Origin: Curvularia clavata | Taxonomy: Eukaryota | Assembly (NCBI GenBank): GCA_023920165.1 | Contig: CP089274.1 | Coordinates: forward strand, 1,674,001-1,738,000 | Length of the DNA stretch: 64,000 nucleotides | Reading direction: 5' to 3' | Part shown: positions 1-64,000 of the stretch, piece after piece | Layout of the letters: each line of letters opens with the position of its first letter | How positions within the stretch are numbered: the first letter of the stretch is position 1 | Notes under the pieces: generated by a model | Database searches by the model: none | Told to the model about the DNA's origin: nothing | The model's input: the letters and a program-made list of their open reading frames with translations, nothing else | Program-made: the position numbers and the translations under genes

Positions 1-520
1 TGACCATGCTCATGTCCTTCATGACTACAATGTCAAACTCCTCATCGTCAAAGGGCAAGGGCAACTTGCGCAGATCATGCTGCACGAATTTCCAGTCGAT
101 GCCTTGGCGCTGCAGGTCTCCAGCTACATGGACAATGTCCAATCCGGTAAAGGAGACGTCTTCGTAGCCCTGGCCTGGCCATGGTCAGCAACGTCGCCAA
201 CGTCAGCAGCTGTACGTACCGCTCAGCCATTCATGGCATACAGCCGACCAGTATCCGGAGCCGCATGCGACTTCCAAGACCTTTTTCGGAGCCTGGGTGG
301 GCGTCGAGCCGAGGGCCCTACCAAAGACGGCCTTGGCCAGGAGCGTCTGCAGATTCTGGCGGTGGAGTTCGGGGAGGTCGCATGGTAGCGGGTAGTATTG
401 GGCGTTTCGGATGTATCGTCGGCCGTGGCGCAGGGTAAAAGGCTCGTTGGGGAGGCCGGCGGCGTCGTCCTTTGTGAATTGGGTGGAGCTGCTGGACATG
501 GAGCCCCTGGTGATGTCCAT
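1..520 (-). CDS. SAM-dependent methyltransferase (LaeA/Methyltransf_23-like), runs off the window start
   Basis: YPLPCDLPELHRQ and motif I VLEVACGSGYW. After an intron (~170-219, GTACGT...CAG) it continues FTGLDIV...LPLPFDDEEFDIV. Start codon uncertain. Confidence 0.8.
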
Positions 521-2270
521 TGTGCTGAGGTGGCGGGTGGCAGACGAGGCGCCAGTCGAAGACGCAGAAATGGTTCTACCCAGAGCGTCTGTCGTGGTCA
601 GATCCCATTGCTTTGCTTCGACAGTCTTGGGCCGAGAGGGAGGGCTGGCCGTAGGGTTGGCGCCGTAATAGCGGTACTGGCAGGTAGATTAGCGACGGGC
701 GGTTTGAGATGGCGTGTCAGCAGGAGAAGCTTGCCAGCTGCCAGTCTCCCATCGAAACCGTCTGGAAACGTGATTAGAGTTATCCAGCCTACTCCCGACC
801 CTAGCCCCACTGTTTTAGCGGGAGCGTGATATTGCGCTCGTCCGTCCCTAGTCGAGTCGTCTGATAAGCACGTGTAGGCGAGTCAGCAATTAATGAGCGG
901 GACAGCAGCAGCAGGCGGGCGCGGTCGTGGTAATCACAGTGGACAAGAGCGGACGCGGACGAAGACGAGGACGAGGACGACGAGGGGTTGCAGCATGGCG
1001 TGCGCGTGAATCTGTCTACATGAGTAATAGGAGCGAGGAATGGACCCGGATGTACAAGGCGGGCCAGGTGAGGAGCTCTAGAGCGTGCCGAGGAGACATC
1101 TCCAATCACCGCGTGCGGCCGTGTGATGCCCCCGGATTTTCAATGGCAGTAACTTGCTGGGCGGCGCTGTGGGTGCCGCGACCGAGCAGCTCTGGACGGC
1201 GCCGTATGCATGGGCGCGGCATCAGCCGAAGGTGCGCGCGCGCTGCAGGTCATTGCATGCTTTGCGTGGGGAGAGCGCCTCAAGGCTGGTGTCGTAGCAA
1301 TGTGTCTCCCAGGTGGTTGTGCCTGGGACCGCGCCTGGGCTGCTACTGCCATGTACATTGCTGCCATTGCTAAGTGCTATTGGCGCATCATTCCCATGGC
1401 CCTCGTGGGCTCGTATGTGTGTCCATGTATTTGTGCGTGCAGAGCCTCCCGCTGCCCCCTCCCTTCTCCAAGTCGGCCAGCTCTCCAGCGAACATGGCCT
1501 CTGCAGAGCGACACGCGCAGCCCAGCTCGAAGACAAGACGCTGACCATGCCCGCCCCGGCGCAGACACTCAGTACGTATGCGGCCAGCTGTGCGGTTTCA
1601 GGACACCAGATCGACGCTGCCACCATGTCACGTGCACCCTCTAGCGGCGCCCCCCATGGATCGGGCAAGGTTCGACTGTCGGTCTTCACGTATCGCATCA
1701 CTACGCTCTCTATTCTTCACAGCGCTGCACTTGGTCCCTCTCCTCGTCCGTCTGGCACAATTGCGATTATACGCCAATTCTGCGCGCCCCACGACAGGCT
1801 CAGCTCTTGTATGTACACGGCTTTCCACCCGCTTCCACCCACGCCCGCTGCAGCTCCAGCCTCTTGATATTCCCCGCCCTATGGACATAGCAGCTGACAA
1901 CTCCAGAACCATACCCTGCCGATATATCAATACCAGCCAGCGCTCTCGCTCCCGCCGTCAACTGCAAACACGCCTTGCCTCGAGCCATCCCGCCCGCCGC
2001 TCTCGCTCACTGCAGAGTCCCCGCTTTCATACTACACTCACTCGTGAACCGTCGGGGGCCTCTAGTACATGGTGCACGGGTCCCGCGTTTGCTAGTGTGT
2101 GCTCATGTCGAGGACTCGTACGGGCGCCCATGTTAAAACGAAGAAGATCGTTTGCCCGTCTCCTACCGCCTACCCGACGCCTTCACTAGCCATAGCGACC
2201 TGGGGCTTTCACTCTTCATCCACACGGCCGCCTGCGGACCCCTCGAAACAACCTACTGGAACTCCCTTAG

Positions 2271-4605
2271 ATGGCTGAGTATTCAGTCTACCCCAGGGGA
2301 ACCGGTCAATCCTTTTTTCCACGACACACGCAAAACACTCGAAACCTTCCCACCCGCGCGCGGTCACCCACAACCAGTGCCCGCATCCCTTTCAACAACC
2401 CCGACACCCCTTCTCCAGCGCGATCCCCCGGGCGCCAATCGTCTCCGCAGCAGTTCGGCATGTTCAACCAGGGCCATGGGCATCAGGGCCACAACGTCAT
2501 GATGAACGGGCGGGCAGGGCAGCAAAACTACGCTGCCATGCAAATGGGCCTTGGCAAGCCTTTTCAACACAATCAGCACCATCAACACCAACACCAGCAT
2601 CACCAGCAGCACCAAGACCTCACGGCTAACAGCCATGTTGGGCAATACAACCACCAGCACACCATCTCGAGTGGGGGCATGTCCAACGTTCAGCCCCACT
2701 TCACCCCTGGACACCTCCAGAATGGCACTCCGGGCAGCGTCCACAGCGGACTTAACAAGCCGCAGACTGAGCATTGGCAAGAGCAACTCAAGTTGCATCA
2801 AACCGCGCGTGAAATGACACAAGCCCACTCGCACGCAAGAATTCATCCGAGTGTCAGCAAGAGTATCGTAGCTGGAACAACCAATGGGATGCAGAAAGAG
2901 GCGGACAAGGAGGAGCGCAATCGGCCTGCCGCTCAGCGAGCAGAGGACTCGAAGGATCAACATATTTGGACAATCTTGGACTTTGGTGGACAGAACCTAA
3001 AAGTCATCACGCCTGCGCTCTTCGCTTACACCTTTCTGACGAAGCTCTACCTCAATGCCAATAAGCTCACGTTTGTTCACCAAAAGATTGGACAGCTACG
3101 GCATCTCACACATCTGGACCTGTCGCTAAATAACCTACAATACCTGCCCCCAGAGATTGGCATGCTCGTGAACCTCAAGCAACTGTTGTTATTCGACAAT
3201 CACATTGAGAATCTACCATACGAATTGGGGTCGCTGTATCAGTTGGAGATGCTTGGCATCGAAGGAAACCCAATTCCCGATGATCTGAAGCAGATTATCA
3301 TGGAACAAGGCACGAGCGAACTCATTAAGCACTTCCGTGAGAATGCCCCTGGGCCCGAGGCGCCGCCCGAGCGCGACTGGATTGTGCTCGACGAAATTCA
3401 GGACACATCTCAGGAAACTGTCAGCGCGCTGAGTTACAATATTTTGTGCGACAAGTACTGTACGCAGTCACAGTATGGTTACACGCCCAGCTCAGCGCTT
3501 GCTTGGGAAAGTCGCAGAGAGCTTATTTTGGCTGAACTGCGTGAGCGCGACGCGGACATTGTCTGCTTGCAAGAGATTGATCAGGAGAGCTTCAATGAGT
3601 TCTTCCGAGCGGCGCTGGCTCACAACGATTATAAAGGAGTGTTTTGGCCGAAATCGAGAGCACGAACAATGGCTGAAAGAGAAGCCAAGCTTGTTGATGG
3701 GTGTGCCATCTTCTATAAAAACAGCAAGTAAGTGTGCAGAGTGGAGCATGTATGTGTCAAAGCAAATCACTAACTGGTAAAGATACATTTTGCTCGACAA
3801 GCAACTCATCGACTTTGCCAACACAGCCATTAATCGACCTGACATGAAGGGCGAACACGACATCTTCAATCGCGTCATGCCACGAGACGACATTGGGGTG
3901 CTTGCATTCCTAGAAAACCGAGCCACTGGATCAAGATTCATCATAGGCAACGTACACGTTTTCTGGAACCCCGCGTTCCAAGACGTGAAGCTCGTGCAAG
4001 TTGCCATTCTGATGGAAGGAATCACAAAGTTTGCGACACAGTGGACGAAGCACCCACCTTGTACGAACAAAGTGGTGTATCAGTTTACCAACGGTGACAA
4101 AGACGAAGCCGAACCAGATCCAACCCAGGAGCCAGGACCGTCAAAAGTGTATACTGACCCCGCCGACATCCCAGTCTTGCTGTGCGGTGACTTCAACTCG
4201 CTGCCGTCGTCTGGTGTGTACGATCTCATTACCAATGGCAACATTTCGAATGTCCATGCAGACTTGGGTAGCCGCAAATATGGTAACTTCACTCGAGACG
4301 GAATCTCCCATCCTTTTAGCCTAAAGTCTAGCTACGCATCCATTGGCGAGCTGGCGTTTACCAACTACGTTCCACACTTCCAGGGAGTGTTGGACTATAT
4401 CTGGTACTCTACCAACACTTTGCAAGTGGTTGGCTTGCTTGGCGACATTGACAAGGGCTACCTCCAGCGGGTACCAGGATTTCCAAACTACCACTTTCCC
4501 AGCGACCACGTGGCTTTGTACGCACAGTATATTGTCAAGAATCGCAAAGAAGCCAAGAAGGTGTCCGAAGTCGACTTTGGGCCGAGTCGAGATCGAAGAA
4601 ACTGA
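2271..4605 (+). CDS. CCR4: CCR4-NOT deadenylase subunit (LRR + EEP nuclease)
   Basis: Q/H-rich N-terminus, LRRs (LTHLDLSLNNLQYLPPEIG), and EEP motifs SYNILCD, CLQE, LCGDFNS, LDYIWY, PSDH. One intron, 3728-3782. Confidence 0.96.
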
Positions 4606-5461
4606 TCCATATCGAGTCGGTCCGCCTCTGGGCATGTCCATAGGCTTGTGGTGTAGCTTTCTCCATCGTTTGCAGGCGTCATTTGCTCGGTGTTCGGTTG
4701 CTGTCGACGACTCACGTTGTTTGGGCGCTTTGTGATGACAATTCAGATTTGGCAATGGCAGGGTGAGTGGCTCAATAGACGGTGTGCGGTCTGATCATCT
4801 TGCTGGGACAATGGGCAAAGCCAGCGGCTAGTGCGCCAATCTCAAATGGATGTTTGTTGTTCTACGCCTAGAACACGCTTTTCTTTGGTAGCCCGTCGGC
4901 GGCGGAAGGACTAGTACTCTCTTTTCGGTTTGCGAAGTGTTTGGTTGGTTCTGCGACAGGTGTTTCGCGATATGGGTTCTTTTTGATCTAGTTTCTGGGG
5001 TTCTCTTGCGTTCTTCCTTTCTGCATTGTATCAACTAGGTAGTCGTTTCCTCCCCCTTAAAAAAAAGGCCGAGTCCGCCTGCTTTCGAGCTCGCCCGACT
5101 GCGGTTTTATCTGTTCAAGACACGACTATGACATCTAGTGCGGGTAGAATGACACGGTGCTACCAAGCGAGCGTTGGAGTAGGTACAACGTTGTAACGGT
5201 GAGTCCACAGCCACCAGTGGCGTCATGAGGCGGTATGAGCAGCGACGATTCGCTGAAGCGGCGAGGAGCAGGCGCAGGCTAGCTCGCGAGGTGAGGGGGA
5301 CGTCTTAGACTCGCTTGACCGCCGCCGCGACCGGGCCCACTTGGACAGCATCAACGTGCGCTCCTGGATAAGTTCCCCCAGAGCCGCGCAACACGTAACC
5401 CCTTGCAAACTCGTTACACCCTTCTTGCATACGTTTGCTTTTTGTCCAAATACAAGACGCC

Positions 5462-6716
5462 ATGGCAGCTGCAGCACCCACCACTGAGCTGAAGCTTGAC
5501 CCCAAGTACGACGACTACGACTATCCCACTGTTTCTCCCACCGCTCAGAGTGGACACCCCGGCCATACCACGCCAGAGCAAGATGCACAGCTGGTCCAAC
5601 TGAGGACTGCCCTGGAGCAGGCTGGCTACACCAAAAACCTCGACACTTTGACGCTGGTATGTTGCTGAGTATTTGTACGGGCTACCAGACCCCTATGCTA
5701 AACCTCTGCTAGCTGCGATTCCTCCGCGCACGAAAGTTCGATGTCGAGGCCGCCAAAAAGATGTGAGTGTACACAGTCACAAGATACGAAAGAGGGGAGA
5801 GAGGAGCACAGGGACAGTCCGACTGACACGCTCCAGGTTCATTGACTGCGAGAAGTGGAGAAGCGAGTACGCTGGCGTCGGTGTCGAGGAGCTCGTCCGA
5901 ACTTTTGACTACAAGGAGCGGCCCGAGGTTTTCAAGTACTATCCCCAGTACTACCACAAGACTGACAAGGTATGCCTATACTGTGCTTCAACAGCGCTGC
6001 ACTTGACCAAACCGCGATTCACAAGCAGACCGCTAATTGCTTCACAGGATGGCCGCCCGCTCTACATTGAGCAGCTCGGCAACGTCGACCTCACCGCGCT
6101 TGGTAAGATTACTACTCAAGAGCGTATGATCCAGAACCTCGTCTGCGAATACGAAAAGATGGCCGACCCGCGCCTTCCAGCCTGCTCCCGCAAGTCTGGC
6201 TACCTCCTTGAAACATCGTGCACAATTATGGACCTGAAGGGTGTTGGTATCTCCAAGGCGACTTCTGTGTACGGCTACCTAGGCGCCGTCTCGGCCATCA
6301 GTCAGAACTACTACCCCGAGCGTCTGGGCAAGATGTACATCATCAATGCCCCCTGGGGTTTCTCGGGTGTCTTCAGCGTCGTCAAGAAGTTCCTTGACCC
6401 TGTGACAAGTGCCAAGATTCACGTCCTGGGCAGCGGCTACAAGAAGGAGCTGTTGGAGCAGGTCCCTGCCGAGAACCTGCCCAAGGAATTTGGTGGATCG
6501 TGCGAGTGTGAGAAGGGTTGTCAGCTGAGTGACGCGGGCCCATGGTGGGATTCCCAGTGGGTCAGGGAGCCCAAGTGGGCAAAGAAGAGCGAGGACAATG
6601 CAATTAACAACACTGCTCTTCCTGGTCCAATGGAAGGTACTGCACCTGCTGCTGCGGCGCCCGCTGCACCTGTCGACACCGAGCCTGCCACCGCACCTGC
6701 ACCAGCCACTACCTAG
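5462..6716 (+). CDS. SEC14: Sec14 phosphatidylinositol/phosphatidylcholine transfer protein
   Basis: LRFLRARKFDV, YYPQYYHKTDKDGRP, SQNYYPERLGKMYIINAPWGFS. Introns ~5657-5712, 5763-5836 and 5970-6047. Confidence 0.95.
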
Positions 6717-6946
6717 TAGATTCGCGCGCGGGCGGACAATGATGCTGTTGACAGCTTTTCAGAGTACAAGAAATTCTCGCAATATAGTGGTAGCATAGTA
6801 TGCTGGATGGATCGAGTGCGAGAATATCAGGTATAGACACAAGAAGCTCATATTCACTCTTAGAACTGGGAGCGTATCCTCTAATTTTACAACTATTGGT
6901 GAAGACGCCGCGCAAGTGACAATACATTCGGCTTCCTGGAATTTCA

Positions 6947-8043
6947 TCATATATACCTGCCTTCGGGATCCAACTTGTCCATCAACTCCATAGATTTCTC
7001 GTACATGGTAAAAACGATGCCACCGCTGAGAATCAATCGACCTAACCGTGGCAGAGCTCCGGCCCAAAATGTAAGGAGACCCTCGTCTCTGAAAATCTTG
7101 ACTGCGCAGTCAAAGCTGTTCTTGTAGGAACTTCGTGCCTCCAACGACTGCATACGCGTCTTGACAGTATCGATGGGCATGGTCGTGTAGACGGTGACTA
7201 TGCCGGCCAATCCTCCAAGTCCAAAAGTGCTGACAGCTCCGAGCTTCTCTCCTGGGGCAACATAGGATTGCGCCAACTGCTTGAACGAAGTGTAACTTGA
7301 AAAGCGTACGGCCGAGTTGGCGGCCTGTCGTGCCGTGGTTGGGAGGAAGCCCTGAAAGAAACCCCGGATTCCTTTTTCTTGTGCAATGATTTTCGATCCG
7401 TGAAGGAAGCCGCGCATACGAGGGTTCGTAGATTTACGGTCGTCGATCCTGTGGTAAGAGAGTCAGTGAAAAGCAGGCGAACGAAACAGGACATACGCAC
7501 AGTTGCGTCTTGATGCTCTCAAAGGGCGTTACTGCCAGCAACGACTCTGTGGCTCCAGCGCCAAAGCCAGCGATGACGGTTGCCGGGCCTGAAACCTTAC
7601 CCTCTGCGTCTGCCAGCAAGCTTTTGTACATGTCAAATGCGACGAATCCTGGACACGTTGTGTCAGTACTACAAGCCAACCAACCGTTTTGGAACGCACT
7701 TATTCCAGCTTTGAGCGAATTGCCAATGATCAGTGTCGTGCAACCCGCGTACCATTGCTTGCCAAACGGCGGCCATGGCAGCTTCTTTCCATCTGGTAGT
7801 CTCCGGTTGAGCTGTGACCGTGTCTTTGCGACTAAATTCGAGTGAGCACCGTGTTTGCGGTCGGGGTAGAACAAGTTCGGGGCATACACTCAGCAGGATA
7901 CGTGATTGCTATATTAGAGTCAGTACCGTCTTGTCCGCAGTCGGAGGATGAACTTTACAAATTTCCACAGCACCAGCAGTCGCGCCTGCCAAAATGGAGC
8001 GCATGGCACTCGGCTTCTTCTTCTCCGATGGTGCAGCCGCCAT
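6947..8043 (-). CDS. CTP1: Mitochondrial carrier, citrate/tricarboxylate transporter
   Basis: Three PX[DE]XX[KR] carrier signatures (YPAE.AKT, TPFESIKT, MPIDTVKT), ARQAANSAVRF and PRLGRL. Multi-exon. Confidence 0.85.
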
Positions 8044-8487
8044 GGTCCCTCGAATGGTCTCTATGGGGGTGGAGAGAGCAATCGGGCACTGCAATGATAA
8101 AGTCGACTTTTTTGCGTTCCCAGACTGCGTCCCTTAGTTGGCGTCTCAAGGCAGTGACGTAGTTCTGAAATGGAGCGCCAGTTCCAAATTACATCACAGG
8201 TATATGAGTTTAACTCAATTGCAGTGTTTAAGGAAGATGTAAACTTCGTCTGGTGTGCACGCCATGCCCAACTGACCGCGACCCTCGACCTGCACACGCC
8301 GAGACGGAGGTGAGCAGTTGGCGCCGCAATTCGGCGCCAAGCATCCCACCTGACATCAGCCTATCCCCGCGAGCTTGGGCCCTCGAAAAGTTACGCCTCC
8401 ACTACTACGCACTTGTCGCACTTCGTCTTTTCCACCCAATTGTCGCCATCCCATTTCTACAAACCTACCCGAACCCCTCCAAAAAAA

Positions 8488-9654
8488 ATGCTCGCTCTAC
8501 GAAACCTCGCCCGCACCGTCCCGCGATCGACCGCCCGCTTCTCCACTAAAGCCGTCCGCCCGCAGGCCGCTCTGCGCCAGACAGTCGCTTTCCAACCAGC
8601 ATGGACTGCCTCCGTACCTCGACTCACAGCCTCCTTCTCCATTTCTGCGGCGAGGAGGGAGGACAGTGGTGGTATGTGTTGTGTATCTGCAGAGTAGATG
8701 ACGCTTGCTGATGTAAATGACAGTCAATGAAGAGCTGGTTGCAAAGCTCCAGAGCGAAATCTCCATGGAGGAGAGCATGCAAGAGGATGAAGATCTCTCT
8801 GCCAACATCAAAGAATACCTTGATAACAGCCCCTTTGAGGTAGGCGCTTTGGCAACTTTGTCTACAGACGGCCAAAATGCTCACATGCATACAGATTGAA
8901 GATCAGGCCGGTAACCAGGAAGTTGTCCTCACCCGCACCTACAACGACGAAAAGATCCGCATAACCTTCACAACTGCCGACCTCAACAACAACCAGTCTG
9001 GCGACGAGTTCACCGAGGATAGCGCCATGTACGATGATGCCGACTTGGATGTGCAATCTGGAGGCGCCAACACCAAGGGTGCCATCAACCAGGGCAAGAC
9101 TCCAGATGGAAACATCCGTGTGGCACCCGAGGATCGCATTGCTCCCGCCGACCGCGAGGAGTTCGAGGACGACTACGAGAACGACGACCACCAGCAGGGC
9201 TTCCCCGCCCACGCAAGCATCCGTATTGAGCGTCCTGGCAAGGGCGCCCTGGCTATTGAAGCTACCGCCCAAGACGGCGATTTCCTCATCGAGGACCTCT
9301 ACTTCTTCCCATCGGCTGATCTGGCTGACCCTGCTACTGCTGAGAAAGATTGGGCAAGGCGCGCGCTATACACTGTATGTGCTCATAACTTGGCATTTGA
9401 ATTGTGTCAATCCTAATCTTGAACAGGGCCCTCCTTTCAACAACCTCGACGAAGACCTTCAAATTCTACTTGAGAAGTATCTCGAGGAGCGTGGCATCAA
9501 CACTCGCCTTGCGCTATTCATTCCTGACTACATTGATCACAAGGAGCAGAAAGAGTATGTCAGGTGGCTCAACAGTAAGTTACCCCGCATACATATGAGG
9601 AGATGGTGTCGGCACTAACAAGCACCATTAGACGTCAAGAACTTTGTCGCATAA
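8488..9654 (+). CDS. MAM33: Mitochondrial acidic matrix glycoprotein (MAM33/C1QBP family)
   Basis: Arg-rich presequence and the C-terminal YTGPPFNNLDEDLQILLEKYLEERGI...KEQKEYVRWL signature. Four introns. Confidence 0.92.
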
Positions 9655-10629
9655 GTTCAATCCGGCCGCTCAATAGCAGTTGGACAAGTACATCAGCACG
9701 ACGAAACTCCATTTTAATGGGGCTGGACCGAAGAGGTCAAGTTCCTCTTGTATTATCTCGTAACGCATCTCAATCCCCATTTGACGCTAGGTGCGTTGTT
9801 TTGTGTAAGATATTAAGATCCGTTCTTCAGGTTATATAGGTCTGCACGCAAAGATTGCTGGTTGCGGCCAAAAAAAAAGGAAGAAAGTTAGACTTAACCA
9901 TTCTTTTGACTGCTTGTTGCAATTTGAATCAAAATGCTTATGCACATGCTCTTGTGATTATAACTTTAACAGTACTCGGTTGCTAGGAGTATATAGCATT
10001 TAGTTACCTTGTCTTTGCTAATTCATACTCTTTCATCAAACGCAGTATTACTATGCCTTTTTTTCCATTGAGGATTTGTTTCGAGATGAAGAAGATATGA
10101 TCATGATGATGTATTTCGCTCCTATACATTTCGGTTATGCAACTAAACAAAGCTGTTCAAATGTATCAGTCACTGCATTTAACCACAACCAGTTTCCTTC
10201 TCTTGATGTATGCTGGCAAGACGCAAGGCTGTACTAGTGTTTTTCATTAGGAAGACTGTGAGTGAAGCATAATGCAACTCTCCGGGTCTCGAAACCAAGC
10301 TCTCTTTATAGAGAGAGAGAGAGAGAAAAGGGAAACATGGGAGACTATGTTAGAAGACTTATAGAGCCTCCTCATATGCCTTCGTCTTCTCAGCACCAAA
10401 TAATGCTGGATGCCCACTTGGTAATCGCTCATCAAGCAGGCCAGTTTGATGATTCCGGGATATACCAGTGGGGTCAAGCATACATGATCGTTTACGCCTT
10501 TGCTTTCTTCACACCCCTTTTGGCTTTCCGCTTCACGCCTCGTGTTAAGTACTTGGGCTGTTTAGCTTCTTGAGGAGATGATTTTGGACTCTTGTTTTCC
10601 GTAGTTGATGCAAGAGCTAAGATCTGGGG

Positions 10630-11412
10630 TTATGGTGAGCTTGGTGATGATGTATGTAGTAAAGACCTATTGGTACTTACGGAGATCCCTACGTCCCAAT
10701 TGGAGATGTCGGATGGGCAATCTGAAAGACTTGTTGAAGAGGAGGAAGAGCTACGTATCTTTTGGGCGGGGCTTTTCGGGGATGTGGCTGGGCTGCGGTT
10801 GTTCTCACCCACTACATGAGCGGCAGTAATTTCTCCAGAGGGGCCGGTGAGTGGAACAAAGTCTTCTTGCAAGGCTCGTTGATCAGGAGATGGAATGTCG
10901 CAGAGCCGGTAACATTCTTCCAGTGTCAAGTCCACCTTGTTTGCTCTAGCATAAAGTATCAGCATTCACTCTCAAAGAGACCAAAAAGATGCTATGAGAG
11001 ATGTCCACTTACTTGCTCGCAATCAAAGCACCTTCCATCTTCCCGATGAGATGGTCTCTGTCGACATGGCCACGAAACAACTCATTGCATCGAACAGTGA
11101 CGACGCTTTTGTTCCTTTTGGGATCCGGTGCAAATGTAAGGGTCTTGGCATTGATCCTAGATTCGTGCGCTGCCAGCATGCCGTCTGTTGTTTGTTGAGT
11201 GAATACCTCGGCGTCTTCCTTCACTTCCAGGGATAGTGGAGGCAATGGAGTTGGAGCGCGTGAACGAGGGTCATAGCAGTCAAATCCGCGATAAACTGGA
11301 GTGTGTTTGAGTATCTTGTCCACAAACAAACAAAAAAAATGTTGTTTCTATCTGCCCTTACCTCCCTTGTCGTCGACGAAGCCGTCCGAATCCCATTTGT
11401 AGGTTCCGTCAT
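10630..11412 (-). CDS. Hypothetical orphan protein or degenerate gene; exon structure unresolved
   Basis: Three consecutive same-strand ORFs (11221-11412, 11009-11329, 10630-10965) with plausible GTAAG donors. No recognisable domain. Confidence 0.3.
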
Positions 11413-12119
11413 AGAACTTTCGTGAGCGTTTGCTTAGGCTTCGGGAACTAGGCAACGATATTGGTGGCGCGTCAGAACCGGTCATGTTTTCACGATACTT
11501 TTTAGTGTGCTTTACCCAGAGCCCGAAAAATTGAGAAAGTGGGTTGTTGTTGAGTAGTGGAAATGACTGCGAGAGGACAATTATTTGTGGACCACTGTGA
11601 ATGCTACTTGATACTAGAGTAATATTGGGGCGGTTTGTGAGTGAGAGAGGAACTTATCAGTGGCCTTGGAGCTTGAAAGCCCACCTACCATATCGTGTAA
11701 GAGCAACCGCCAACACTAAATGATGTGTCTCTCTGATTGAATGAGTATGGCCCGTGAGATTGCAACTAGACGATGAATGACACTGGGCAGCAAACGCAAA
11801 GGAGTCACGTGTTAAAAGTGATATATCTAGGATTTTGTGACAGCAGTGAGAGCATAAGACAGCGGTACACGCTAAAAAGGTACATGCCCAAATACAAACG
11901 CCTTCCAACCCTGTCTTTTGCGAGCCAGATGGCTTTCCACAACGCCCACTAAGGGTATCGTACAAGTAGCTAAACAGATACAGGAGAAGAGGGAAATGAA
12001 AACAGGAGCTAGCCAAAAGGCTTCGGAGGAAGCCTCGTTCGCGGATAGAAAAACAGGGAACATCTATGTACCCCACGATGATTAGAAGTCTAAGAGTCGT
12101 TGGGGCCGAAGACAGGGTG

Positions 12120-14123
12120 TTATGCCACAGTGGCCTGGCCTGACTGGTTAGAAGCGGTAGCCAGAGGCTGCTTAATGGCAATCGTTTGTGCAAGAGACTC
12201 TCGCGCTGCCTTTTCCTGTTCCATAGCGGCCCGATCAGCCTTGGTAACGCGAGGTTTACGGACCGTGGAGCCACCGCGAGAGCCCGGACCTCCACCACGG
12301 CCACGACCACGACCCGATGCCTCTCCTCGTACTGTGCCGCCACGTCCACGGCCCCGTCCGCGCCTGACGGTACCGTCAGCCCTGCGCAATGTTAGCCTAT
12401 ATTGGTGCAATGAAGCACTAGTCACGTACCTTTCTACGGGCTGCTTTTCTTCGGTGACAAGTGGTCCACTGTAGACGAAGAAGCCATCCTTAGCCATGAG
12501 TGCTTGCTGCTCCCAGGCCAACTCGGTGTCGTCGATGAAATCATCTTCTTTGTCATAATCCTCTTGCTTCCTCTTTCTGCGCTTCTTGCCTCCGTTCTCC
12601 TTGGCTGATGTCTCGTCATCCATACCACCCATCTCAACGTTGCTCTCGTTCTCAGATAGGTCCACAGACAAGTCGTCGTTTGAAGCCCCACCCGCAGCTC
12701 TCTCCAGGGCGGCGCCAGCGGCTGTGATCTGACGTTGACGCTCTTTGCGGGCAGCGATGCGGGGGTGAAGAGCAGCGAAACCATATTTTTTTTCAACCTC
12801 TTGTGCGACATTGATGGTCACATTGTCGCGTCCCTTGAGATCGAAGTGAAGATAGATATTGGTGCCTTGCGTCTCGGATGTGCCGTTGGCATTGGCAACT
12901 GGACCAAACGGCGTTCCCGATAACAGCCCACTCCCCGTAGGCAACGGTGGTGGGGCCTCTTTTTGGCGTGCACCCTTGGTGGGTGGCGTGGGGGCATTCG
13001 AATGCGAGGGGGTGCCTGAGTTTGCTGAGTTTGACTTTGTCATGGGAACGGATGCAGGCTTGCTAGGTTCTGAGTCAATATCCATAGGAGTTGGTCCAGA
13101 CGGTGCGGCGAGGTGTGTCTGTGGTTGGACCGAAAGTGGAGCCTGTTCTGGTTGCTGTTGCTGTGGTTGGGACTGGGGTTGGGGTTGGGGTTGGGGTTGG
13201 GCCTGAGGCTGAGGTTGAGATTGAGGTGGGTATTCATGGGATGAAAGCACTGATGCTGGCCGCGTGGAGAAAGCGGCAGGCGAGACTGGGGCCGAGGTGA
13301 TGGATGTCTGCTGCGGAAGCTTGACGGTATGAGAGTAGAAGGAGTTGCTGGCAGACGGCGGATCAATCAAGCTGGTGATGGAAGGGGAAGCACTCGCACG
13401 GTGGTTGAGTCGTGGTGAGACAGGTGGAGGTACGCTTGCAATGGGCTGGGGTTTGGATTCAAAAATGCCACCCCGGATTGGATCATAACGTTGGCCTGAA
13501 CTCGATGGCCGTGGTGTTGTAGGTGCAGCGCTGATGTGGGAAAGGTTTGGATTGCTGTGGAGCGTGGGCTCTGTGTTGTTCATGACACGAGGAGGTTGCG
13601 TGACGGTGGGGGTTTGATCTGTTTGCAAAACGGGTGCCGGTTCATTAGGTCGGTTCTGAGGGGTAGGCGACTGCTGAACCGGGGGTTTCTCATCCACAAC
13701 CTGGGGTGCTGGCGGTGCTGGAGGTGCTGGCTGTGGCTGTGGTTGAGGTGGAGGTAGAGGTTGTGCCTGCGGCTGGGGCTGGGATTGAGCCTCGAGCGAT
13801 GCCTTGGTCCGTCTCTTGCGTTGGACGGGAGCGACATTTGGATCCTTGGGCTCGCTCTTGCGAGGCTTTCTCGTCTTCTTCTCGGGCTCTGGTGCGGCTG
13901 GGTCTTTTGCCTTTGGCTTAGGGCCTGGCTTCTTTCGTGGTTGGCCGCTGGCGGTCAAGCCTCGCGCATGTGTGGCAGGCGACGCGTTTGCAGGGGTGGG
14001 CGTGCTAGTCCCGACACCAACACCACCTGCAGCAGCGCGAACCGTCGACGTCGGCGTGCCCTGCTCGGGCGAGTGTGGGGGCGAGCTCAGACTGCCGGGC
14101 GAAGACGCATCGCCTACGTCCAT
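12120..14123 (-). CDS. HPC2: HIR histone chaperone complex subunit Hpc2/ubinuclein-like
   Basis: HUN/HPC2 motif YDKEDDFIDDTELAWE...DGFFVYSGPL, P/Q-rich N-terminus and RG-rich tail. 48-nt intron ~12382-12429. Confidence 0.85.
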   Translation of the reverse strand: MDVGDASSPGSLSSPPHSPEQGTPTSTVRAAAGGVGVGTSTPTPANASPATHARGLTASGQPRKKPGPKPKAKDPAAPEPEKKTRKPRKSEPKDPNVAPVQRKRRTKASLEAQSQPQPQAQPLPPPQPQPQPAPPAPPAPQVVDEKPPVQQSPTPQNRPNEPAPVLQTDQTPTVTQPPRVMNNTEPTLHSNPNLSHISAAPTTPRPSSSGQRYDPIRGGIFESKPQPIASVPPPVSPRLNHRASASPSITSLIDPPSASNSFYSHTVKLPQQTSITSAPVSPAAFSTRPASVLSSHEYPPQSQPQPQAQPQPQPQPQSQPQQQQPEQAPLSVQPQTHLAAPSGPTPMDIDSEPSKPASVPMTKSNSANSGTPSHSNAPTPPTKGARQKEAPPPLPTGSGLLSGTPFGPVANANGTSETQGTNIYLHFDLKGRDNVTINVAQEVEKKYGFAALHPRIAARKERQRQITAAGAALERAAGGASNDDLSVDLSENESNVEMGGMDDETSAKENGGKKRRKRKQEDYDKEDDFIDDTELAWEQQALMAKDGFFVYSGPLVTEEKQPVERYVTSASLHQYRLTLRRADGTVRRGRGRGRGGTVRGEASGRGRGRGGGPGSRGGSTVRKPRVTKADRAAMEQEKAARESLAQTIAIKQPLATASNQSGQATVA

Positions 14124-15540
14124 AGCGCAGAATACGAGACGAGTGCAGCGCACGAAGTGGGACGGAGGAAAGAAAGAAGAGACAAAGGAAAGAAGGACTC
14201 AGAGAAGGCAAAGAGAGGGATGAGAAAGAGAAGAAGAAAAGAAAAAAAAGTAACCGGAAGGTTCTTTGCTGGGTAGGTGGGCGGGTACAGCAAGCTGGCA
14301 ATCGAGTTTGCAGGACAGAGGCGAGGAGCGAGGTGGATAAGTTGGGCAGACTCAACACCAAAAATGGGCGTGGGCGGAGTCAATGCAACGGTTTGCGAGA
14401 ACACCAAAGATGGTGTGGAGGCGAGGGTGGAGCCGGGGCAGAGGCTAAAAGAGGGCGGATGCACAGAAGAGAACACCAGGATTGGATTGCTAGCACGCGT
14501 TTGATGACGGGGACGGGCGGGCGAGCGGGAGAGATGGAATGGCGGGAACAAAGGCAGGCGGATGGACAGGGGAAAAGAAGAGGAGAAAGAAAAAGAGAGG
14601 CGGCGACGAGAAAAGACGAAGGACGACTTGTCGGGGGAGGGGGGAGCTCAAGTAGCCATCAGAGGCATTTGGGACAGCAGCGGGCCAAAGCTTGGGGTTA
14701 CGACGAGCCCTAGAAGAGAAAAACAGTTTACGCCAGAGAGGACCTCTTGAACCCCCGGCCTGGCAATGCTGCCGGCTGCTGTAGGCCGTATCAAACATGA
14801 CATGACGGCCGCCGCCGCCACACATGGCACACGTTAGGGAAGCACGCGGGCACGCCTGGCCATGGCACAGCAGAGAGGGCGCCGTCTTGCCATGCCATGC
14901 CATGTATCAAATCAATGGCCGTCTTGGTCGTGGTCGACACGACTGCATGTCGACATATCATGTGTGTGTACTGGCACCATGATACTACCAATATAGACGG
15001 ATGCGACGCACGCTGAGCTGAGGCGCATTAGCCGCGCATGCACGGCTGCAAGCCAAAGCACCGTGCAGCCACCAGTAGCACGCACAGGCACGCATCCATG
15101 TACGTCGTCTACATACTACTATACCATACTGTACGTCCGTCTCTCTGCCCGTACTCAAGACCAGTCGTTGCATGCTGGCCGCGCTTCGCCCTCGCCTGCA
15201 TCTTCTCATCGGGCCCGTGCGCCCCCGATCGCCTACAGGGGTCCCTGATTCGCCACCCACGCCCGCCCGCGTTACACATCCAGGAACCAGCCCACTTCAC
15301 ACGCACACACGTACACGATTCCAAACAAGCATGCTTTTGCCAAATTTACTACCAGCTCGAGAAGTATGCCCACAGCCATCAAACCTGGGTTGATGTGACG
15401 CGTAAACTCATAGCCCTTTTGCAGCCCTGCAAACCAGGGCCTCGCAGAACAAAACTCCAAAAACACCCACACAATCAAAACGCCCACACCAGACATGCCA
15501 GTACCAGTACACCCCTCATTGCACTCTACCTTGACCACGC

Positions 15541-17378
15541 TCATGCCTTGCTCTTCTTCTTCTTCTTCTTCTTCTCTCCCTCCTCCTCCTCGCCGTGTTT
15601 CCGCTTCTTGTCCTTCTTGCTCTTCTTGTCCGCTCCCTCGTCGTCGTCTGCCTTCTTGGCCTTCTTCTCCTTCTTGTCCTTCTTGTCCTTCTTCTCCTTG
15701 CGCACCGCCTGCTCGGTAGCCGCCGCAGTCACACCATCAGCCATCTCCACGTCTTCCGTGGCAGTCGCCGTGGGATCCTCAATGCCAATGTCCGTCATGA
15801 CCGCGTTCATGGCTGCCTGCATCACGGCTGCATTCTTCGAAGGCGGAGCACCACTGGCGTAGAACTCAATCCGCTCGTCAACCTGGCGCTTCAACGCTTC
15901 ACCAAACTTGGAAGTAGGCGTGTCGGAAAAGTTGTCGATCCTCGACGCAATCGAGCACTTGTTGGCAAGGAAGCGAGAGATTCTTCCCTTGGACTTTTGT
16001 CCCGTGCGCCCAATAAAGGAACTGTGGTAGATCAGTCCGTACTTGGGAGTCTGCCCACACGTTAGCACCCCTCTCCAAAATGTACACAACCGCCACCTAC
16101 GTTTCCCTTGGTCTTCAGTGCGCGGAAAAGGGCCTTTTCAGCACCCAGAATCTGAACAGTACTCGCAGGATACTTGGAGAGATTCGTCAAAGAACCGGCC
16201 TTGGAAATCAGCCTGGCGCCCACCGTGTCACCAATCAGCGCAGCCAGGTTGGGAGCCACCTGGCTCATGCGGCTTCCGAGGTAGTTGCTAAGCTGCTTGC
16301 GATACGCAGCAAGAGAAGCTGTTCGCTTGGCAAACGCCCTAATGCCATGTCAGCGAGTCATCTCTACACATAGACCATGTGTCCCTCACATTACAATTTC
16401 CATGTCCGCCTCGGAAAGATCCCCTGGCAGCCGGGTTAGTTTGAACTGCGCCTTATAGATACATCAATACTGGCTTCCACTTACTGCCCATGGACGTGCG
16501 GGCAGCCTTGATGATAGCTTGCGCAACACCCTCATCGTCATCTACCACTGCGGCAAGGTCATGTAGGTCGTCATCGCTCAGTCTCGACTTGTCGCCAATC
16601 TGCAAAACAACCTTTGCATACTGCTCGTTGCTGTTGACAATCTTTGCAAGCTCGGGGAAGTGCCAACCTGCCCACAGCGTCAGTACATGGCTACCATTTC
16701 ATCCAAGATACAAGGAGTATTCACCATAGTTTTCGCGCAAGCGCATGCAGAAGGTGTTGAGGTCCTTGTCGATCTGATCAAGTGTCGCAATCGCTTGGAT
16801 AATGTGGTTGTCCTGCTTCTGGACGCTGAACTTGACCTTTGATCTCGAGTAGGCGTGTCCCAGACCCAGAATCGAGCGGTCAATGTCGCCGGGTTGCAAT
16901 TTCTTCCATGAATTAGCATAAAAGTTGTCCTGAGCAGCGGCGACCTTGTGCATACCTTGATCAGTTTGCCGCTGTGCTGGCGCAGACCACGAAGAAGATC
17001 AGCCACAACTTCCGAAGTGTCGCTGGTCTCGCACGAGAGGTTCGGGAAGGCAGCCTTGATGCTACCCGCCAGGTTCCTCTCGCTCACACCAAGAGTGATT
17101 GCCTTCTTCTTTCCGGCCTTGGGGAGGTTGGTTTCGAGAGTGGCTCTCAGGAAGTCAGACATGATGCCTTCCGAGACATCATTGATTTCGGCGAGAGCAT
17201 CCTGGGTACCCTGAAAGGGCGCAAGACCAACAAGCTCAACAGTCTTTCCAAACTTGTCGAGATCTTGCACAGCCTTTTGCACTTCTTGCAGACGGCTGCC
17301 GATTGTGTCTGGCTGGATCAAAACCTTGAAGACGGCATAGCCGACGGGGCTTTCGTGGAGGAGGTAGTCTACACTCAT
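15541..17378 (-). CDS. NOP56: Box C/D snoRNP protein Nop56
   Basis: [62 protein letters not shown] (Nop56-type rather than Nop58) and a KKD/E tail. Multi-exon. Confidence 0.93.
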
Positions 17379-17673
17379 GGTATTATCAACGGGATGGCGC
17401 GCAAGACGTGCGGACAGCGGGCGCGGCAAGCGGAGTCGTGGATTGGAATGCGCTGGCTATTGCGCTGTCGGGAGGTTGTCGCGGTCGAGAAAATGGAAGC
17501 TATGCGAAAAAGATTATTGCTGGGCGGCCCGAGCTCTCGCAATCTTGGCATTGCCGCCCGCTAAGAAATCTGAGGAGGGACGCGACAGGCAACGCGGAAA
17601 CAGCATTTGCCCCGCCATACTGCATTTGCTTGATTGCTACTCCCTTCGATACCCCCATAACGTCCTGCCCATC

Positions 17674-19786
17674 ATGTCGGCAGCACAGCTTCTCAATCCC
17701 AAGGCCGAATCCAGGGTTTGTGTTTTCGTTCCACCGCTGAGGACATTGCTAACAGTACACAGAGGCGCGGGGAAGCTCTCCGTGTAAACATCTCTGCCGG
17801 AGAGGGTTTGCAGCAGGTATGGCTGGAATACTCCAGAAGCAGGAGCGTCTTCTCATACAAGAAAAAATTAGGTGCTTGCTTCAAATTTGGGACCCCGCGG
17901 TACACTGAAGATGTGAGGATCAGCAAACAATCTATGAATACAAGAGACTAACATTGATTAGGCTTGTGGATGGTGCTGGAGGTGTACGTTTGATTGCACT
18001 ACTGGCCTGATGCAGACTAACGAGTCCCATAGATCAAACTCACAAAGGATGGCAGTGTTCTGTTGAAGGAGATGGTATGTGCCTGCGTCACAACGAGACT
18101 TACACCGACTAATGCCTTTACAGCAAATCCAAAATCCCACTGCCGTACGTTTTACGCTCTCTGTCCTCGATCCAAACTTAAACAAGTCAGGTTATGATTG
18201 CGCGAGCAGCAACAGCACAGGACGAGATCACAGGCGACGGCACAACCTCCGTGGTACTATTGGTGGGCGAGTTACTCAAGCAGGCTGATCGCTATATCGC
18301 CGAGGGTCTTCATCCAAGGGTGATAGCGGACGGTTATGACATCGCGAAGACTGAGGCACTAAAGGTATCACGAGCTCAGTGCTCATGGGGAAGACTAGCT
18401 GACAGGATATAGTTCCTCGATGAGTTCAAGCTTACAAAGGAAGTCGACCGTGAACTCCTGTTATCCGTTGCCCGAACATCGCTGTCAACGAAGATCAACA
18501 GCTCGCTCGCCGAACAACTGACTCCCGATATTGTTGACGCAGTCCTTGCAATCTACCAAGCGCCTGCGAAGCCTGACCTGCACATGGTTGAGATTATGAC
18601 TATGCAACACCGCACGGCTGCCGACACTCAGCTCATTCGAGGACTTGCACTAGACCATGGCGCAAGGCATCCAGATATGGCCAAGAGAGTAGAGAATGCG
18701 TACATTTTGACGCTGAACGTCAGCTTGGAATACGAAAAGTCCGAGATCAACTCTGGTTTCTACTACTCAAGTGCAGAGCAGCGAGAGAAGCTTGTCGAGA
18801 GCGAGCGTCGGTTCGTTGACGAGAAACTCAGGAAAATTGTTGAACTCAAAAAGGAGGTTTGCGGTAACGATCCCAGCAAAGGCTTCGTAATAATAAACCA
18901 AAAGGGCATTGACCCGCTTAGTCTGGACGTGCTTGTCAAGAACGGCATTTTTGCGTTGAGGAGAGCGAAGAGGAGGAACATGGAACGTTTGCAGCTGGTC
19001 TGCGGTGGTACGGCGCAGAACAGTGTCGACGACCTAACACCAGATGTCCTTGGTTGGGCAGGCACTGTCTATGAACACCAGCTAGGCGAGGAGAAGTACA
19101 CTTTCATCGTGAGTCATAGAACGTGTGCTAAGGTAACGCATATACTTACAGCGTGCAGGAAGATGTCAAGGAGCCAAAGTCCGTCACACTATTGATCAAG
19201 GGACCAAATTCGCACACTATTGCTCAGATCAAGGACGCTGTCCGCGATGGGTTGAGGAGTGTGTACAATATGATTGTCGACGGAAGCGTTGTTCCAGGAG
19301 GAGGAGCCTTCCAGGTTGCATGCGCAGCTCACCTAGAGAGTGAGCAGTTCAAGAAGACGGTCAAGGGCAAAGCAAAATGGGGTGTTTCGGCTTTTGCTGA
19401 TGCGCTGCTCGTCATTCCCAAGACTCTGGCAGCCAATTCTGGCCATGACATTCAAGATTCCTGTAAGCTTCTTGGTTCTATATTTTCCGTTTCGTACTCA
19501 CCAGATAATAGTGGCCGCGCTGCAGGACGAGCATGCCGAAGGCAACATTGTAGGCCTGAATCTTGCAACGGGCGAACCCATGGACCCCACTCAAGAGGGT
19601 GTTTATGACTCATTCCGAGTGCTACGCAACAGCATAGCGTCTGCAACTGGCATCGCCTCCAACTTGTTGCTGTGTGATGAGATGCTCAAAGCACGACAGA
19701 TGGTAAGATGAGGAACATGTATTGTTGACTATTCTATGCTAACTCATGAATAGGGACGACAGCCAGGCCCTGGTGACGACCAATGA
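17674..19786 (+). CDS. CCT6: Chaperonin CCT/TRiC subunit zeta
   Basis: [13 protein letters not shown] start, [32 protein letters not shown]. About 10 introns, including 21-22 nt microexons (17962-17983, 18124-18144). Confidence 0.95.
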
Positions 19787-20596
19787 TCGACTCGTACACA
19801 TCGGCCCCAGACAGGTTACCGTACCTCTAACGCCGAACGCGCGTAGTCACCCACTCGTGTGACCTGTCGCGAGTCGAGAAGCGCTGCGTGGAAAAGACTT
19901 TAGTTTCAACCGACCAGAGTTATAGGCAAGTAGCTACACGTTGACTCGGTGTAGATAGATTCTCAAAAAAAGACGTGCGAATAAAAGCGTCTGCCTCAGG
20001 CAGCCTTTCTATGTGATTAATGGCTCCACTGCTGACTGCGCAGCCCGGAGGTGGATGTGTGAGAAGTGCATGTATCCAAATTCAGCTAGACACATTTAAG
20101 CTTAAAGTTAGTGCTCGGCTAGAACGGAGCCTGGGCAGCTGGCCGTGGTGTGGGGAATGTTGCCGTGCAGGCCGTGGGAAGCAGTCCACGGGAAACAGTC
20201 CTTGCGGACGCAAGATCAAAAATGAAATGCCATTGAGATGCATACTGCCTGCACTGGGAGTGCGTGTCTACTCGTCTGACCATTCTCCGGTAGCTGGTCG
20301 AGTCCCTTGCAAAAAGCAGTCCCACATCTGAGCGATCGCCAGGGAGAGCGTATGATTAGCTTCCCCGACAAAGGCCAAGCCGGTTAGACACGAGACGACA
20401 ACTCTGCTACTGTGCAAGGCTTTCTCGTCCAAACCGCCCTGCTTACTTGTTTCTTTTGCTCTAGTACGCACAAATGGCAGAAGAAACATAGCGATCTCTT
20501 CTATTCTTTTGCACAAACCTTTCCTTTGCGCGACGCGACACATGCGACACCTGTGTTATCGACTCTTTCCCTCTTCAACCCCCCCTTCTCTCAGCC

Positions 20597-23501
20597 ATGT
20601 TCCGATACCGACGATACCGCGCATTCCTGGTCTTTGCTGTCATTGCTGTGCTGGCGCTGTATAAGTTTAGTGATTCTAGCGCAACATGGAGGGATGCTGC
20701 GTCGAGAGCAGCAGGCCTTAAGGACAGCGTCGAGGAGGCTTTGCACAAAGACACAAACCCGCGACCAGCCGTAGCGCACGAGACAAAGAGCTTGAAATTA
20801 GATGTCCCCGCTGCCAGCACATTGCAGCCGCTCCAAACACCACCTCCAGTGAAGAAGCCGGCTTCTTCACCAGCCCCGAGTCTCGCCATTACAAAACAGC
20901 CCATCAAGCCTTCGATCCCTTCGCCACATCCGCCCCGACCATACGGTAACCCGGTTGCCATCACCGACAATGACATGGACGTATCATCCAGTGCCGAAGT
21001 GATTCATTGGACAAAGCTGCCAGAGCATTTCCCCGTACCCTCCGAATCACTTATCCGCCTCCCCTCAGGCACGCCGAAGAAAATACCCAAAATACAAGCT
21101 GTGTTCAAGCCTGAAGATGCTGCCGCCAAGCTGGACAGGAAGACCAAACTGGAAAAGATAAGAAGTGTCGCTAAGAAGTCGTGGGATGGATACAAGGCAT
21201 ATGCATGGCTTCACGATGAGCTACGGCCACAGTCCGGGACGTTCAGAGACCCGTTCGCGCAGTGGGGTGCTACTCTTGTGGATGCCCTAGACACGCTCTG
21301 GATCATGGGATTAAAGGACGAGTTCGAGGAGGCAGTCAAAGCCGTAAACAAGATCGATTTTACAACCACTGTTCGCGCAGACATCCCCTTGTTTGAGACA
21401 ACCATTCGCTATTTAGGCGGACTGCTCGCTGCCTATGACCTCAGCGACAAAAAGTACAAGAACTTGCTGGACAAGGCAGTAGAACTCGCTGAAGTGCTAA
21501 TAAGTGCTTTTGATACGCCGAACCGGATGCCACAAATGTATTATTACTGGAGACCTGACTTCGCTTCACAAAAGCACCGTGCCAGTCAGCGTGTGGTTCT
21601 GGCAGAGATTGGTTCACTCTCAATGGAATTCACCCGACTTGCCCAACTTACAGGAGAGCACAAATACTACGATGCTATTGCGCGCATCACAGATAACCTA
21701 GAGGAATTTCAAAAGAAAACCCCGCTTCCAGGCATGTGGCCAGTTTATTTGGATGCATCTGGCTGTGGCAGACGCTACCTTGATACGCCTCCTGCCCAGG
21801 AGCCTCTGAGAGCCCCAGAAGGATATCTCAATGTCGACCCTTCGGAAGACCCTCAGCTAGCTTCACCCGCGCCTTCCGAGATGCTATCTCCCGAGGGTCA
21901 CGAATACATACCCCTGAAATTGCCAGATCCCATATTGCTCACGTCTGATGGCGGTCCCAATCAAGGCAAGGAGAAGAAACCATTGGTCCCAGCAAGCTCC
22001 GGCAAAGCCTCAATTGAAGATTCTGGAAGCAATTCTGTACTAAAACGACGACAGCTTGATGTCAATCGACCAAATCCATCCAGGGAAGCCCAAGGCTCTG
22101 ATGTAATCACTTCGACCTCATCTCCCACCGCTGCTATGCCAACACCGCCAGAATGCGTACCGCAAGGCTTCGTGTCGACTGGCAGTGGACGTGATGAGTT
22201 CACGCTAGGTGGGATGTCTGATTCTACCTATGAGTATCTTTCGAAACAATACTTGCTCCTCGGCGGTCAGGTCGAAAAGTACCGAACTATGTATGAGCAG
22301 TCCATGGACGTAGTGAAGAAGCATCTGCTCTTCCGACCCATGCTCCCCAAAGAGGAAAACATTTTGTTCTCTGGAAAACTTGAAGTTCCAGCTATGGGTA
22401 GTGACAACATCGCTGGCGACTTGACGGCAGAAAATGCCCATTTGACTTGCTTTGCTGGAGGGATGTTTGGCATGGGTGCAAAAATTTTCAATCGTCCTGA
22501 GGATTTGGAGGTTGCCAAAAAGCTGACAGAGGGTTGCATCTGGAGTTACGGCATGACTGCGACCGGTATCATGCCTGAATCGTTCGAAGTGGCCCCCTGC
22601 GAGGACGTCAAAGAGTGCACCTGGAATGAAACAACCTACTGGGAGTATATCGATCCACGACACGAGTCTCGTATCCATAATTATGAGCACCAACGAGAAG
22701 TCTACAAATCACAATTGGCCTCAGCGTCTTCCTGGTATGCGGCCAAACTCGCTGCAATGACTGCACCGCCGATAGCCTCTGCAGCAACTGCCGCCGACGC
22801 AGAGGCTACGTCAACCTTGATCTACGCAGACACATTGGACAGGCGGCAACTGGCTGAGCTTGTCGACGATGCGGAAATTGCGCACATGCCATCCTCGGCT
22901 GGAATCCTTCAGCAAAATCGAGATTCAGTGATGGGAGGCGAACCTGAGGAAGGTGAAGGTCCTCCGATCAAGGTTCAATCCACGCTGGATATCCCGGAAC
23001 TTGCTCAGCAGCCAACCGCAACTCTACCAGACTTTCCCTACGTCTATTCACCAGCCCCGGTCATGAGCCACAAAGAATATGTGCAGAATCGAATCAAAGA
23101 AGACCGTTTACCAAAGGGTGTCACTAGGATTGGGGCCAGGAACTACATTCTTAGGTGAGCTTTTGCCCTCTTACACGCTTTCATTATATTAACAACGTGA
23201 CTACAGGCCAGAAGCGATTGAGTCTGTTTGGTATATGTATCGCATCACTGGCTCATCTCACTGGCGGGAAGCTGGTTGGAGAATGTTTCTTGCTATTGAC
23301 CAACACACAACCACGGAGTTTGGAAATTCTGCAATTGATGATGTGACCAAAACTGCACCAGAACTCAACGATGAGATGGAGAGCTTTTGGCTTGCCGAGA
23401 CTCTGAAATACTTTTACCTATTATTTGCGGATGAAGATGTTATAAGTTTAGACGACTGGGTATTAAATACAGAGGCACACCCTTTTAGGCGGCCTGCTTG
23501 A
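20597..23501 (+). CDS. Class I alpha-1,2-mannosidase (GH47), type II membrane protein
   Basis: N-terminal signal anchor, [29 protein letters not shown] (across intron ~23155-23207), [16 protein letters not shown] and NTEAHP. Confidence 0.93.
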
Positions 23502-24522
23502 AGATTCATATAGCACTTGGCTAAAAAGAAAAGTAGTTAAAAATAGACCTAGTATAATCGTGATATCAAGATGGTAAGATCTTTTGTCTCTAACTGTCTA
23601 CTGATCTTCATTTTTTTTCAATGTACTCTACAGCTTTGTAAACTATACGGCTTTGTGAGCTATATTTATAAAACCTTCATAAAAACAATTATTATATTTC
23701 ATGTTTTAGTGGTCTGTGGATGTATTTATTCTTGAAAGAGAAAACCCGCTACCTTGGACCCGGCCATACGTTTCGCTGTCGATATTCTATCTTAGTCTCG
23801 ATATTGGACACGTTCGCAGTAATATTCCGCCATTTGCTACCCTTCTCAGGCTCCTGCTATACTATCCTTGGCAGCTCTCATTGTTACTAGGGCCCAAAAG
23901 CTTTGCTCGTCCTTACTAATGATTCCATTTTGATTTAACAGCACGGATGCATTCATGTGCCTGATGGAATATGTAAGATTCTTCTCAACGGCCGGGCTCG
24001 CTGTCGCTGACACACCAGGTAATAGCATACACCCAATCATGCCCGCTATCTAAAAGATGATACGATATTGGCCAATATAATCTCGAACTGGGCTAAGATT
24101 GTTTTGTAGTTATTAGGCCTGCAGAAGTAGTAGAGAATTCAAACAGCAAAACCAACTTTATATTCAACGAGCTTGCAAAAGCTGGTCTATCGGTCACGAA
24201 TGCTAGCTGCTCTCTGCCAGCAGACTACGGGCGCATCTAATTCGTCGGCTCTGGCAGATTCGGTTGCGTGCCCACATGGTAGCCTAATGCCACCCAACAT
24301 AGCCTTGTAAGGTGGGGCTAAGTTCGATACTGTCCGCTGCGCAATGTCATGCGCACGACCTACAATTGACTCCAAGATTGTCTGCATCTCCCGTGCACGC
24401 TTGAATGTATCGAGTCACCAACCTCGAACGCCCTACAGCCATCTGTCCATTTACACGACCCCTGCCTGTTAAAGGCCCTTCTACACACTGTTTGCAACTC
24501 GCGCAAGGCACTACTAGCCACC

Positions 24523-26477
24523 ATGACAAATGGCTTCCAACAGGAATATGAAGCTCTAATGCTGAGAGCTAATGACTACCATAAAAAGGCTTTGTGGCAA
24601 GAGAAGCTGCGAGTATTGCAAGATGCCTTGGCAATCTGCGACGAAGCAGACTTACCAGATGTTGAACAGCGAAGACAAAGCCTTTATTTTGACGTAGCAG
24701 GTATCTGGAGGCGCCTAGGGCAATACTCTCGGGCAGAGGAGACGCTTAAACCGCTTGCAGTGCTGCCTGGCGCAACTTCGGCCTTCAAGGCCTCTGTTCT
24801 TGGTATGTATTAGTTCACAAGAGTAGAGCGTTTTCACGGCATGTAAGCTAAGAAAGTACAGGCGAGCTAGGTGTAATGGCAAGACACAATAGCCGATTTG
24901 CTGATGCAAAGGATCTTTTTCGTGAACAAGGCCGCCTAGCTTCCGAAGATCTTCCAAGCATCGATGCAGACGCAGAGATTTGTCGTGCCGTTGGAAATGA
25001 AGGCATGTCATTATATAATTTGTGGCAGCAAACCAAACCGCAAGATGACGATTTGCTTGATGAGGCGATCGAAAAAGTCCAAGACCGCATCAACCGAGCT
25101 CGGGATCTTCAGCAACGTCTTCGGATTGAGGCTCCCCAGTCGAAGTACACCGCAATGGCGCAAACTTGGGAGACGATAGGCCTGGATCGACTATCACTGT
25201 GTCTTATTGCTGCCGGCCAGACAAATGAGGCTCTGCGTGTTGCTGAAGAGTCGCAACGTGTGCAAGCTCGTGAAGACCCTACAGTTGCAGCTTTTTCTAG
25301 ATTCTTTTATGGGAATGCGCTTTGGCATAACAACAAACGGGAAGCAGCTCTACAACAGTGGAACTCTCCCCCTGGAGTGTGTAGTTCACCCATAGCGCTC
25401 TGCAAAGAGCCAGGTGCAGATCATAACGCTTATCTCACACTTATGGCGGGCGCTGATGTGAACTTTGACTCGTATGACGAGCAGGGCTTCAGTGCTTTGG
25501 ACCACGCGGTATTGAGTGGCAGCCCTGACGCATGGATGGCCATAAGTATAGTTGAAAATGCCCTCCGTCAATATCTTCGACGAAATATCAGCGAGGCGTA
25601 TCCGAACTATTCTCAAGAAGCGATTGAGAAGGCTGTTGATGAAGAGGTCTTGGTTCGAAGGCGGCAAGCAGAATTGCGCCGGCAGTACCGATCTCTACTA
25701 CAGGAGCACATACGACCTAAGCTCCGCAAAAGATCAGATAACACCTTTCAAAAGTTGCGAGAGATATACTCTAAGAAGCTGTCTCAGGACAACGAAGCAC
25801 GACGCATGTTCAGTAATTTCCATTACGTGAAGTACATAGACTTCAAAGCGCATGGGAAACTTCCAATCTCTACTGCTGGTTTGACGAAACAGCTCAATGA
25901 TAAGGTCACAGAGCCAAATTCGACAGCACAAGACAACTTCATCATCTTTCTCTCATATCGTTGGATTGGCGATAACGTACCAGACGATGAGAACGGCACA
26001 CAATGGCGGCGAATGATAAGTGCTGCTGATGATTTTCTGTCCGAAAATCCCAACGTTGGGGCAGAAAATCTTGGGCTATGGTTGGTGAGTAGATAGGTAA
26101 TTAATCAGGTCTTCTGAGACTGACCCGTTGCGACACAGGATTATGCATGTGTTAATCAGGAGAACGCACAAGAGAAAGAACGCGGCATTGATGCGTTGCC
26201 ACTTGCGGTGACGCAATGTAACGCGATGATAAGTCTGGTAGACAACACCTACTACGAGCGAGCCTGGTGCGCTGTAGAGGTCATGCTCATGCGCGCCCTC
26301 TGCAAATCGTATAACCTTCATCAGTGGTGGGAACACGCCGATGGTAGACTAAGGAAAGGGGATCTTGAGCGAACTTTCGATGCTGCCAACTTGAAGTTAA
26401 CGAAGGAGAGTCTTGACAGACCAAAGATTGACTTTCTGATTAGACAAAGTAAATTGCTCGGGAGGGACCAGGCATGA
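24523..26477 (+). CDS. TPR-like / ankyrin / C-terminal TIR(HET)-like domain protein
   Basis: Exons 24523-24802, 24862-26084 and 26139-26477 splice in frame. Helical TPR-like repeats, ankyrin-like GADVNFDSYDEQGFSALDHAV, then FIIFLSYRW...LWLDYACVNQ...YYERAWCAVE. Confidence 0.85.
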
Positions 26478-26691
26478 GATTTCAGCTTTGCATTATGCTT
26501 CGATTCGTAAAGCTGTCTTCGCTAGAGAACATATGCCCACCTGCATCTTAGCATCCTACATGTCTTAAACACTATCATAGCCTTGATTACATACCCTGTG
26601 ATGCATTTCCGCTACAGACTACATAAAGGAATCATTTCACAATAGTCTGTTTGAGATCCTCCTTTCAACTGCACAACAACATATCGTACAT

Positions 26692-27951
26692 CTAAGCTGT
26701 AATTCCGAGTTCCCGCAGCTTTTGGATGTAGCTTTGGTGCTCCTGTGAGGGCTCTTGAAGAAATGCTTGCTCTGGCGTAGAGCCCCCTATAGGCCTCAGA
26801 CAGTGCATTGCATCGTCTCTGCGACCACTTTGCAGCAGGCCTAAGCCGCGGAACAAATTGTAGTATGCCAGAATCGTGGGATGCTCGTCTTTGCCTTTGG
26901 AAGCTGTTTCGTGTTTTTGTTCCCATTTCCGCGCTGCGTCTACTATCTGTGCGAGCACTACAGCAGTGAGATCAGCGGGGTCACGAGGCTGCACCCATTC
27001 ATCACCATCCTTAGGACCAAGCACAGCTGCGTTGTCATCATAACCCCGCTGCGAGTCGAACACAAAGATGGTTGCGTGTAACTTATTGCCAGCCACGAGC
27101 GAACGATGATAAGCGCCTCCTGGAACCGAATAAGTCATGTCGCGCGAGTGCGATAATTGGTTCAGCGGTTTGACTCTGAGGAATCTGCCCGTGTTTCTGA
27201 TTGTTGAGGTAAGCTGGAAAGTCTGATACCCAGATGCTCCTGCACTCTGGTGACCAGATTCGCTCATGTAGCAACATTCATACGCCGCATGTGTGGTCAG
27301 AGACAGATCTTCCGGTTCATCAACCTCGAAGGTGCAGTCCGTACCGCTACCCAGTAGTGTCCAGCTCTGACCAAAAGGCTGATGGGCATGAATGCAAACT
27401 TCTTCGGATATGCCACGCTGACCGTCAGGCAACCATGTATGCAGTCGCCACAGCTCATCGATACATCCATTTTCCAGTAGACTACACAGAGGCACAGCCA
27501 GAAACCCTTGTGCACTACGCGATACAGTGAATTTAAGTACAGTGGCCGAGGCACTGACGATCGCGTCGTGAATCAAACTCCAGATCTCATTGATCCTCGT
27601 CGTGTCGACTGGGAGTTCCCGCCGGGATCTTTCTCGTAACAATGCCACGGCCAAGGTGACCTGAGTAAGCTGTCTGACTCCTTCAGCAAAGATTTGAGGT
27701 TTCCCTGCTATCACCAGACACCATTGACTGAAGCTGAGGGACTGGTTTTCGGGGTCCACTGCCGTCCTGCGGCAGCTTTCGTGCATATTTTCATCGATCT
27801 GGTTGGTCTTGAAACCTCGAATCAAGTCATTCAGCATCTGGACTTGTTTATCAGGAGCTTTAGTAGCAACAGCTACCCCTTCAAGCACGCGCAGGAGCGA
27901 TGCCTTTGGTATTGCTGTCTCGTCCTCGAGACGGCTGATTTTGGAGAGCAT
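26692..27951 (-). CDS. Cupin-fold (HxH...H) protein, intronless, ~419 aa from the first ATG
   Basis: Long ORF with LWRLHTW...IHAHQP (motif 1) and YSVPGGAYHRS (motif 2, PxGxxH). The ORF-track start at 27990 is TTG. Confidence 0.75.
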   Translation of the reverse strand: MLSKISRLEDETAIPKASLLRVLEGVAVATKAPDKQVQMLNDLIRGFKTNQIDENMHESCRRTAVDPENQSLSFSQWCLVIAGKPQIFAEGVRQLTQVTLAVALLRERSRRELPVDTTRINEIWSLIHDAIVSASATVLKFTVSRSAQGFLAVPLCSLLENGCIDELWRLHTWLPDGQRGISEEVCIHAHQPFGQSWTLLGSGTDCTFEVDEPEDLSLTTHAAYECCYMSESGHQSAGASGYQTFQLTSTIRNTGRFLRVKPLNQLSHSRDMTYSVPGGAYHRSLVAGNKLHATIFVFDSQRGYDDNAAVLGPKDGDEWVQPRDPADLTAVVLAQIVDAARKWEQKHETASKGKDEHPTILAYYNLFRGLGLLQSGRRDDAMHCLRPIGGSTPEQAFLQEPSQEHQSYIQKLRELGITA

Positions 27952-28296
27952 CGGAAGTCTACTCTTCTTGACTAGGGCAATATTCCCCAAGATAGATCTA
28001 AGTAGCGGAAAAGATTGGATCGATAAAGATGTCTTATGCTGTGATGTTCTTCGTAGATGTTAAGGAAACATGAACGAAATATGGGTGCTTTTAGGTACGC
28101 AAATCGGCCGCTACCCCGCAGACAGCCATACCCGAGTCAGCAAAATGTCTAACATGCCTCACGGTTCGCGAGCTACGCTAGTAAGTTATTACTTTTACTA
28201 GAACCTCTATTCTGCTCTCTATATTAGTCTAAACTTAGCTGGTTTAATCTAGAAGAGAAAATATAAAATACTTATAACTAATATATCTATTGAGTT

Positions 28297-28462
28297 TAGG
28301 GTGGTATTTGGGTCAGGGGCACCGACCGTGGGTTAGGGCTGGGGTTAGGGCTAGCCCAGTCCTAACCCTAGTTTTGGCAGCCACACCTATACTAAGGTCT
28401 AGGCTAGAGCTAGGCTAGCTCTACTAAAAGTTAGGTTAGAGTAGGACTACTCTACCTCTAGG
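28297..28462 (+). mobile_element. Left end of a RIPped hAT-family element (continues at 42796-42920 after the LTR insertion)
   Basis: Terminus TAGGGTGGTATTTGGGTCAGGGG and subterminal sequence match the MITE copies at 42921 and 55636-56054. Confidence 0.75.
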
Positions 28463-28969
28463 TGTTACACGGGGTCCTACTGGTTAGTTGGGAATATACT
28501 TACCTAGCCTAGATTCCGGGTTAGGGCGAGGCCAGTTTCTATGAAGTATACCGTGAGGTAGTTGTCTGGCGATTCGGTGGTAGGGATTAACGGAAGATAG
28601 ACAAAACCAATCCTATTGGAAGATAGAATAACTAGTATCAATCTGAGTATGAAAGGTAACTATGAAAGATACTTTGCTGAGTTGACCACAACGAGTGTAA
28701 TAATGAAATCCAACACATTCTTATACCCATTGCTTCCGGTCCTGTCCTCACTGTCCTCACGGAATAACCCCTGTGTTCTCTGAAGTCCCTGAAGTCACTT
28801 TGGTCACGTGTGAGCGTGTCCTCACATACTAGCGTGGTTTCCCGGTCTTGGCCTGAGGCCAGTCATGTGATCGCCCTTCCGCGGGGATCATTACCTTCTG
28901 ACGTGTCGCCCAATGGTCTCCTACCTGCGGCCATCGTCAAGGAGAGATCCTTCTTTGTTACTTGTAACA
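28463..28969 (-). repeat. Family A LTR (3' LTR of left unit)
   Basis: TGTTAC...GTAACA; appears identical to 35373-35879 and 42284-42790. Confidence 0.97.
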
Positions 28970-31900
28970 TTATCCCCCCTCTTAGGGTTATCGTCCCGAT
29001 ACCCTGGATTATCGTTTTCCCGTGCGTCGCTTGGCGCTGGTGGCTTGGATAAGTATCGAGGTATGCCCGTTGTGTCGTAGGCGCTTCTTCCTCCATGCCT
29101 TCCTAACCATGCCCAAGGTTCAACCAACTCGTCGTGTCCGTAACCAGAATTCGACTCTTCAGCGTCGGGCCCGCGCTGACCGTATAAGGGAACAAGGCCG
29201 CGAGATGACTTTTCGGTGTAAACGTTGTGAAGAGAAGAATCTTCGTTGTTTCGTGGACACAGCATCTGGTCGCTGCGCTGGTTGTATTTCGGTTTCCGCT
29301 GAGTGTAGCCTTTTTGTTTCTGAGGAAGAGTGGGAGAAGGTCGAGGCTGAGAAGCGGCAAAAGCGTCTCGAGATTGCTCGTGCTGAGGAGCGCCAGCTTC
29401 AGGCTGCGATGGAGACTGCGCGACTTCGGCGCGAGCTCCTAGAGGTTGAGGCGCGAGAGCGAGAATTTGCTGATCGAGATCATGCCATCTTGAGCCTTCA
29501 GGATCGTGCGCAAGAGCAGGCCGAGGGGAGCTCCGCCCCTGGTACGGACCATCCGACAACCGAACCATCGCTACCCGGACTGTCGACTGACTTGGGCTGG
29601 TTACAGGCTGACGTTTCTTACGACCCTTTTTCACTTGATTATTTCCTTTCCCTCGAGGGTCCGTCCCTCGCTTCCGTGGATGTTTCCGATGGTACTCGCG
29701 TACCAGTGACCTGCAGTTCGTCAAGTTTCCTTCAGGTTCCCAAGTGTTGTGGCTATCTGGCCATCCTTCCCACCTGACCAAGTACTTCCACTGACCGCCT
29801 ATTTTCTGTAGGTCCTTGATTTCTTCGACCGTATATTCGTCGTCCTCGAGCTCGATATCGTCCATTAGCTCGGCTTCTGGGGGTGCAGGTTCTAGCAGTT
29901 TCTTGTGAAAAACGTTGTGTATGCGCATGCCTGGTGGTAGCCGTAGTTTATAGTTTACGGGTCCCATTTTCTCTAGGATTTCGAATGGTCCTAATCGGAG
30001 ATTGTCCAATTTCTTGCTTGGTCGTTTAGTTTTCAAGTTTTGTCGTGACAAGAAAACTCTGTCCCCCTTTTAAAGGTTGGTCCCTCAATCCTTAGCTTAT
30101 TCGCAGCTTTGGACGTCGTGAGGTTCCTATGAGCGATGTTCCTGCTCAATTCTTTATGCAATTCGCGCATTAGTCGGGCTTTATCGTCTGCTCCGACTGC
30201 GATACTTTCAATATCCTTTGGATCTCGATGAGCAACCGGCTCATATCCGTAGTTCGCGTAGTGTGGCGAGTACTTCGTTGTCGCCGATCTTGAACTATTG
30301 TAAGCCAATTGTGCTGTCGGCAAGAGTTCAACCCAGTTGTCCTGCAGCTTGTTGGCGTAAAATCGCAGATACTGTTCTAGCGTTTGGTTTGTTCGTTCCG
30401 TTTGTCCGTCGGTTTCTGGGTGGAAGCTAGTCGATAGCTTCTTCTTAACTCCCAGTTTTGCTAAGAACGTTGACCAGTATTTCGATGTGAACAGCTTATC
30501 TCTGTCCGTTATGAATTCTTCGGGCATCCCGTGCTCTGATATTAGTGCTTTGGAAACTTCGTACGCGCATTCCTCTGCCGTAATTGTTTCTTCTGTGGGC
30601 ACAAACTTTGCCCCTTTGGTCTGTCGACACATTATGACCAAAATGGTGTCGCAGAGTCGAGCCGATCCTGGCTCTAACGATTTCGGGAGCTTCACTATGA
30701 AGTCCATCGTTACGCTGCTCCATGGTCGCGTTGGTGGCGGTAAGGGTTGTAACAGGCCATAGGGCTTATGTCTTTTGGGCTTGTTCTGGTGACATGCCAC
30801 ACAGTTGCCTACAACTTCCTGCACCTGCGCCCTCAAGCGCGGCATATAAAACGCCTTATTCAGTCGCCTGACCATTTCGTCGATGCTTGCATGTCCGTAT
30901 TCTCGTGACTCATGCAGTTCTTTGATGAGATCTTTTCTCATGTGCGTGGGTACGTAGGGTCGACTCTCGTTCCGCGGCTCACCTTTGTTCTGTAGCCCGT
31001 TGAGTTCCTTTTGTCCGTCCAATGGTACCCATTCATTCGCTTTTTGTTGCCATTGCTGTTGCAACGTTTCCACTTGCTCGGCTATCTTGGCTAATCTAGC
31101 CAGATCCGGCTGGTTGTACCTCAAGCTGCCGTCGGGCATTCTCTTGAGTACTGCGTCGTGTGGCTCTTTGTGGCCTTTTCCGCGTAAATCGGATCTTCGG
31201 CTCAGAGCATCCGCGGCTCCGTTGAGCGATCCTGCTCGATGCGTGATTTTGAAGTCAAACTGAGCTAACATCTCAGCATATCGGACTTGTCTTCGGTTGA
31301 GTTTCTTCGTTGTCATAAAACTCGTGAGGTTCTGATGATCGGTAAAAACCTCGATCGTGTGTGGAAGTCCTAACAGGTATACTTCCCATTGTTCAAAGGC
31401 ATCGACTACTCCAAGTAGTTCCTTATCGTGAACATCGTAGTTCAACTCTGCTTCGTCGAACTTTCTGGAATGGTAGAACACGGGTCTCCATTTCCCATCT
31501 GGGCACTGCTGTGACAATACAGCTCCGAGTGCGTAATCAGACGCGTCAGTCTCGAGTCTGGTTGGTCGTTGAGGATCGTACATCTCTAGTACGGGTGCCT
31601 CTAGGAACGTCTGCTTGAGCTTGTCGAAAGCTTTCTGTTGTTCCTGTTTCCATCTGAAACCTACTTCCTTCTTCGTGATCTCCGTAAGGGGTGCTGTGAT
31701 CTTCGAATAATCTTTTATGAACTTCCGGTAGTAGTTCGCTAGCCCTAGGAAGGACTGAACATCCTTAACTGTTTTGGGCGTTTTCCAATCCCGTACAGCC
31801 TGTACCTTTTTTGGGTTCATTTTCACTCCTTCGGTCGAGATGATGAATCCGAGGAATTCCGTTTCCTGCGTGTGGAATTCGCATTTCCCTGGCTGCAGAT

Positions 31901-33230
31901 ATAGCTTGTATTCCTTGAGCTTTCTGAGCACTTTCTTGACATGTTCGATGTGTTCTTCGAGCGTTCCCTTGGAGTACACTAGTACATCGTCCAAGTAAGC
32001 TGTTGCGAAGACACCAAGGTATTCGTGGAGAGCGTTGTTGATGACTGATTGAAAGGTCGCCGGCGCATTCGTTAGGCCGAACGGCATGACCGTATACTCG
32101 AACAGTCCATACTTCGTCTTGAACGCTGTTTTCCATTCGTCTCCTTCCTTGATCCTGATCCGATAAAATCCTTCTCGGACATCGAACTTCGTGAACCACT
32201 TGGCTCCCTGGAGTCGATCCATGAGCTCTGTTATGAGTGGTAGTGGGTACCGATTCTTTCGGGTTACCGCGTTCAACCTTCGGTAATCGACACATAGTCG
32301 CCATTTTCCGTTAGGTTTCTTTACGAACAATATGGGTGAGGCCATCGGGCCTGACCCCGGTCTGATGAATCCTTTCTTAAGATTCTTCCGGAGGTATTCC
32401 TTGAGCTCGGCGTCGTGCTCGGGCGATATAGGATACATGCCTCCTGGCGTCAACTTTGCTCCATCCTCGAGGATGATCTCGTGATCCCAATCCTGATGTT
32501 CTGCTAAGTCTGTTGCCTCGTTTTCTTCGAATAGTTCCTTGAACTCATTCGTTCTGTATTCTTTAGGAATGTCCAACAATACGTCTTTGGGCTTTTCCTG
32601 GGGTAAGGGTCTGTCCTTCTTGGGCACGACTCGTCTTAACCAAATGACTCCTACTTGCTGAGGGTCCTTCGCATAGATTCTCGCGATCTTATGCGGTGAG
32701 ATCTTGCCGAATCTCCCATCCCGGGTTGTGCACTGATTCGTCGGGCGTATCTCATGTCGTACTCCAGCAACCCTTTTCGCAGGTTCTCGGCTGAGTATCG
32801 TTCTGTTTCGCCAGTCGATGGCGGGGTTATGGGCATCCAGCCAGTCATAACCGATCAATAGATCCGTTTCTCCTAGATCCATAATGCTAATGCTCATTTG
32901 ACTCTTGGTATCGGACACCTCCAGTGTCACCAGTTCTGTCTCGAGCCTTATCGTGCCTTTGCCGTATGCTACGGGCGTTTCTTCGGCCGATATTACCTGT
33001 AGCGGACGCTTCTTGCTCCGGTATGGTATTTCGTACTTCTCTACCACTCGGGGTGAGATCATTGTTCGTGCGGCACCGCTGTCTACGATTGCCTGTAATT
33101 TGTGTCCCTGTACATACACGGTCGTTACCAATTCCTTTGGGCGATCATCGGTGTAATGTACTCGTCTTAGGGTCGTTTTAGGACTGCCTTTACCAGCGTG
33201 ACCCTGTCCCTGGTGGCATCCTAGTTTTTT
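28921..33230 (-). pseudogene. Family A pol, left copy, broken by a 1-nt deletion at the T run 30068-30071
   Basis: T4 here versus T5 at 36978-36982 splits the ORF into 30033-33431 and 28921-30051. May be a sequencing error. Confidence 0.75.
29109..29777 (+). CDS. Antisense accessory ORF of family A: Zn(II)2Cys6-like cluster + coiled coil, 222 aa
   Basis: ATG in AACCATG context; CKRC-x6-C-x8-CAGC-x6-C followed by an E/R-rich heptad helix. Confidence 0.7.
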   Translation: MPKVQPTRRVRNQNSTLQRRARADRIREQGREMTFRCKRCEEKNLRCFVDTASGRCAGCISVSAECSLFVSEEEWEKVEAEKRQKRLEIARAEERQLQAAMETARLRRELLEVEAREREFADRDHAILSLQDRAQEQAEGSSAPGTDHPTTEPSLPGLSTDLGWLQADVSYDPFSLDYFLSLEGPSLASVDVSDGTRVPVTCSSSSFLQVPKCCGYLAILPT

Positions 33231-35311
33231 GACGGTCCCCTGGACCCAAGCTTCTTTCCCTTTCTTTTCCGCGGAAAGTAGCCATGGTTCTGTTTTGCGT
33301 CCAGGTGGATTCTGCAGTTGTCGTCTGTGCAGAAGGTCCAGTGTTCGTTTGGGTGGGGGATCATTTCTTCCAGCGTCTCTGGCAGGTTGATCTCCTTTGT
33401 CCCGTGCATCCTGCACTTGATCGTCCGGCATTCCTTAGCCGCGATCGTGCCGTGCAGATGGTGATCTGCATGTCTTGCCGCGATTCTCTGTTCTCGGTGG
33501 AATCGGCATTTCTCTATGCAGTTGATCCAGCAGAGCTGCTCGTGAGCTCGTTGATGTTCTTCCTTGTGGATGTGGCAATCCAGCATGGGGCAGTCGTTTG
33601 CCCATAGATGCTTGTGATTAGGATCATGCTCGTCCAACTTGCATTGTTCTTTAGCATCTGAGTGGAACATACAAAACCTCCTTTTGCATTCGTTCCAGGC
33701 GATCATTTCGTGATCGTCGTGTTGCTTCCATGGTGCGTGGATGGTGCAATCCAATACCTTGCATGCTTCACTTCTTAAGTGTGCGTGGCAACATTCTTCT
33801 GCGTCGTACTGGGACAGTCTCGATTCTTCGGCATGGAACTCGCAGTAGTCTATACTGTCGCATTCGATCCAGTGCAGCTTTCTATGTTCGTCTTCGCGGT
33901 CGTTTTCTGGTTCCGGTAGCTCGTCCTTAAAGTACGGTTGTTCCTGGGCTGCCTGGGCAAGTACTTCCCTGGCCATCGGCCCTGTGACTGCAATTCTTCT
34001 TCCTCGAAGTGGGCAGCCATTGCCGTGGTGTGCTGGGTCTCCGCACATCCAGCATAAGTTTTGTGCGATCCGACGCTGGGCATCTGTGTCCTTCACGATC
34101 CAGTCGGATGGCTGTGGTGGTTCCCATTTCATGTGTTTGTCCGCTCTGACGAGCTCCGGGACAATCACATAATCCGTGTTCTCAGCTAGACGTGCTTCGT
34201 CGTAGAGGTCTAGATCGCTGAGGTCGTCGTCGGAGGGTAGTGTAGATGGCTGTGACTTCAGCATCCTGATCTTTACTACTGCCTGCTTGACTTCGTTCTT
34301 CGGGCAGTCTCTGCGGAAGTGTCCTACTTCGCCGCATCGGAGACATGCTTTGTTGTCATAACGCTTCTGGCGTTCTTCCTTGGAAAGGCCGTCCTGGCCC
34401 TTTCCTCGGGGTTTCTTGTCTCTGGTCTTTTCTTGTACTTTTCCCGTCATGATTGTATCGCCGTCCTTGTCTCGGTTGTTGCGTTGTTTCTTGGTGTTAG
34501 CCATGTTGGGTCGAAATTGCCGTTTCTTTTGTTCGTTTCGTTCCCAGATCCTATTGTCGATTCGCGTGGCCAGCTCAATCAGAGCTTGTAACGTTTCTGG
34601 CTTATCATGGTGTACTAGACCGTCTTTGACAATTTCCTTCAGACCGTCTTCGAATACCGTTCGAAGAGCTGCGTCGTCCCAATCAATTCGCGCTTGTAGC
34701 TGCTTAAACTCAGCTGTGTAAGCCGAAACGGACGTGGTCTGCTTCAGGCGTGTGATCGCTTTCTCTGCTTGGTTCTTGGCGTCGACCTCTCCGAAGACAC
34801 GTCCCATTTCATCCTTGAAGTTGTTCCAACTTGCGAATAGGGCCTTGGTTTCTTCCTTGGTCCCTTTGGTCTTTATTGACGATAGGTAGTCCTCCACATA
34901 TGGTTGGACCCAGTTAGCCGCTTTTCCTTTCATATGCGTACTGGCCATGAGGATCTTTTCCTGATCACTAGGTACCTCGTTGAATTCGCAGTATAGGTCG
35001 ATGGTGGTGAGGAACGTTCGTAGGTCGTTACGGTTTCCGTCATACTTTTCGGGAGTTGCCATCTTAGGTTTCTTGACAACCTTTTCGTTTGGCGTAGCCA
35101 TCAGCTGACTCATAAGCTGATTAACCATATTCTGCATTTCGATCATCTGCTGTGCCTGAGCCTGGTGCTCGCGTCTGAGATTGGCAAGTTCCCACTCAGG
35201 AGTCCCTGGGGCATGCTCGTTGCCCACTCCCTGGGTGCTTCCGGCCATGTTGATGTCCTGTGCGGGAGCCGGTCCCTGGACGTTGACATACTCGTTGGAG
35301 TTGCGTGACAT
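33221..35311 (-). CDS. gag: Family A Gag (left copy), 696 aa
   Basis: PEKYDG, LKQTTSVSAYTAEF, two CCHC knuckles and seven extra His/Cys repeats. Confidence 0.95.
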   Translation of the reverse strand: MSRNSNEYVNVQGPAPAQDINMAGSTQGVGNEHAPGTPEWELANLRREHQAQAQQMIEMQNMVNQLMSQLMATPNEKVVKKPKMATPEKYDGNRNDLRTFLTTIDLYCEFNEVPSDQEKILMASTHMKGKAANWVQPYVEDYLSSIKTKGTKEETKALFASWNNFKDEMGRVFGEVDAKNQAEKAITRLKQTTSVSAYTAEFKQLQARIDWDDAALRTVFEDGLKEIVKDGLVHHDKPETLQALIELATRIDNRIWERNEQKKRQFRPNMANTKKQRNNRDKDGDTIMTGKVQEKTRDKKPRGKGQDGLSKEERQKRYDNKACLRCGEVGHFRRDCPKNEVKQAVVKIRMLKSQPSTLPSDDDLSDLDLYDEARLAENTDYVIVPELVRADKHMKWEPPQPSDWIVKDTDAQRRIAQNLCWMCGDPAHHGNGCPLRGRRIAVTGPMAREVLAQAAQEQPYFKDELPEPENDREDEHRKLHWIECDSIDYCEFHAEESRLSQYDAEECCHAHLRSEACKVLDCTIHAPWKQHDDHEMIAWNECKRRFCMFHSDAKEQCKLDEHDPNHKHLWANDCPMLDCHIHKEEHQRAHEQLCWINCIEKCRFHREQRIAARHADHHLHGTIAAKECRTIKCRMHGTKEINLPETLEEMIPHPNEHWTFCTDDNCRIHLDAKQNHGYFPRKRKGKKLGSRGPSKN

Positions 35312-35372
35312 GGTGATATCTCAATCGGACGCTTGGTGTTAAACCGCTTACCGAATCCGTGGGTGGTCAAAG

Positions 35373-35879
35373 TGTTACACGGGGTCCTACTGGTTAGTTG
35401 GGAATATACTTACCTAGCCTAGATTCCGGGTTAGGGCGAGGCCAGTTTCTATGAAGTATACCGTGAGGTAGTTGTCTGGCGATTCGGTGGTAGGGATTAA
35501 CGGAAGATAGACAAAACCAATCCTATTGGAAGATAGAATAACTAGTATCAATCTGAGTATGAAAGGTAACTATGAAAGATACTTTGCTGAGTTGACCACA
35601 ACGAGTGTAATAATGAAATCCAACACATTCTTATACCCATTGCTTCCGGTCCTGTCCTCACTGTCCTCACGGAATAACCCCTGTGTTCTCTGAAGTCCCT
35701 GAAGTCACTTTGGTCACGTGTGAGCGTGTCCTCACATACTAGCGTGGTTTCCCGGTCTTGGCCTGAGGCCAGTCATGTGATCGCCCTTCCGCGGGGATCA
35801 TTACCTTCTGACGTGTCGCCCAATGGTCTCCTACCTGCGGCCATCGTCAAGGAGAGATCCTTCTTTGTTACTTGTAACA
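35373..35879 (-). repeat. Family A shared central LTR
   Basis: Flanked by the PBS region of the left unit and the PPT of the right unit; no TSD. Confidence 0.97.
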
Positions 35880-38800
35880 TTATCCCCCCTCTTAGGGTTA
35901 TCGTCCCGATACCCTGGATTATCGTTTTCCCGTGCGTCGCTTGGCGCTGGTGGCTTGGATAAGTATCGAGGTATGCCCGTTGTGTCGTAGGCGCTTCTTC
36001 CTCCATGCCTTCCTAACCATGCCCAAGGTTCAACCAACTCGTCGTGTCCGTAACCAGAATTCGACTCTTCAGCGTCGGGCCCGCGCTGACCGTATAAGGG
36101 AACAAGGCCGCGAGATGACTTTTCGGTGTAAACGTTGTGAAGAGAAGAATCTTCGTTGTTTCGTGGACACAGCATCTGGTCGCTGCGCTGGTTGTATTTC
36201 GGTTTCCGCTGAGTGTAGCCTTTTTGTTTCTGAGGAAGAGTGGGAGAAGGTCGAGGCTGAGAAGCGGCAAAAGCGTCTCGAGATTGCTCGTGCTGAGGAG
36301 CGCCAGCTTCAGGCTGCGATGGAGACTGCGCGACTTCGGCGCGAGCTCCTAGAGGTTGAGGCGCGAGAGCGAGAATTTGCTGATCGAGATCATGCCATCT
36401 TGAGCCTTCAGGATCGTGCGCAAGAGCAGGCCGAGGGGAGCTCCGCCCCTGGTACGGACCATCCGACAACCGAACCATCGCTACCCGGACTGTCGACTGA
36501 CTTGGGCTGGTTACAGGCTGACGTTTCTTACGACCCTTTTTCACTTGATTATTTCCTTTCCCTCGAGGGTCCGTCCCTCGCTTCCGTGGATGTTTCCGAT
36601 GGTACTCGCGTACCAGTGACCTGCAGTTCGTCAAGTTTCCTTCAGGTTCCCAAGTGTTGTGGCTATCTGGCCATCCTTCCCACCTGACCAAGTACTTCCA
36701 CTGACCGCCTATTTTCTGTAGGTCCTTGATTTCTTCGACCGTATATTCGTCGTCCTCGAGCTCGATATCGTCCATTAGCTCGGCTTCTGGGGGTGCAGGT
36801 TCTAGCAGTTTCTTGTGAAAAACGTTGTGTATGCGCATGCCTGGTGGTAGCCGTAGTTTATAGTTTACGGGTCCCATTTTCTCTAGGATTTCGAATGGTC
36901 CTAATCGGAGATTGTCCAATTTCTTGCTTGGTCGTTTAGTTTTCAAGTTTTGTCGTGACAAGAAAACTCTGTCCCCCTTTTTAAAGGTTGGTCCCTCAAT
37001 CCTTAGCTTATTCGCAGCTTTGGACGTCGTGAGGTTCCTATGAGCGATGTTCCTGCTCAATTCTTTATGCAATTCGCGCATTAGTCGGGCTTTATCGTCT
37101 GCTCCGACTGCGATACTTTCAATATCCTTTGGATCTCGATGAGCAACCGGCTCATATCCGTAGTTCGCGTAGTGTGGCGAGTACTTCGTTGTCGCCGATC
37201 TTGAACTATTGTAAGCCAATTGTGCTGTCGGCAAGAGTTCAACCCAGTTGTCCTGCAGCTTGTTGGCGTAAAATCGCAGATACTGTTCTAGCGTTTGGTT
37301 TGTTCGTTCCGTTTGTCCGTCGGTTTCTGGGTGGAAGCTAGTCGATAGCTTCTTCTTAACTCCCAGTTTTGCTAAGAACGTTGACCAGTATTTCGATGTG
37401 AACAGCTTATCTCTGTCCGTTATGAATTCTTCGGGCATCCCGTGCTCTGATATTAGTGCTTTGGAAACTTCGTACGCGCATTCCTCTGCCGTAATTGTTT
37501 CTTCTGTGGGCACAAACTTTGCCCCTTTGGTCTGTCGACACATTATGACCAAAATGGTGTCGCAGAGTCGAGCCGATCCTGGCTCTAACGATTTCGGGAG
37601 CTTCACTATGAAGTCCATCGTTACGCTGCTCCATGGTCGCGTTGGTGGCGGTAAGGGTTGTAACAGGCCATAGGGCTTATGTCTTTTGGGCTTGTTCTGG
37701 TGACATGCCACACAGTTGCCTACAACTTCCTGCACCTGCGCCCTCAAGCGCGGCATATAAAACGCCTTATTCAGTCGCCTGACCATTTCGTCGATGCTTG
37801 CATGTCCGTATTCTCGTGACTCATGCAGTTCTTTGATGAGATCTTTTCTCATGTGCGTGGGTACGTAGGGTCGACTCTCGTTCCGCGGCTCACCTTTGTT
37901 CTGTAGCCCGTTGAGTTCCTTTTGTCCGTCCAATGGTACCCATTCATTCGCTTTTTGTTGCCATTGCTGTTGCAACGTTTCCACTTGCTCGGCTATCTTG
38001 GCTAATCTAGCCAGATCCGGCTGGTTGTACCTCAAGCTGCCGTCGGGCATTCTCTTGAGTACTGCGTCGTGTGGCTCTTTGTGGCCTTTTCCGCGTAAAT
38101 CGGATCTTCGGCTCAGAGCATCCGCGGCTCCGTTGAGCGATCCTGCTCGATGCGTGATTTTGAAGTCAAACTGAGCTAACATCTCAGCATATCGGACTTG
38201 TCTTCGGTTGAGTTTCTTCGTTGTCATAAAACTCGTGAGGTTCTGATGATCGGTAAAAACCTCGATCGTGTGTGGAAGTCCTAACAGGTATACTTCCCAT
38301 TGTTCAAAGGCATCGACTACTCCAAGTAGTTCCTTATCGTGAACATCGTAGTTCAACTCTGCTTCGTCGAACTTTCTGGAATGGTAGAACACGGGTCTCC
38401 ATTTCCCATCTGGGCACTGCTGTGACAATACAGCTCCGAGTGCGTAATCAGACGCGTCAGTCTCGAGTCTGGTTGGTCGTTGAGGATCGTACATCTCTAG
38501 TACGGGTGCCTCTAGGAACGTCTGCTTGAGCTTGTCGAAAGCTTTCTGTTGTTCCTGTTTCCATCTGAAACCTACTTCCTTCTTCGTGATCTCCGTAAGG
38601 GGTGCTGTGATCTTCGAATAATCTTTTATGAACTTCCGGTAGTAGTTCGCTAGCCCTAGGAAGGACTGAACATCCTTAACTGTTTTGGGCGTTTTCCAAT
38701 CCCGTACAGCCTGTACCTTTTTTGGGTTCATTTTCACTCCTTCGGTCGAGATGATGAATCCGAGGAATTCCGTTTCCTGCGTGTGGAATTCGCATTTCCC

Positions 38801-40141
38801 TGGCTGCAGATATAGCTTGTATTCCTTGAGCTTTCTGAGCACTTTCTTGACATGTTCGATGTGTTCTTCGAGCGTTCCCTTGGAGTACACTAGTACATCG
38901 TCCAAGTAAGCTGTTGCGAAGACACCAAGGTATTCGTGGAGAGCGTTGTTGATGACTGATTGAAAGGTCGCCGGCGCATTCGTTAGGCCGAACGGCATGA
39001 CCGTATACTCGAACAGTCCATACTTCGTCTTGAACGCTGTTTTCCATTCGTCTCCTTCCTTGATCCTGATCCGATAAAATCCTTCTCGGACATCGAACTT
39101 CGTGAACCACTTGGCTCCCTGGAGTCGATCCATGAGCTCTGTTATGAGTGGTAGTGGGTACCGATTCTTTCGGGTTACCGCGTTCAACCTTCGGTAATCG
39201 ACACATAGTCGCCATTTTCCGTTAGGTTTCTTTACGAACAATATGGGTGAGGCCATCGGGCCTGACCCCGGTCTGATGAATCCTTTCTTAAGATTCTTCC
39301 GGAGGTATTCCTTGAGCTCGGCGTCGTGCTCGGGCGATATAGGATACATGCCTCCTGGCGTCAACTTTGCTCCATCCTCGAGGATGATCTCGTGATCCCA
39401 ATCCTGATGTTCTGCTAAGTCTGTTGCCTCGTTTTCTTCGAATAGTTCCTTGAACTCATTCGTTCTGTATTCTTTAGGAATGTCCAACAATACGTCTTTG
39501 GGCTTTTCCTGGGGTAAGGGTCTGTCCTTCTTGGGCACGACTCGTCTTAACCAAATGACTCCTACTTGCTGAGGGTCCTTCGCATAGATTCTCGCGATCT
39601 TATGCGGTGAGATCTTGCCGAATCTCCCATCCCGGGTTGTGCACTGATTCGTCGGGCGTATCTCATGTCGTACTCCAGCAACCCTTTTCGCAGGTTCTCG
39701 GCTGAGTATCGTTCTGTTTCGCCAGTCGATGGCGGGGTTATGGGCATCCAGCCAGTCATAACCGATCAATAGATCCGTTTCTCCTAGATCCATAATGCTA
39801 ATGCTCATTTGACTCTTGGTATCGGACACCTCCAGTGTCACCAGTTCTGTCTCGAGCCTTATCGTGCCTTTGCCGTATGCTACGGGCGTTTCTTCGGCCG
39901 ATATTACCTGTAGCGGACGCTTCTTGCTCCGGTATGGTATTTCGTACTTCTCTACCACTCGGGGTGAGATCATTGTTCGTGCGGCACCGCTGTCTACGAT
40001 TGCCTGTAATTTGTGTCCCTGTACATACACGGTCGTTACCAATTCCTTTGGGCGATCATCGGTGTAATGTACTCGTCTTAGGGTCGTTTTAGGACTGCCT
40101 TTACCAGCGTGACCCTGTCCCTGGTGGCATCCTAGTTTTTT
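35831..40141 (-). CDS. pol: Family A Pol (PR-RT-RNaseH-IN-chromodomain + C-terminal extension), likely expressed by -1 frameshift
   Basis: VDSGA protease, YLDD RT, TDASD/DHQNL RNase H, HHCC + D,D,E integrase, GPF motif and chromodomain YTVEEI...YLVRWEGW. Confidence 0.96.
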   Translation of the reverse strand, partial: KKLGCHQGQGHAGKGSPKTTLRRVHYTDDRPKELVTTVYVQGHKLQAIVDSGAARTMISPRVVEKYEIPYRSKKRPLQVISAEETPVAYGKGTIRLETELVTLEVSDTKSQMSISIMDLGETDLLIGYDWLDAHNPAIDWRNRTILSREPAKRVAGVRHEIRPTNQCTTRDGRFGKISPHKIARIYAKDPQQVGVIWLRRVVPKKDRPLPQEKPKDVLLDIPKEYRTNEFKELFEENEATDLAEHQDWDHEIILEDGAKLTPGGMYPISPEHDAELKEYLRKNLKKGFIRPGSGPMASPILFVKKPNGKWRLCVDYRRLNAVTRKNRYPLPLITELMDRLQGAKWFTKFDVREGFYRIRIKEGDEWKTAFKTKYGLFEYTVMPFGLTNAPATFQSVINNALHEYLGVFATAYLDDVLVYSKGTLEEHIEHVKKVLRKLKEYKLYLQPGKCEFHTQETEFLGFIISTEGVKMNPKKVQAVRDWKTPKTVKDVQSFLGLANYYRKFIKDYSKITAPLTEITKKEVGFRWKQEQQKAFDKLKQTFLEAPVLEMYDPQRPTRLETDASDYALGAVLSQQCPDGKWRPVFYHSRKFDEAELNYDVHDKELLGVVDAFEQWEVYLLGLPHTIEVFTDHQNLTSFMTTKKLNRRQVRYAEMLAQFDFKITHRAGSLNGAADALSRRSDLRGKGHKEPHDAVLKRMPDGSLRYNQPDLARLAKIAEQVETLQQQWQQKANEWVPLDGQKELNGLQNKGEPRNESRPYVPTHMRKDLIKELHESREYGHASIDEMVRRLNKAFYMPRLRAQVQEVVGNCVACHQNKPKRHKPYGLLQPLPPPTRPWSSVTMDFIVKLPKSLEPGSARLCDTILVIMCRQTKGAKFVPTEETITAEECAYEVSKALISEHGMPEEFITDRDKLFTSKYWSTFLAKLGVKKKLSTSFHPETDGQTERTNQTLEQYLRFYANKLQDNWVELLPTAQLAYNSSRSATTKYSPHYANYGYEPVAHRDPKDIESIAVGADDKARLMRELHKELSRNIAHRNLTTSKAANKLRIEGPTFKKGDRVFLSRQNLKTKRPSKKLDNLRLGPFEILEKMGPVNYKLRLPPGMRIHNVFHKKLLEPAPPEAELMDDIELEDDEYTVEEIKDLQKIGGQWKYLVRWEGWPDSHNTWEPEGNLTNCRSLVREYHRKHPRKRGTDPRGKGNNQVKKGRKKRQPVTSPSQSTVRVAMVRLSDGPYQGRSSPRPALAHDPEGSRWHDLDQQILALAPQPLGARAEVAQSPSQPEAGAPQHEQSRDAFAASQPRPSPTLPQKQKGYTQRKPKYNQRSDQMLCPRNNEDSSLHNVYTEKSSRGLVPLYGQRGPDAEESNSGYGHDELVEPWAWLGRHGGRSAYDTTGIPRYLSKPPAPSDARENDNPGYRDDNPKRGDNVTSNKEGSLLDDGRR
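36019..36687 (+). CDS. Antisense Zn(II)2Cys6-like accessory ORF, second copy
   Basis: Identical translation to 29109-29777. Confidence 0.7.
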   Translation: MPKVQPTRRVRNQNSTLQRRARADRIREQGREMTFRCKRCEEKNLRCFVDTASGRCAGCISVSAECSLFVSEEEWEKVEAEKRQKRLEIARAEERQLQAAMETARLRRELLEVEAREREFADRDHAILSLQDRAQEQAEGSSAPGTDHPTTEPSLPGLSTDLGWLQADVSYDPFSLDYFLSLEGPSLASVDVSDGTRVPVTCSSSSFLQVPKCCGYLAILPT

Positions 40142-42222
40142 GACGGTCCCCTGGACCCAAGCTTCTTTCCCTTTCTTTTCCGCGGAAAGTAGCCATGGTT
40201 CTGTTTTGCGTCCAGGTGGATTCTGCAGTTGTCGTCTGTGCAGAAGGTCCAGTGTTCGTTTGGGTGGGGGATCATTTCTTCCAGCGTCTCTGGCAGGTTG
40301 ATCTCCTTTGTCCCGTGCATCCTGCACTTGATCGTCCGGCATTCCTTAGCCGCGATCGTGCCGTGCAGATGGTGATCTGCATGTCTTGCCGCGATTCTCT
40401 GTTCTCGGTGGAATCGGCATTTCTCTATGCAGTTGATCCAGCAGAGCTGCTCGTGAGCTCGTTGATGTTCTTCCTTGTGGATGTGGCAATCCAGCATGGG
40501 GCAGTCGTTTGCCCATAGATGCTTGTGATTAGGATCATGCTCGTCCAACTTGCATTGTTCTTTAGCATCTGAGTGGAACATACAAAACCTCCTTTTGCAT
40601 TCGTTCCAGGCGATCATTTCGTGATCGTCGTGTTGCTTCCATGGTGCGTGGATGGTGCAATCCAATACCTTGCATGCTTCACTTCTTAAGTGTGCGTGGC
40701 AACATTCTTCTGCGTCGTACTGGGACAGTCTCGATTCTTCGGCATGGAACTCGCAGTAGTCTATACTGTCGCATTCGATCCAGTGCAGCTTTCTATGTTC
40801 GTCTTCGCGGTCGTTTTCTGGTTCCGGTAGCTCGTCCTTAAAGTACGGTTGTTCCTGGGCTGCCTGGGCAAGTACTTCCCTGGCCATCGGCCCTGTGACT
40901 GCAATTCTTCTTCCTCGAAGTGGGCAGCCATTGCCGTGGTGTGCTGGGTCTCCGCACATCCAGCATAAGTTTTGTGCGATCCGACGCTGGGCATCTGTGT
41001 CCTTCACGATCCAGTCGGATGGCTGTGGTGGTTCCCATTTCATGTGTTTGTCCGCTCTGACGAGCTCCGGGACAATCACATAATCCGTGTTCTCAGCTAG
41101 ACGTGCTTCGTCGTAGAGGTCTAGATCGCTGAGGTCGTCGTCGGAGGGTAGTGTAGATGGCTGTGACTTCAGCATCCTGATCTTTACTACTGCCTGCTTG
41201 ACTTCGTTCTTCGGGCAGTCTCTGCGGAAGTGTCCTACTTCGCCGCATCGGAGACATGCTTTGTTGTCATAACGCTTCTGGCGTTCTTCCTTGGAAAGGC
41301 CGTCCTGGCCCTTTCCTCGGGGTTTCTTGTCTCTGGTCTTTTCTTGTACTTTTCCCGTCATGATTGTATCGCCGTCCTTGTCTCGGTTGTTGCGTTGTTT
41401 CTTGGTGTTAGCCATGTTGGGTCGAAATTGCCGTTTCTTTTGTTCGTTTCGTTCCCAGATCCTATTGTCGATTCGCGTGGCCAGCTCAATCAGAGCTTGT
41501 AACGTTTCTGGCTTATCATGGTGTACTAGACCGTCTTTGACAATTTCCTTCAGACCGTCTTCGAATACCGTTCGAAGAGCTGCGTCGTCCCAATCAATTC
41601 GCGCTTGTAGCTGCTTAAACTCAGCTGTGTAAGCCGAAACGGACGTGGTCTGCTTCAGGCGTGTGATCGCTTTCTCTGCTTGGTTCTTGGCGTCGACCTC
41701 TCCGAAGACACGTCCCATTTCATCCTTGAAGTTGTTCCAACTTGCGAATAGGGCCTTGGTTTCTTCCTTGGTCCCTTTGGTCTTTATTGACGATAGGTAG
41801 TCCTCCACATATGGTTGGACCCAGTTAGCCGCTTTTCCTTTCATATGCGTACTGGCCATGAGGATCTTTTCCTGATCACTAGGTACCTCGTTGAATTCGC
41901 AGTATAGGTCGATGGTGGTGAGGAACGTTCGTAGGTCGTTACGGTTTCCGTCATACTTTTCGGGAGTTGCCATCTTAGGTTTCTTGACAACCTTTTCGTT
42001 TGGCGTAGCCATCAGCTGACTCATAAGCTGATTAACCATATTCTGCATTTCGATCATCTGCTGTGCCTGAGCCTGGTGCTCGCGTCTGAGATTGGCAAGT
42101 TCCCACTCAGGAGTCCCTGGGGCATGCTCGTTGCCCACTCCCTGGGTGCTTCCGGCCATGTTGATGTCCTGTGCGGGAGCCGGTCCCTGGACGTTGACAT
42201 ACTCGTTGGAGTTGCGTGACAT
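40132..42222 (-). CDS. gag: Family A Gag (right copy)
   Basis: Identical translation to 33221-35311. Confidence 0.95.
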   Translation of the reverse strand: MSRNSNEYVNVQGPAPAQDINMAGSTQGVGNEHAPGTPEWELANLRREHQAQAQQMIEMQNMVNQLMSQLMATPNEKVVKKPKMATPEKYDGNRNDLRTFLTTIDLYCEFNEVPSDQEKILMASTHMKGKAANWVQPYVEDYLSSIKTKGTKEETKALFASWNNFKDEMGRVFGEVDAKNQAEKAITRLKQTTSVSAYTAEFKQLQARIDWDDAALRTVFEDGLKEIVKDGLVHHDKPETLQALIELATRIDNRIWERNEQKKRQFRPNMANTKKQRNNRDKDGDTIMTGKVQEKTRDKKPRGKGQDGLSKEERQKRYDNKACLRCGEVGHFRRDCPKNEVKQAVVKIRMLKSQPSTLPSDDDLSDLDLYDEARLAENTDYVIVPELVRADKHMKWEPPQPSDWIVKDTDAQRRIAQNLCWMCGDPAHHGNGCPLRGRRIAVTGPMAREVLAQAAQEQPYFKDELPEPENDREDEHRKLHWIECDSIDYCEFHAEESRLSQYDAEECCHAHLRSEACKVLDCTIHAPWKQHDDHEMIAWNECKRRFCMFHSDAKEQCKLDEHDPNHKHLWANDCPMLDCHIHKEEHQRAHEQLCWINCIEKCRFHREQRIAARHADHHLHGTIAAKECRTIKCRMHGTKEINLPETLEEMIPHPNEHWTFCTDDNCRIHLDAKQNHGYFPRKRKGKKLGSRGPSKN

Positions 42223-42283
42223 GGTGATATCTCAATCGGACGCTTGGTGTTAAACCGCTTACCGAATCCGTGGGTGGTCAAAG

Positions 42284-42790
42284 TGTTACACGGGGTCCTA
42301 CTGGTTAGTTGGGAATATACTTACCTAGCCTAGATTCCGGGTTAGGGCGAGGCCAGTTTCTATGAAGTATACCGTGAGGTAGTTGTCTGGCGATTCGGTG
42401 GTAGGGATTAACGGAAGATAGACAAAACCAATCCTATTGGAAGATAGAATAACTAGTATCAATCTGAGTATGAAAGGTAACTATGAAAGATACTTTGCTG
42501 AGTTGACCACAACGAGTGTAATAATGAAATCCAACACATTCTTATACCCATTGCTTCCGGTCCTGTCCTCACTGTCCTCACGGAATAACCCCTGTGTTCT
42601 CTGAAGTCCCTGAAGTCACTTTGGTCACGTGTGAGCGTGTCCTCACATACTAGCGTGGTTTCCCGGTCTTGGCCTGAGGCCAGTCATGTGATCGCCCTTC
42701 CGCGGGGATCATTACCTTCTGACGTGTCGCCCAATGGTCTCCTACCTGCGGCCATCGTCAAGGAGAGATCCTTCTTTGTTACTTGTAACA
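42284..42790 (-). repeat. Family A 5' LTR
   Basis: 507 bp, followed on the + strand by TSD CTAGG. Confidence 0.97.
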
Positions 42791-43244
42791 CTAGGCTAGG
42801 GTTAGACTAGGTAGATATAGTATCTAGACTAGAGTAGGGCTAGATAGTAGAGTACTTAGATAGAGGTAGGGCTAGATTATATAGTATATAGATTATAGCT
42901 AGATTAGTAATATCTATTAGTAGAGTGGTATTTAGATCAGGGGTACCCACTATAGGTTAGGGGTAGGGTTAGGGCCAGCCCCGCCCTAATCTTGGTTTTA
43001 GCAGCCCTAGCCCTGCTAAGACCTAGACTAGAGTTAGGCTAGCCTAAGTCTTAGTAGGGCTAGGATTAGGCCTAGAGCTATTAAAACTAGAGTTAGACTA
43101 GTCTATCTTAAAATATTCTTATTTTTTTTAAGTATTTACTAAAAAAAAATAAGAATACTTTAAGGTAGGCTAGTCTAACTCTAGTCTTAGTAGCTCTAGC
43201 TCTAATCTAGTCTAGCTATAATAGCTACTAAGACTAGCCCTGCC

Positions 43245-43515
43245 TGTAACGGCGCGAGCAAGACTAGTCGAATCGGTTCCGGTGGGAAGTGTCACTCAAA
43301 TGCATATGGAAGTGCGTGGGACAGCAGAAACACCTTGGATTCGGTAGACACTCATAGGCCTGGTACGAAAGGATATCAAAAATCTACCGAACATCTATGG
43401 AAGGTACCTGGTACTTATACCTGGGTGCGGGTCTTCATCGGGTCTGACCCGGCTCTCAATCGGATCTTGATAAGCTGCCCTGGCTGGGGTATGTTTTGGT
43501 CTATGCATGGTTACA
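43245..43515 (-). repeat. Family B 3' LTR
   Basis: TGTAAC...GTTACA, matches 50170-50440. Confidence 0.96.
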
Positions 43516-44000
43516 TTACCCCCCCTCCCGGTAGACAGCTGGTCCCACAGCTGTCTGTTCCGGTTGTCATTCTTCTTCCCTGCACCATGGGGTCCCTCGT
43601 TCCTGATTTCCCCCAGATTTTCCCCACACTGCGCCACTTCGGGCAATAGGATGCTCCGGTTCCGGTGTGGCTCCCGTGGCCGTGCATGTCCTTCACTTGA
43701 GCCTCTGTGCCTGAGCCTCAGTGACCATTCCGGTACTCACGTGGCGCTGCTGCCTTGCTGCCTGGCCGCTAGGCCGTTTGCCTTCACCTGCCAGACAGGC
43801 CTGGACGCTTCGATCGGAGCTCCGAGTCGCCGGCGATTCGTTTGTAGTCAGGGTCCAACGGCTATCCAGGTCACGTGTGCCAAGACTGTTTGCTCCCCCA
43901 GTGTGTATATCAACAACAACACAGTGTCGCCGCCGAGTTTTCTCCTCCACGCTTCTCAATCAAAACAAGTCAATTACAACTCAACGCACTCGTTTTCGCT

Positions 44001-44668
44001 ATGCCTCTTCGTTGTCCGCCCGGTGCGCTGCCGGATGCGTATCGCTTCATCTGTCTGCGAGCTGTCCGCGCCTTGGCGCGCCGTCAGTTCGACATTGCTT
44101 ACGCCTACCCGTCCGATTCCTCCAAGAAGTGTCTTTATTGCACCCAGCAGAAGGAGAAGTGCGATCCTGTAAGTTTGCTTCTCTTTTCCTTCACTGTTTG
44201 CAGCTTGGCTAACCCGGATAGGTTCCCGAGTACGTCTTCGAGGAGTTTCACGATTTGATCGATGCCATCGAGTTGTGTGCCATCGCTCGGTATGGCCCTG
44301 CAGTTGATGCCGATACGGAGGTATTGCTTGATCGAATCGCTGCCGCCGCTTTGGACATCGCCCGCAAGGTCCAAGTTGTCAGGTCCCAGGAGAAGGAGCT
44401 TTCAGTCAATCAGCTCCTCGTCGCCCAGAACCAGGTCCTGAGGGACATCCGAGACAGCATCTCGGAGTTGGTCGATACAGTCAATGGCATGGAAAGGCGC
44501 CTTTCGCGTCTTGAGGCCAGGTCGGCTCGGGGTGGCGCCCGGGTCGGCCCTCGGGTCGAGGAGTCGGAGGAATGGTCTGGTTTGTCCTCCTCCTCAGAGG
44601 AGGACAAGGGTGCGGTTGACCAGGAGATGGCCGACGCTGAGCAGGAGCGCTCTGATGTTGAACTTTGA
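44001..44668 (+). CDS. Spliced antisense accessory gene of family B (Cys cluster + coiled coil + acidic tail), 204 aa
   Basis: Exon 44001-44168, intron 44169-44221 (GTAAGT...GCTAAC...TAG) and exon 44222-44668 join in frame: ...KKCLYCTQQKEKCDP|VPEYVFEEF... Confidence 0.78.
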
Positions 44669-44766
44669 GTGAGGTGACATTTTGGGGGTTTGTTGGTGGT
44701 TGTGGGGTTCGGGTCCGAGTTTCCTTTGTTACTGATACCCAATGAAGTTTCTGTTTTTCCTTTTCT

Positions 44767-47700
44767 TTAAATTTTGTCATCCTGCAGTGAAGTCATATCC
44801 TCTGTGCCTTGTTCCCATGCCGTGATCCACTTGCCAAGGGAACGTGGGGGTCCCGGTTTGGTGGGATGTTGTTCATGGAAGAGTTTGAGCTTGTGTGGGG
44901 CTCCCATGAAGTTTGAGGCTGGGTACCAGGTAGGATCCGGGTCATGTCCGACCCACCGTACTTGGTATTTTAGGTTTGAGCGGTACAACTTGCTTGCTAG
45001 GATTTCTTCTACCTCCCATTCTTCCACGCCTTGGATGGGAGTTGCTGGGGGCTTTGGAGGTTCTTGTCCTGGGAGGGGGTCTTGAGGATCTTTGCATAAT
45101 AGATCCGGGGCGAAGACATCATGGATCCGGGACCTTTTCGGAAGGTCCAAGCGGTATGAATGTCCTACCTTCTCAAGTACCCTGAAGGGTCCCTCCCATT
45201 TGGAGGATAGCTTCCTACTCGGACGGTCTGACGCGAGGTTCCGGGTACTTAGGAAGACCATGTCTCCCACATCCCAGTCAACAGAACGACGATGGCGGTT
45301 GACTGTGGTTCGCATCCTGTCCTGGGCTTTCTCCATTTGTTCCTTAGCTACCTTCCATGCGTCGTGCATGCGGGTAGCCATTTCCAATGCATCCTTATGG
45401 TTGAGTTTGTCAGTGGGGGTGAGAAGGCTGGTGGAATGTTTCCAGTCCCAACTCTGCCGGGGTTCGGAACCATATAGGATGTGGTACGGGGACATGCCAA
45501 TGGAAGAATGTGGTAGGGAAATTTGAGCACGATCGATCAAAGGTAGAAGTCCACTCCAGTTGTCTTGGTAGTAGGATACGAATGGGCGCAACCTCTGATC
45601 GATGTACTTATTCATAATCTCTGTCTGACCATCCGTTTCTTTGTGGTAGGCGGTTGACAGCTTGACCTTAACGCCTAGGATTCGGCAGAATTCCGACCAG
45701 AAGCTTGAAATGAACTGTGGTCCTCGGTCAGAGACTATGGTTTCAGGTGTGTGGCCAAATCGGTACACCCATTGAACGAATAGGTCGGCCATTCCCCTTG
45801 CATCAATAGTCTTGTGGCAGGGGATGGAGATGGCCTGCTTAGATAACCGGTCGATCACGACCATGATCATGTCGTAACCGGATCGGTCTCGGGGAAATTC
45901 CTTAAAGTCGATGCACAGGTGCTGCATCGGCCGGTCAGGAATTGGCAAAGGATGAATCATCCCTGGAATTCGGGTCTGTCTAGGATGGGCCTTCCTACAG
46001 GCTATGCAATTCCGCACATACCTTTTACAGGTGGATTCCATACCCTTCCAGTGGTACTTCTGGGACAGTAGTTGGTAGGTCTTCTTTGCACTGGGGTGCG
46101 CTGAGGATACCTGGTCGTGTACTTCCCGAATGAGGCGAGTCACAAGGGTAGAGGTGGAAGGAATGCATAGGCGGTTGGAATAGAGCAGGAGTCCGTTTTC
46201 GATCCGGTATCTGTCCGGAAGGGACCTTCGCTCTGCCCCAAACGAGGCTCGGTTCTCTTGTAGGATAGACTCGATCAGCTCCAGCGAATCGAGGGACATC
46301 GGCTCCGATATGGGCTCAACTACAAGTAAGGAGAAAGATTCCGCTTGGAGTTGGGCTACATAGGTCTTAGCAAGTTCGGAGTTGATTCGGTTGTCAAGTC
46401 GGTGCGGTCCCAGGAGGACCCGCGAACGGTTGTCAATTTGGGCTGTCTTCAGATTCCCCACATCTTGCTCCCGTCGGGAGAGGATGTCAGCACGAGCATT
46501 ATCCTTTCCGGGGGTGTATCGGATGTGGAAATTGAAGGATGCCAACTCTTCCGCCCATCGCACCTGGCGGGCATTCAGAACTTTGGTAGTCATGAAGTAT
46601 TCAAGGGAACGGTGGTCTGAGTACACGTCGACACGAGAGCGTACCGACAGCAGTTCAGGTCGCCACTTGCTAAACGCCGTTACGATGGCGAATAGTTCTT
46701 TGTCGTGTATTTCCCAGTTCAGCTCAGACCCGGATAGGACCTTGCTGAAGAATGCTACAGGACACCAATTTCCATTTGGCTGCTTTTGGGAAAGAACGCC
46801 TGCCACAACGCCATCGGACGCGTCGGTCTCCACCTTGGTATCATACTCTGGATGGTAGTGGTACAAGGTGGGAATTGCCAGCAGTGCAGATTTTAACCTT
46901 TCAAAGGCTTGGTCGCACTCCGAATCCCATACGAATGGTCTTGAGGGGCTCTGGAGGGCGAGGAGAGGTTTCGCAATTCGCGAGTATTCAGGAACGAACT
47001 GCCTGTAGAACCCAGTGAACCCTAGGAACGACTTCACACCAGTAACGGTGGTAGGTCGGACCCAATCTTGAAGGGCTTCCACCTTGTCAGGGTCCACCTC
47101 TAGACCTTGGTTGGTCAAAATGTACCCTAGGTATTTGGTCCGAGTGACATGGAATTCGCTTTTCTTGATGTCAACTTGGAGACCGGCTTGCCTAAGCCTT
47201 TCCAAGACCTGTTGTACGTGGCGGGGGTGGTCCGGTTCCGATTCGGAGTAGATCAAAATGTCGTCTAGGTAGACTATGCAGAAGCTGTCTAGATAATCAA
47301 TCAACACATCATTCATGTAGCGTTGATATGTTGCAGGGCCGTTGCATAATCCAAAAGGCAACACTTTGGACTTGTAGGTTCCGTATCTAGTGCGGAACGT
47401 GGTGTACTCCTCCGAGTCGGGGTGCATTCGGATCTTGTTGAATGCCGCACGTATGTCGAGCTTGGTGAAGATTTTCGCCTTGTGGGTGCGGGCTAGAAGC
47501 TCGTCAATGCGTGGTATCGGATACGCATCCTTTCTGGTGATTGCGTTGAGTCGGCGGTAATCTACACAGATGCGAATGTCTCCGTTTGGCTTCCGAACAC
47601 AAAGGACTGGGGAGGCGAAGGGGCAGTGGCTTGGGTCAATGTGTCCTTTCCTAAGGTTTTCCATTACGAACGTCTTGGTGGCTTCGAGTTCTTCAGTGCT

Positions 47701-48702
47701 CTGCTTGTACAGAGGACTGAATTGATTCGGAAGAGGTTCGGTCAGCACAATCTTATGATCGTATGGGCGATGTTCGGGCAGTAGCTCTGCCGCTGTCTTG
47801 CTGAAGACATCGCGGTACGAATGGTAAGCGGATGGAAGTCGGTCCCGAACAAGTTTGGCGTTTTCGGGATCGTCTGGCTTCATGCGCTCTTCTAAGATGC
47901 GATCGATCTCATAGATACTTGTCGTGAAGAACTCGTTTTCCTTACGCTTCATAGAATAATGGAAAGCATTTGCCGAAATGATGGCGATACGGGGTGAAGA
48001 TGTTGGTCGGATAGGGTCCGGAGTAGGGTCGGGAACAGGTAGTGGTAGACGAACCTTGGGAAGTTTGAGGCATCCTCTAATTCTTCGCATGAGAGCTTTG
48101 CGAGGACTGTTTTGCCTACGGTAGTTGTCCTTTTCCCATAGTGCGTCTCGCCTCTGTATGTCCCGTTCCACATCAGCATCGATGGAAGGTTGTTTCAACT
48201 GTACAAGGATAGGTGGCGCGGGATCATATGTTGGAGGGTACTTGGCCGGCCATACGATCCGGTTCCGGCTCGTATCAAGCCTAAGCTGGAAACGTCTTAA
48301 CCACTTGATTCCAATTATGCAGTCCTGTGTCCCTAGATCCATGATCACGAAGGGACAGTTGTAAATCTTTCTTCCATCGATTCGGATATGTAACCGAATA
48401 TATTTGTCTACCCTAGTTTGGACTTGGTCCTGAAATCCTTTGACTGTGATCTTGAAGGGAAGTCTTCGGATGGGGACCTGAAGGGAGCCGGAGAGGGTAC
48501 GAGCAATAGCAGAATTTAAGAATAAAAAGCCTTGGGCTCCAGTGTCAACTAAGGAGTGCAAGCTGACACCAAACCCTTTCGAACAAAGAACGGTGGGTAC
48601 TAGGAAGTGTTTTCCTCCGAACAAGTGGGATAAATCAATTTTAGCTAGATCGTACTTGTTCATGCCTAGGGCGGAGAGTTTTCCTAGGCCTGGTGGTTTC
48701 CC
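44767..48702 (-). CDS. pol: Family B Pol (PR-RT-RNaseH-IN-chromodomain), likely -1 frameshift from gag
   Basis: VDTGA, YLDD, TDASD, HHCC, VSDRG, TDGQTE, GPF and EWEVEEIL...YQVRWVG. Confidence 0.96.
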   Translation of the reverse strand, partial: GKPPGLGKLSALGMNKYDLAKIDLSHLFGGKHFLVPTVLCSKGFGVSLHSLVDTGAQGFLFLNSAIARTLSGSLQVPIRRLPFKITVKGFQDQVQTRVDKYIRLHIRIDGRKIYNCPFVIMDLGTQDCIIGIKWLRRFQLRLDTSRNRIVWPAKYPPTYDPAPPILVQLKQPSIDADVERDIQRRDALWEKDNYRRQNSPRKALMRRIRGCLKLPKVRLPLPVPDPTPDPIRPTSSPRIAIISANAFHYSMKRKENEFFTTSIYEIDRILEERMKPDDPENAKLVRDRLPSAYHSYRDVFSKTAAELLPEHRPYDHKIVLTEPLPNQFSPLYKQSTEELEATKTFVMENLRKGHIDPSHCPFASPVLCVRKPNGDIRICVDYRRLNAITRKDAYPIPRIDELLARTHKAKIFTKLDIRAAFNKIRMHPDSEEYTTFRTRYGTYKSKVLPFGLCNGPATYQRYMNDVLIDYLDSFCIVYLDDILIYSESEPDHPRHVQQVLERLRQAGLQVDIKKSEFHVTRTKYLGYILTNQGLEVDPDKVEALQDWVRPTTVTGVKSFLGFTGFYRQFVPEYSRIAKPLLALQSPSRPFVWDSECDQAFERLKSALLAIPTLYHYHPEYDTKVETDASDGVVAGVLSQKQPNGNWCPVAFFSKVLSGSELNWEIHDKELFAIVTAFSKWRPELLSVRSRVDVYSDHRSLEYFMTTKVLNARQVRWAEELASFNFHIRYTPGKDNARADILSRREQDVGNLKTAQIDNRSRVLLGPHRLDNRINSELAKTYVAQLQAESFSLLVVEPISEPMSLDSLELIESILQENRASFGAERRSLPDRYRIENGLLLYSNRLCIPSTSTLVTRLIREVHDQVSSAHPSAKKTYQLLSQKYHWKGMESTCKRYVRNCIACRKAHPRQTRIPGMIHPLPIPDRPMQHLCIDFKEFPRDRSGYDMIMVVIDRLSKQAISIPCHKTIDARGMADLFVQWVYRFGHTPETIVSDRGPQFISSFWSEFCRILGVKVKLSTAYHKETDGQTEIMNKYIDQRLRPFVSYYQDNWSGLLPLIDRAQISLPHSSIGMSPYHILYGSEPRQSWDWKHSTSLLTPTDKLNHKDALEMATRMHDAWKVAKEQMEKAQDRMRTTVNRHRRSVDWDVGDMVFLSTRNLASDRPSRKLSSKWEGPFRVLEKVGHSYRLDLPKRSRIHDVFAPDLLCKDPQDPLPGQEPPKPPATPIQGVEEWEVEEILASKLYRSNLKYQVRWVGHDPDPTWYPASNFMGAPHKLKLFHEQHPTKPGPPRSLGKWITAWEQGTEDMTSLQDDKI

Positions 48703-49874
48703 GCCCGGTCCTCCTCCGATAAGTATTCGTGTGCTTCTTCGAATTCTTCCTTCTCTGCTTCGATTTCTCGAACCCGAGGAATGGGGCACTCATTCGCATA
48801 ATGTCCAGGTTTTCCGCAGTTATAGCAATTGCTAGTAGTCGGTTTGCTATCCAGTGCGGGGGTCTTTGAAGGGAACCTGGGGGTATTAGAATGAGCGCGA
48901 GATTGGGTCGGAGCTGGTTCGGATCGGACTCCATAAGTGTTTGGGCGGTAGTCCCGGTATTGACTGACGCGGGGCTTCGTTGGTGGAGTACGAGAATTAT
49001 TGGAAGTGGGTTCCGAACCGTGTCCGAAAGGAGTGTTCCTTCTTTCGGTATCGAAGGCAGTAAGGTGTTGTATCATCTTGTCAAAGGAGTTGTTCCACTG
49101 GTGTTTAAATCCCAAGTTTGGAACACGCAAGGCGGGGGTAATTTTTTCCCATAAGTAGAAAAACCACTCCGACTTCGATACGGATCCTTTGACGGCAGCA
49201 CTTATAAATTTTGCCTTAAATTCAGCGAAGGTTTCCTTTTTGTCCATGAGCAAGCGGTGGAAAGCAGCGCGGCTTTCCGCTTGCTCGTTGCCGGATACGA
49301 AGTATGATTTTAGAGTAGCTATCATATCTTCGGCGTTTTGGAACCGGTCCTCCACCGAATCGGCTAGGTACTGTGGTTCCAGGTATCCCTTGGCGATACC
49401 TGTAGTATGTCCCCAGACTAGAGCCATGCGTGCGCGTTCACTCCGATAATGGTCCGCGTTGATTGTTAAGCGGTCCTCTATTGACGCTTGCCATTGGCGG
49501 AACGTAGGTTCTGTTCCATCACTAAGGTTATCAATGGAAGGGGTACGTTCTGTGAGTTTGACACGTAGCAGGTCCGGGGTTGCTGACTGGTACCTTCCGA
49601 ATTGAGTTTCGGTTGGTTCAGCGATAGTCGGTGGTGATTCGGTGGAGGGGAGAGGTTGATCTGGGGCTGCGGTGTTTTGGCGGGACAGCCGTGCGATTTG
49701 TTCGTTTAGCCTGTCGATCTCTGCCCGAAGGAGGCTAGTCTCATCCTCTTCCGAATCCTCTTCCTCTTCGACGGCTGGCGGTTTGCCAGGCGTCTTCTCT
49801 CTTGACTTCGAATCTTGGAAGCGCGGCGACTTCCTGGAAAGCTCTCCTGAGCCGGATGGGGTTCGGTCAGCCAT
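48684..49874 (-). CDS. gag: Family B Gag, 396 aa
   Basis: Single CCHC knuckle CYNCGKPGHYANEC; short overlap with pol at GGGAAAC. Confidence 0.93.
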   Translation of the reverse strand: MADRTPSGSGELSRKSPRFQDSKSREKTPGKPPAVEEEEDSEEDETSLLRAEIDRLNEQIARLSRQNTAAPDQPLPSTESPPTIAEPTETQFGRYQSATPDLLRVKLTERTPSIDNLSDGTEPTFRQWQASIEDRLTINADHYRSERARMALVWGHTTGIAKGYLEPQYLADSVEDRFQNAEDMIATLKSYFVSGNEQAESRAAFHRLLMDKKETFAEFKAKFISAAVKGSVSKSEWFFYLWEKITPALRVPNLGFKHQWNNSFDKMIQHLTAFDTERRNTPFGHGSEPTSNNSRTPPTKPRVSQYRDYRPNTYGVRSEPAPTQSRAHSNTPRFPSKTPALDSKPTTSNCYNCGKPGHYANECPIPRVREIEAEKEEFEEAHEYLSEEDRAGNHQA

Positions 49875-50169
49875 CGACGGTTGTCTTCGTGGCTGATGGG
49901 TTTTTGGTAGTCTCCGAGTCTCTACCTTGGCGCAATCTACGCGACTTCTCCGAAGTTAACCTGACTGCAATCAGTACAGGAGGTCCAAACCCAAAGGCTT
50001 CGGTCGGCGGGAGATCGAAGGGATCCCGCCTGTGTGTGAATGTGGGACGTAACGGTGTGAAGTATCCGGAGCGGTTCCGGAGGGACTTGGGCTTGGGCGC
50101 GGTCTCAACAAACAAGCTGCGATATTGTTTTGAAGGCCGTCACCGGCTGGGACGAGATTTTTGATATAA

Positions 50170-50440
50170 TGTAACGGCGCGAGCAAGACTAGTCGAATCG
50201 GTTCCGGTGGGAAGTGTCACTCAAATGCATATGGAAGTGCGTGGGACAGCAGAAACACCTTGGATTCGGTAGACACTCATAGGCCTGGTACGAAAGGATA
50301 TCAAAAATCTACCGAACATCTATGGAAGGTACCTGGTACTTATACCTGGGTGCGGGTCTTCATCGGGTCTGACCCGGCTCTCAATCGGATCTTGATAAGC
50401 TGCCCTGGCTGGGGTATGTTTTGGTCTATGCATGGTTACA
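50170..50440 (-). repeat. Family B 5' LTR
   Basis: Matches 43245-43515; followed by TSD CTGCC. Confidence 0.96.
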
Positions 50441-51205
50441 CTGCCTAGCCCTAACTCTAGTCTTAGTAGGGCTAGGGTTAGGCTAGATTAGTTTATATAA
50501 GATCTAACCCCGCCCTGACCCCGACCTAAATACCACCCTATCTATTAGATTACTATATTATTATAAGGTTACTATATCCTTATAGTATATATCTAAGTAC
50601 TAGATCTATAATATATTTTAGAGCTTTAAAAAATTTACTATAGTATGTTGAAGTAATGGGTGGCTGCTAGTACTACTAGTAGTAGACTTAGACAGCCTGA
50701 TCGAGAGACTCTAGATAGACGAGAGATTGCTAGGGGAGAGAGTTGATGGACACGATTAACTTTGTATAAACTGCTCTTGTTTCTATCTACTAGCTATTCT
50801 ACTACTATATATATTAGCTGGAGTAGATTCTAGAAGAATCTATCTAGTAGTAGCTTGCGTAATCTTTAGCGTCATAGACAGATGTCTATAGATCGATTAT
50901 AGTCTTGACAGATCGACTATAGACTAAGTTGATTCTGGGTGTAGAAGTACGCACCCAGATACTGTAGATTAGCTGACTAGCTTAGATCTACAACATAGTA
51001 AGCTACTATTATATAAATACTTATTTCTAAAGTACTTAAATTAAGTACTAGAGTAAGCGATATAATATATAGAGATAGATATAGCTAGAGTAAAAGACTT
51101 TAGATAGTAATTATTTAAACTATAGAGAGTAGTACTATATAGAGAGCTATCTCTAAATTTATATAAATTATAAAATAGAGTTAGTAGAATACTACTATTT
51201 ATATA

Positions 51206-53060
51206 ACGTAGTTTATAAGCGAGTCGGTCATATAAGCGAGTCGGTCACCCCTCTAGCTTTGATCACCCACCTTAACTTTACGCGCAATGTCTCTACACCA
51301 CGCTTCTAAATTAACTTCTCACGAAGGGGATATTCAGCTTGCCTTTTCTTCTCTAGATAGTAATTAAATCTAGAGTATCTGACGCGCTACTATAGCCTTT
51401 AATGTTCCAAAATCAACACTAATCGACTAACGCGCTAGGAGATACGCGCGGCGCGATTACCAGCCTAATTTAAAGAAGCTATCGCAGCTAGAAGAGTAAG
51501 TAATTACTAGCTATATAATCGATCTCGATCTATGTAGATTTGCGTCTACCTATACTGCTATGCGAGATATAGCTGATAAGCTGCTGGCTACGCGCGACGC
51601 TAGCTAGATTGGCGTTCACTGGCCGCGCAACTTTGTTAAGCGTACAGACAGTCTTACGACGCGTTTCAATCGAGCGTATAATAGATAGAGAGCCCTATGT
51701 GAAAATCCGGTCTTAATTAAGAGCTGGTTTAAGCTTATAGAGCAGACAAAGGCTAAGTATGGCATCTGCGACGAGAACGTCTACAACTTTGATGAAGCTG
51801 GCTTTTTAATAGGCAAAATTACTACTTAGCTTGTCGTTATAGTATTAGAGAGAAGAGGCCATCCAAAGGCTATCTAGCTAGGTAGTCGCGAGTAGGTGAC
51901 GTTTATTACTACGATTAACGCAGCTAGCTGGTCTATCCCACTATTTCTAATCTTTACTAGTAAGTATTACCTGTCTGCCTGGTACGAGGAGGCAGAAATC
52001 CTACGCGACTGGGCGATCGCAGTAAGCAAAAACAGCTAGACGACTAATAAGCTTGGAGTTAAGTGGCTAAAGCACTTTATTAAGTATATAGATGGTAAGA
52101 TTATTAGAGTACGCCAGCTACTTATCTTTAATAGCTATAAGAGCTACCAGTCACTTAAGTTCCAAGAGCTCTATAAGGAGAACAATATCTACACGCTCTG
52201 TATGCCGCCTCACTCGTTTTACCTACTCCAGCCTCTTAATATTAGCTGCTTCTCTCTATTAAAGCGCGCGTATAGCCGTAAGATAGAGAGTCTAATATGT
52301 AACTATATCAACTATATCACTAAGCTCGAGTTTCTACTAGCATTTAAGATAGCGTTCAATCAATCCTTTACGCTAGCTAATATCTGCTCAGCTTTCTAAG
52401 GCGCAGGCCTTGTTCCTCTCTAGCTAGATACTATTCTATCAAAGCTTGACGTATAGCTACGTACGTCTACTCCTCTAGCTGCTCTCGCGGAAGCTCTCTG
52501 GCAGCCCTATACGCCAAGCAACGTACGCGAGCTTAAAGCTCAATCAACACTAATAAGTAATCGCGTTCGATAGTATAAAAGCTCTTCGCCAGCTTCAATT
52601 ATTATAGCAATTAATTAGCTTAAGAAAGGTGCGCAAGTAATAATACTATCGGCTAAGCTAATACGCGATTAGATCACTAGTCTTCAGAAGGCTAATAAGC
52701 TAGCATCAAAGCGTAGACAGCATAAAAGAAAGCGAATACAGAAGTAAGAAGTACTTACAAAAAAAACTAGCGAGAATATTATCGCTCAACGCGATACTAA
52801 TAAGCAGATTGCTCATAAAGAGCGTCAGGGAGGAGAGCGATTAGGTGTTAGCGGCCGGGCTCTTACGCGCTATAGTAGATGCAAAGAGACTAGCCATAAC
52901 TCGCGTACATATAAGAAAAATACTCTAGATAGCAATTAATCTACTATCTTAATATCTGTCAAAACTATCTATATATAGTGGAGCTACACGCTTGTAAAGG
53001 TGCGCAAAGTTAGTAGGGTGACCGACTCGCTTGTATGACCGACTCGCTTATAAACTACGT
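51206..53060 (+). mobile_element. Fot1/pogo-type Tc1/mariner DNA transposon, full length (1855 bp), RIP-inactivated
   Basis: ~45-bp TIRs beginning ACGTAG with a doubled AAGCGAGTCGGTCA, and TA TSD. Relic DDE motifs YNFDEAGF and MPPHS.YLLQPL, with many TAG/TAA stops. Confidence 0.93.
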
Positions 53061-55635
53061 TATATAAGATAGTAGATAGATAGATAGATAGAATTTAAAT
53101 ACTTAGCTATATATTTCGATTCTATAGATATTTTATATCTCTAGATAATATTTAGAACTTACTATTACTAATAAGTAATAGATATAATTACTTTAGTAGA
53201 GATAGCTATACTTTATTCTCTTTTTTACTACTATTTACTCTAGTCTATATAGCTTCTATATTGATTTAGCTCTAGCTTTTACTTACTAGAAAGTTAAAAA
53301 AATTATTAACTTTATTTAATAGAGTACTATTCTCTCTATAATTATAATTACTTAAATCTAAAGTATTTTTTATTTTCTAAGTAAATATATCTATTATAAC
53401 TATAATTTCTTATATATATCTAGTACTAAATTAGTACTATTAATATTTAATTATATTTTTTATAATATTAAAAATATACTTAATATCTATTTATACTATA
53501 GATATAGTTAAAATATTTTAGATAACTTAGATAAGATAGAAGTAAGTATTTTTATTTATTTACTACTAGCTAAGTAAATTAAAATTACTTTTTTTATTAT
53601 ATATAGATAGTATATCAAAATATATCTCTTTTTTTTTTAAAATATAGATTTTTTTTTCTATATTAGTATTTTTTTAACTAGAGCTTAAGCTTATTTTCTA
53701 GAGAAAGCTATAGCTAGAGTTTAATAGTCTACTATTCTATAATAGAAGTAGAGATAGTCTCTAAAACTACTTACTAGTATATAGCTTTTTCTAGTATTTT
53801 CAAAAAATAGAGCTAGAGTACTTTTTACTATTATAGTAGAATAGATAGCTAAAAAAACAAGTTATAGTATTTATATTTATAGTATAGTTTCTATTAAATA
53901 GTATTTTAGTTTATAATTAGTCTAGTATAATAGAGTATAAATAGTATACATATTTTATAGATTATCAATTTCTATTTTAGATTCAAAATCATTATATAGT
54001 TAAATAAATACTTATAGTTATCATTAGTTTTTAAATAATATTTATTTAGCTTTATTCTATTTCTTTTAGCTATAGCCTTTATAATATCTAGCTAGTCTCT
54101 AGTTTACTTTTAGTACTTAAAGTTATTCTTTAAATTCTACTTAATATTATCTAGAAAGTTAAAAAGCTAGTTATATATTAGCTAGACATAGAAAATTTAA
54201 AATTTACTACTCTAACTAAGCTAAAAAGTAGCTTTTTTAAAATTATAGAGTAGTTTAGTAACTATCTTAAATAATTCTATTCTAATACTAATAGCTATAG
54301 CTATTTAAAATTATATTAGCTTAGCTTTATATTTCTAGCTAGATTTAGTTACTTTCTAGTATTTACTAAAGCTTAAAGCATAATCTTATTTTTAAGCTAG
54401 TAATTAATATAGACTTAGAAATAAATAGCGCGCTTATATATATTATAAATAGAATTCTATTAAATTTTAATATTATAAATAATATAGAACTACTTTTTTA
54501 CTACTAGATATATCTATTTAGATATAAATTATTAATATTTTATAGTAATAATAGAATTATAAAATAAATAGCGTAAAGCTATATATAGTTAGACTATATA
54601 TAGTATAGTAGATAGAGCTTCTACTTTATAAAGTAAGTTTAGAACTAAAAGTCTTTTAGTAATCTTACTAAGATAATATATTTCTAAGCTAGTATTTATA
54701 TTAGTTAGTACTACTAGTATTAAATACTAGATAATATTCTAAATAATAAGATTAATAATATAAAGAAGATAGAAGATAGTATTTTTACTTAAACTTTAGC
54801 TAACGTCTATTTTCTATAGCTAAAAATAGATAGTTTAGGTAAGTAAAGTATTATTACTAGTATTATTATAAATAATTATAAGTAGATATTTCTCTATATT
54901 TATATATAAAAAAGTATAAGATATCTTCTCTACTATAGTTATTTTAGTATATCTTCTATAAATTAGAGTAAAATTTCATAGCTTTTTTTATAGCTACTAT
55001 AATATGTTGATATAGTATATTTTAATAGCTAGAAAGCTAAAATAGTTATTTATAGACAAGATATCTAGTATAATTAATAGTTTTATATAGTTACTAAAAA
55101 TTTTAAATAGACTAGCTAAGGCTTTTCTAAGCTTAGCTAGAAAGACTAAGTTAAATTTTAGATAAGTAATTAGTAGAACTAATAGTTATAGAAAGTATAT
55201 AAACTACTAAAATACTAAATATTTAACTATATAAAAAAACTAACTATTATTTACTACTACTTAAATTAGCTTCTATTTAAAAGCTTTTAAGAAGAAGATA
55301 GATATAGAGAAAGCTATATATAGAATTTAGTAGTAGATATTTATCAATCTGCTATAGACTAGTATAGATATTTACTAGTAGATTTTAGTTTTATAGTACT
55401 AAATTAAATATTTTATTCTAATTTTTGTAGATATTAAATACTATAGTATATAGCTATAGTAAAGGTAGAGAATATATAGATAGCTATTTACTATATCTAT
55501 AGTTTCTATAAATATAAGCTAGACTTATCTAGTCTAGATACTAGAGTTTTATTATAGATTTTAAAATTTTAGATATTAGACTAGATTTTTTATCTATAGT
55601 ATTTAGTTCTACTACTCTATCTAGGGTAAGATAGT

Positions 55636-56054
55636 TAGGGTGGTATTTGGGTTGGGGTCAGGGCGGGGTTGGGTCTTATGTAAACTAATCTAGCCTAACC
55701 CTAGCCCTACTAAAACTAGAGTTAGGGCTAGACGGGGCTAGTCTTAGTAGTTACTATAGCTAGACTAGGTTAGGGCTAGGGCTACTAAAACTAGAACTAG
55801 AATAGCCTACTTTAAAATATTTTTATTTTTTCTTAGTAAATATTTAAAAAAAATATAAATATTTTAAGATAGACTAGCTTCATTCTAGTTTTAGTAGCTC
55901 TAGGCCTAATTCTAGCTCTACTAAGACTTAGGCTAGCCTAACTCTAGTCTAGGTTTTAGTAGGGCTAGAGCTACTAAGACCGAAGTTAGGGCGGGGCTGG
56001 CTCTGACCCTACCTCTGACCTATGGTGGGTGCCCCTGACCCAAATACCACTCTA
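55636..56054. mobile_element. 419-bp hAT MITE, uninterrupted copy
   Basis: TIRs TAGGGTGGTATTTGGG / CCCAAATACCACTCTA (RIPped CAGGG...CCCTG), 8-bp TSD AAGATAGT, palindromic AT-rich core. Confidence 0.92.
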
Positions 56055-59000
56055 AAGATAGTAGTTTTCTTTTTCTTTCTACTATTTCTAGCTCTAGTAT
56101 TAGAGTACTAGGCTAGAGTTAGAGCTTTATTTCTATCTATAGTATTTAGTCTATTAGTAGTAATTTTTAGTATAGATAGTATAGCTAGAAATTCTAATAT
56201 TATTTTAGATATAGTAGTAGAAATAGAAAAAAAATAATATCTTATTAGTTAGATTGGAAGTTAATAATTAATTATATATTTAGCTATTTCTAGATTTAGA
56301 AATAGAAAGCTATTAATATTAAAATAGCTATATATTTTATAGCCTCTAGTCTCTAATTTAGACTATATAATCTACTAAAAAATAAATATACTATATATAG
56401 CTACTATATAGAAATTAGCTAGCTATAGATATATAATATATAGACTATTTTACTATAATTATAAATAGAAAATAGTATAGTAATAAATAAATATTAGTAT
56501 TTATCTATTAGCTTTAGTAATATTGCTTACTTTTATAAAATAGAGATAGACTATTTTACTACTAGCTTTAACTAGATCGCGACTAGATACTTTTCTAGCT
56601 TTTCTTCTACTCTAGCTTACTCTATTATACTATTAGTAGCTACTAGAATAGCTACTAAAATAGAAAATAAAATAATAGAGAGTTTTTATATTATATAGTA
56701 TTATTTCTATTTCTTTAGCTTCTCTAGTGCTAGCTTTTACTATAGCTCTAATAGCTCTATCTAGCCCTCTTCTATTATATTCTATAGCTAGAGTAGCTAT
56801 CTACTTATTATAGCTAGTAGTAATAGTACTTTACTATCTAGTAAACTCTAGAATATAGATCTTTTAATAGGGCTATAGCTATAGCAGCGTATATATAGCT
56901 AAGCAGCTATAAAAAATAGTATACTATATAGATAAATAGAAAGAAAGCTATGTAAGAAAAATAGATTTAGATATAGAAATAGCTAAAGTAGAGAATCTAA
57001 ATATAACGCTAAATATCTAAATTCTACTAGATAGTCTAGCTATAATAACTATATATAGACTATCAAAGTAGCTAGTCTATAGATAGATATAAGTTTTACT
57101 ATTTACTATAATCTAGCTCTTTTTCTAGCTATAGGCTAGCTCCTTTTATAGAAATAGAATATAGACTATTTTAGAGTAGCTCTTACTATAATAGAAGTCT
57201 AAAACTAGCTATAATATATATTCTCTAATAATAGACTAGTAATTTCTAATATAAAAATAGTTAGAAGTAGTACTAGAGCTTTAATTTCTAGCTAATAGTA
57301 GATATTTATATAAGTAAAATATTAGACTAGTAGTATACTCTACTATATCTCTATAGGCGCGCGATACTAAAAACGCTAAAGATCTAAAAAACTAAATTAG
57401 AATTAGCTCTATTAGAGCTTATATGATATATACTATTAATTTCTATATAAGAAATATAAATAGTAGTATAATAGTACTAGCTAATAGTAGTAATTAATAA
57501 AATCTAGATATACTAGTAAGTATCTAGATTCTACTTATTAGTAATTACTAAGCTATACTTTTATTACTAGACCTCTATTTAAACTGTATAATTAGCTAAT
57601 TAGTATTATTTTACTATTAATATATAATAGTAAATAATATTATAAAAATAAAAGTAGTATAGACTATACTTTTACTACTACTAATATCTATATAAGCTCT
57701 ATAGTATAGAGAATTCTTTCTATTTTTCTTTCTACTATAAATATTATAATTTAACTTAATACTAGTAGTAAGTAGTAAATATCTATAAAATACTAGATAG
57801 TAGAGTCTAATTAGTAAGTAAGTTAATAGCGCTACTATCTAGTAAAAATAAAAGTAAAATTAAAATAGCTACTACTAACTTATCTCTAGCTAAAAAGAGA
57901 TAAAATAGTATATTAGCAATACTAAAATAAAATAGTATACTATTAATACTAAAATAAGAATTAGTAAAGTAGTAGCTATAAAGCTACTCTAGCTTAATAT
58001 TATTAGTAGCATCTAGTTAGAAGTTTAAAACTTTTAAACTATTAAGTAGCTTTAGTAATCTAATAATAGTCTTATAAAAGGTATAGAATATTAAAATTAT
58101 TTATAGAAAGTATTAAGATCTATTAGTAGTATAAATAAAATTACTAAGTTAAACTAGATAGATCTTATATAGAAGATCTATATTAAAAAATCAGTTTTTT
58201 TAAGTTTAGAAATTGCTAGCGGCGTAGTAGTAACTTATAGCTAATAATTTTATTAAAAATATAGTACTATTATATAACTTTATATTAGAGCTAATTATTA
58301 TAATTAAAGACGTTTTTAAAAATATATCTAAGCTTATAGAGAAATATAAAAATATAAATAGCTTTAAAGTCTACTATCTAATTTTTAAAATAGCTAAGAA
58401 TATAGTTAATAAGTAGTAGACTAAAATAGTTAATATAGTATCTACTATTAAGTCTATAGAAAGAAATTTTATTTTAGAGTATTTAGCTCTAATTATAAGC
58501 TCTATAATACTTAACTACTTTAGAATTAAAGATATAGTATTTATATTATATTAACTAACTTTAAAATAAGTTATATCTCTTCTTAATATATATATTTTAG
58601 CTAGACTATAAGAGAAAAACTCTAAAAAAGATAAATTTATTAATACTACTGATTAGAGAAAAATAAAGCTACTTTTTAAAAATACTTATACTCTAGCTAA
58701 GAACTATATTTGAAGTATTCTAAATACTTTATAGATTTTTAGTAATAAGTATTATAAGAAGCTAAGTACTCTAGCTAAAAAACTAAAAATAGTTTAGAAT
58801 AATATAAAATATTATATTTAGAAGCTTATTTTATATATTTACTTTACTCTTTTTAATGGAAAACATAATTCTAAAGTAGAGTTCTAGTTAAAAGTTATAA
58901 AATTTATCTATAATCTGAAAATACTATAGATAATCTATTTAGTTTTAAACTATAAAATATTAGCAGCTAATTTTAAATTAAAAGATATTTAGAAATATTC

Positions 59001-59658
59001 TGAATATTATATTCTAGTTCTAGACTAAGTAGATATTATTAAAAAAACTATAAAAAGAAGAGTTCTAACTACTACTATAAAGATTCTAAAAGAGATATAT
59101 ATAGTAAAGTTACTAAGTAGATTCTTATAAGCTAGCTTTCTAGTAAATACTATATATAATAATAATAGCTTCTAAGAAAGAATACATATCTTAAGAAAAT
59201 AATGAACTAGAATTAATAAAATTACTAAAGATATAGAAGCTACTAGTTATAGTATTATAAAACTATTTCTACTAGCTTATAGATAGAAAGCTAGAAATTC
59301 TTATATTTACTATAAGGCGACTATCTAATTCAAAGCTAAGATTAACACTACTAAAATTAATAATAATAAGACTACTAATATAGAAAAGATTATTTAAACT
59401 TTTAGTTTAGACTATTTATATATTTACTATAGTTGGCTTCGGCCTTTTGTGCAATATTTTATAAAACATTTTGTAAATTATATTTTAATTTTTGAACTAA
59501 TAGTCACAACTTACCCAGCTCCGCAAAGCTAGATTGACATATCGTCAACTCCATCCCTCGTGGCGGCAATATCGATGTCCTCTATCTCTACGTCCTCTAT
59601 TTCCTCTACTTTCTTTAACTCTACCTAAATAAAATATAGTAATATGTCTATCTAAGAC

Positions 59659-60049
59659 TAGACTGGTAAATCGGGTATTTAGGTAGGGCTATCGATTATC
59701 TTGGCCAATACTAGTCCAAGTCGTGTAATTCTGACGTCATCAGAAAGCTAGCACTCTAGTCTAAATATTACTAGTATATTATTTAAGTCTAACTCTAATA
59801 GTACTAGCGCTAGAGCTAGAAAAGGGGTAAAAATAGGGGTATACCCGACACATAACCCAGCCCTAGGGCTCACAAACGGGCTATTAAATAACTTTTGGAC
59901 TAAGCTAGATACGGCTTAGCTTTATATTACATGATAGAGTGCGCTAGCTTAGAGCATTAGAATAACGTCAGAATTATCCGATTTGGACTAGTCTTTGATG
60001 AGATATTGATGAAAGAAGAAAAGTGGGTCAATACCCGTTTACCAGTCTA
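59659..60049. mobile_element. Second hAT-type MITE family, 391 bp
   Basis: TIRs TAGACTGGTAAA(T)CGGGTATT, an inner inverted repeat ACTAGTCCAA...AATTCTGACGT, and perfect 8-bp TSD TCTAAGAC. Confidence 0.88.
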
Positions 60050-63000
60050 TCTAAGACTGACTTAAGTTACTCTAAAGACGACCTCTAAAGGCCTACTACT
60101 TAGATATTAGTATATAAGTACTAATAGCCTTTCGAATATTAGCTATATTACTCTCTATCTATTCTATAATTCTTAAGCTAGGTAGTAGTCTAATCTATCT
60201 AATTAACTTCTAGCCGAATTCGTATACTCTTAGAGCTTTCTAGCCGCTTACTAAAGCTACGTAACTATTATTTATTCTTCTTACTTAAATATCTTAAATA
60301 TTATATTGCTTTTAAAGAAACTTAGAGTAATCTATATTAGCGTTAAGAGAAGTAATATATTAGATCTAGATAAGTAGCTACTTTTATAGGTCTATAGCTA
60401 TTATAGAAGAGGGCGGTTCAAGATAGATAAGAGTATAGATTAAAGTGATATAGATAGATATTTAGTATTAGTCTAGAAGATTTAGCGATTGCGATAAAAT
60501 AAATATAATAGGAAGATTTCAAGAATTGAAGAAGCTAATAGATAATATCTAATTAATAAGAAAGATTTTAAAGATTTTAGATACGTAGTAGATGGAAATC
60601 AGTTAGAACGTAATATTAATTAAGTTGCTAGACTAGAGACTAAGTTTATAAGAGCAGAGTATTTATAGTTAGAAGTTATATACTGCGCTACTATCTTGCG
60701 CTTTATATCCTTGTTACATCTATAGTTTATTAAGTATAGATTTTGCTACCTAAAGTTAGATATCTAATAGAGTAGTTATTATTATTTTATAGCTTAGTTC
60801 TATCTGGACTAGTACTAACTTTTTAAGATAAGGGCTAAGTAGTCTTTAGTGCCTAAGGCCTAGAGCCTGAGACCTCGCGTTCGAATCCCTACTTAGATAG
60901 TGTCCTTTATCTTGACTTTTTGATTTTTAGTGGGCTAAGGGGCGGCCTGCCGCTCGTTTATGTTATGTATATTTTGGGCTAATCGCCGCAGACGAGCCAA
61001 TTATGGGAAATAAAAACAGAAATAAATATTTACTATAGATTAGCGCTACTTATTATAATTAAAAATAAGATTGTAAGTAAGAAATATCTAAATAATTTAT
61101 ACAAAGCTATTTTTATTAATATATAGTATATAGAGATATATAAGAAATAGTAGAATACTAATAAGTTTTCAAACTATGAATATATATATTTTATATATAT
61201 CTAGATAGTAGCTACTAAAATAGATATTTTTCAATAGACTATAATTTAGAATTAGCTAAATAGAGTATTTATATTTCTATATCTAAATAAAATTTACTAG
61301 TATATTATCTACTTTAAAGCTATATTAATAAGACTCTTTATAAAGAGATATTATCTATAGTACTAGATAGATAATATACTAAGCTACTAGTATCGTCTAT
61401 AGCTATATAGTGTCTTTAACACTATCAACTAGAATAGGGTTATTACTATAGTATATTTTAAAAAGAAAATAGATAAATTTTATTATATAGATAGTATTCT
61501 TAATATAAACTTCATATAGATATTTAAGAATCTAGAGCTTATTTAAATTATTAATAGAATTTTTAAAATATATAAATTCTACAAACGCTATATAGATAGA
61601 AAGTTGAATTTAGGCTAGCTATATAATATATTCTACTCTCTACTATAGTAGGCTATCTAGAGAGACCTATAGTACTAGCTAATATACTTAATAATTAGAT
61701 AAGAGTATATACTAGTCGCCTATCTATACAATACTAAATATACCTATAATAGTAATTTTACTATATATAAAAATATAGATCTTAACTTATATAAAATAGT
61801 TATAACTAGACTAGAGGCTAAAATAATCCAAAATAGTATTCCTTTTAATAATAATGATAATAAAAACTATATACTACTACTTATAAGCTTCTATAGATAT
61901 ATTAAAAAGTATCTAGCTTAGTATAAAAGTAAAAATAAAAGATTAACTAGCTATATTAAGAGCTAGAAAGATATAATAGACTAGCTAGAAGAAATCTAAG
62001 TATAGCTATCTAAAATTAAATAGAAACTCTAACTATATAAGATAGATATAGTCTATATCTTTTATCTACTACTACTATATACTTTTACTAGTCTAGCTAC
62101 TTAGAATAAATAGACTATTCTTCTATAGTTTATTATAGTTTAATAAAGAGAGATAGAGAATCTAGTAATAGATATCTATAATACAATTATAAAAGTATAT
62201 AGAAATCTACTAATAGTACTATAAACGCTCTCTAGCTATCTAAATAAGTATAGAAGAATTTACCAATTTTTTTTATAGATATTTATATTAATTTTAAATC
62301 TATAGTCTTAGAAATTCTACTTTACTAAGTTAAATGGAAAGATTTTCTAGTACTTAAAAAGCTATATAATCTTTTTAAGAAATATAGTTCTAGATATATT
62401 AATCAGTATATATAGTTTTATAGATGGTATATTATTATAGAGCTTAAATAGCTATTTTTTATAATTAGGTAGCTAGAGTAAGATATTTTCTATACTATCT
62501 TTAAGTAGAGTATATCTAACTATTTCTATTTTAGTACTTATAGAAAGTATCTAAAATAGAAAAATAATATTTAAACTAACTAGAATAGAAATATTATTTA
62601 AAAGAATAGGCTATAAGCTCCACTCAATAAGTTAAATATAGAGATAGATAAGTAAGCTAAGCTAAATAAAATATTTAGAAGTAGCTAAAATAATAGTAAT
62701 AATAATACTAGTAAAAATAGAAATTTAAATAATAGAACTATTATCTTTTCTACTTTTTATTTACGCACTCGTGCTACTATATTTAGCTAGATTAAATCTT
62801 TATTTTAAAAATAGGCTATGTAAAATAGATATATATAAATTAAGTTAACTAATAAGATAACTAAGTTTTATAAGAGTAAACGTCTATACTACTAAAAGGA
62901 GAAAGAGTATATAAATATTAGTTAGAATAAAGATATAACTAGATAGATAGATAAATGATAGAATGTAGATATCTACTAAAATATTGAAAATCTATATTAC

Positions 63001-63519
63001 TAATAGTAGTAGTAGCTCTAAAAATATCAAGTAACTTATTTAATAGTTTTTATTTTTTTTTATATCTAATAGGTAAATAGATATCTATAAACTACTAGAG
63101 AAGACTCTAGACTATTATATAGACTATAGTCTATAGCTATTATAAGAGTAAACAAAATCTTAACTCTATAAAACTATACTTTAATATCTATAATAGCTCT
63201 ATATATACTAAGCTACTATTAGATTTAAAATTAACTATTATAACTCTACTATATATTATACTATAGAGTATTTTATAATAAAATTTTGTCTAATAATATA
63301 GATGTATAAGATAGATATATACTAACTTAGAGCTATTAGAGTCTATACTCTATAGTCTAGCTCTACTTACCTCTATATTCTAGTTAATCTAGTCTACTCT
63401 CTACCTATATCTTAGCTAGTCTAGCCTACTCTAATCTATATTATATCTAATTTAACTTTAGTCTATAATTTAGTCTGAGTAGCTCTATCTTAATCTAGAT
63501 AGCTTTTTAATATATAAAT

Positions 63520-63593
63520 CAGGGCTAGAGTTAAGCTAGGTTAGCTTATATAAGACCTAACTCTGCCCTAACCCCAATCTAAATACCACCCTA
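63520..63593 (+). mobile_element. Right end of a hAT-family element related to the 419-bp MITE
   Basis: Aligns with ~50468-50540 (…AAATACCACCCTA); upstream sequence differs from the MITE. Confidence 0.75.
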
Positions 63594-64000
63594 ACTATTT
63601 TATATAGAGATTAGTTAGCACTTGAAATTTAGTATACTATATATAGTCTAGTTAGTATAGTAACAAATATAATTAGCTGTCAAAGTAGAGTAAAGTAAAA
63701 AAGCAAAATAAACGTTACTTTTTCGCGCTTAAATATTAAAGTATTTCCAGATTTTAGTATATAAATATATAATATATATTAAGTTTGGCTTTAGGCTTTT
63801 GTATAATATTTTATAAGAAAAATTGAAATTATTGTTTATTTTTAAACTAGTACTTGTGATCTATCTAGCTCTATAGAGTTAAATTAATTTATTATTAATT
63901 TCTTTTCTTATAATAGCGATATTAAGTTTCCCTATCTCTATATTTTCTATTTTCTCTACTTTTTTAAATTTTATCTAGATTAACCACAGTAATATATCTA

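Follow-up and report, generated by a model that had tools for sequence, protein, structure and literature searches.

Does the strand opposite the 3' end of an LTR retrotransposon of Curvularia clavata carry a genuine gene, and if so, what does that gene do for the element? The window, by which we mean the whole stretch of 64,000 nucleotides that was analysed (contig CP089274.1, positions 1,674,001 to 1,738,000), holds two plus-strand exons which an earlier sequence-only reading had joined, across a 53-nt intron, into an antisense gene of an intact LTR retrotransposon. Our results indicate that this is very probably a genuine intron-containing coding gene, that it belongs to the retrotransposon rather than to the host locus, and that purifying selection keeps it intact. 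Among the explanations considered, the one we favour, with somewhat better than even confidence, is an antisense accessory gene owned by the element and coding for a trans-acting regulator.

The carrier, here called element B (Table 1), spans 43245-50440 on the minus strand. It is a chromovirus of the Ty3/gypsy type and intact, and in this respect the earlier reading was fully confirmed. All the features of such elements were found: a gag with a CCHC knuckle, a pol with protease, RT, RNase H, integrase, SH3 and chromodomain in that order (Pfam RVT_1 2.4e-39, rve 1.7e-15, Chromo 3.4e-5), LTRs with TG..CA ends that are identical over their whole length (271/271, 100%), the 5-bp duplication CTGCC, and a polypurine tract of the sense strand at 43520-43529, beside the 3' LTR and within the 485-bp spacer. 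The sequences on either side of the element (42921-43240 and 50445-50545) correspond to a repeat into which it was inserted, and of which an inverted copy without interruption lies at 55631-56054. With its identical LTRs, element B is evidently young and a recent insertion. Contigs of two sequencing runs (X12 and X3) part from the window exactly at the LTR edge, at 43245, and in other samples the element is inserted elsewhere.

Table 1. Coordinates of element B and of its antisense gene in the window
Feature	Positions	Strand	Basis or remark
Target-site duplication CTGCC, left copy	43240..43244	.	sequence read directly
3' LTR, 271 bp, TGTAAC...GTTACA	43245..43515	-	identity with 50170-50440
Spacer of 485 bp, 3' LTR to antisense ATG	43516..44000	+	sequence
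CGGTTCCGG copy within spacer	43657..43665	+	candidate cis-element, weak lead
Antisense gene, exon 1: 56 codons, basic Cys domain	44001..44168	+	ATG at 44001
Candidate intron, 53 nt, phase 0, GTAAGT...CTAAC...TAG	44169..44221	+	sequence signals (splice signals only)
Antisense gene, exon 2: 148 codons and stop; helices, acidic Ser-rich tail	44222..44668	+	sequence, AlphaFold2 model
pol	44767..48663	-	Pfam domains; convergent with antisense gene
gag, CCHC zinc knuckle	48684..49874	-	Pfam zf-CCHC 1.1e-7
5' LTR	50170..50440	-	identity with 43245-43515
Target-site duplication CTGCC, right copy	50441..50445	.	sequence

In the stretch from the pol stop to the 3' LTR, on the strand opposite to gag and pol, the two exons join into a protein of 204 amino acids, and every coordinate of this model was borne out by the sequence. 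The gene converges on pol with 98 bp between its stop and the pol stop codon (44767-44769), and 485 bp separate its ATG from the inner edge of the 3' LTR (43515), in agreement with the distances of about 100 and 485 bp proposed beforehand. A CTAAC precedes the 3' TAG of the intron by 9 nt. Retention of the intron would shift the frame and give an 85-aa product (ORF 44001..44258). An alternative 3' splice site (TGCAG, 18 nt upstream) keeps the frame but meets a TAA at once and was rejected. A plus-strand ORF of 221 aa in another frame (43507-44172) was dismissed; equally long open runs occurred in 73 of 1000 shuffles.

Such a structure might be no gene at all, only a GC-rich spacer in which an open frame and splice signals have arisen by chance and which automated annotation has spread. 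Its length is no argument to the contrary, for a stop-free run of at least 149 codons turned up 543 times in 1000 Markov-1 shuffles of 43516-44766 (not significant); the protein also has no Pfam family, and spliced RNA was seen in none of the four contig-level runs considered below. Against this stand homologues that are 25-67% identical in two fungal classes and conserve Met1, the four cysteines and the intron site, as well as a confident fold from an alignment of 63 sequences. When three distant homologues were compared with the window by tblastn, both exons were matched in the spliced frame (E 4e-34, 3e-25 and 2e-8). The codon-position pattern is also that of a coding sequence: identity at positions 1/2/3 is 0.54/0.60/0.32 between the window and a related chromovirus (L005), 0.52/0.68/0.31 between the window and a solo copy of the gene (L002), and 0.72/0.78/0.48 between L005 and L002 (dN 0.31, dS 1.19), the order in all three pairs being second, first, third. 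Judged from these sequences, the evidence for the antisense gene is its conservation and not the length of its ORF, and we regard a chance origin as extremely unlikely.

The family is visible only with exhaustive HMMER, which in 1.84 billion proteins found 55 representatives at E<=1e-3 (16 at <=1e-10, 2 at <=1e-30); word-based protein searches returned just 2 and 7 matches. Conservation of the ORF and of the splice site among relatives, which the earlier reading had left to be looked for, is therefore present, both in these 55 representatives and in the shared phase-0 position of the intron. The homologues span Pleosporales and Leotiomycetes, with named members in Bipolaris, Clathrospora, Polyplosphaeria, Plenodomus (4 proteins), Zopfia, Didymella, Diplocarpon, Pseudogymnoascus (at least 8 proteins), Stipitochalara and Cadophora. 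A scan of viral contigs gave no relative. In Curvularia clavata itself, an annotated protein of 204 aa (P0004) has the same spliced model, agrees with the window at 99% of the 148 residues of exon 2 and covers both exons by tblastn on the window, and P0005 is a second, degraded copy. The family occurs patchily and in multiple copies, which is what a gene borne by a transposon would be expected to show.

Genomic context was available for three independent loci, two inside an element and one solo. The second element-borne locus, L005, was found by a metagenome scan with eight closer family sequences, and belongs to a chromovirus whose pol and gag are 78% and 63.5% identical to those of element B. 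Its homologue is likewise antisense, lies between the pol stop and the LTR, and has an intron of 47 nt at the same codon. At the DNA level no similarity between the window and L005 was found, neither in the antisense gene region nor in the spacer (43516-44000), and the two proteins are 41% identical overall, compared with 78% for pol.

Such divergence would suit a passenger, that is, a host gene or fragment transduced into an ancestral chromovirus, maybe expressed, but useless to the life cycle of the element; according to PMC11963269, LTR elements are documented to acquire extra ORFs by gene transduction. The solo locus points the same way. It was recovered from four samples (L001-L004) in an ordinary gene neighbourhood with an amidase and a DUF2293 gene nearby, and showed no LTR and no repeats, nor pol or gag within 8 kb, so that the family is not strictly bound to elements; Pfam, run on the neighbours of L002 as well, gave nothing for the antisense protein itself. 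In the tree, though, the solo copy nests within the Pleosporales clade, between the clades of the window and of L005 (support 88/83 and 93/91, midpoint root), a position more in keeping with escape from an element than with an ancestral host gene. A gene of the host proper would moreover be expected in most of the many sequenced Dothideomycetes, against 55 sparse representatives, and transduced genes are usually present in one or few copies in the account of PMC11963269, whereas this one persists, with its coding signature, across pols that are 78% identical and across two fungal classes. We therefore rate a useless passenger as quite unlikely and prefer a gene that belongs to the element.

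The intron itself bears on how such a gene could be expressed. Being antisense, it is not seen by the spliceosome on the genomic RNA and is thus copied at each retrotransposition. This argument of the earlier reading proved sound: the intron occupies the same phase-0 site in L005 and in the solo copy L002 (51 nt), and in 20 of the 63 family rows an unspliced gene call reads P-V-S... into a GTAAGT intron at that site. In six further relatives (P0127, P0129, P0137, P0165, P0185 and P0187) a gene call of prokaryote style passes over the exon joint with no intron, which would be direct evidence of splicing in relatives if their contigs stem from RNA. A conserved antisense intron demands a separate antisense mRNA, and the protein would be made only from a plus-strand transcript starting in the 485-bp spacer or in the 3' LTR, from which the 53-nt intron would then be removed. 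The spacer, with no tandem repeats of note, is the presumed promoter region, a function that we infer from its position.

The separate spliced transcript that had been predicted was not recovered. When four runs (X1, X2, X12 and X3) were compared with 43200-45500, the joint 44168/44222 was absent from their low-depth assembled contigs; only the metatranscriptome X2 is recorded as RNA, and exon 2 is covered by X1 alone. Two contigs, of 1035 nt in X1 and 269 nt in X2, cross the intron unspliced, as sense genomic RNA or DNA would also do, contigs being unable to show strand or rare isoforms. Antisense transcription is accordingly a prediction.

By its geometry, an antisense mRNA would be complementary throughout to the untranslated 3' portion of the genomic RNA. 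The gene could be self-limiting or co-opted by the host, its protein or its antisense RNA damping the element through DNA binding, silencing or RNA interference. Retrotransposon-derived small RNAs are abundant in Botrytis (PMC8365987), and the constrained solo copy could be a domesticated repressor: in exon 1 of L001-L004, all three differences fall at third codon positions (3/3). Conservation at the protein level, on the other hand, indicates that the protein matters and not the RNA alone, and the carriers are successful here, their LTRs being identical and their insertion sites differing in further samples. A zipper followed by an acidic tail is also more characteristic of activators, which counts against repression. 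We give this possibility little credence, no more than that of a passenger, and continue with a trans-acting regulator of the element's own.

The architecture of the protein suggests such a regulator. In the product as modelled, a basic N-terminus with four cysteines is followed by a helical region with a zipper-like end helix and by an acidic Ser-rich tail. Residues 1-56, the product of exon 1, have a pI of 9.2. The AlphaFold2 model, built on the 63-sequence alignment, has a mean pLDDT of 84.5 (>85 over residues 1-160) and predicts helices at 59-80, 88-114 and 118-159; the last of these spans six heptads, with L/I/V/M at 10 of 12 a/d positions, and the last 45 residues contain 14 D/E (pI 4.05). 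The coiled coil and acidic tail announced by the earlier reading were thus recovered, as was its C-x2-C-x6-C motif (C44, C47 and C54) with an upstream cysteine (C18), overall C-x25-C-x2-C-x6-C. All four are nearly invariant in the family (C18 55/57, C44 56/57, C47 55/56, C54 55/55), as is the initial methionine (M1 57/60).

Whether this domain resembles half of a zinc cluster, as that reading had remarked, received a divided answer, with structural leads on one side and sequence profiles on the other. A six-Cys form occurs in 24 of 68 family sequences, some of them named 'Zn(2)-C6 fungal-type' by UniProt, with the spacing C-x2-C-x11/12-C-x8/9-C-x2-C-x6-C in 19 of the 63 family rows. In the model of the window's protein the C-x2-C-x6-C half-motif begins a short helix, and the GAL4 DNA-binding domain (1aw6) came top of the only two chains with Z>=2 among 48,161 compared with the exon-1 model, in a weak match (Z 2.7, rmsd 3.4, 40 aligned). 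For a six-Cys member, P0145, 7 of the 10 ESM Atlas structure rows are Zn_clus clusters, at TM 0.46-0.56, below the bar. The canonical Zn2Cys6 spacing (C-x2-C-x6-C-x5-12-C-x2-C-x6-8-C), in contrast, is found in 0 of the 63 family rows and not in the window's protein; Pfam gave no Zn_clus (PF00172) match for exon 1 or exon 2 at E<=1, and no convincing match of the 63 members to Zn_clus or any other family at E<=0.1.

Broader searches added little. Three profiles run against PDB sequences returned no meaningful match, the best being NSL1 (E 0.014, over the coil only); Foldseek found nothing at E<=1e-3 for the full model in PDB and BFVD and 0 matches for the exon-1 model; and the VIA wide structure comparison of the full model gave generic long-helix matches alone (Z 5.5-6.0). 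By features, the ESM Atlas returned only unnamed Ascomycota clusters at 0.9. DUF3716 (0.77-0.79, with no Pfam match) and DUF8257/DUF8414 (0.79-0.80) fell below the lead threshold and were set aside.

The Cys domain bears a weak resemblance to a degenerate Zn2Cys6 cluster, and the family offers a route to it. The Leotiomycete branch has the six-Cys domain, and the window's branch retains the first, fourth, fifth and sixth cysteines, which we take to be the four ligands of one of the two zinc ions of GAL4. On the strength of this match, the domain is predicted to be a one-zinc remnant of a Zn2Cys6-like cluster, a prediction to which we would give an even chance. With four cysteines only and no canonical spacing, DNA binding is putative.

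A second chromovirus in the window provides a comparison. Its antisense ORF (family A, 36019-36687, with a second copy at 29109-29774) belongs to a large family (160 matches) that is conserved in Pleosporaceae and, like that of element B (family B), occupies the interval from the chromodomain end of pol to the 3' LTR and codes for a protein that begins with a Cys cluster and continues with a coil and an acidic or Ser-rich tail. Family A is intronless. Of its rows, 37 of 40 have the canonical spacing C-x2-C-x6-C-x8-C-x2-C-x6-C and 35 of 40 match Pfam Zn_clus at E<=1 (best 2e-4), two traits that family B lacks (0/63). The pols of the two elements are about 35% identical (polA compared with L005). 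In hhalign, families A and B gave probabilities of 0.2% (single sequence), 3% and 4%, none significant; at 4% all six cysteines stood in register with the canonical cluster of family A. The earlier claim that both elements carry the same kind of module therefore stands for layout, position and architecture and falls for homology: as far as the sequences can tell, common descent is not detectable, and the parallel is one of architecture.

That claim had gone on to suggest an under-described class of accessory regulators, which goes too far. For one fungal chromovirus, Boty, a gene in this antisense position (brtn, between pol and the 3' LTR) was published in 2011 (Virology 417:248), as related in PMC8365987 and PMC7264820 and cited also in PMC4227169 and PMC5987419, and plant examples are reviewed in PMC7264820 and PMC11963269. 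As described there, brtn is an extra opposite-strand gene of a chromodomain Gypsy element, lying from pol to 3' LTR and present in many copies, also in related species; its host is a Leotiomycete, that of element B a Dothideomycete. Botrytis, Sclerotinia and Monilinia were absent among the names of family members (7 listed and 30 looked up, most being without a name), where other Leotiomycetes were present.

In plants, the review PMC7264820 and the Retand study PMC11963269 list antisense aORF-3R genes located in the interval from pol to the 3' LTR of maize Grande, rice RIRE2, Silene Retand (with a TRP28 domain) and Phaseolus PvRetro13. These share the position and orientation within Ty3/gypsy elements and are conserved within families; DNA binding and a regulatory role have been proposed for their proteins, and that of Grande is reported to be nuclear and transcribed from its own promoter (PMC11963269). 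According to the same sources their carriers are non-chromovirus lineages with pol-LTR regions of several kb, as against 1.25 kb in element B. The plant protein families (TRP28/PF04195 and others) are unrelated to the protein of element B, and introns are mentioned in neither paper (0 occurrences each in PMC7264820 and PMC11963269). The gene of element B shares with aORF-3R and brtn-like genes its place between pol and the 3' LTR, the opposite strand, and conservation in copies and in a related element; an antisense mRNA of its own, a further mark of such genes, is predicted. Its closest precedent is brtn of Boty, together with the plant antisense aORFs, and the likeness is one of layout. The layout being already known from Boty and plant elements, what the gene adds is a protein family and not a principle. 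In a literature search that covered few subscription journals, we found no report that connects antisense genes of fungal Gypsy elements with zinc-cluster proteins.

As to how the protein might act, two comparisons suggest themselves. GAL4-type Zn2Cys6 proteins (PF00172) share the order of basic Cys-rich N-terminus, dimerising coiled coil (dimerisation being putative here) and acidic region. They differ in having six cysteines where the window's protein has four, in the x6 spacing of the first half where six-Cys relatives have x11-12, and in the fungal-specific middle homology domain, which the protein of element B lacks along with any Pfam or PDB sequence match. HBZ of HTLV-1 is a bZIP protein whose antisense gene is partly spliced and is read from the 3' LTR. 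Its gene resembles ours in lying antisense at the 3' end of an element that uses reverse transcription, ours coding for a candidate small zipper-type nuclear regulator, but it belongs to another element type and another host and has no sequence relation, HBZ being a bZIP rather than a Cys-domain protein. HTLV antisense proteins are also mentioned in PMC11963269. From its architecture alone, we tentatively picture the product as a nuclear, probably oligomeric protein directed to DNA or chromatin and regulating in trans the transcription or integration of its element, a mode that is possible though open to doubt and that resembles the proposals made for plant aORF proteins and for HBZ. To involve it in H3K9me or DNA methylation would be pure conjecture.

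A target for such a factor is hinted at within element B. The 9-mer CGGTTCCGG is the commonest of the element and has five exact copies in the window, all inside element B (starts 43274, 43657, 48260, 50072 and 50199), for 0.22 expected; any 9-mer at a multiplicity of at least 4 appeared in 9 of 300 simulations (p ~0.03). The motif is absent from the L005 element. Zinc binding and CGG-type DNA binding are predictions for which this enrichment is the only hint, and a weak one. A bolder reading, rather unlikely in our judgement, is that ascomycete chromoviruses commonly encode their own GAL4-like factor, antisense beside the 3' LTR, and drive or tune themselves with it. Family A would then be the canonical two-zinc form, and family B a divergent form shrunk in Pleosporales to a one-zinc, four-Cys domain; each factor would recognise CGG-type sites specific to its element, which here would be the copies of CGGTTCCGG in U5, in the leader, in pol and in the presumed promoter of the antisense gene; and the whole would be a fungal counterpart of HBZ or Tax, with occasional escape to become a host gene (L002).

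LTR retrotransposons seldom carry extra genes, and hardly any of these, the plant cases and brtn included, has an established function. Element B, intact and recent, offers a good experimental handle on one of them, whose protein family has a confident fold and a clear domain logic of Cys domain, zipper and acidic tail. At the same position, another chromovirus of this 64-kb window, to all appearances unrelated, codes for a canonical zinc-cluster protein. Should these proteins not be transcription factors, they would add modestly to the known antisense aORFs. If they are element-encoded transcription factors, fungal retrotransposons would possess a retrovirus-like layer of self-regulation, one that repeat masking would largely hide from annotation pipelines.

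Examination of the window, which is fungal DNA, showed a run of ordinary genes followed by a transposon cluster and then by an AT-rich block whose composition is as expected of RIP-mutated repeats. Within the cluster, the Ty3/gypsy chromovirus called element B is bounded by identical LTRs of 271 bp that start with TGTAAC and end with GTTACA, with a CTGCC duplication on both flanks and a polypurine tract adjoining the 3' LTR. It encodes a gag with a CCHC knuckle and a pol of 1298 aa comprising protease, RT, RNase H, integrase, SH3-like domain and chromodomain. Element B is inserted within a repeat, of which an inverted, uninterrupted copy at 55631-56054, inside the AT-rich block, provides an empty-site control. 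Other samples show different sequence joined to the LTR edge at 43245.

In element B, 98 bp separate the end of the antisense gene from the stop codon of pol, and 485 bp separate the antisense ATG from the LTR. Unspliced, the antisense frame ends after 85 residues, and the intron lies on a strand that is hidden from the spliceosome in genomic RNA. Checked against the sequence, the observation was confirmed, and the coordinates and description given in the sequence-only reading proved exact.

Features of the window, with positions counted from its first nucleotide
Feature	Position	Strand	Description
Ordinary genes	first 28 kb		CCR4-like nuclease, Sec14-like protein, HPC2-domain protein, GH47 mannosidase, TCP-1 subunit
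Element A	28462-42790		tandem LTR-internal-LTR-internal-LTR, head-to-tail, middle LTR shared; 508-bp LTRs
Family A antisense ORF	36019-36687; second identical copy 29109-29774		222 aa, intronless
Element B	43245-50440	minus	
Antisense gene, exon 1	ATG at 44001	plus	56 codons
Antisense gene, intron		plus	53 nt; GTAAGT 5' end, CTAAC branch site 9 nt from 3' end, TAG
Antisense gene, exon 2	stop at 44666-44668	plus	148 codons, then stop
CGGTTCCGG copies	43274, 43657, 48260, 50072, 50199	plus	in LTRs, leader, pol and antisense-upstream spacer
AT-rich block	~52000-64000		22-30% GC; adjoins transposon cluster

Stop-free runs of at least 149 codons occurred in 543 of 1000 shuffles of the GC-rich gene region, so that ORF length is no argument and the case for a gene rests on its relatives. 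A word-indexed protein search returned only two matches, both from Curvularia clavata, one of them an annotated 204-aa protein with the same splice and 99% identity across exon 2 (148 residues). An exhaustive HMMER search with the 204-aa C. clavata protein allowed us to recover 55 representatives at E<=1e-3, of which 16 reach <=1e-10 and 2 reach <=1e-30, with named members in Pleosporales (Bipolaris victoriae, B. maydis, Clathrospora, Polyplosphaeria, Plenodomus lindquistii with four proteins, Zopfia and Didymella) and in Leotiomycetes (Diplocarpon, Pseudogymnoascus destructans with at least 8 proteins, Stipitochalara and Cadophora). In this family B, the start Met is kept in 57 of 60 sequences, and four cysteines are near-invariant among 63 aligned sequences (C18 in 55/57, C44 in 56/57, C47 in 55/56 and C54 in 55/55). 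Past the end of exon 1, 20 of the 63 rows read P-V-S, the translation of an unremoved GTAAGT intron, which makes the intron site common to family members.

A metagenome scan with family B sequences revealed five loci, L001 to L005. L005 is a related chromovirus (protein identity to element B of 78% in pol and 63.5% in gag), whose homologue is antisense, lies between the pol stop and the LTR, and has a 47-nt intron (GTAAGT...CAG) at the same codon as in the window. L001-L004 are one locus from four samples, with 4-6 base differences; the homologue there has a 51-nt intron, again at that codon, an amidase and a DUF2293 gene are among its neighbours, and neither pol nor gag was found within 8 kb, nor any repeats. 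This solo homologue (L002 8001-8530, also in L001, L003 and L004) is without the basic/acidic tail, and its surroundings are ordinary genes, free of transposon remains; the three between-sample differences in its exon 1 all fall at third codon positions. Only three independent loci thus have a known context: two lie within elements and the third is solo. A midpoint-rooted maximum-likelihood tree of 26 rows, leaving out 40 of the 63 aligned sequences (fragments, exon-1-only calls and intron read-throughs), nests the solo copy between the clades of the window and of L005 (supports 88/83 and 93/91), a position that favours, without being decisive, its escape from an element.

The spacer of L005 also contains a 24-bp unit repeated 3.4 times (1427-1507), 165-245 bp upstream of the antisense ATG; tandem arrays are likewise reported in the pol-to-LTR region of plant Retand elements. 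Directly beyond the LTR that follows its antisense gene, L005 carries the 5' part of gag and the leader (1-587 and 722-1169), and in sequencing run X3 the LTR edge at 43245 meets leader sequence. Tandem elements, one-LTR circles and assembly paths that run through identical LTRs would each give this order.

Between the window and L005, no DNA-level similarity was found in the antisense gene region, whereas pol aligns at 72%. In the spliced frame, identity at the three codon positions is 0.54/0.60/0.32 for window versus L005, 0.52/0.68/0.31 for window versus L002 and 0.72/0.78/0.48 for L005 versus L002 (dN 0.31, dS 1.19). Such a pattern marks a frame that is translated and under constraint across the splice; the protein changes faster than do pol and gag. 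The gene lies antisense inside element B and is intact, conserved and constrained: it is a real, element-borne accessory gene.

Neither the antisense protein nor its family matched any Pfam family. An AlphaFold2 model built with 63 sequences (mean pLDDT 84.5) places short helices at residues 19-26 and 45-50 and further helices at 59-80 and 88-114, followed by a helix of 42 residues (118-159) and a disordered tail. The long helix has L/I/V/M in 10 of 12 a/d positions, the pI is 9.2 for the first 56 residues and 4.05 for the last 45, and fold searches with the full model gave generic coiled-coil matches only.

Two forms of the Cys domain can be distinguished among 68 family sequences. A six-Cys form, C-x2-C-x11/12-C-x8/9-C-x2-C-x6-C, occurs in 24, is typical of the Leotiomycete branch and in some members carries the UniProt label 'Zn(2)-C6 fungal-type'; a four-Cys form without the second and third Cys occurs in 31, including the window's protein. 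In GAL4, the first and fourth Cys bridge two metals, so that the first, fourth, fifth and sixth would form one complete site; the window's protein retains exactly these four, which fits a putative one-zinc remnant. Compared with 48,161 chains, the exon-1 model (pLDDT 82.5) had only two matches with Z>=2, the best being the GAL4 DNA-binding domain (Z 2.7, rmsd 3.4, 40 aligned). When a six-Cys member was compared with ESM Atlas structures, Zn_clus clusters made up 7 of 10 rows at TM 0.46-0.56, below the tool's naming bar. None of 63 family B members matched Pfam Zn_clus. The leads pointing to a relation with Zn2Cys6 domains agree with one another but are weak.

Element A, the second chromovirus of the window, consists of two 7.4-kb repeat units that are 99.99% identical, which suggests recent unequal recombination or tandem integration. 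For its antisense protein, 160 relatives were found at E<=0.01 across Pleosporaceae (Bipolaris, Exserohilum, Pyrenophora, Alternaria, Stemphylium), with canonical cluster spacing in 37 of 40 rows and a Pfam Zn_clus match in 35 of 40 (best 2e-4). Many relatives are on JGI/ENA contigs of only ~0.8-2 kb that might represent transcripts, and Cys-to-Tyr changes of the kind typical of RIP are seen in some rows. The pol frame of element A stays open for ~300 low-complexity residues beyond the chromodomain, into the LTR (35831-36900, with a twin near 28900-29990), crossing the antisense Zn2Cys6 ORF, so that both strands are open over ~670 bp. The proposal that families A and B carry the same kind of module holds for position, orientation and domain order, but not for demonstrable ancestry: when the six-Cys subset was compared with family A by hhalign, all six Cys fell in register, but the probability was 4%.

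On 43200-45500, no splice joint was reported in four runs, all compared as assembled contigs and only one on record as RNA. The intron is present unspliced in a contig of run X1 (43954-44987) and in a metatranscriptome contig (43988-44256); sense genomic RNA or DNA would look alike, and these contigs therefore neither support nor exclude an antisense mRNA. Six relatives from Logan/ENA assemblies only (P0127, P0129, P0137, P0165, P0185, P0187) have a frame uninterrupted across the junction, as expected of cDNA-derived contigs, which offers an indirect lead.

The 9-mer CGGTTCCGG is the commonest of element B, where all five exact copies in the 64-kb window are found, against 0.22 expected, a multiplicity also reached in 9 of 300 Markov simulations (unbiased null). 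It is absent from L005 and is a possible cis-element, to be taken as a lead only.

Genes of this kind were already known. The same layout is published for brtn, the antisense gene of the Gypsy element Boty of Botrytis and Sclerotinia (Zhao et al. 2011, as cited in passages of PMC8365987, PMC7264820, PMC4227169 and PMC5987419), examples from plants (Grande, RIRE2, Retand, PvRetro13) are reviewed in PMC7264820 and PMC11963269, and a passage of the latter draws the parallel to retroviral antisense genes. The sequence-only interpretation is partly supported: it stands as to a real accessory gene borne by the element, and is overstated, on these passages, as to an under-described class of fungal retrotransposon accessory regulators. 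Within the library covered, our literature search found no paper tying a zinc-cluster protein to the antisense gene of a fungal Gypsy element. As far as our searches reach, the protein is the first-described member of a conserved family combining a Cys domain with a zipper. A promoter of its own, within the spacer or the LTR, would drive the gene, and the mRNA would be spliced; the Cys domain may bind zinc, the zipper may mediate oligomerisation, and the protein would have a nuclear role, acting on DNA or chromatin of the element itself.
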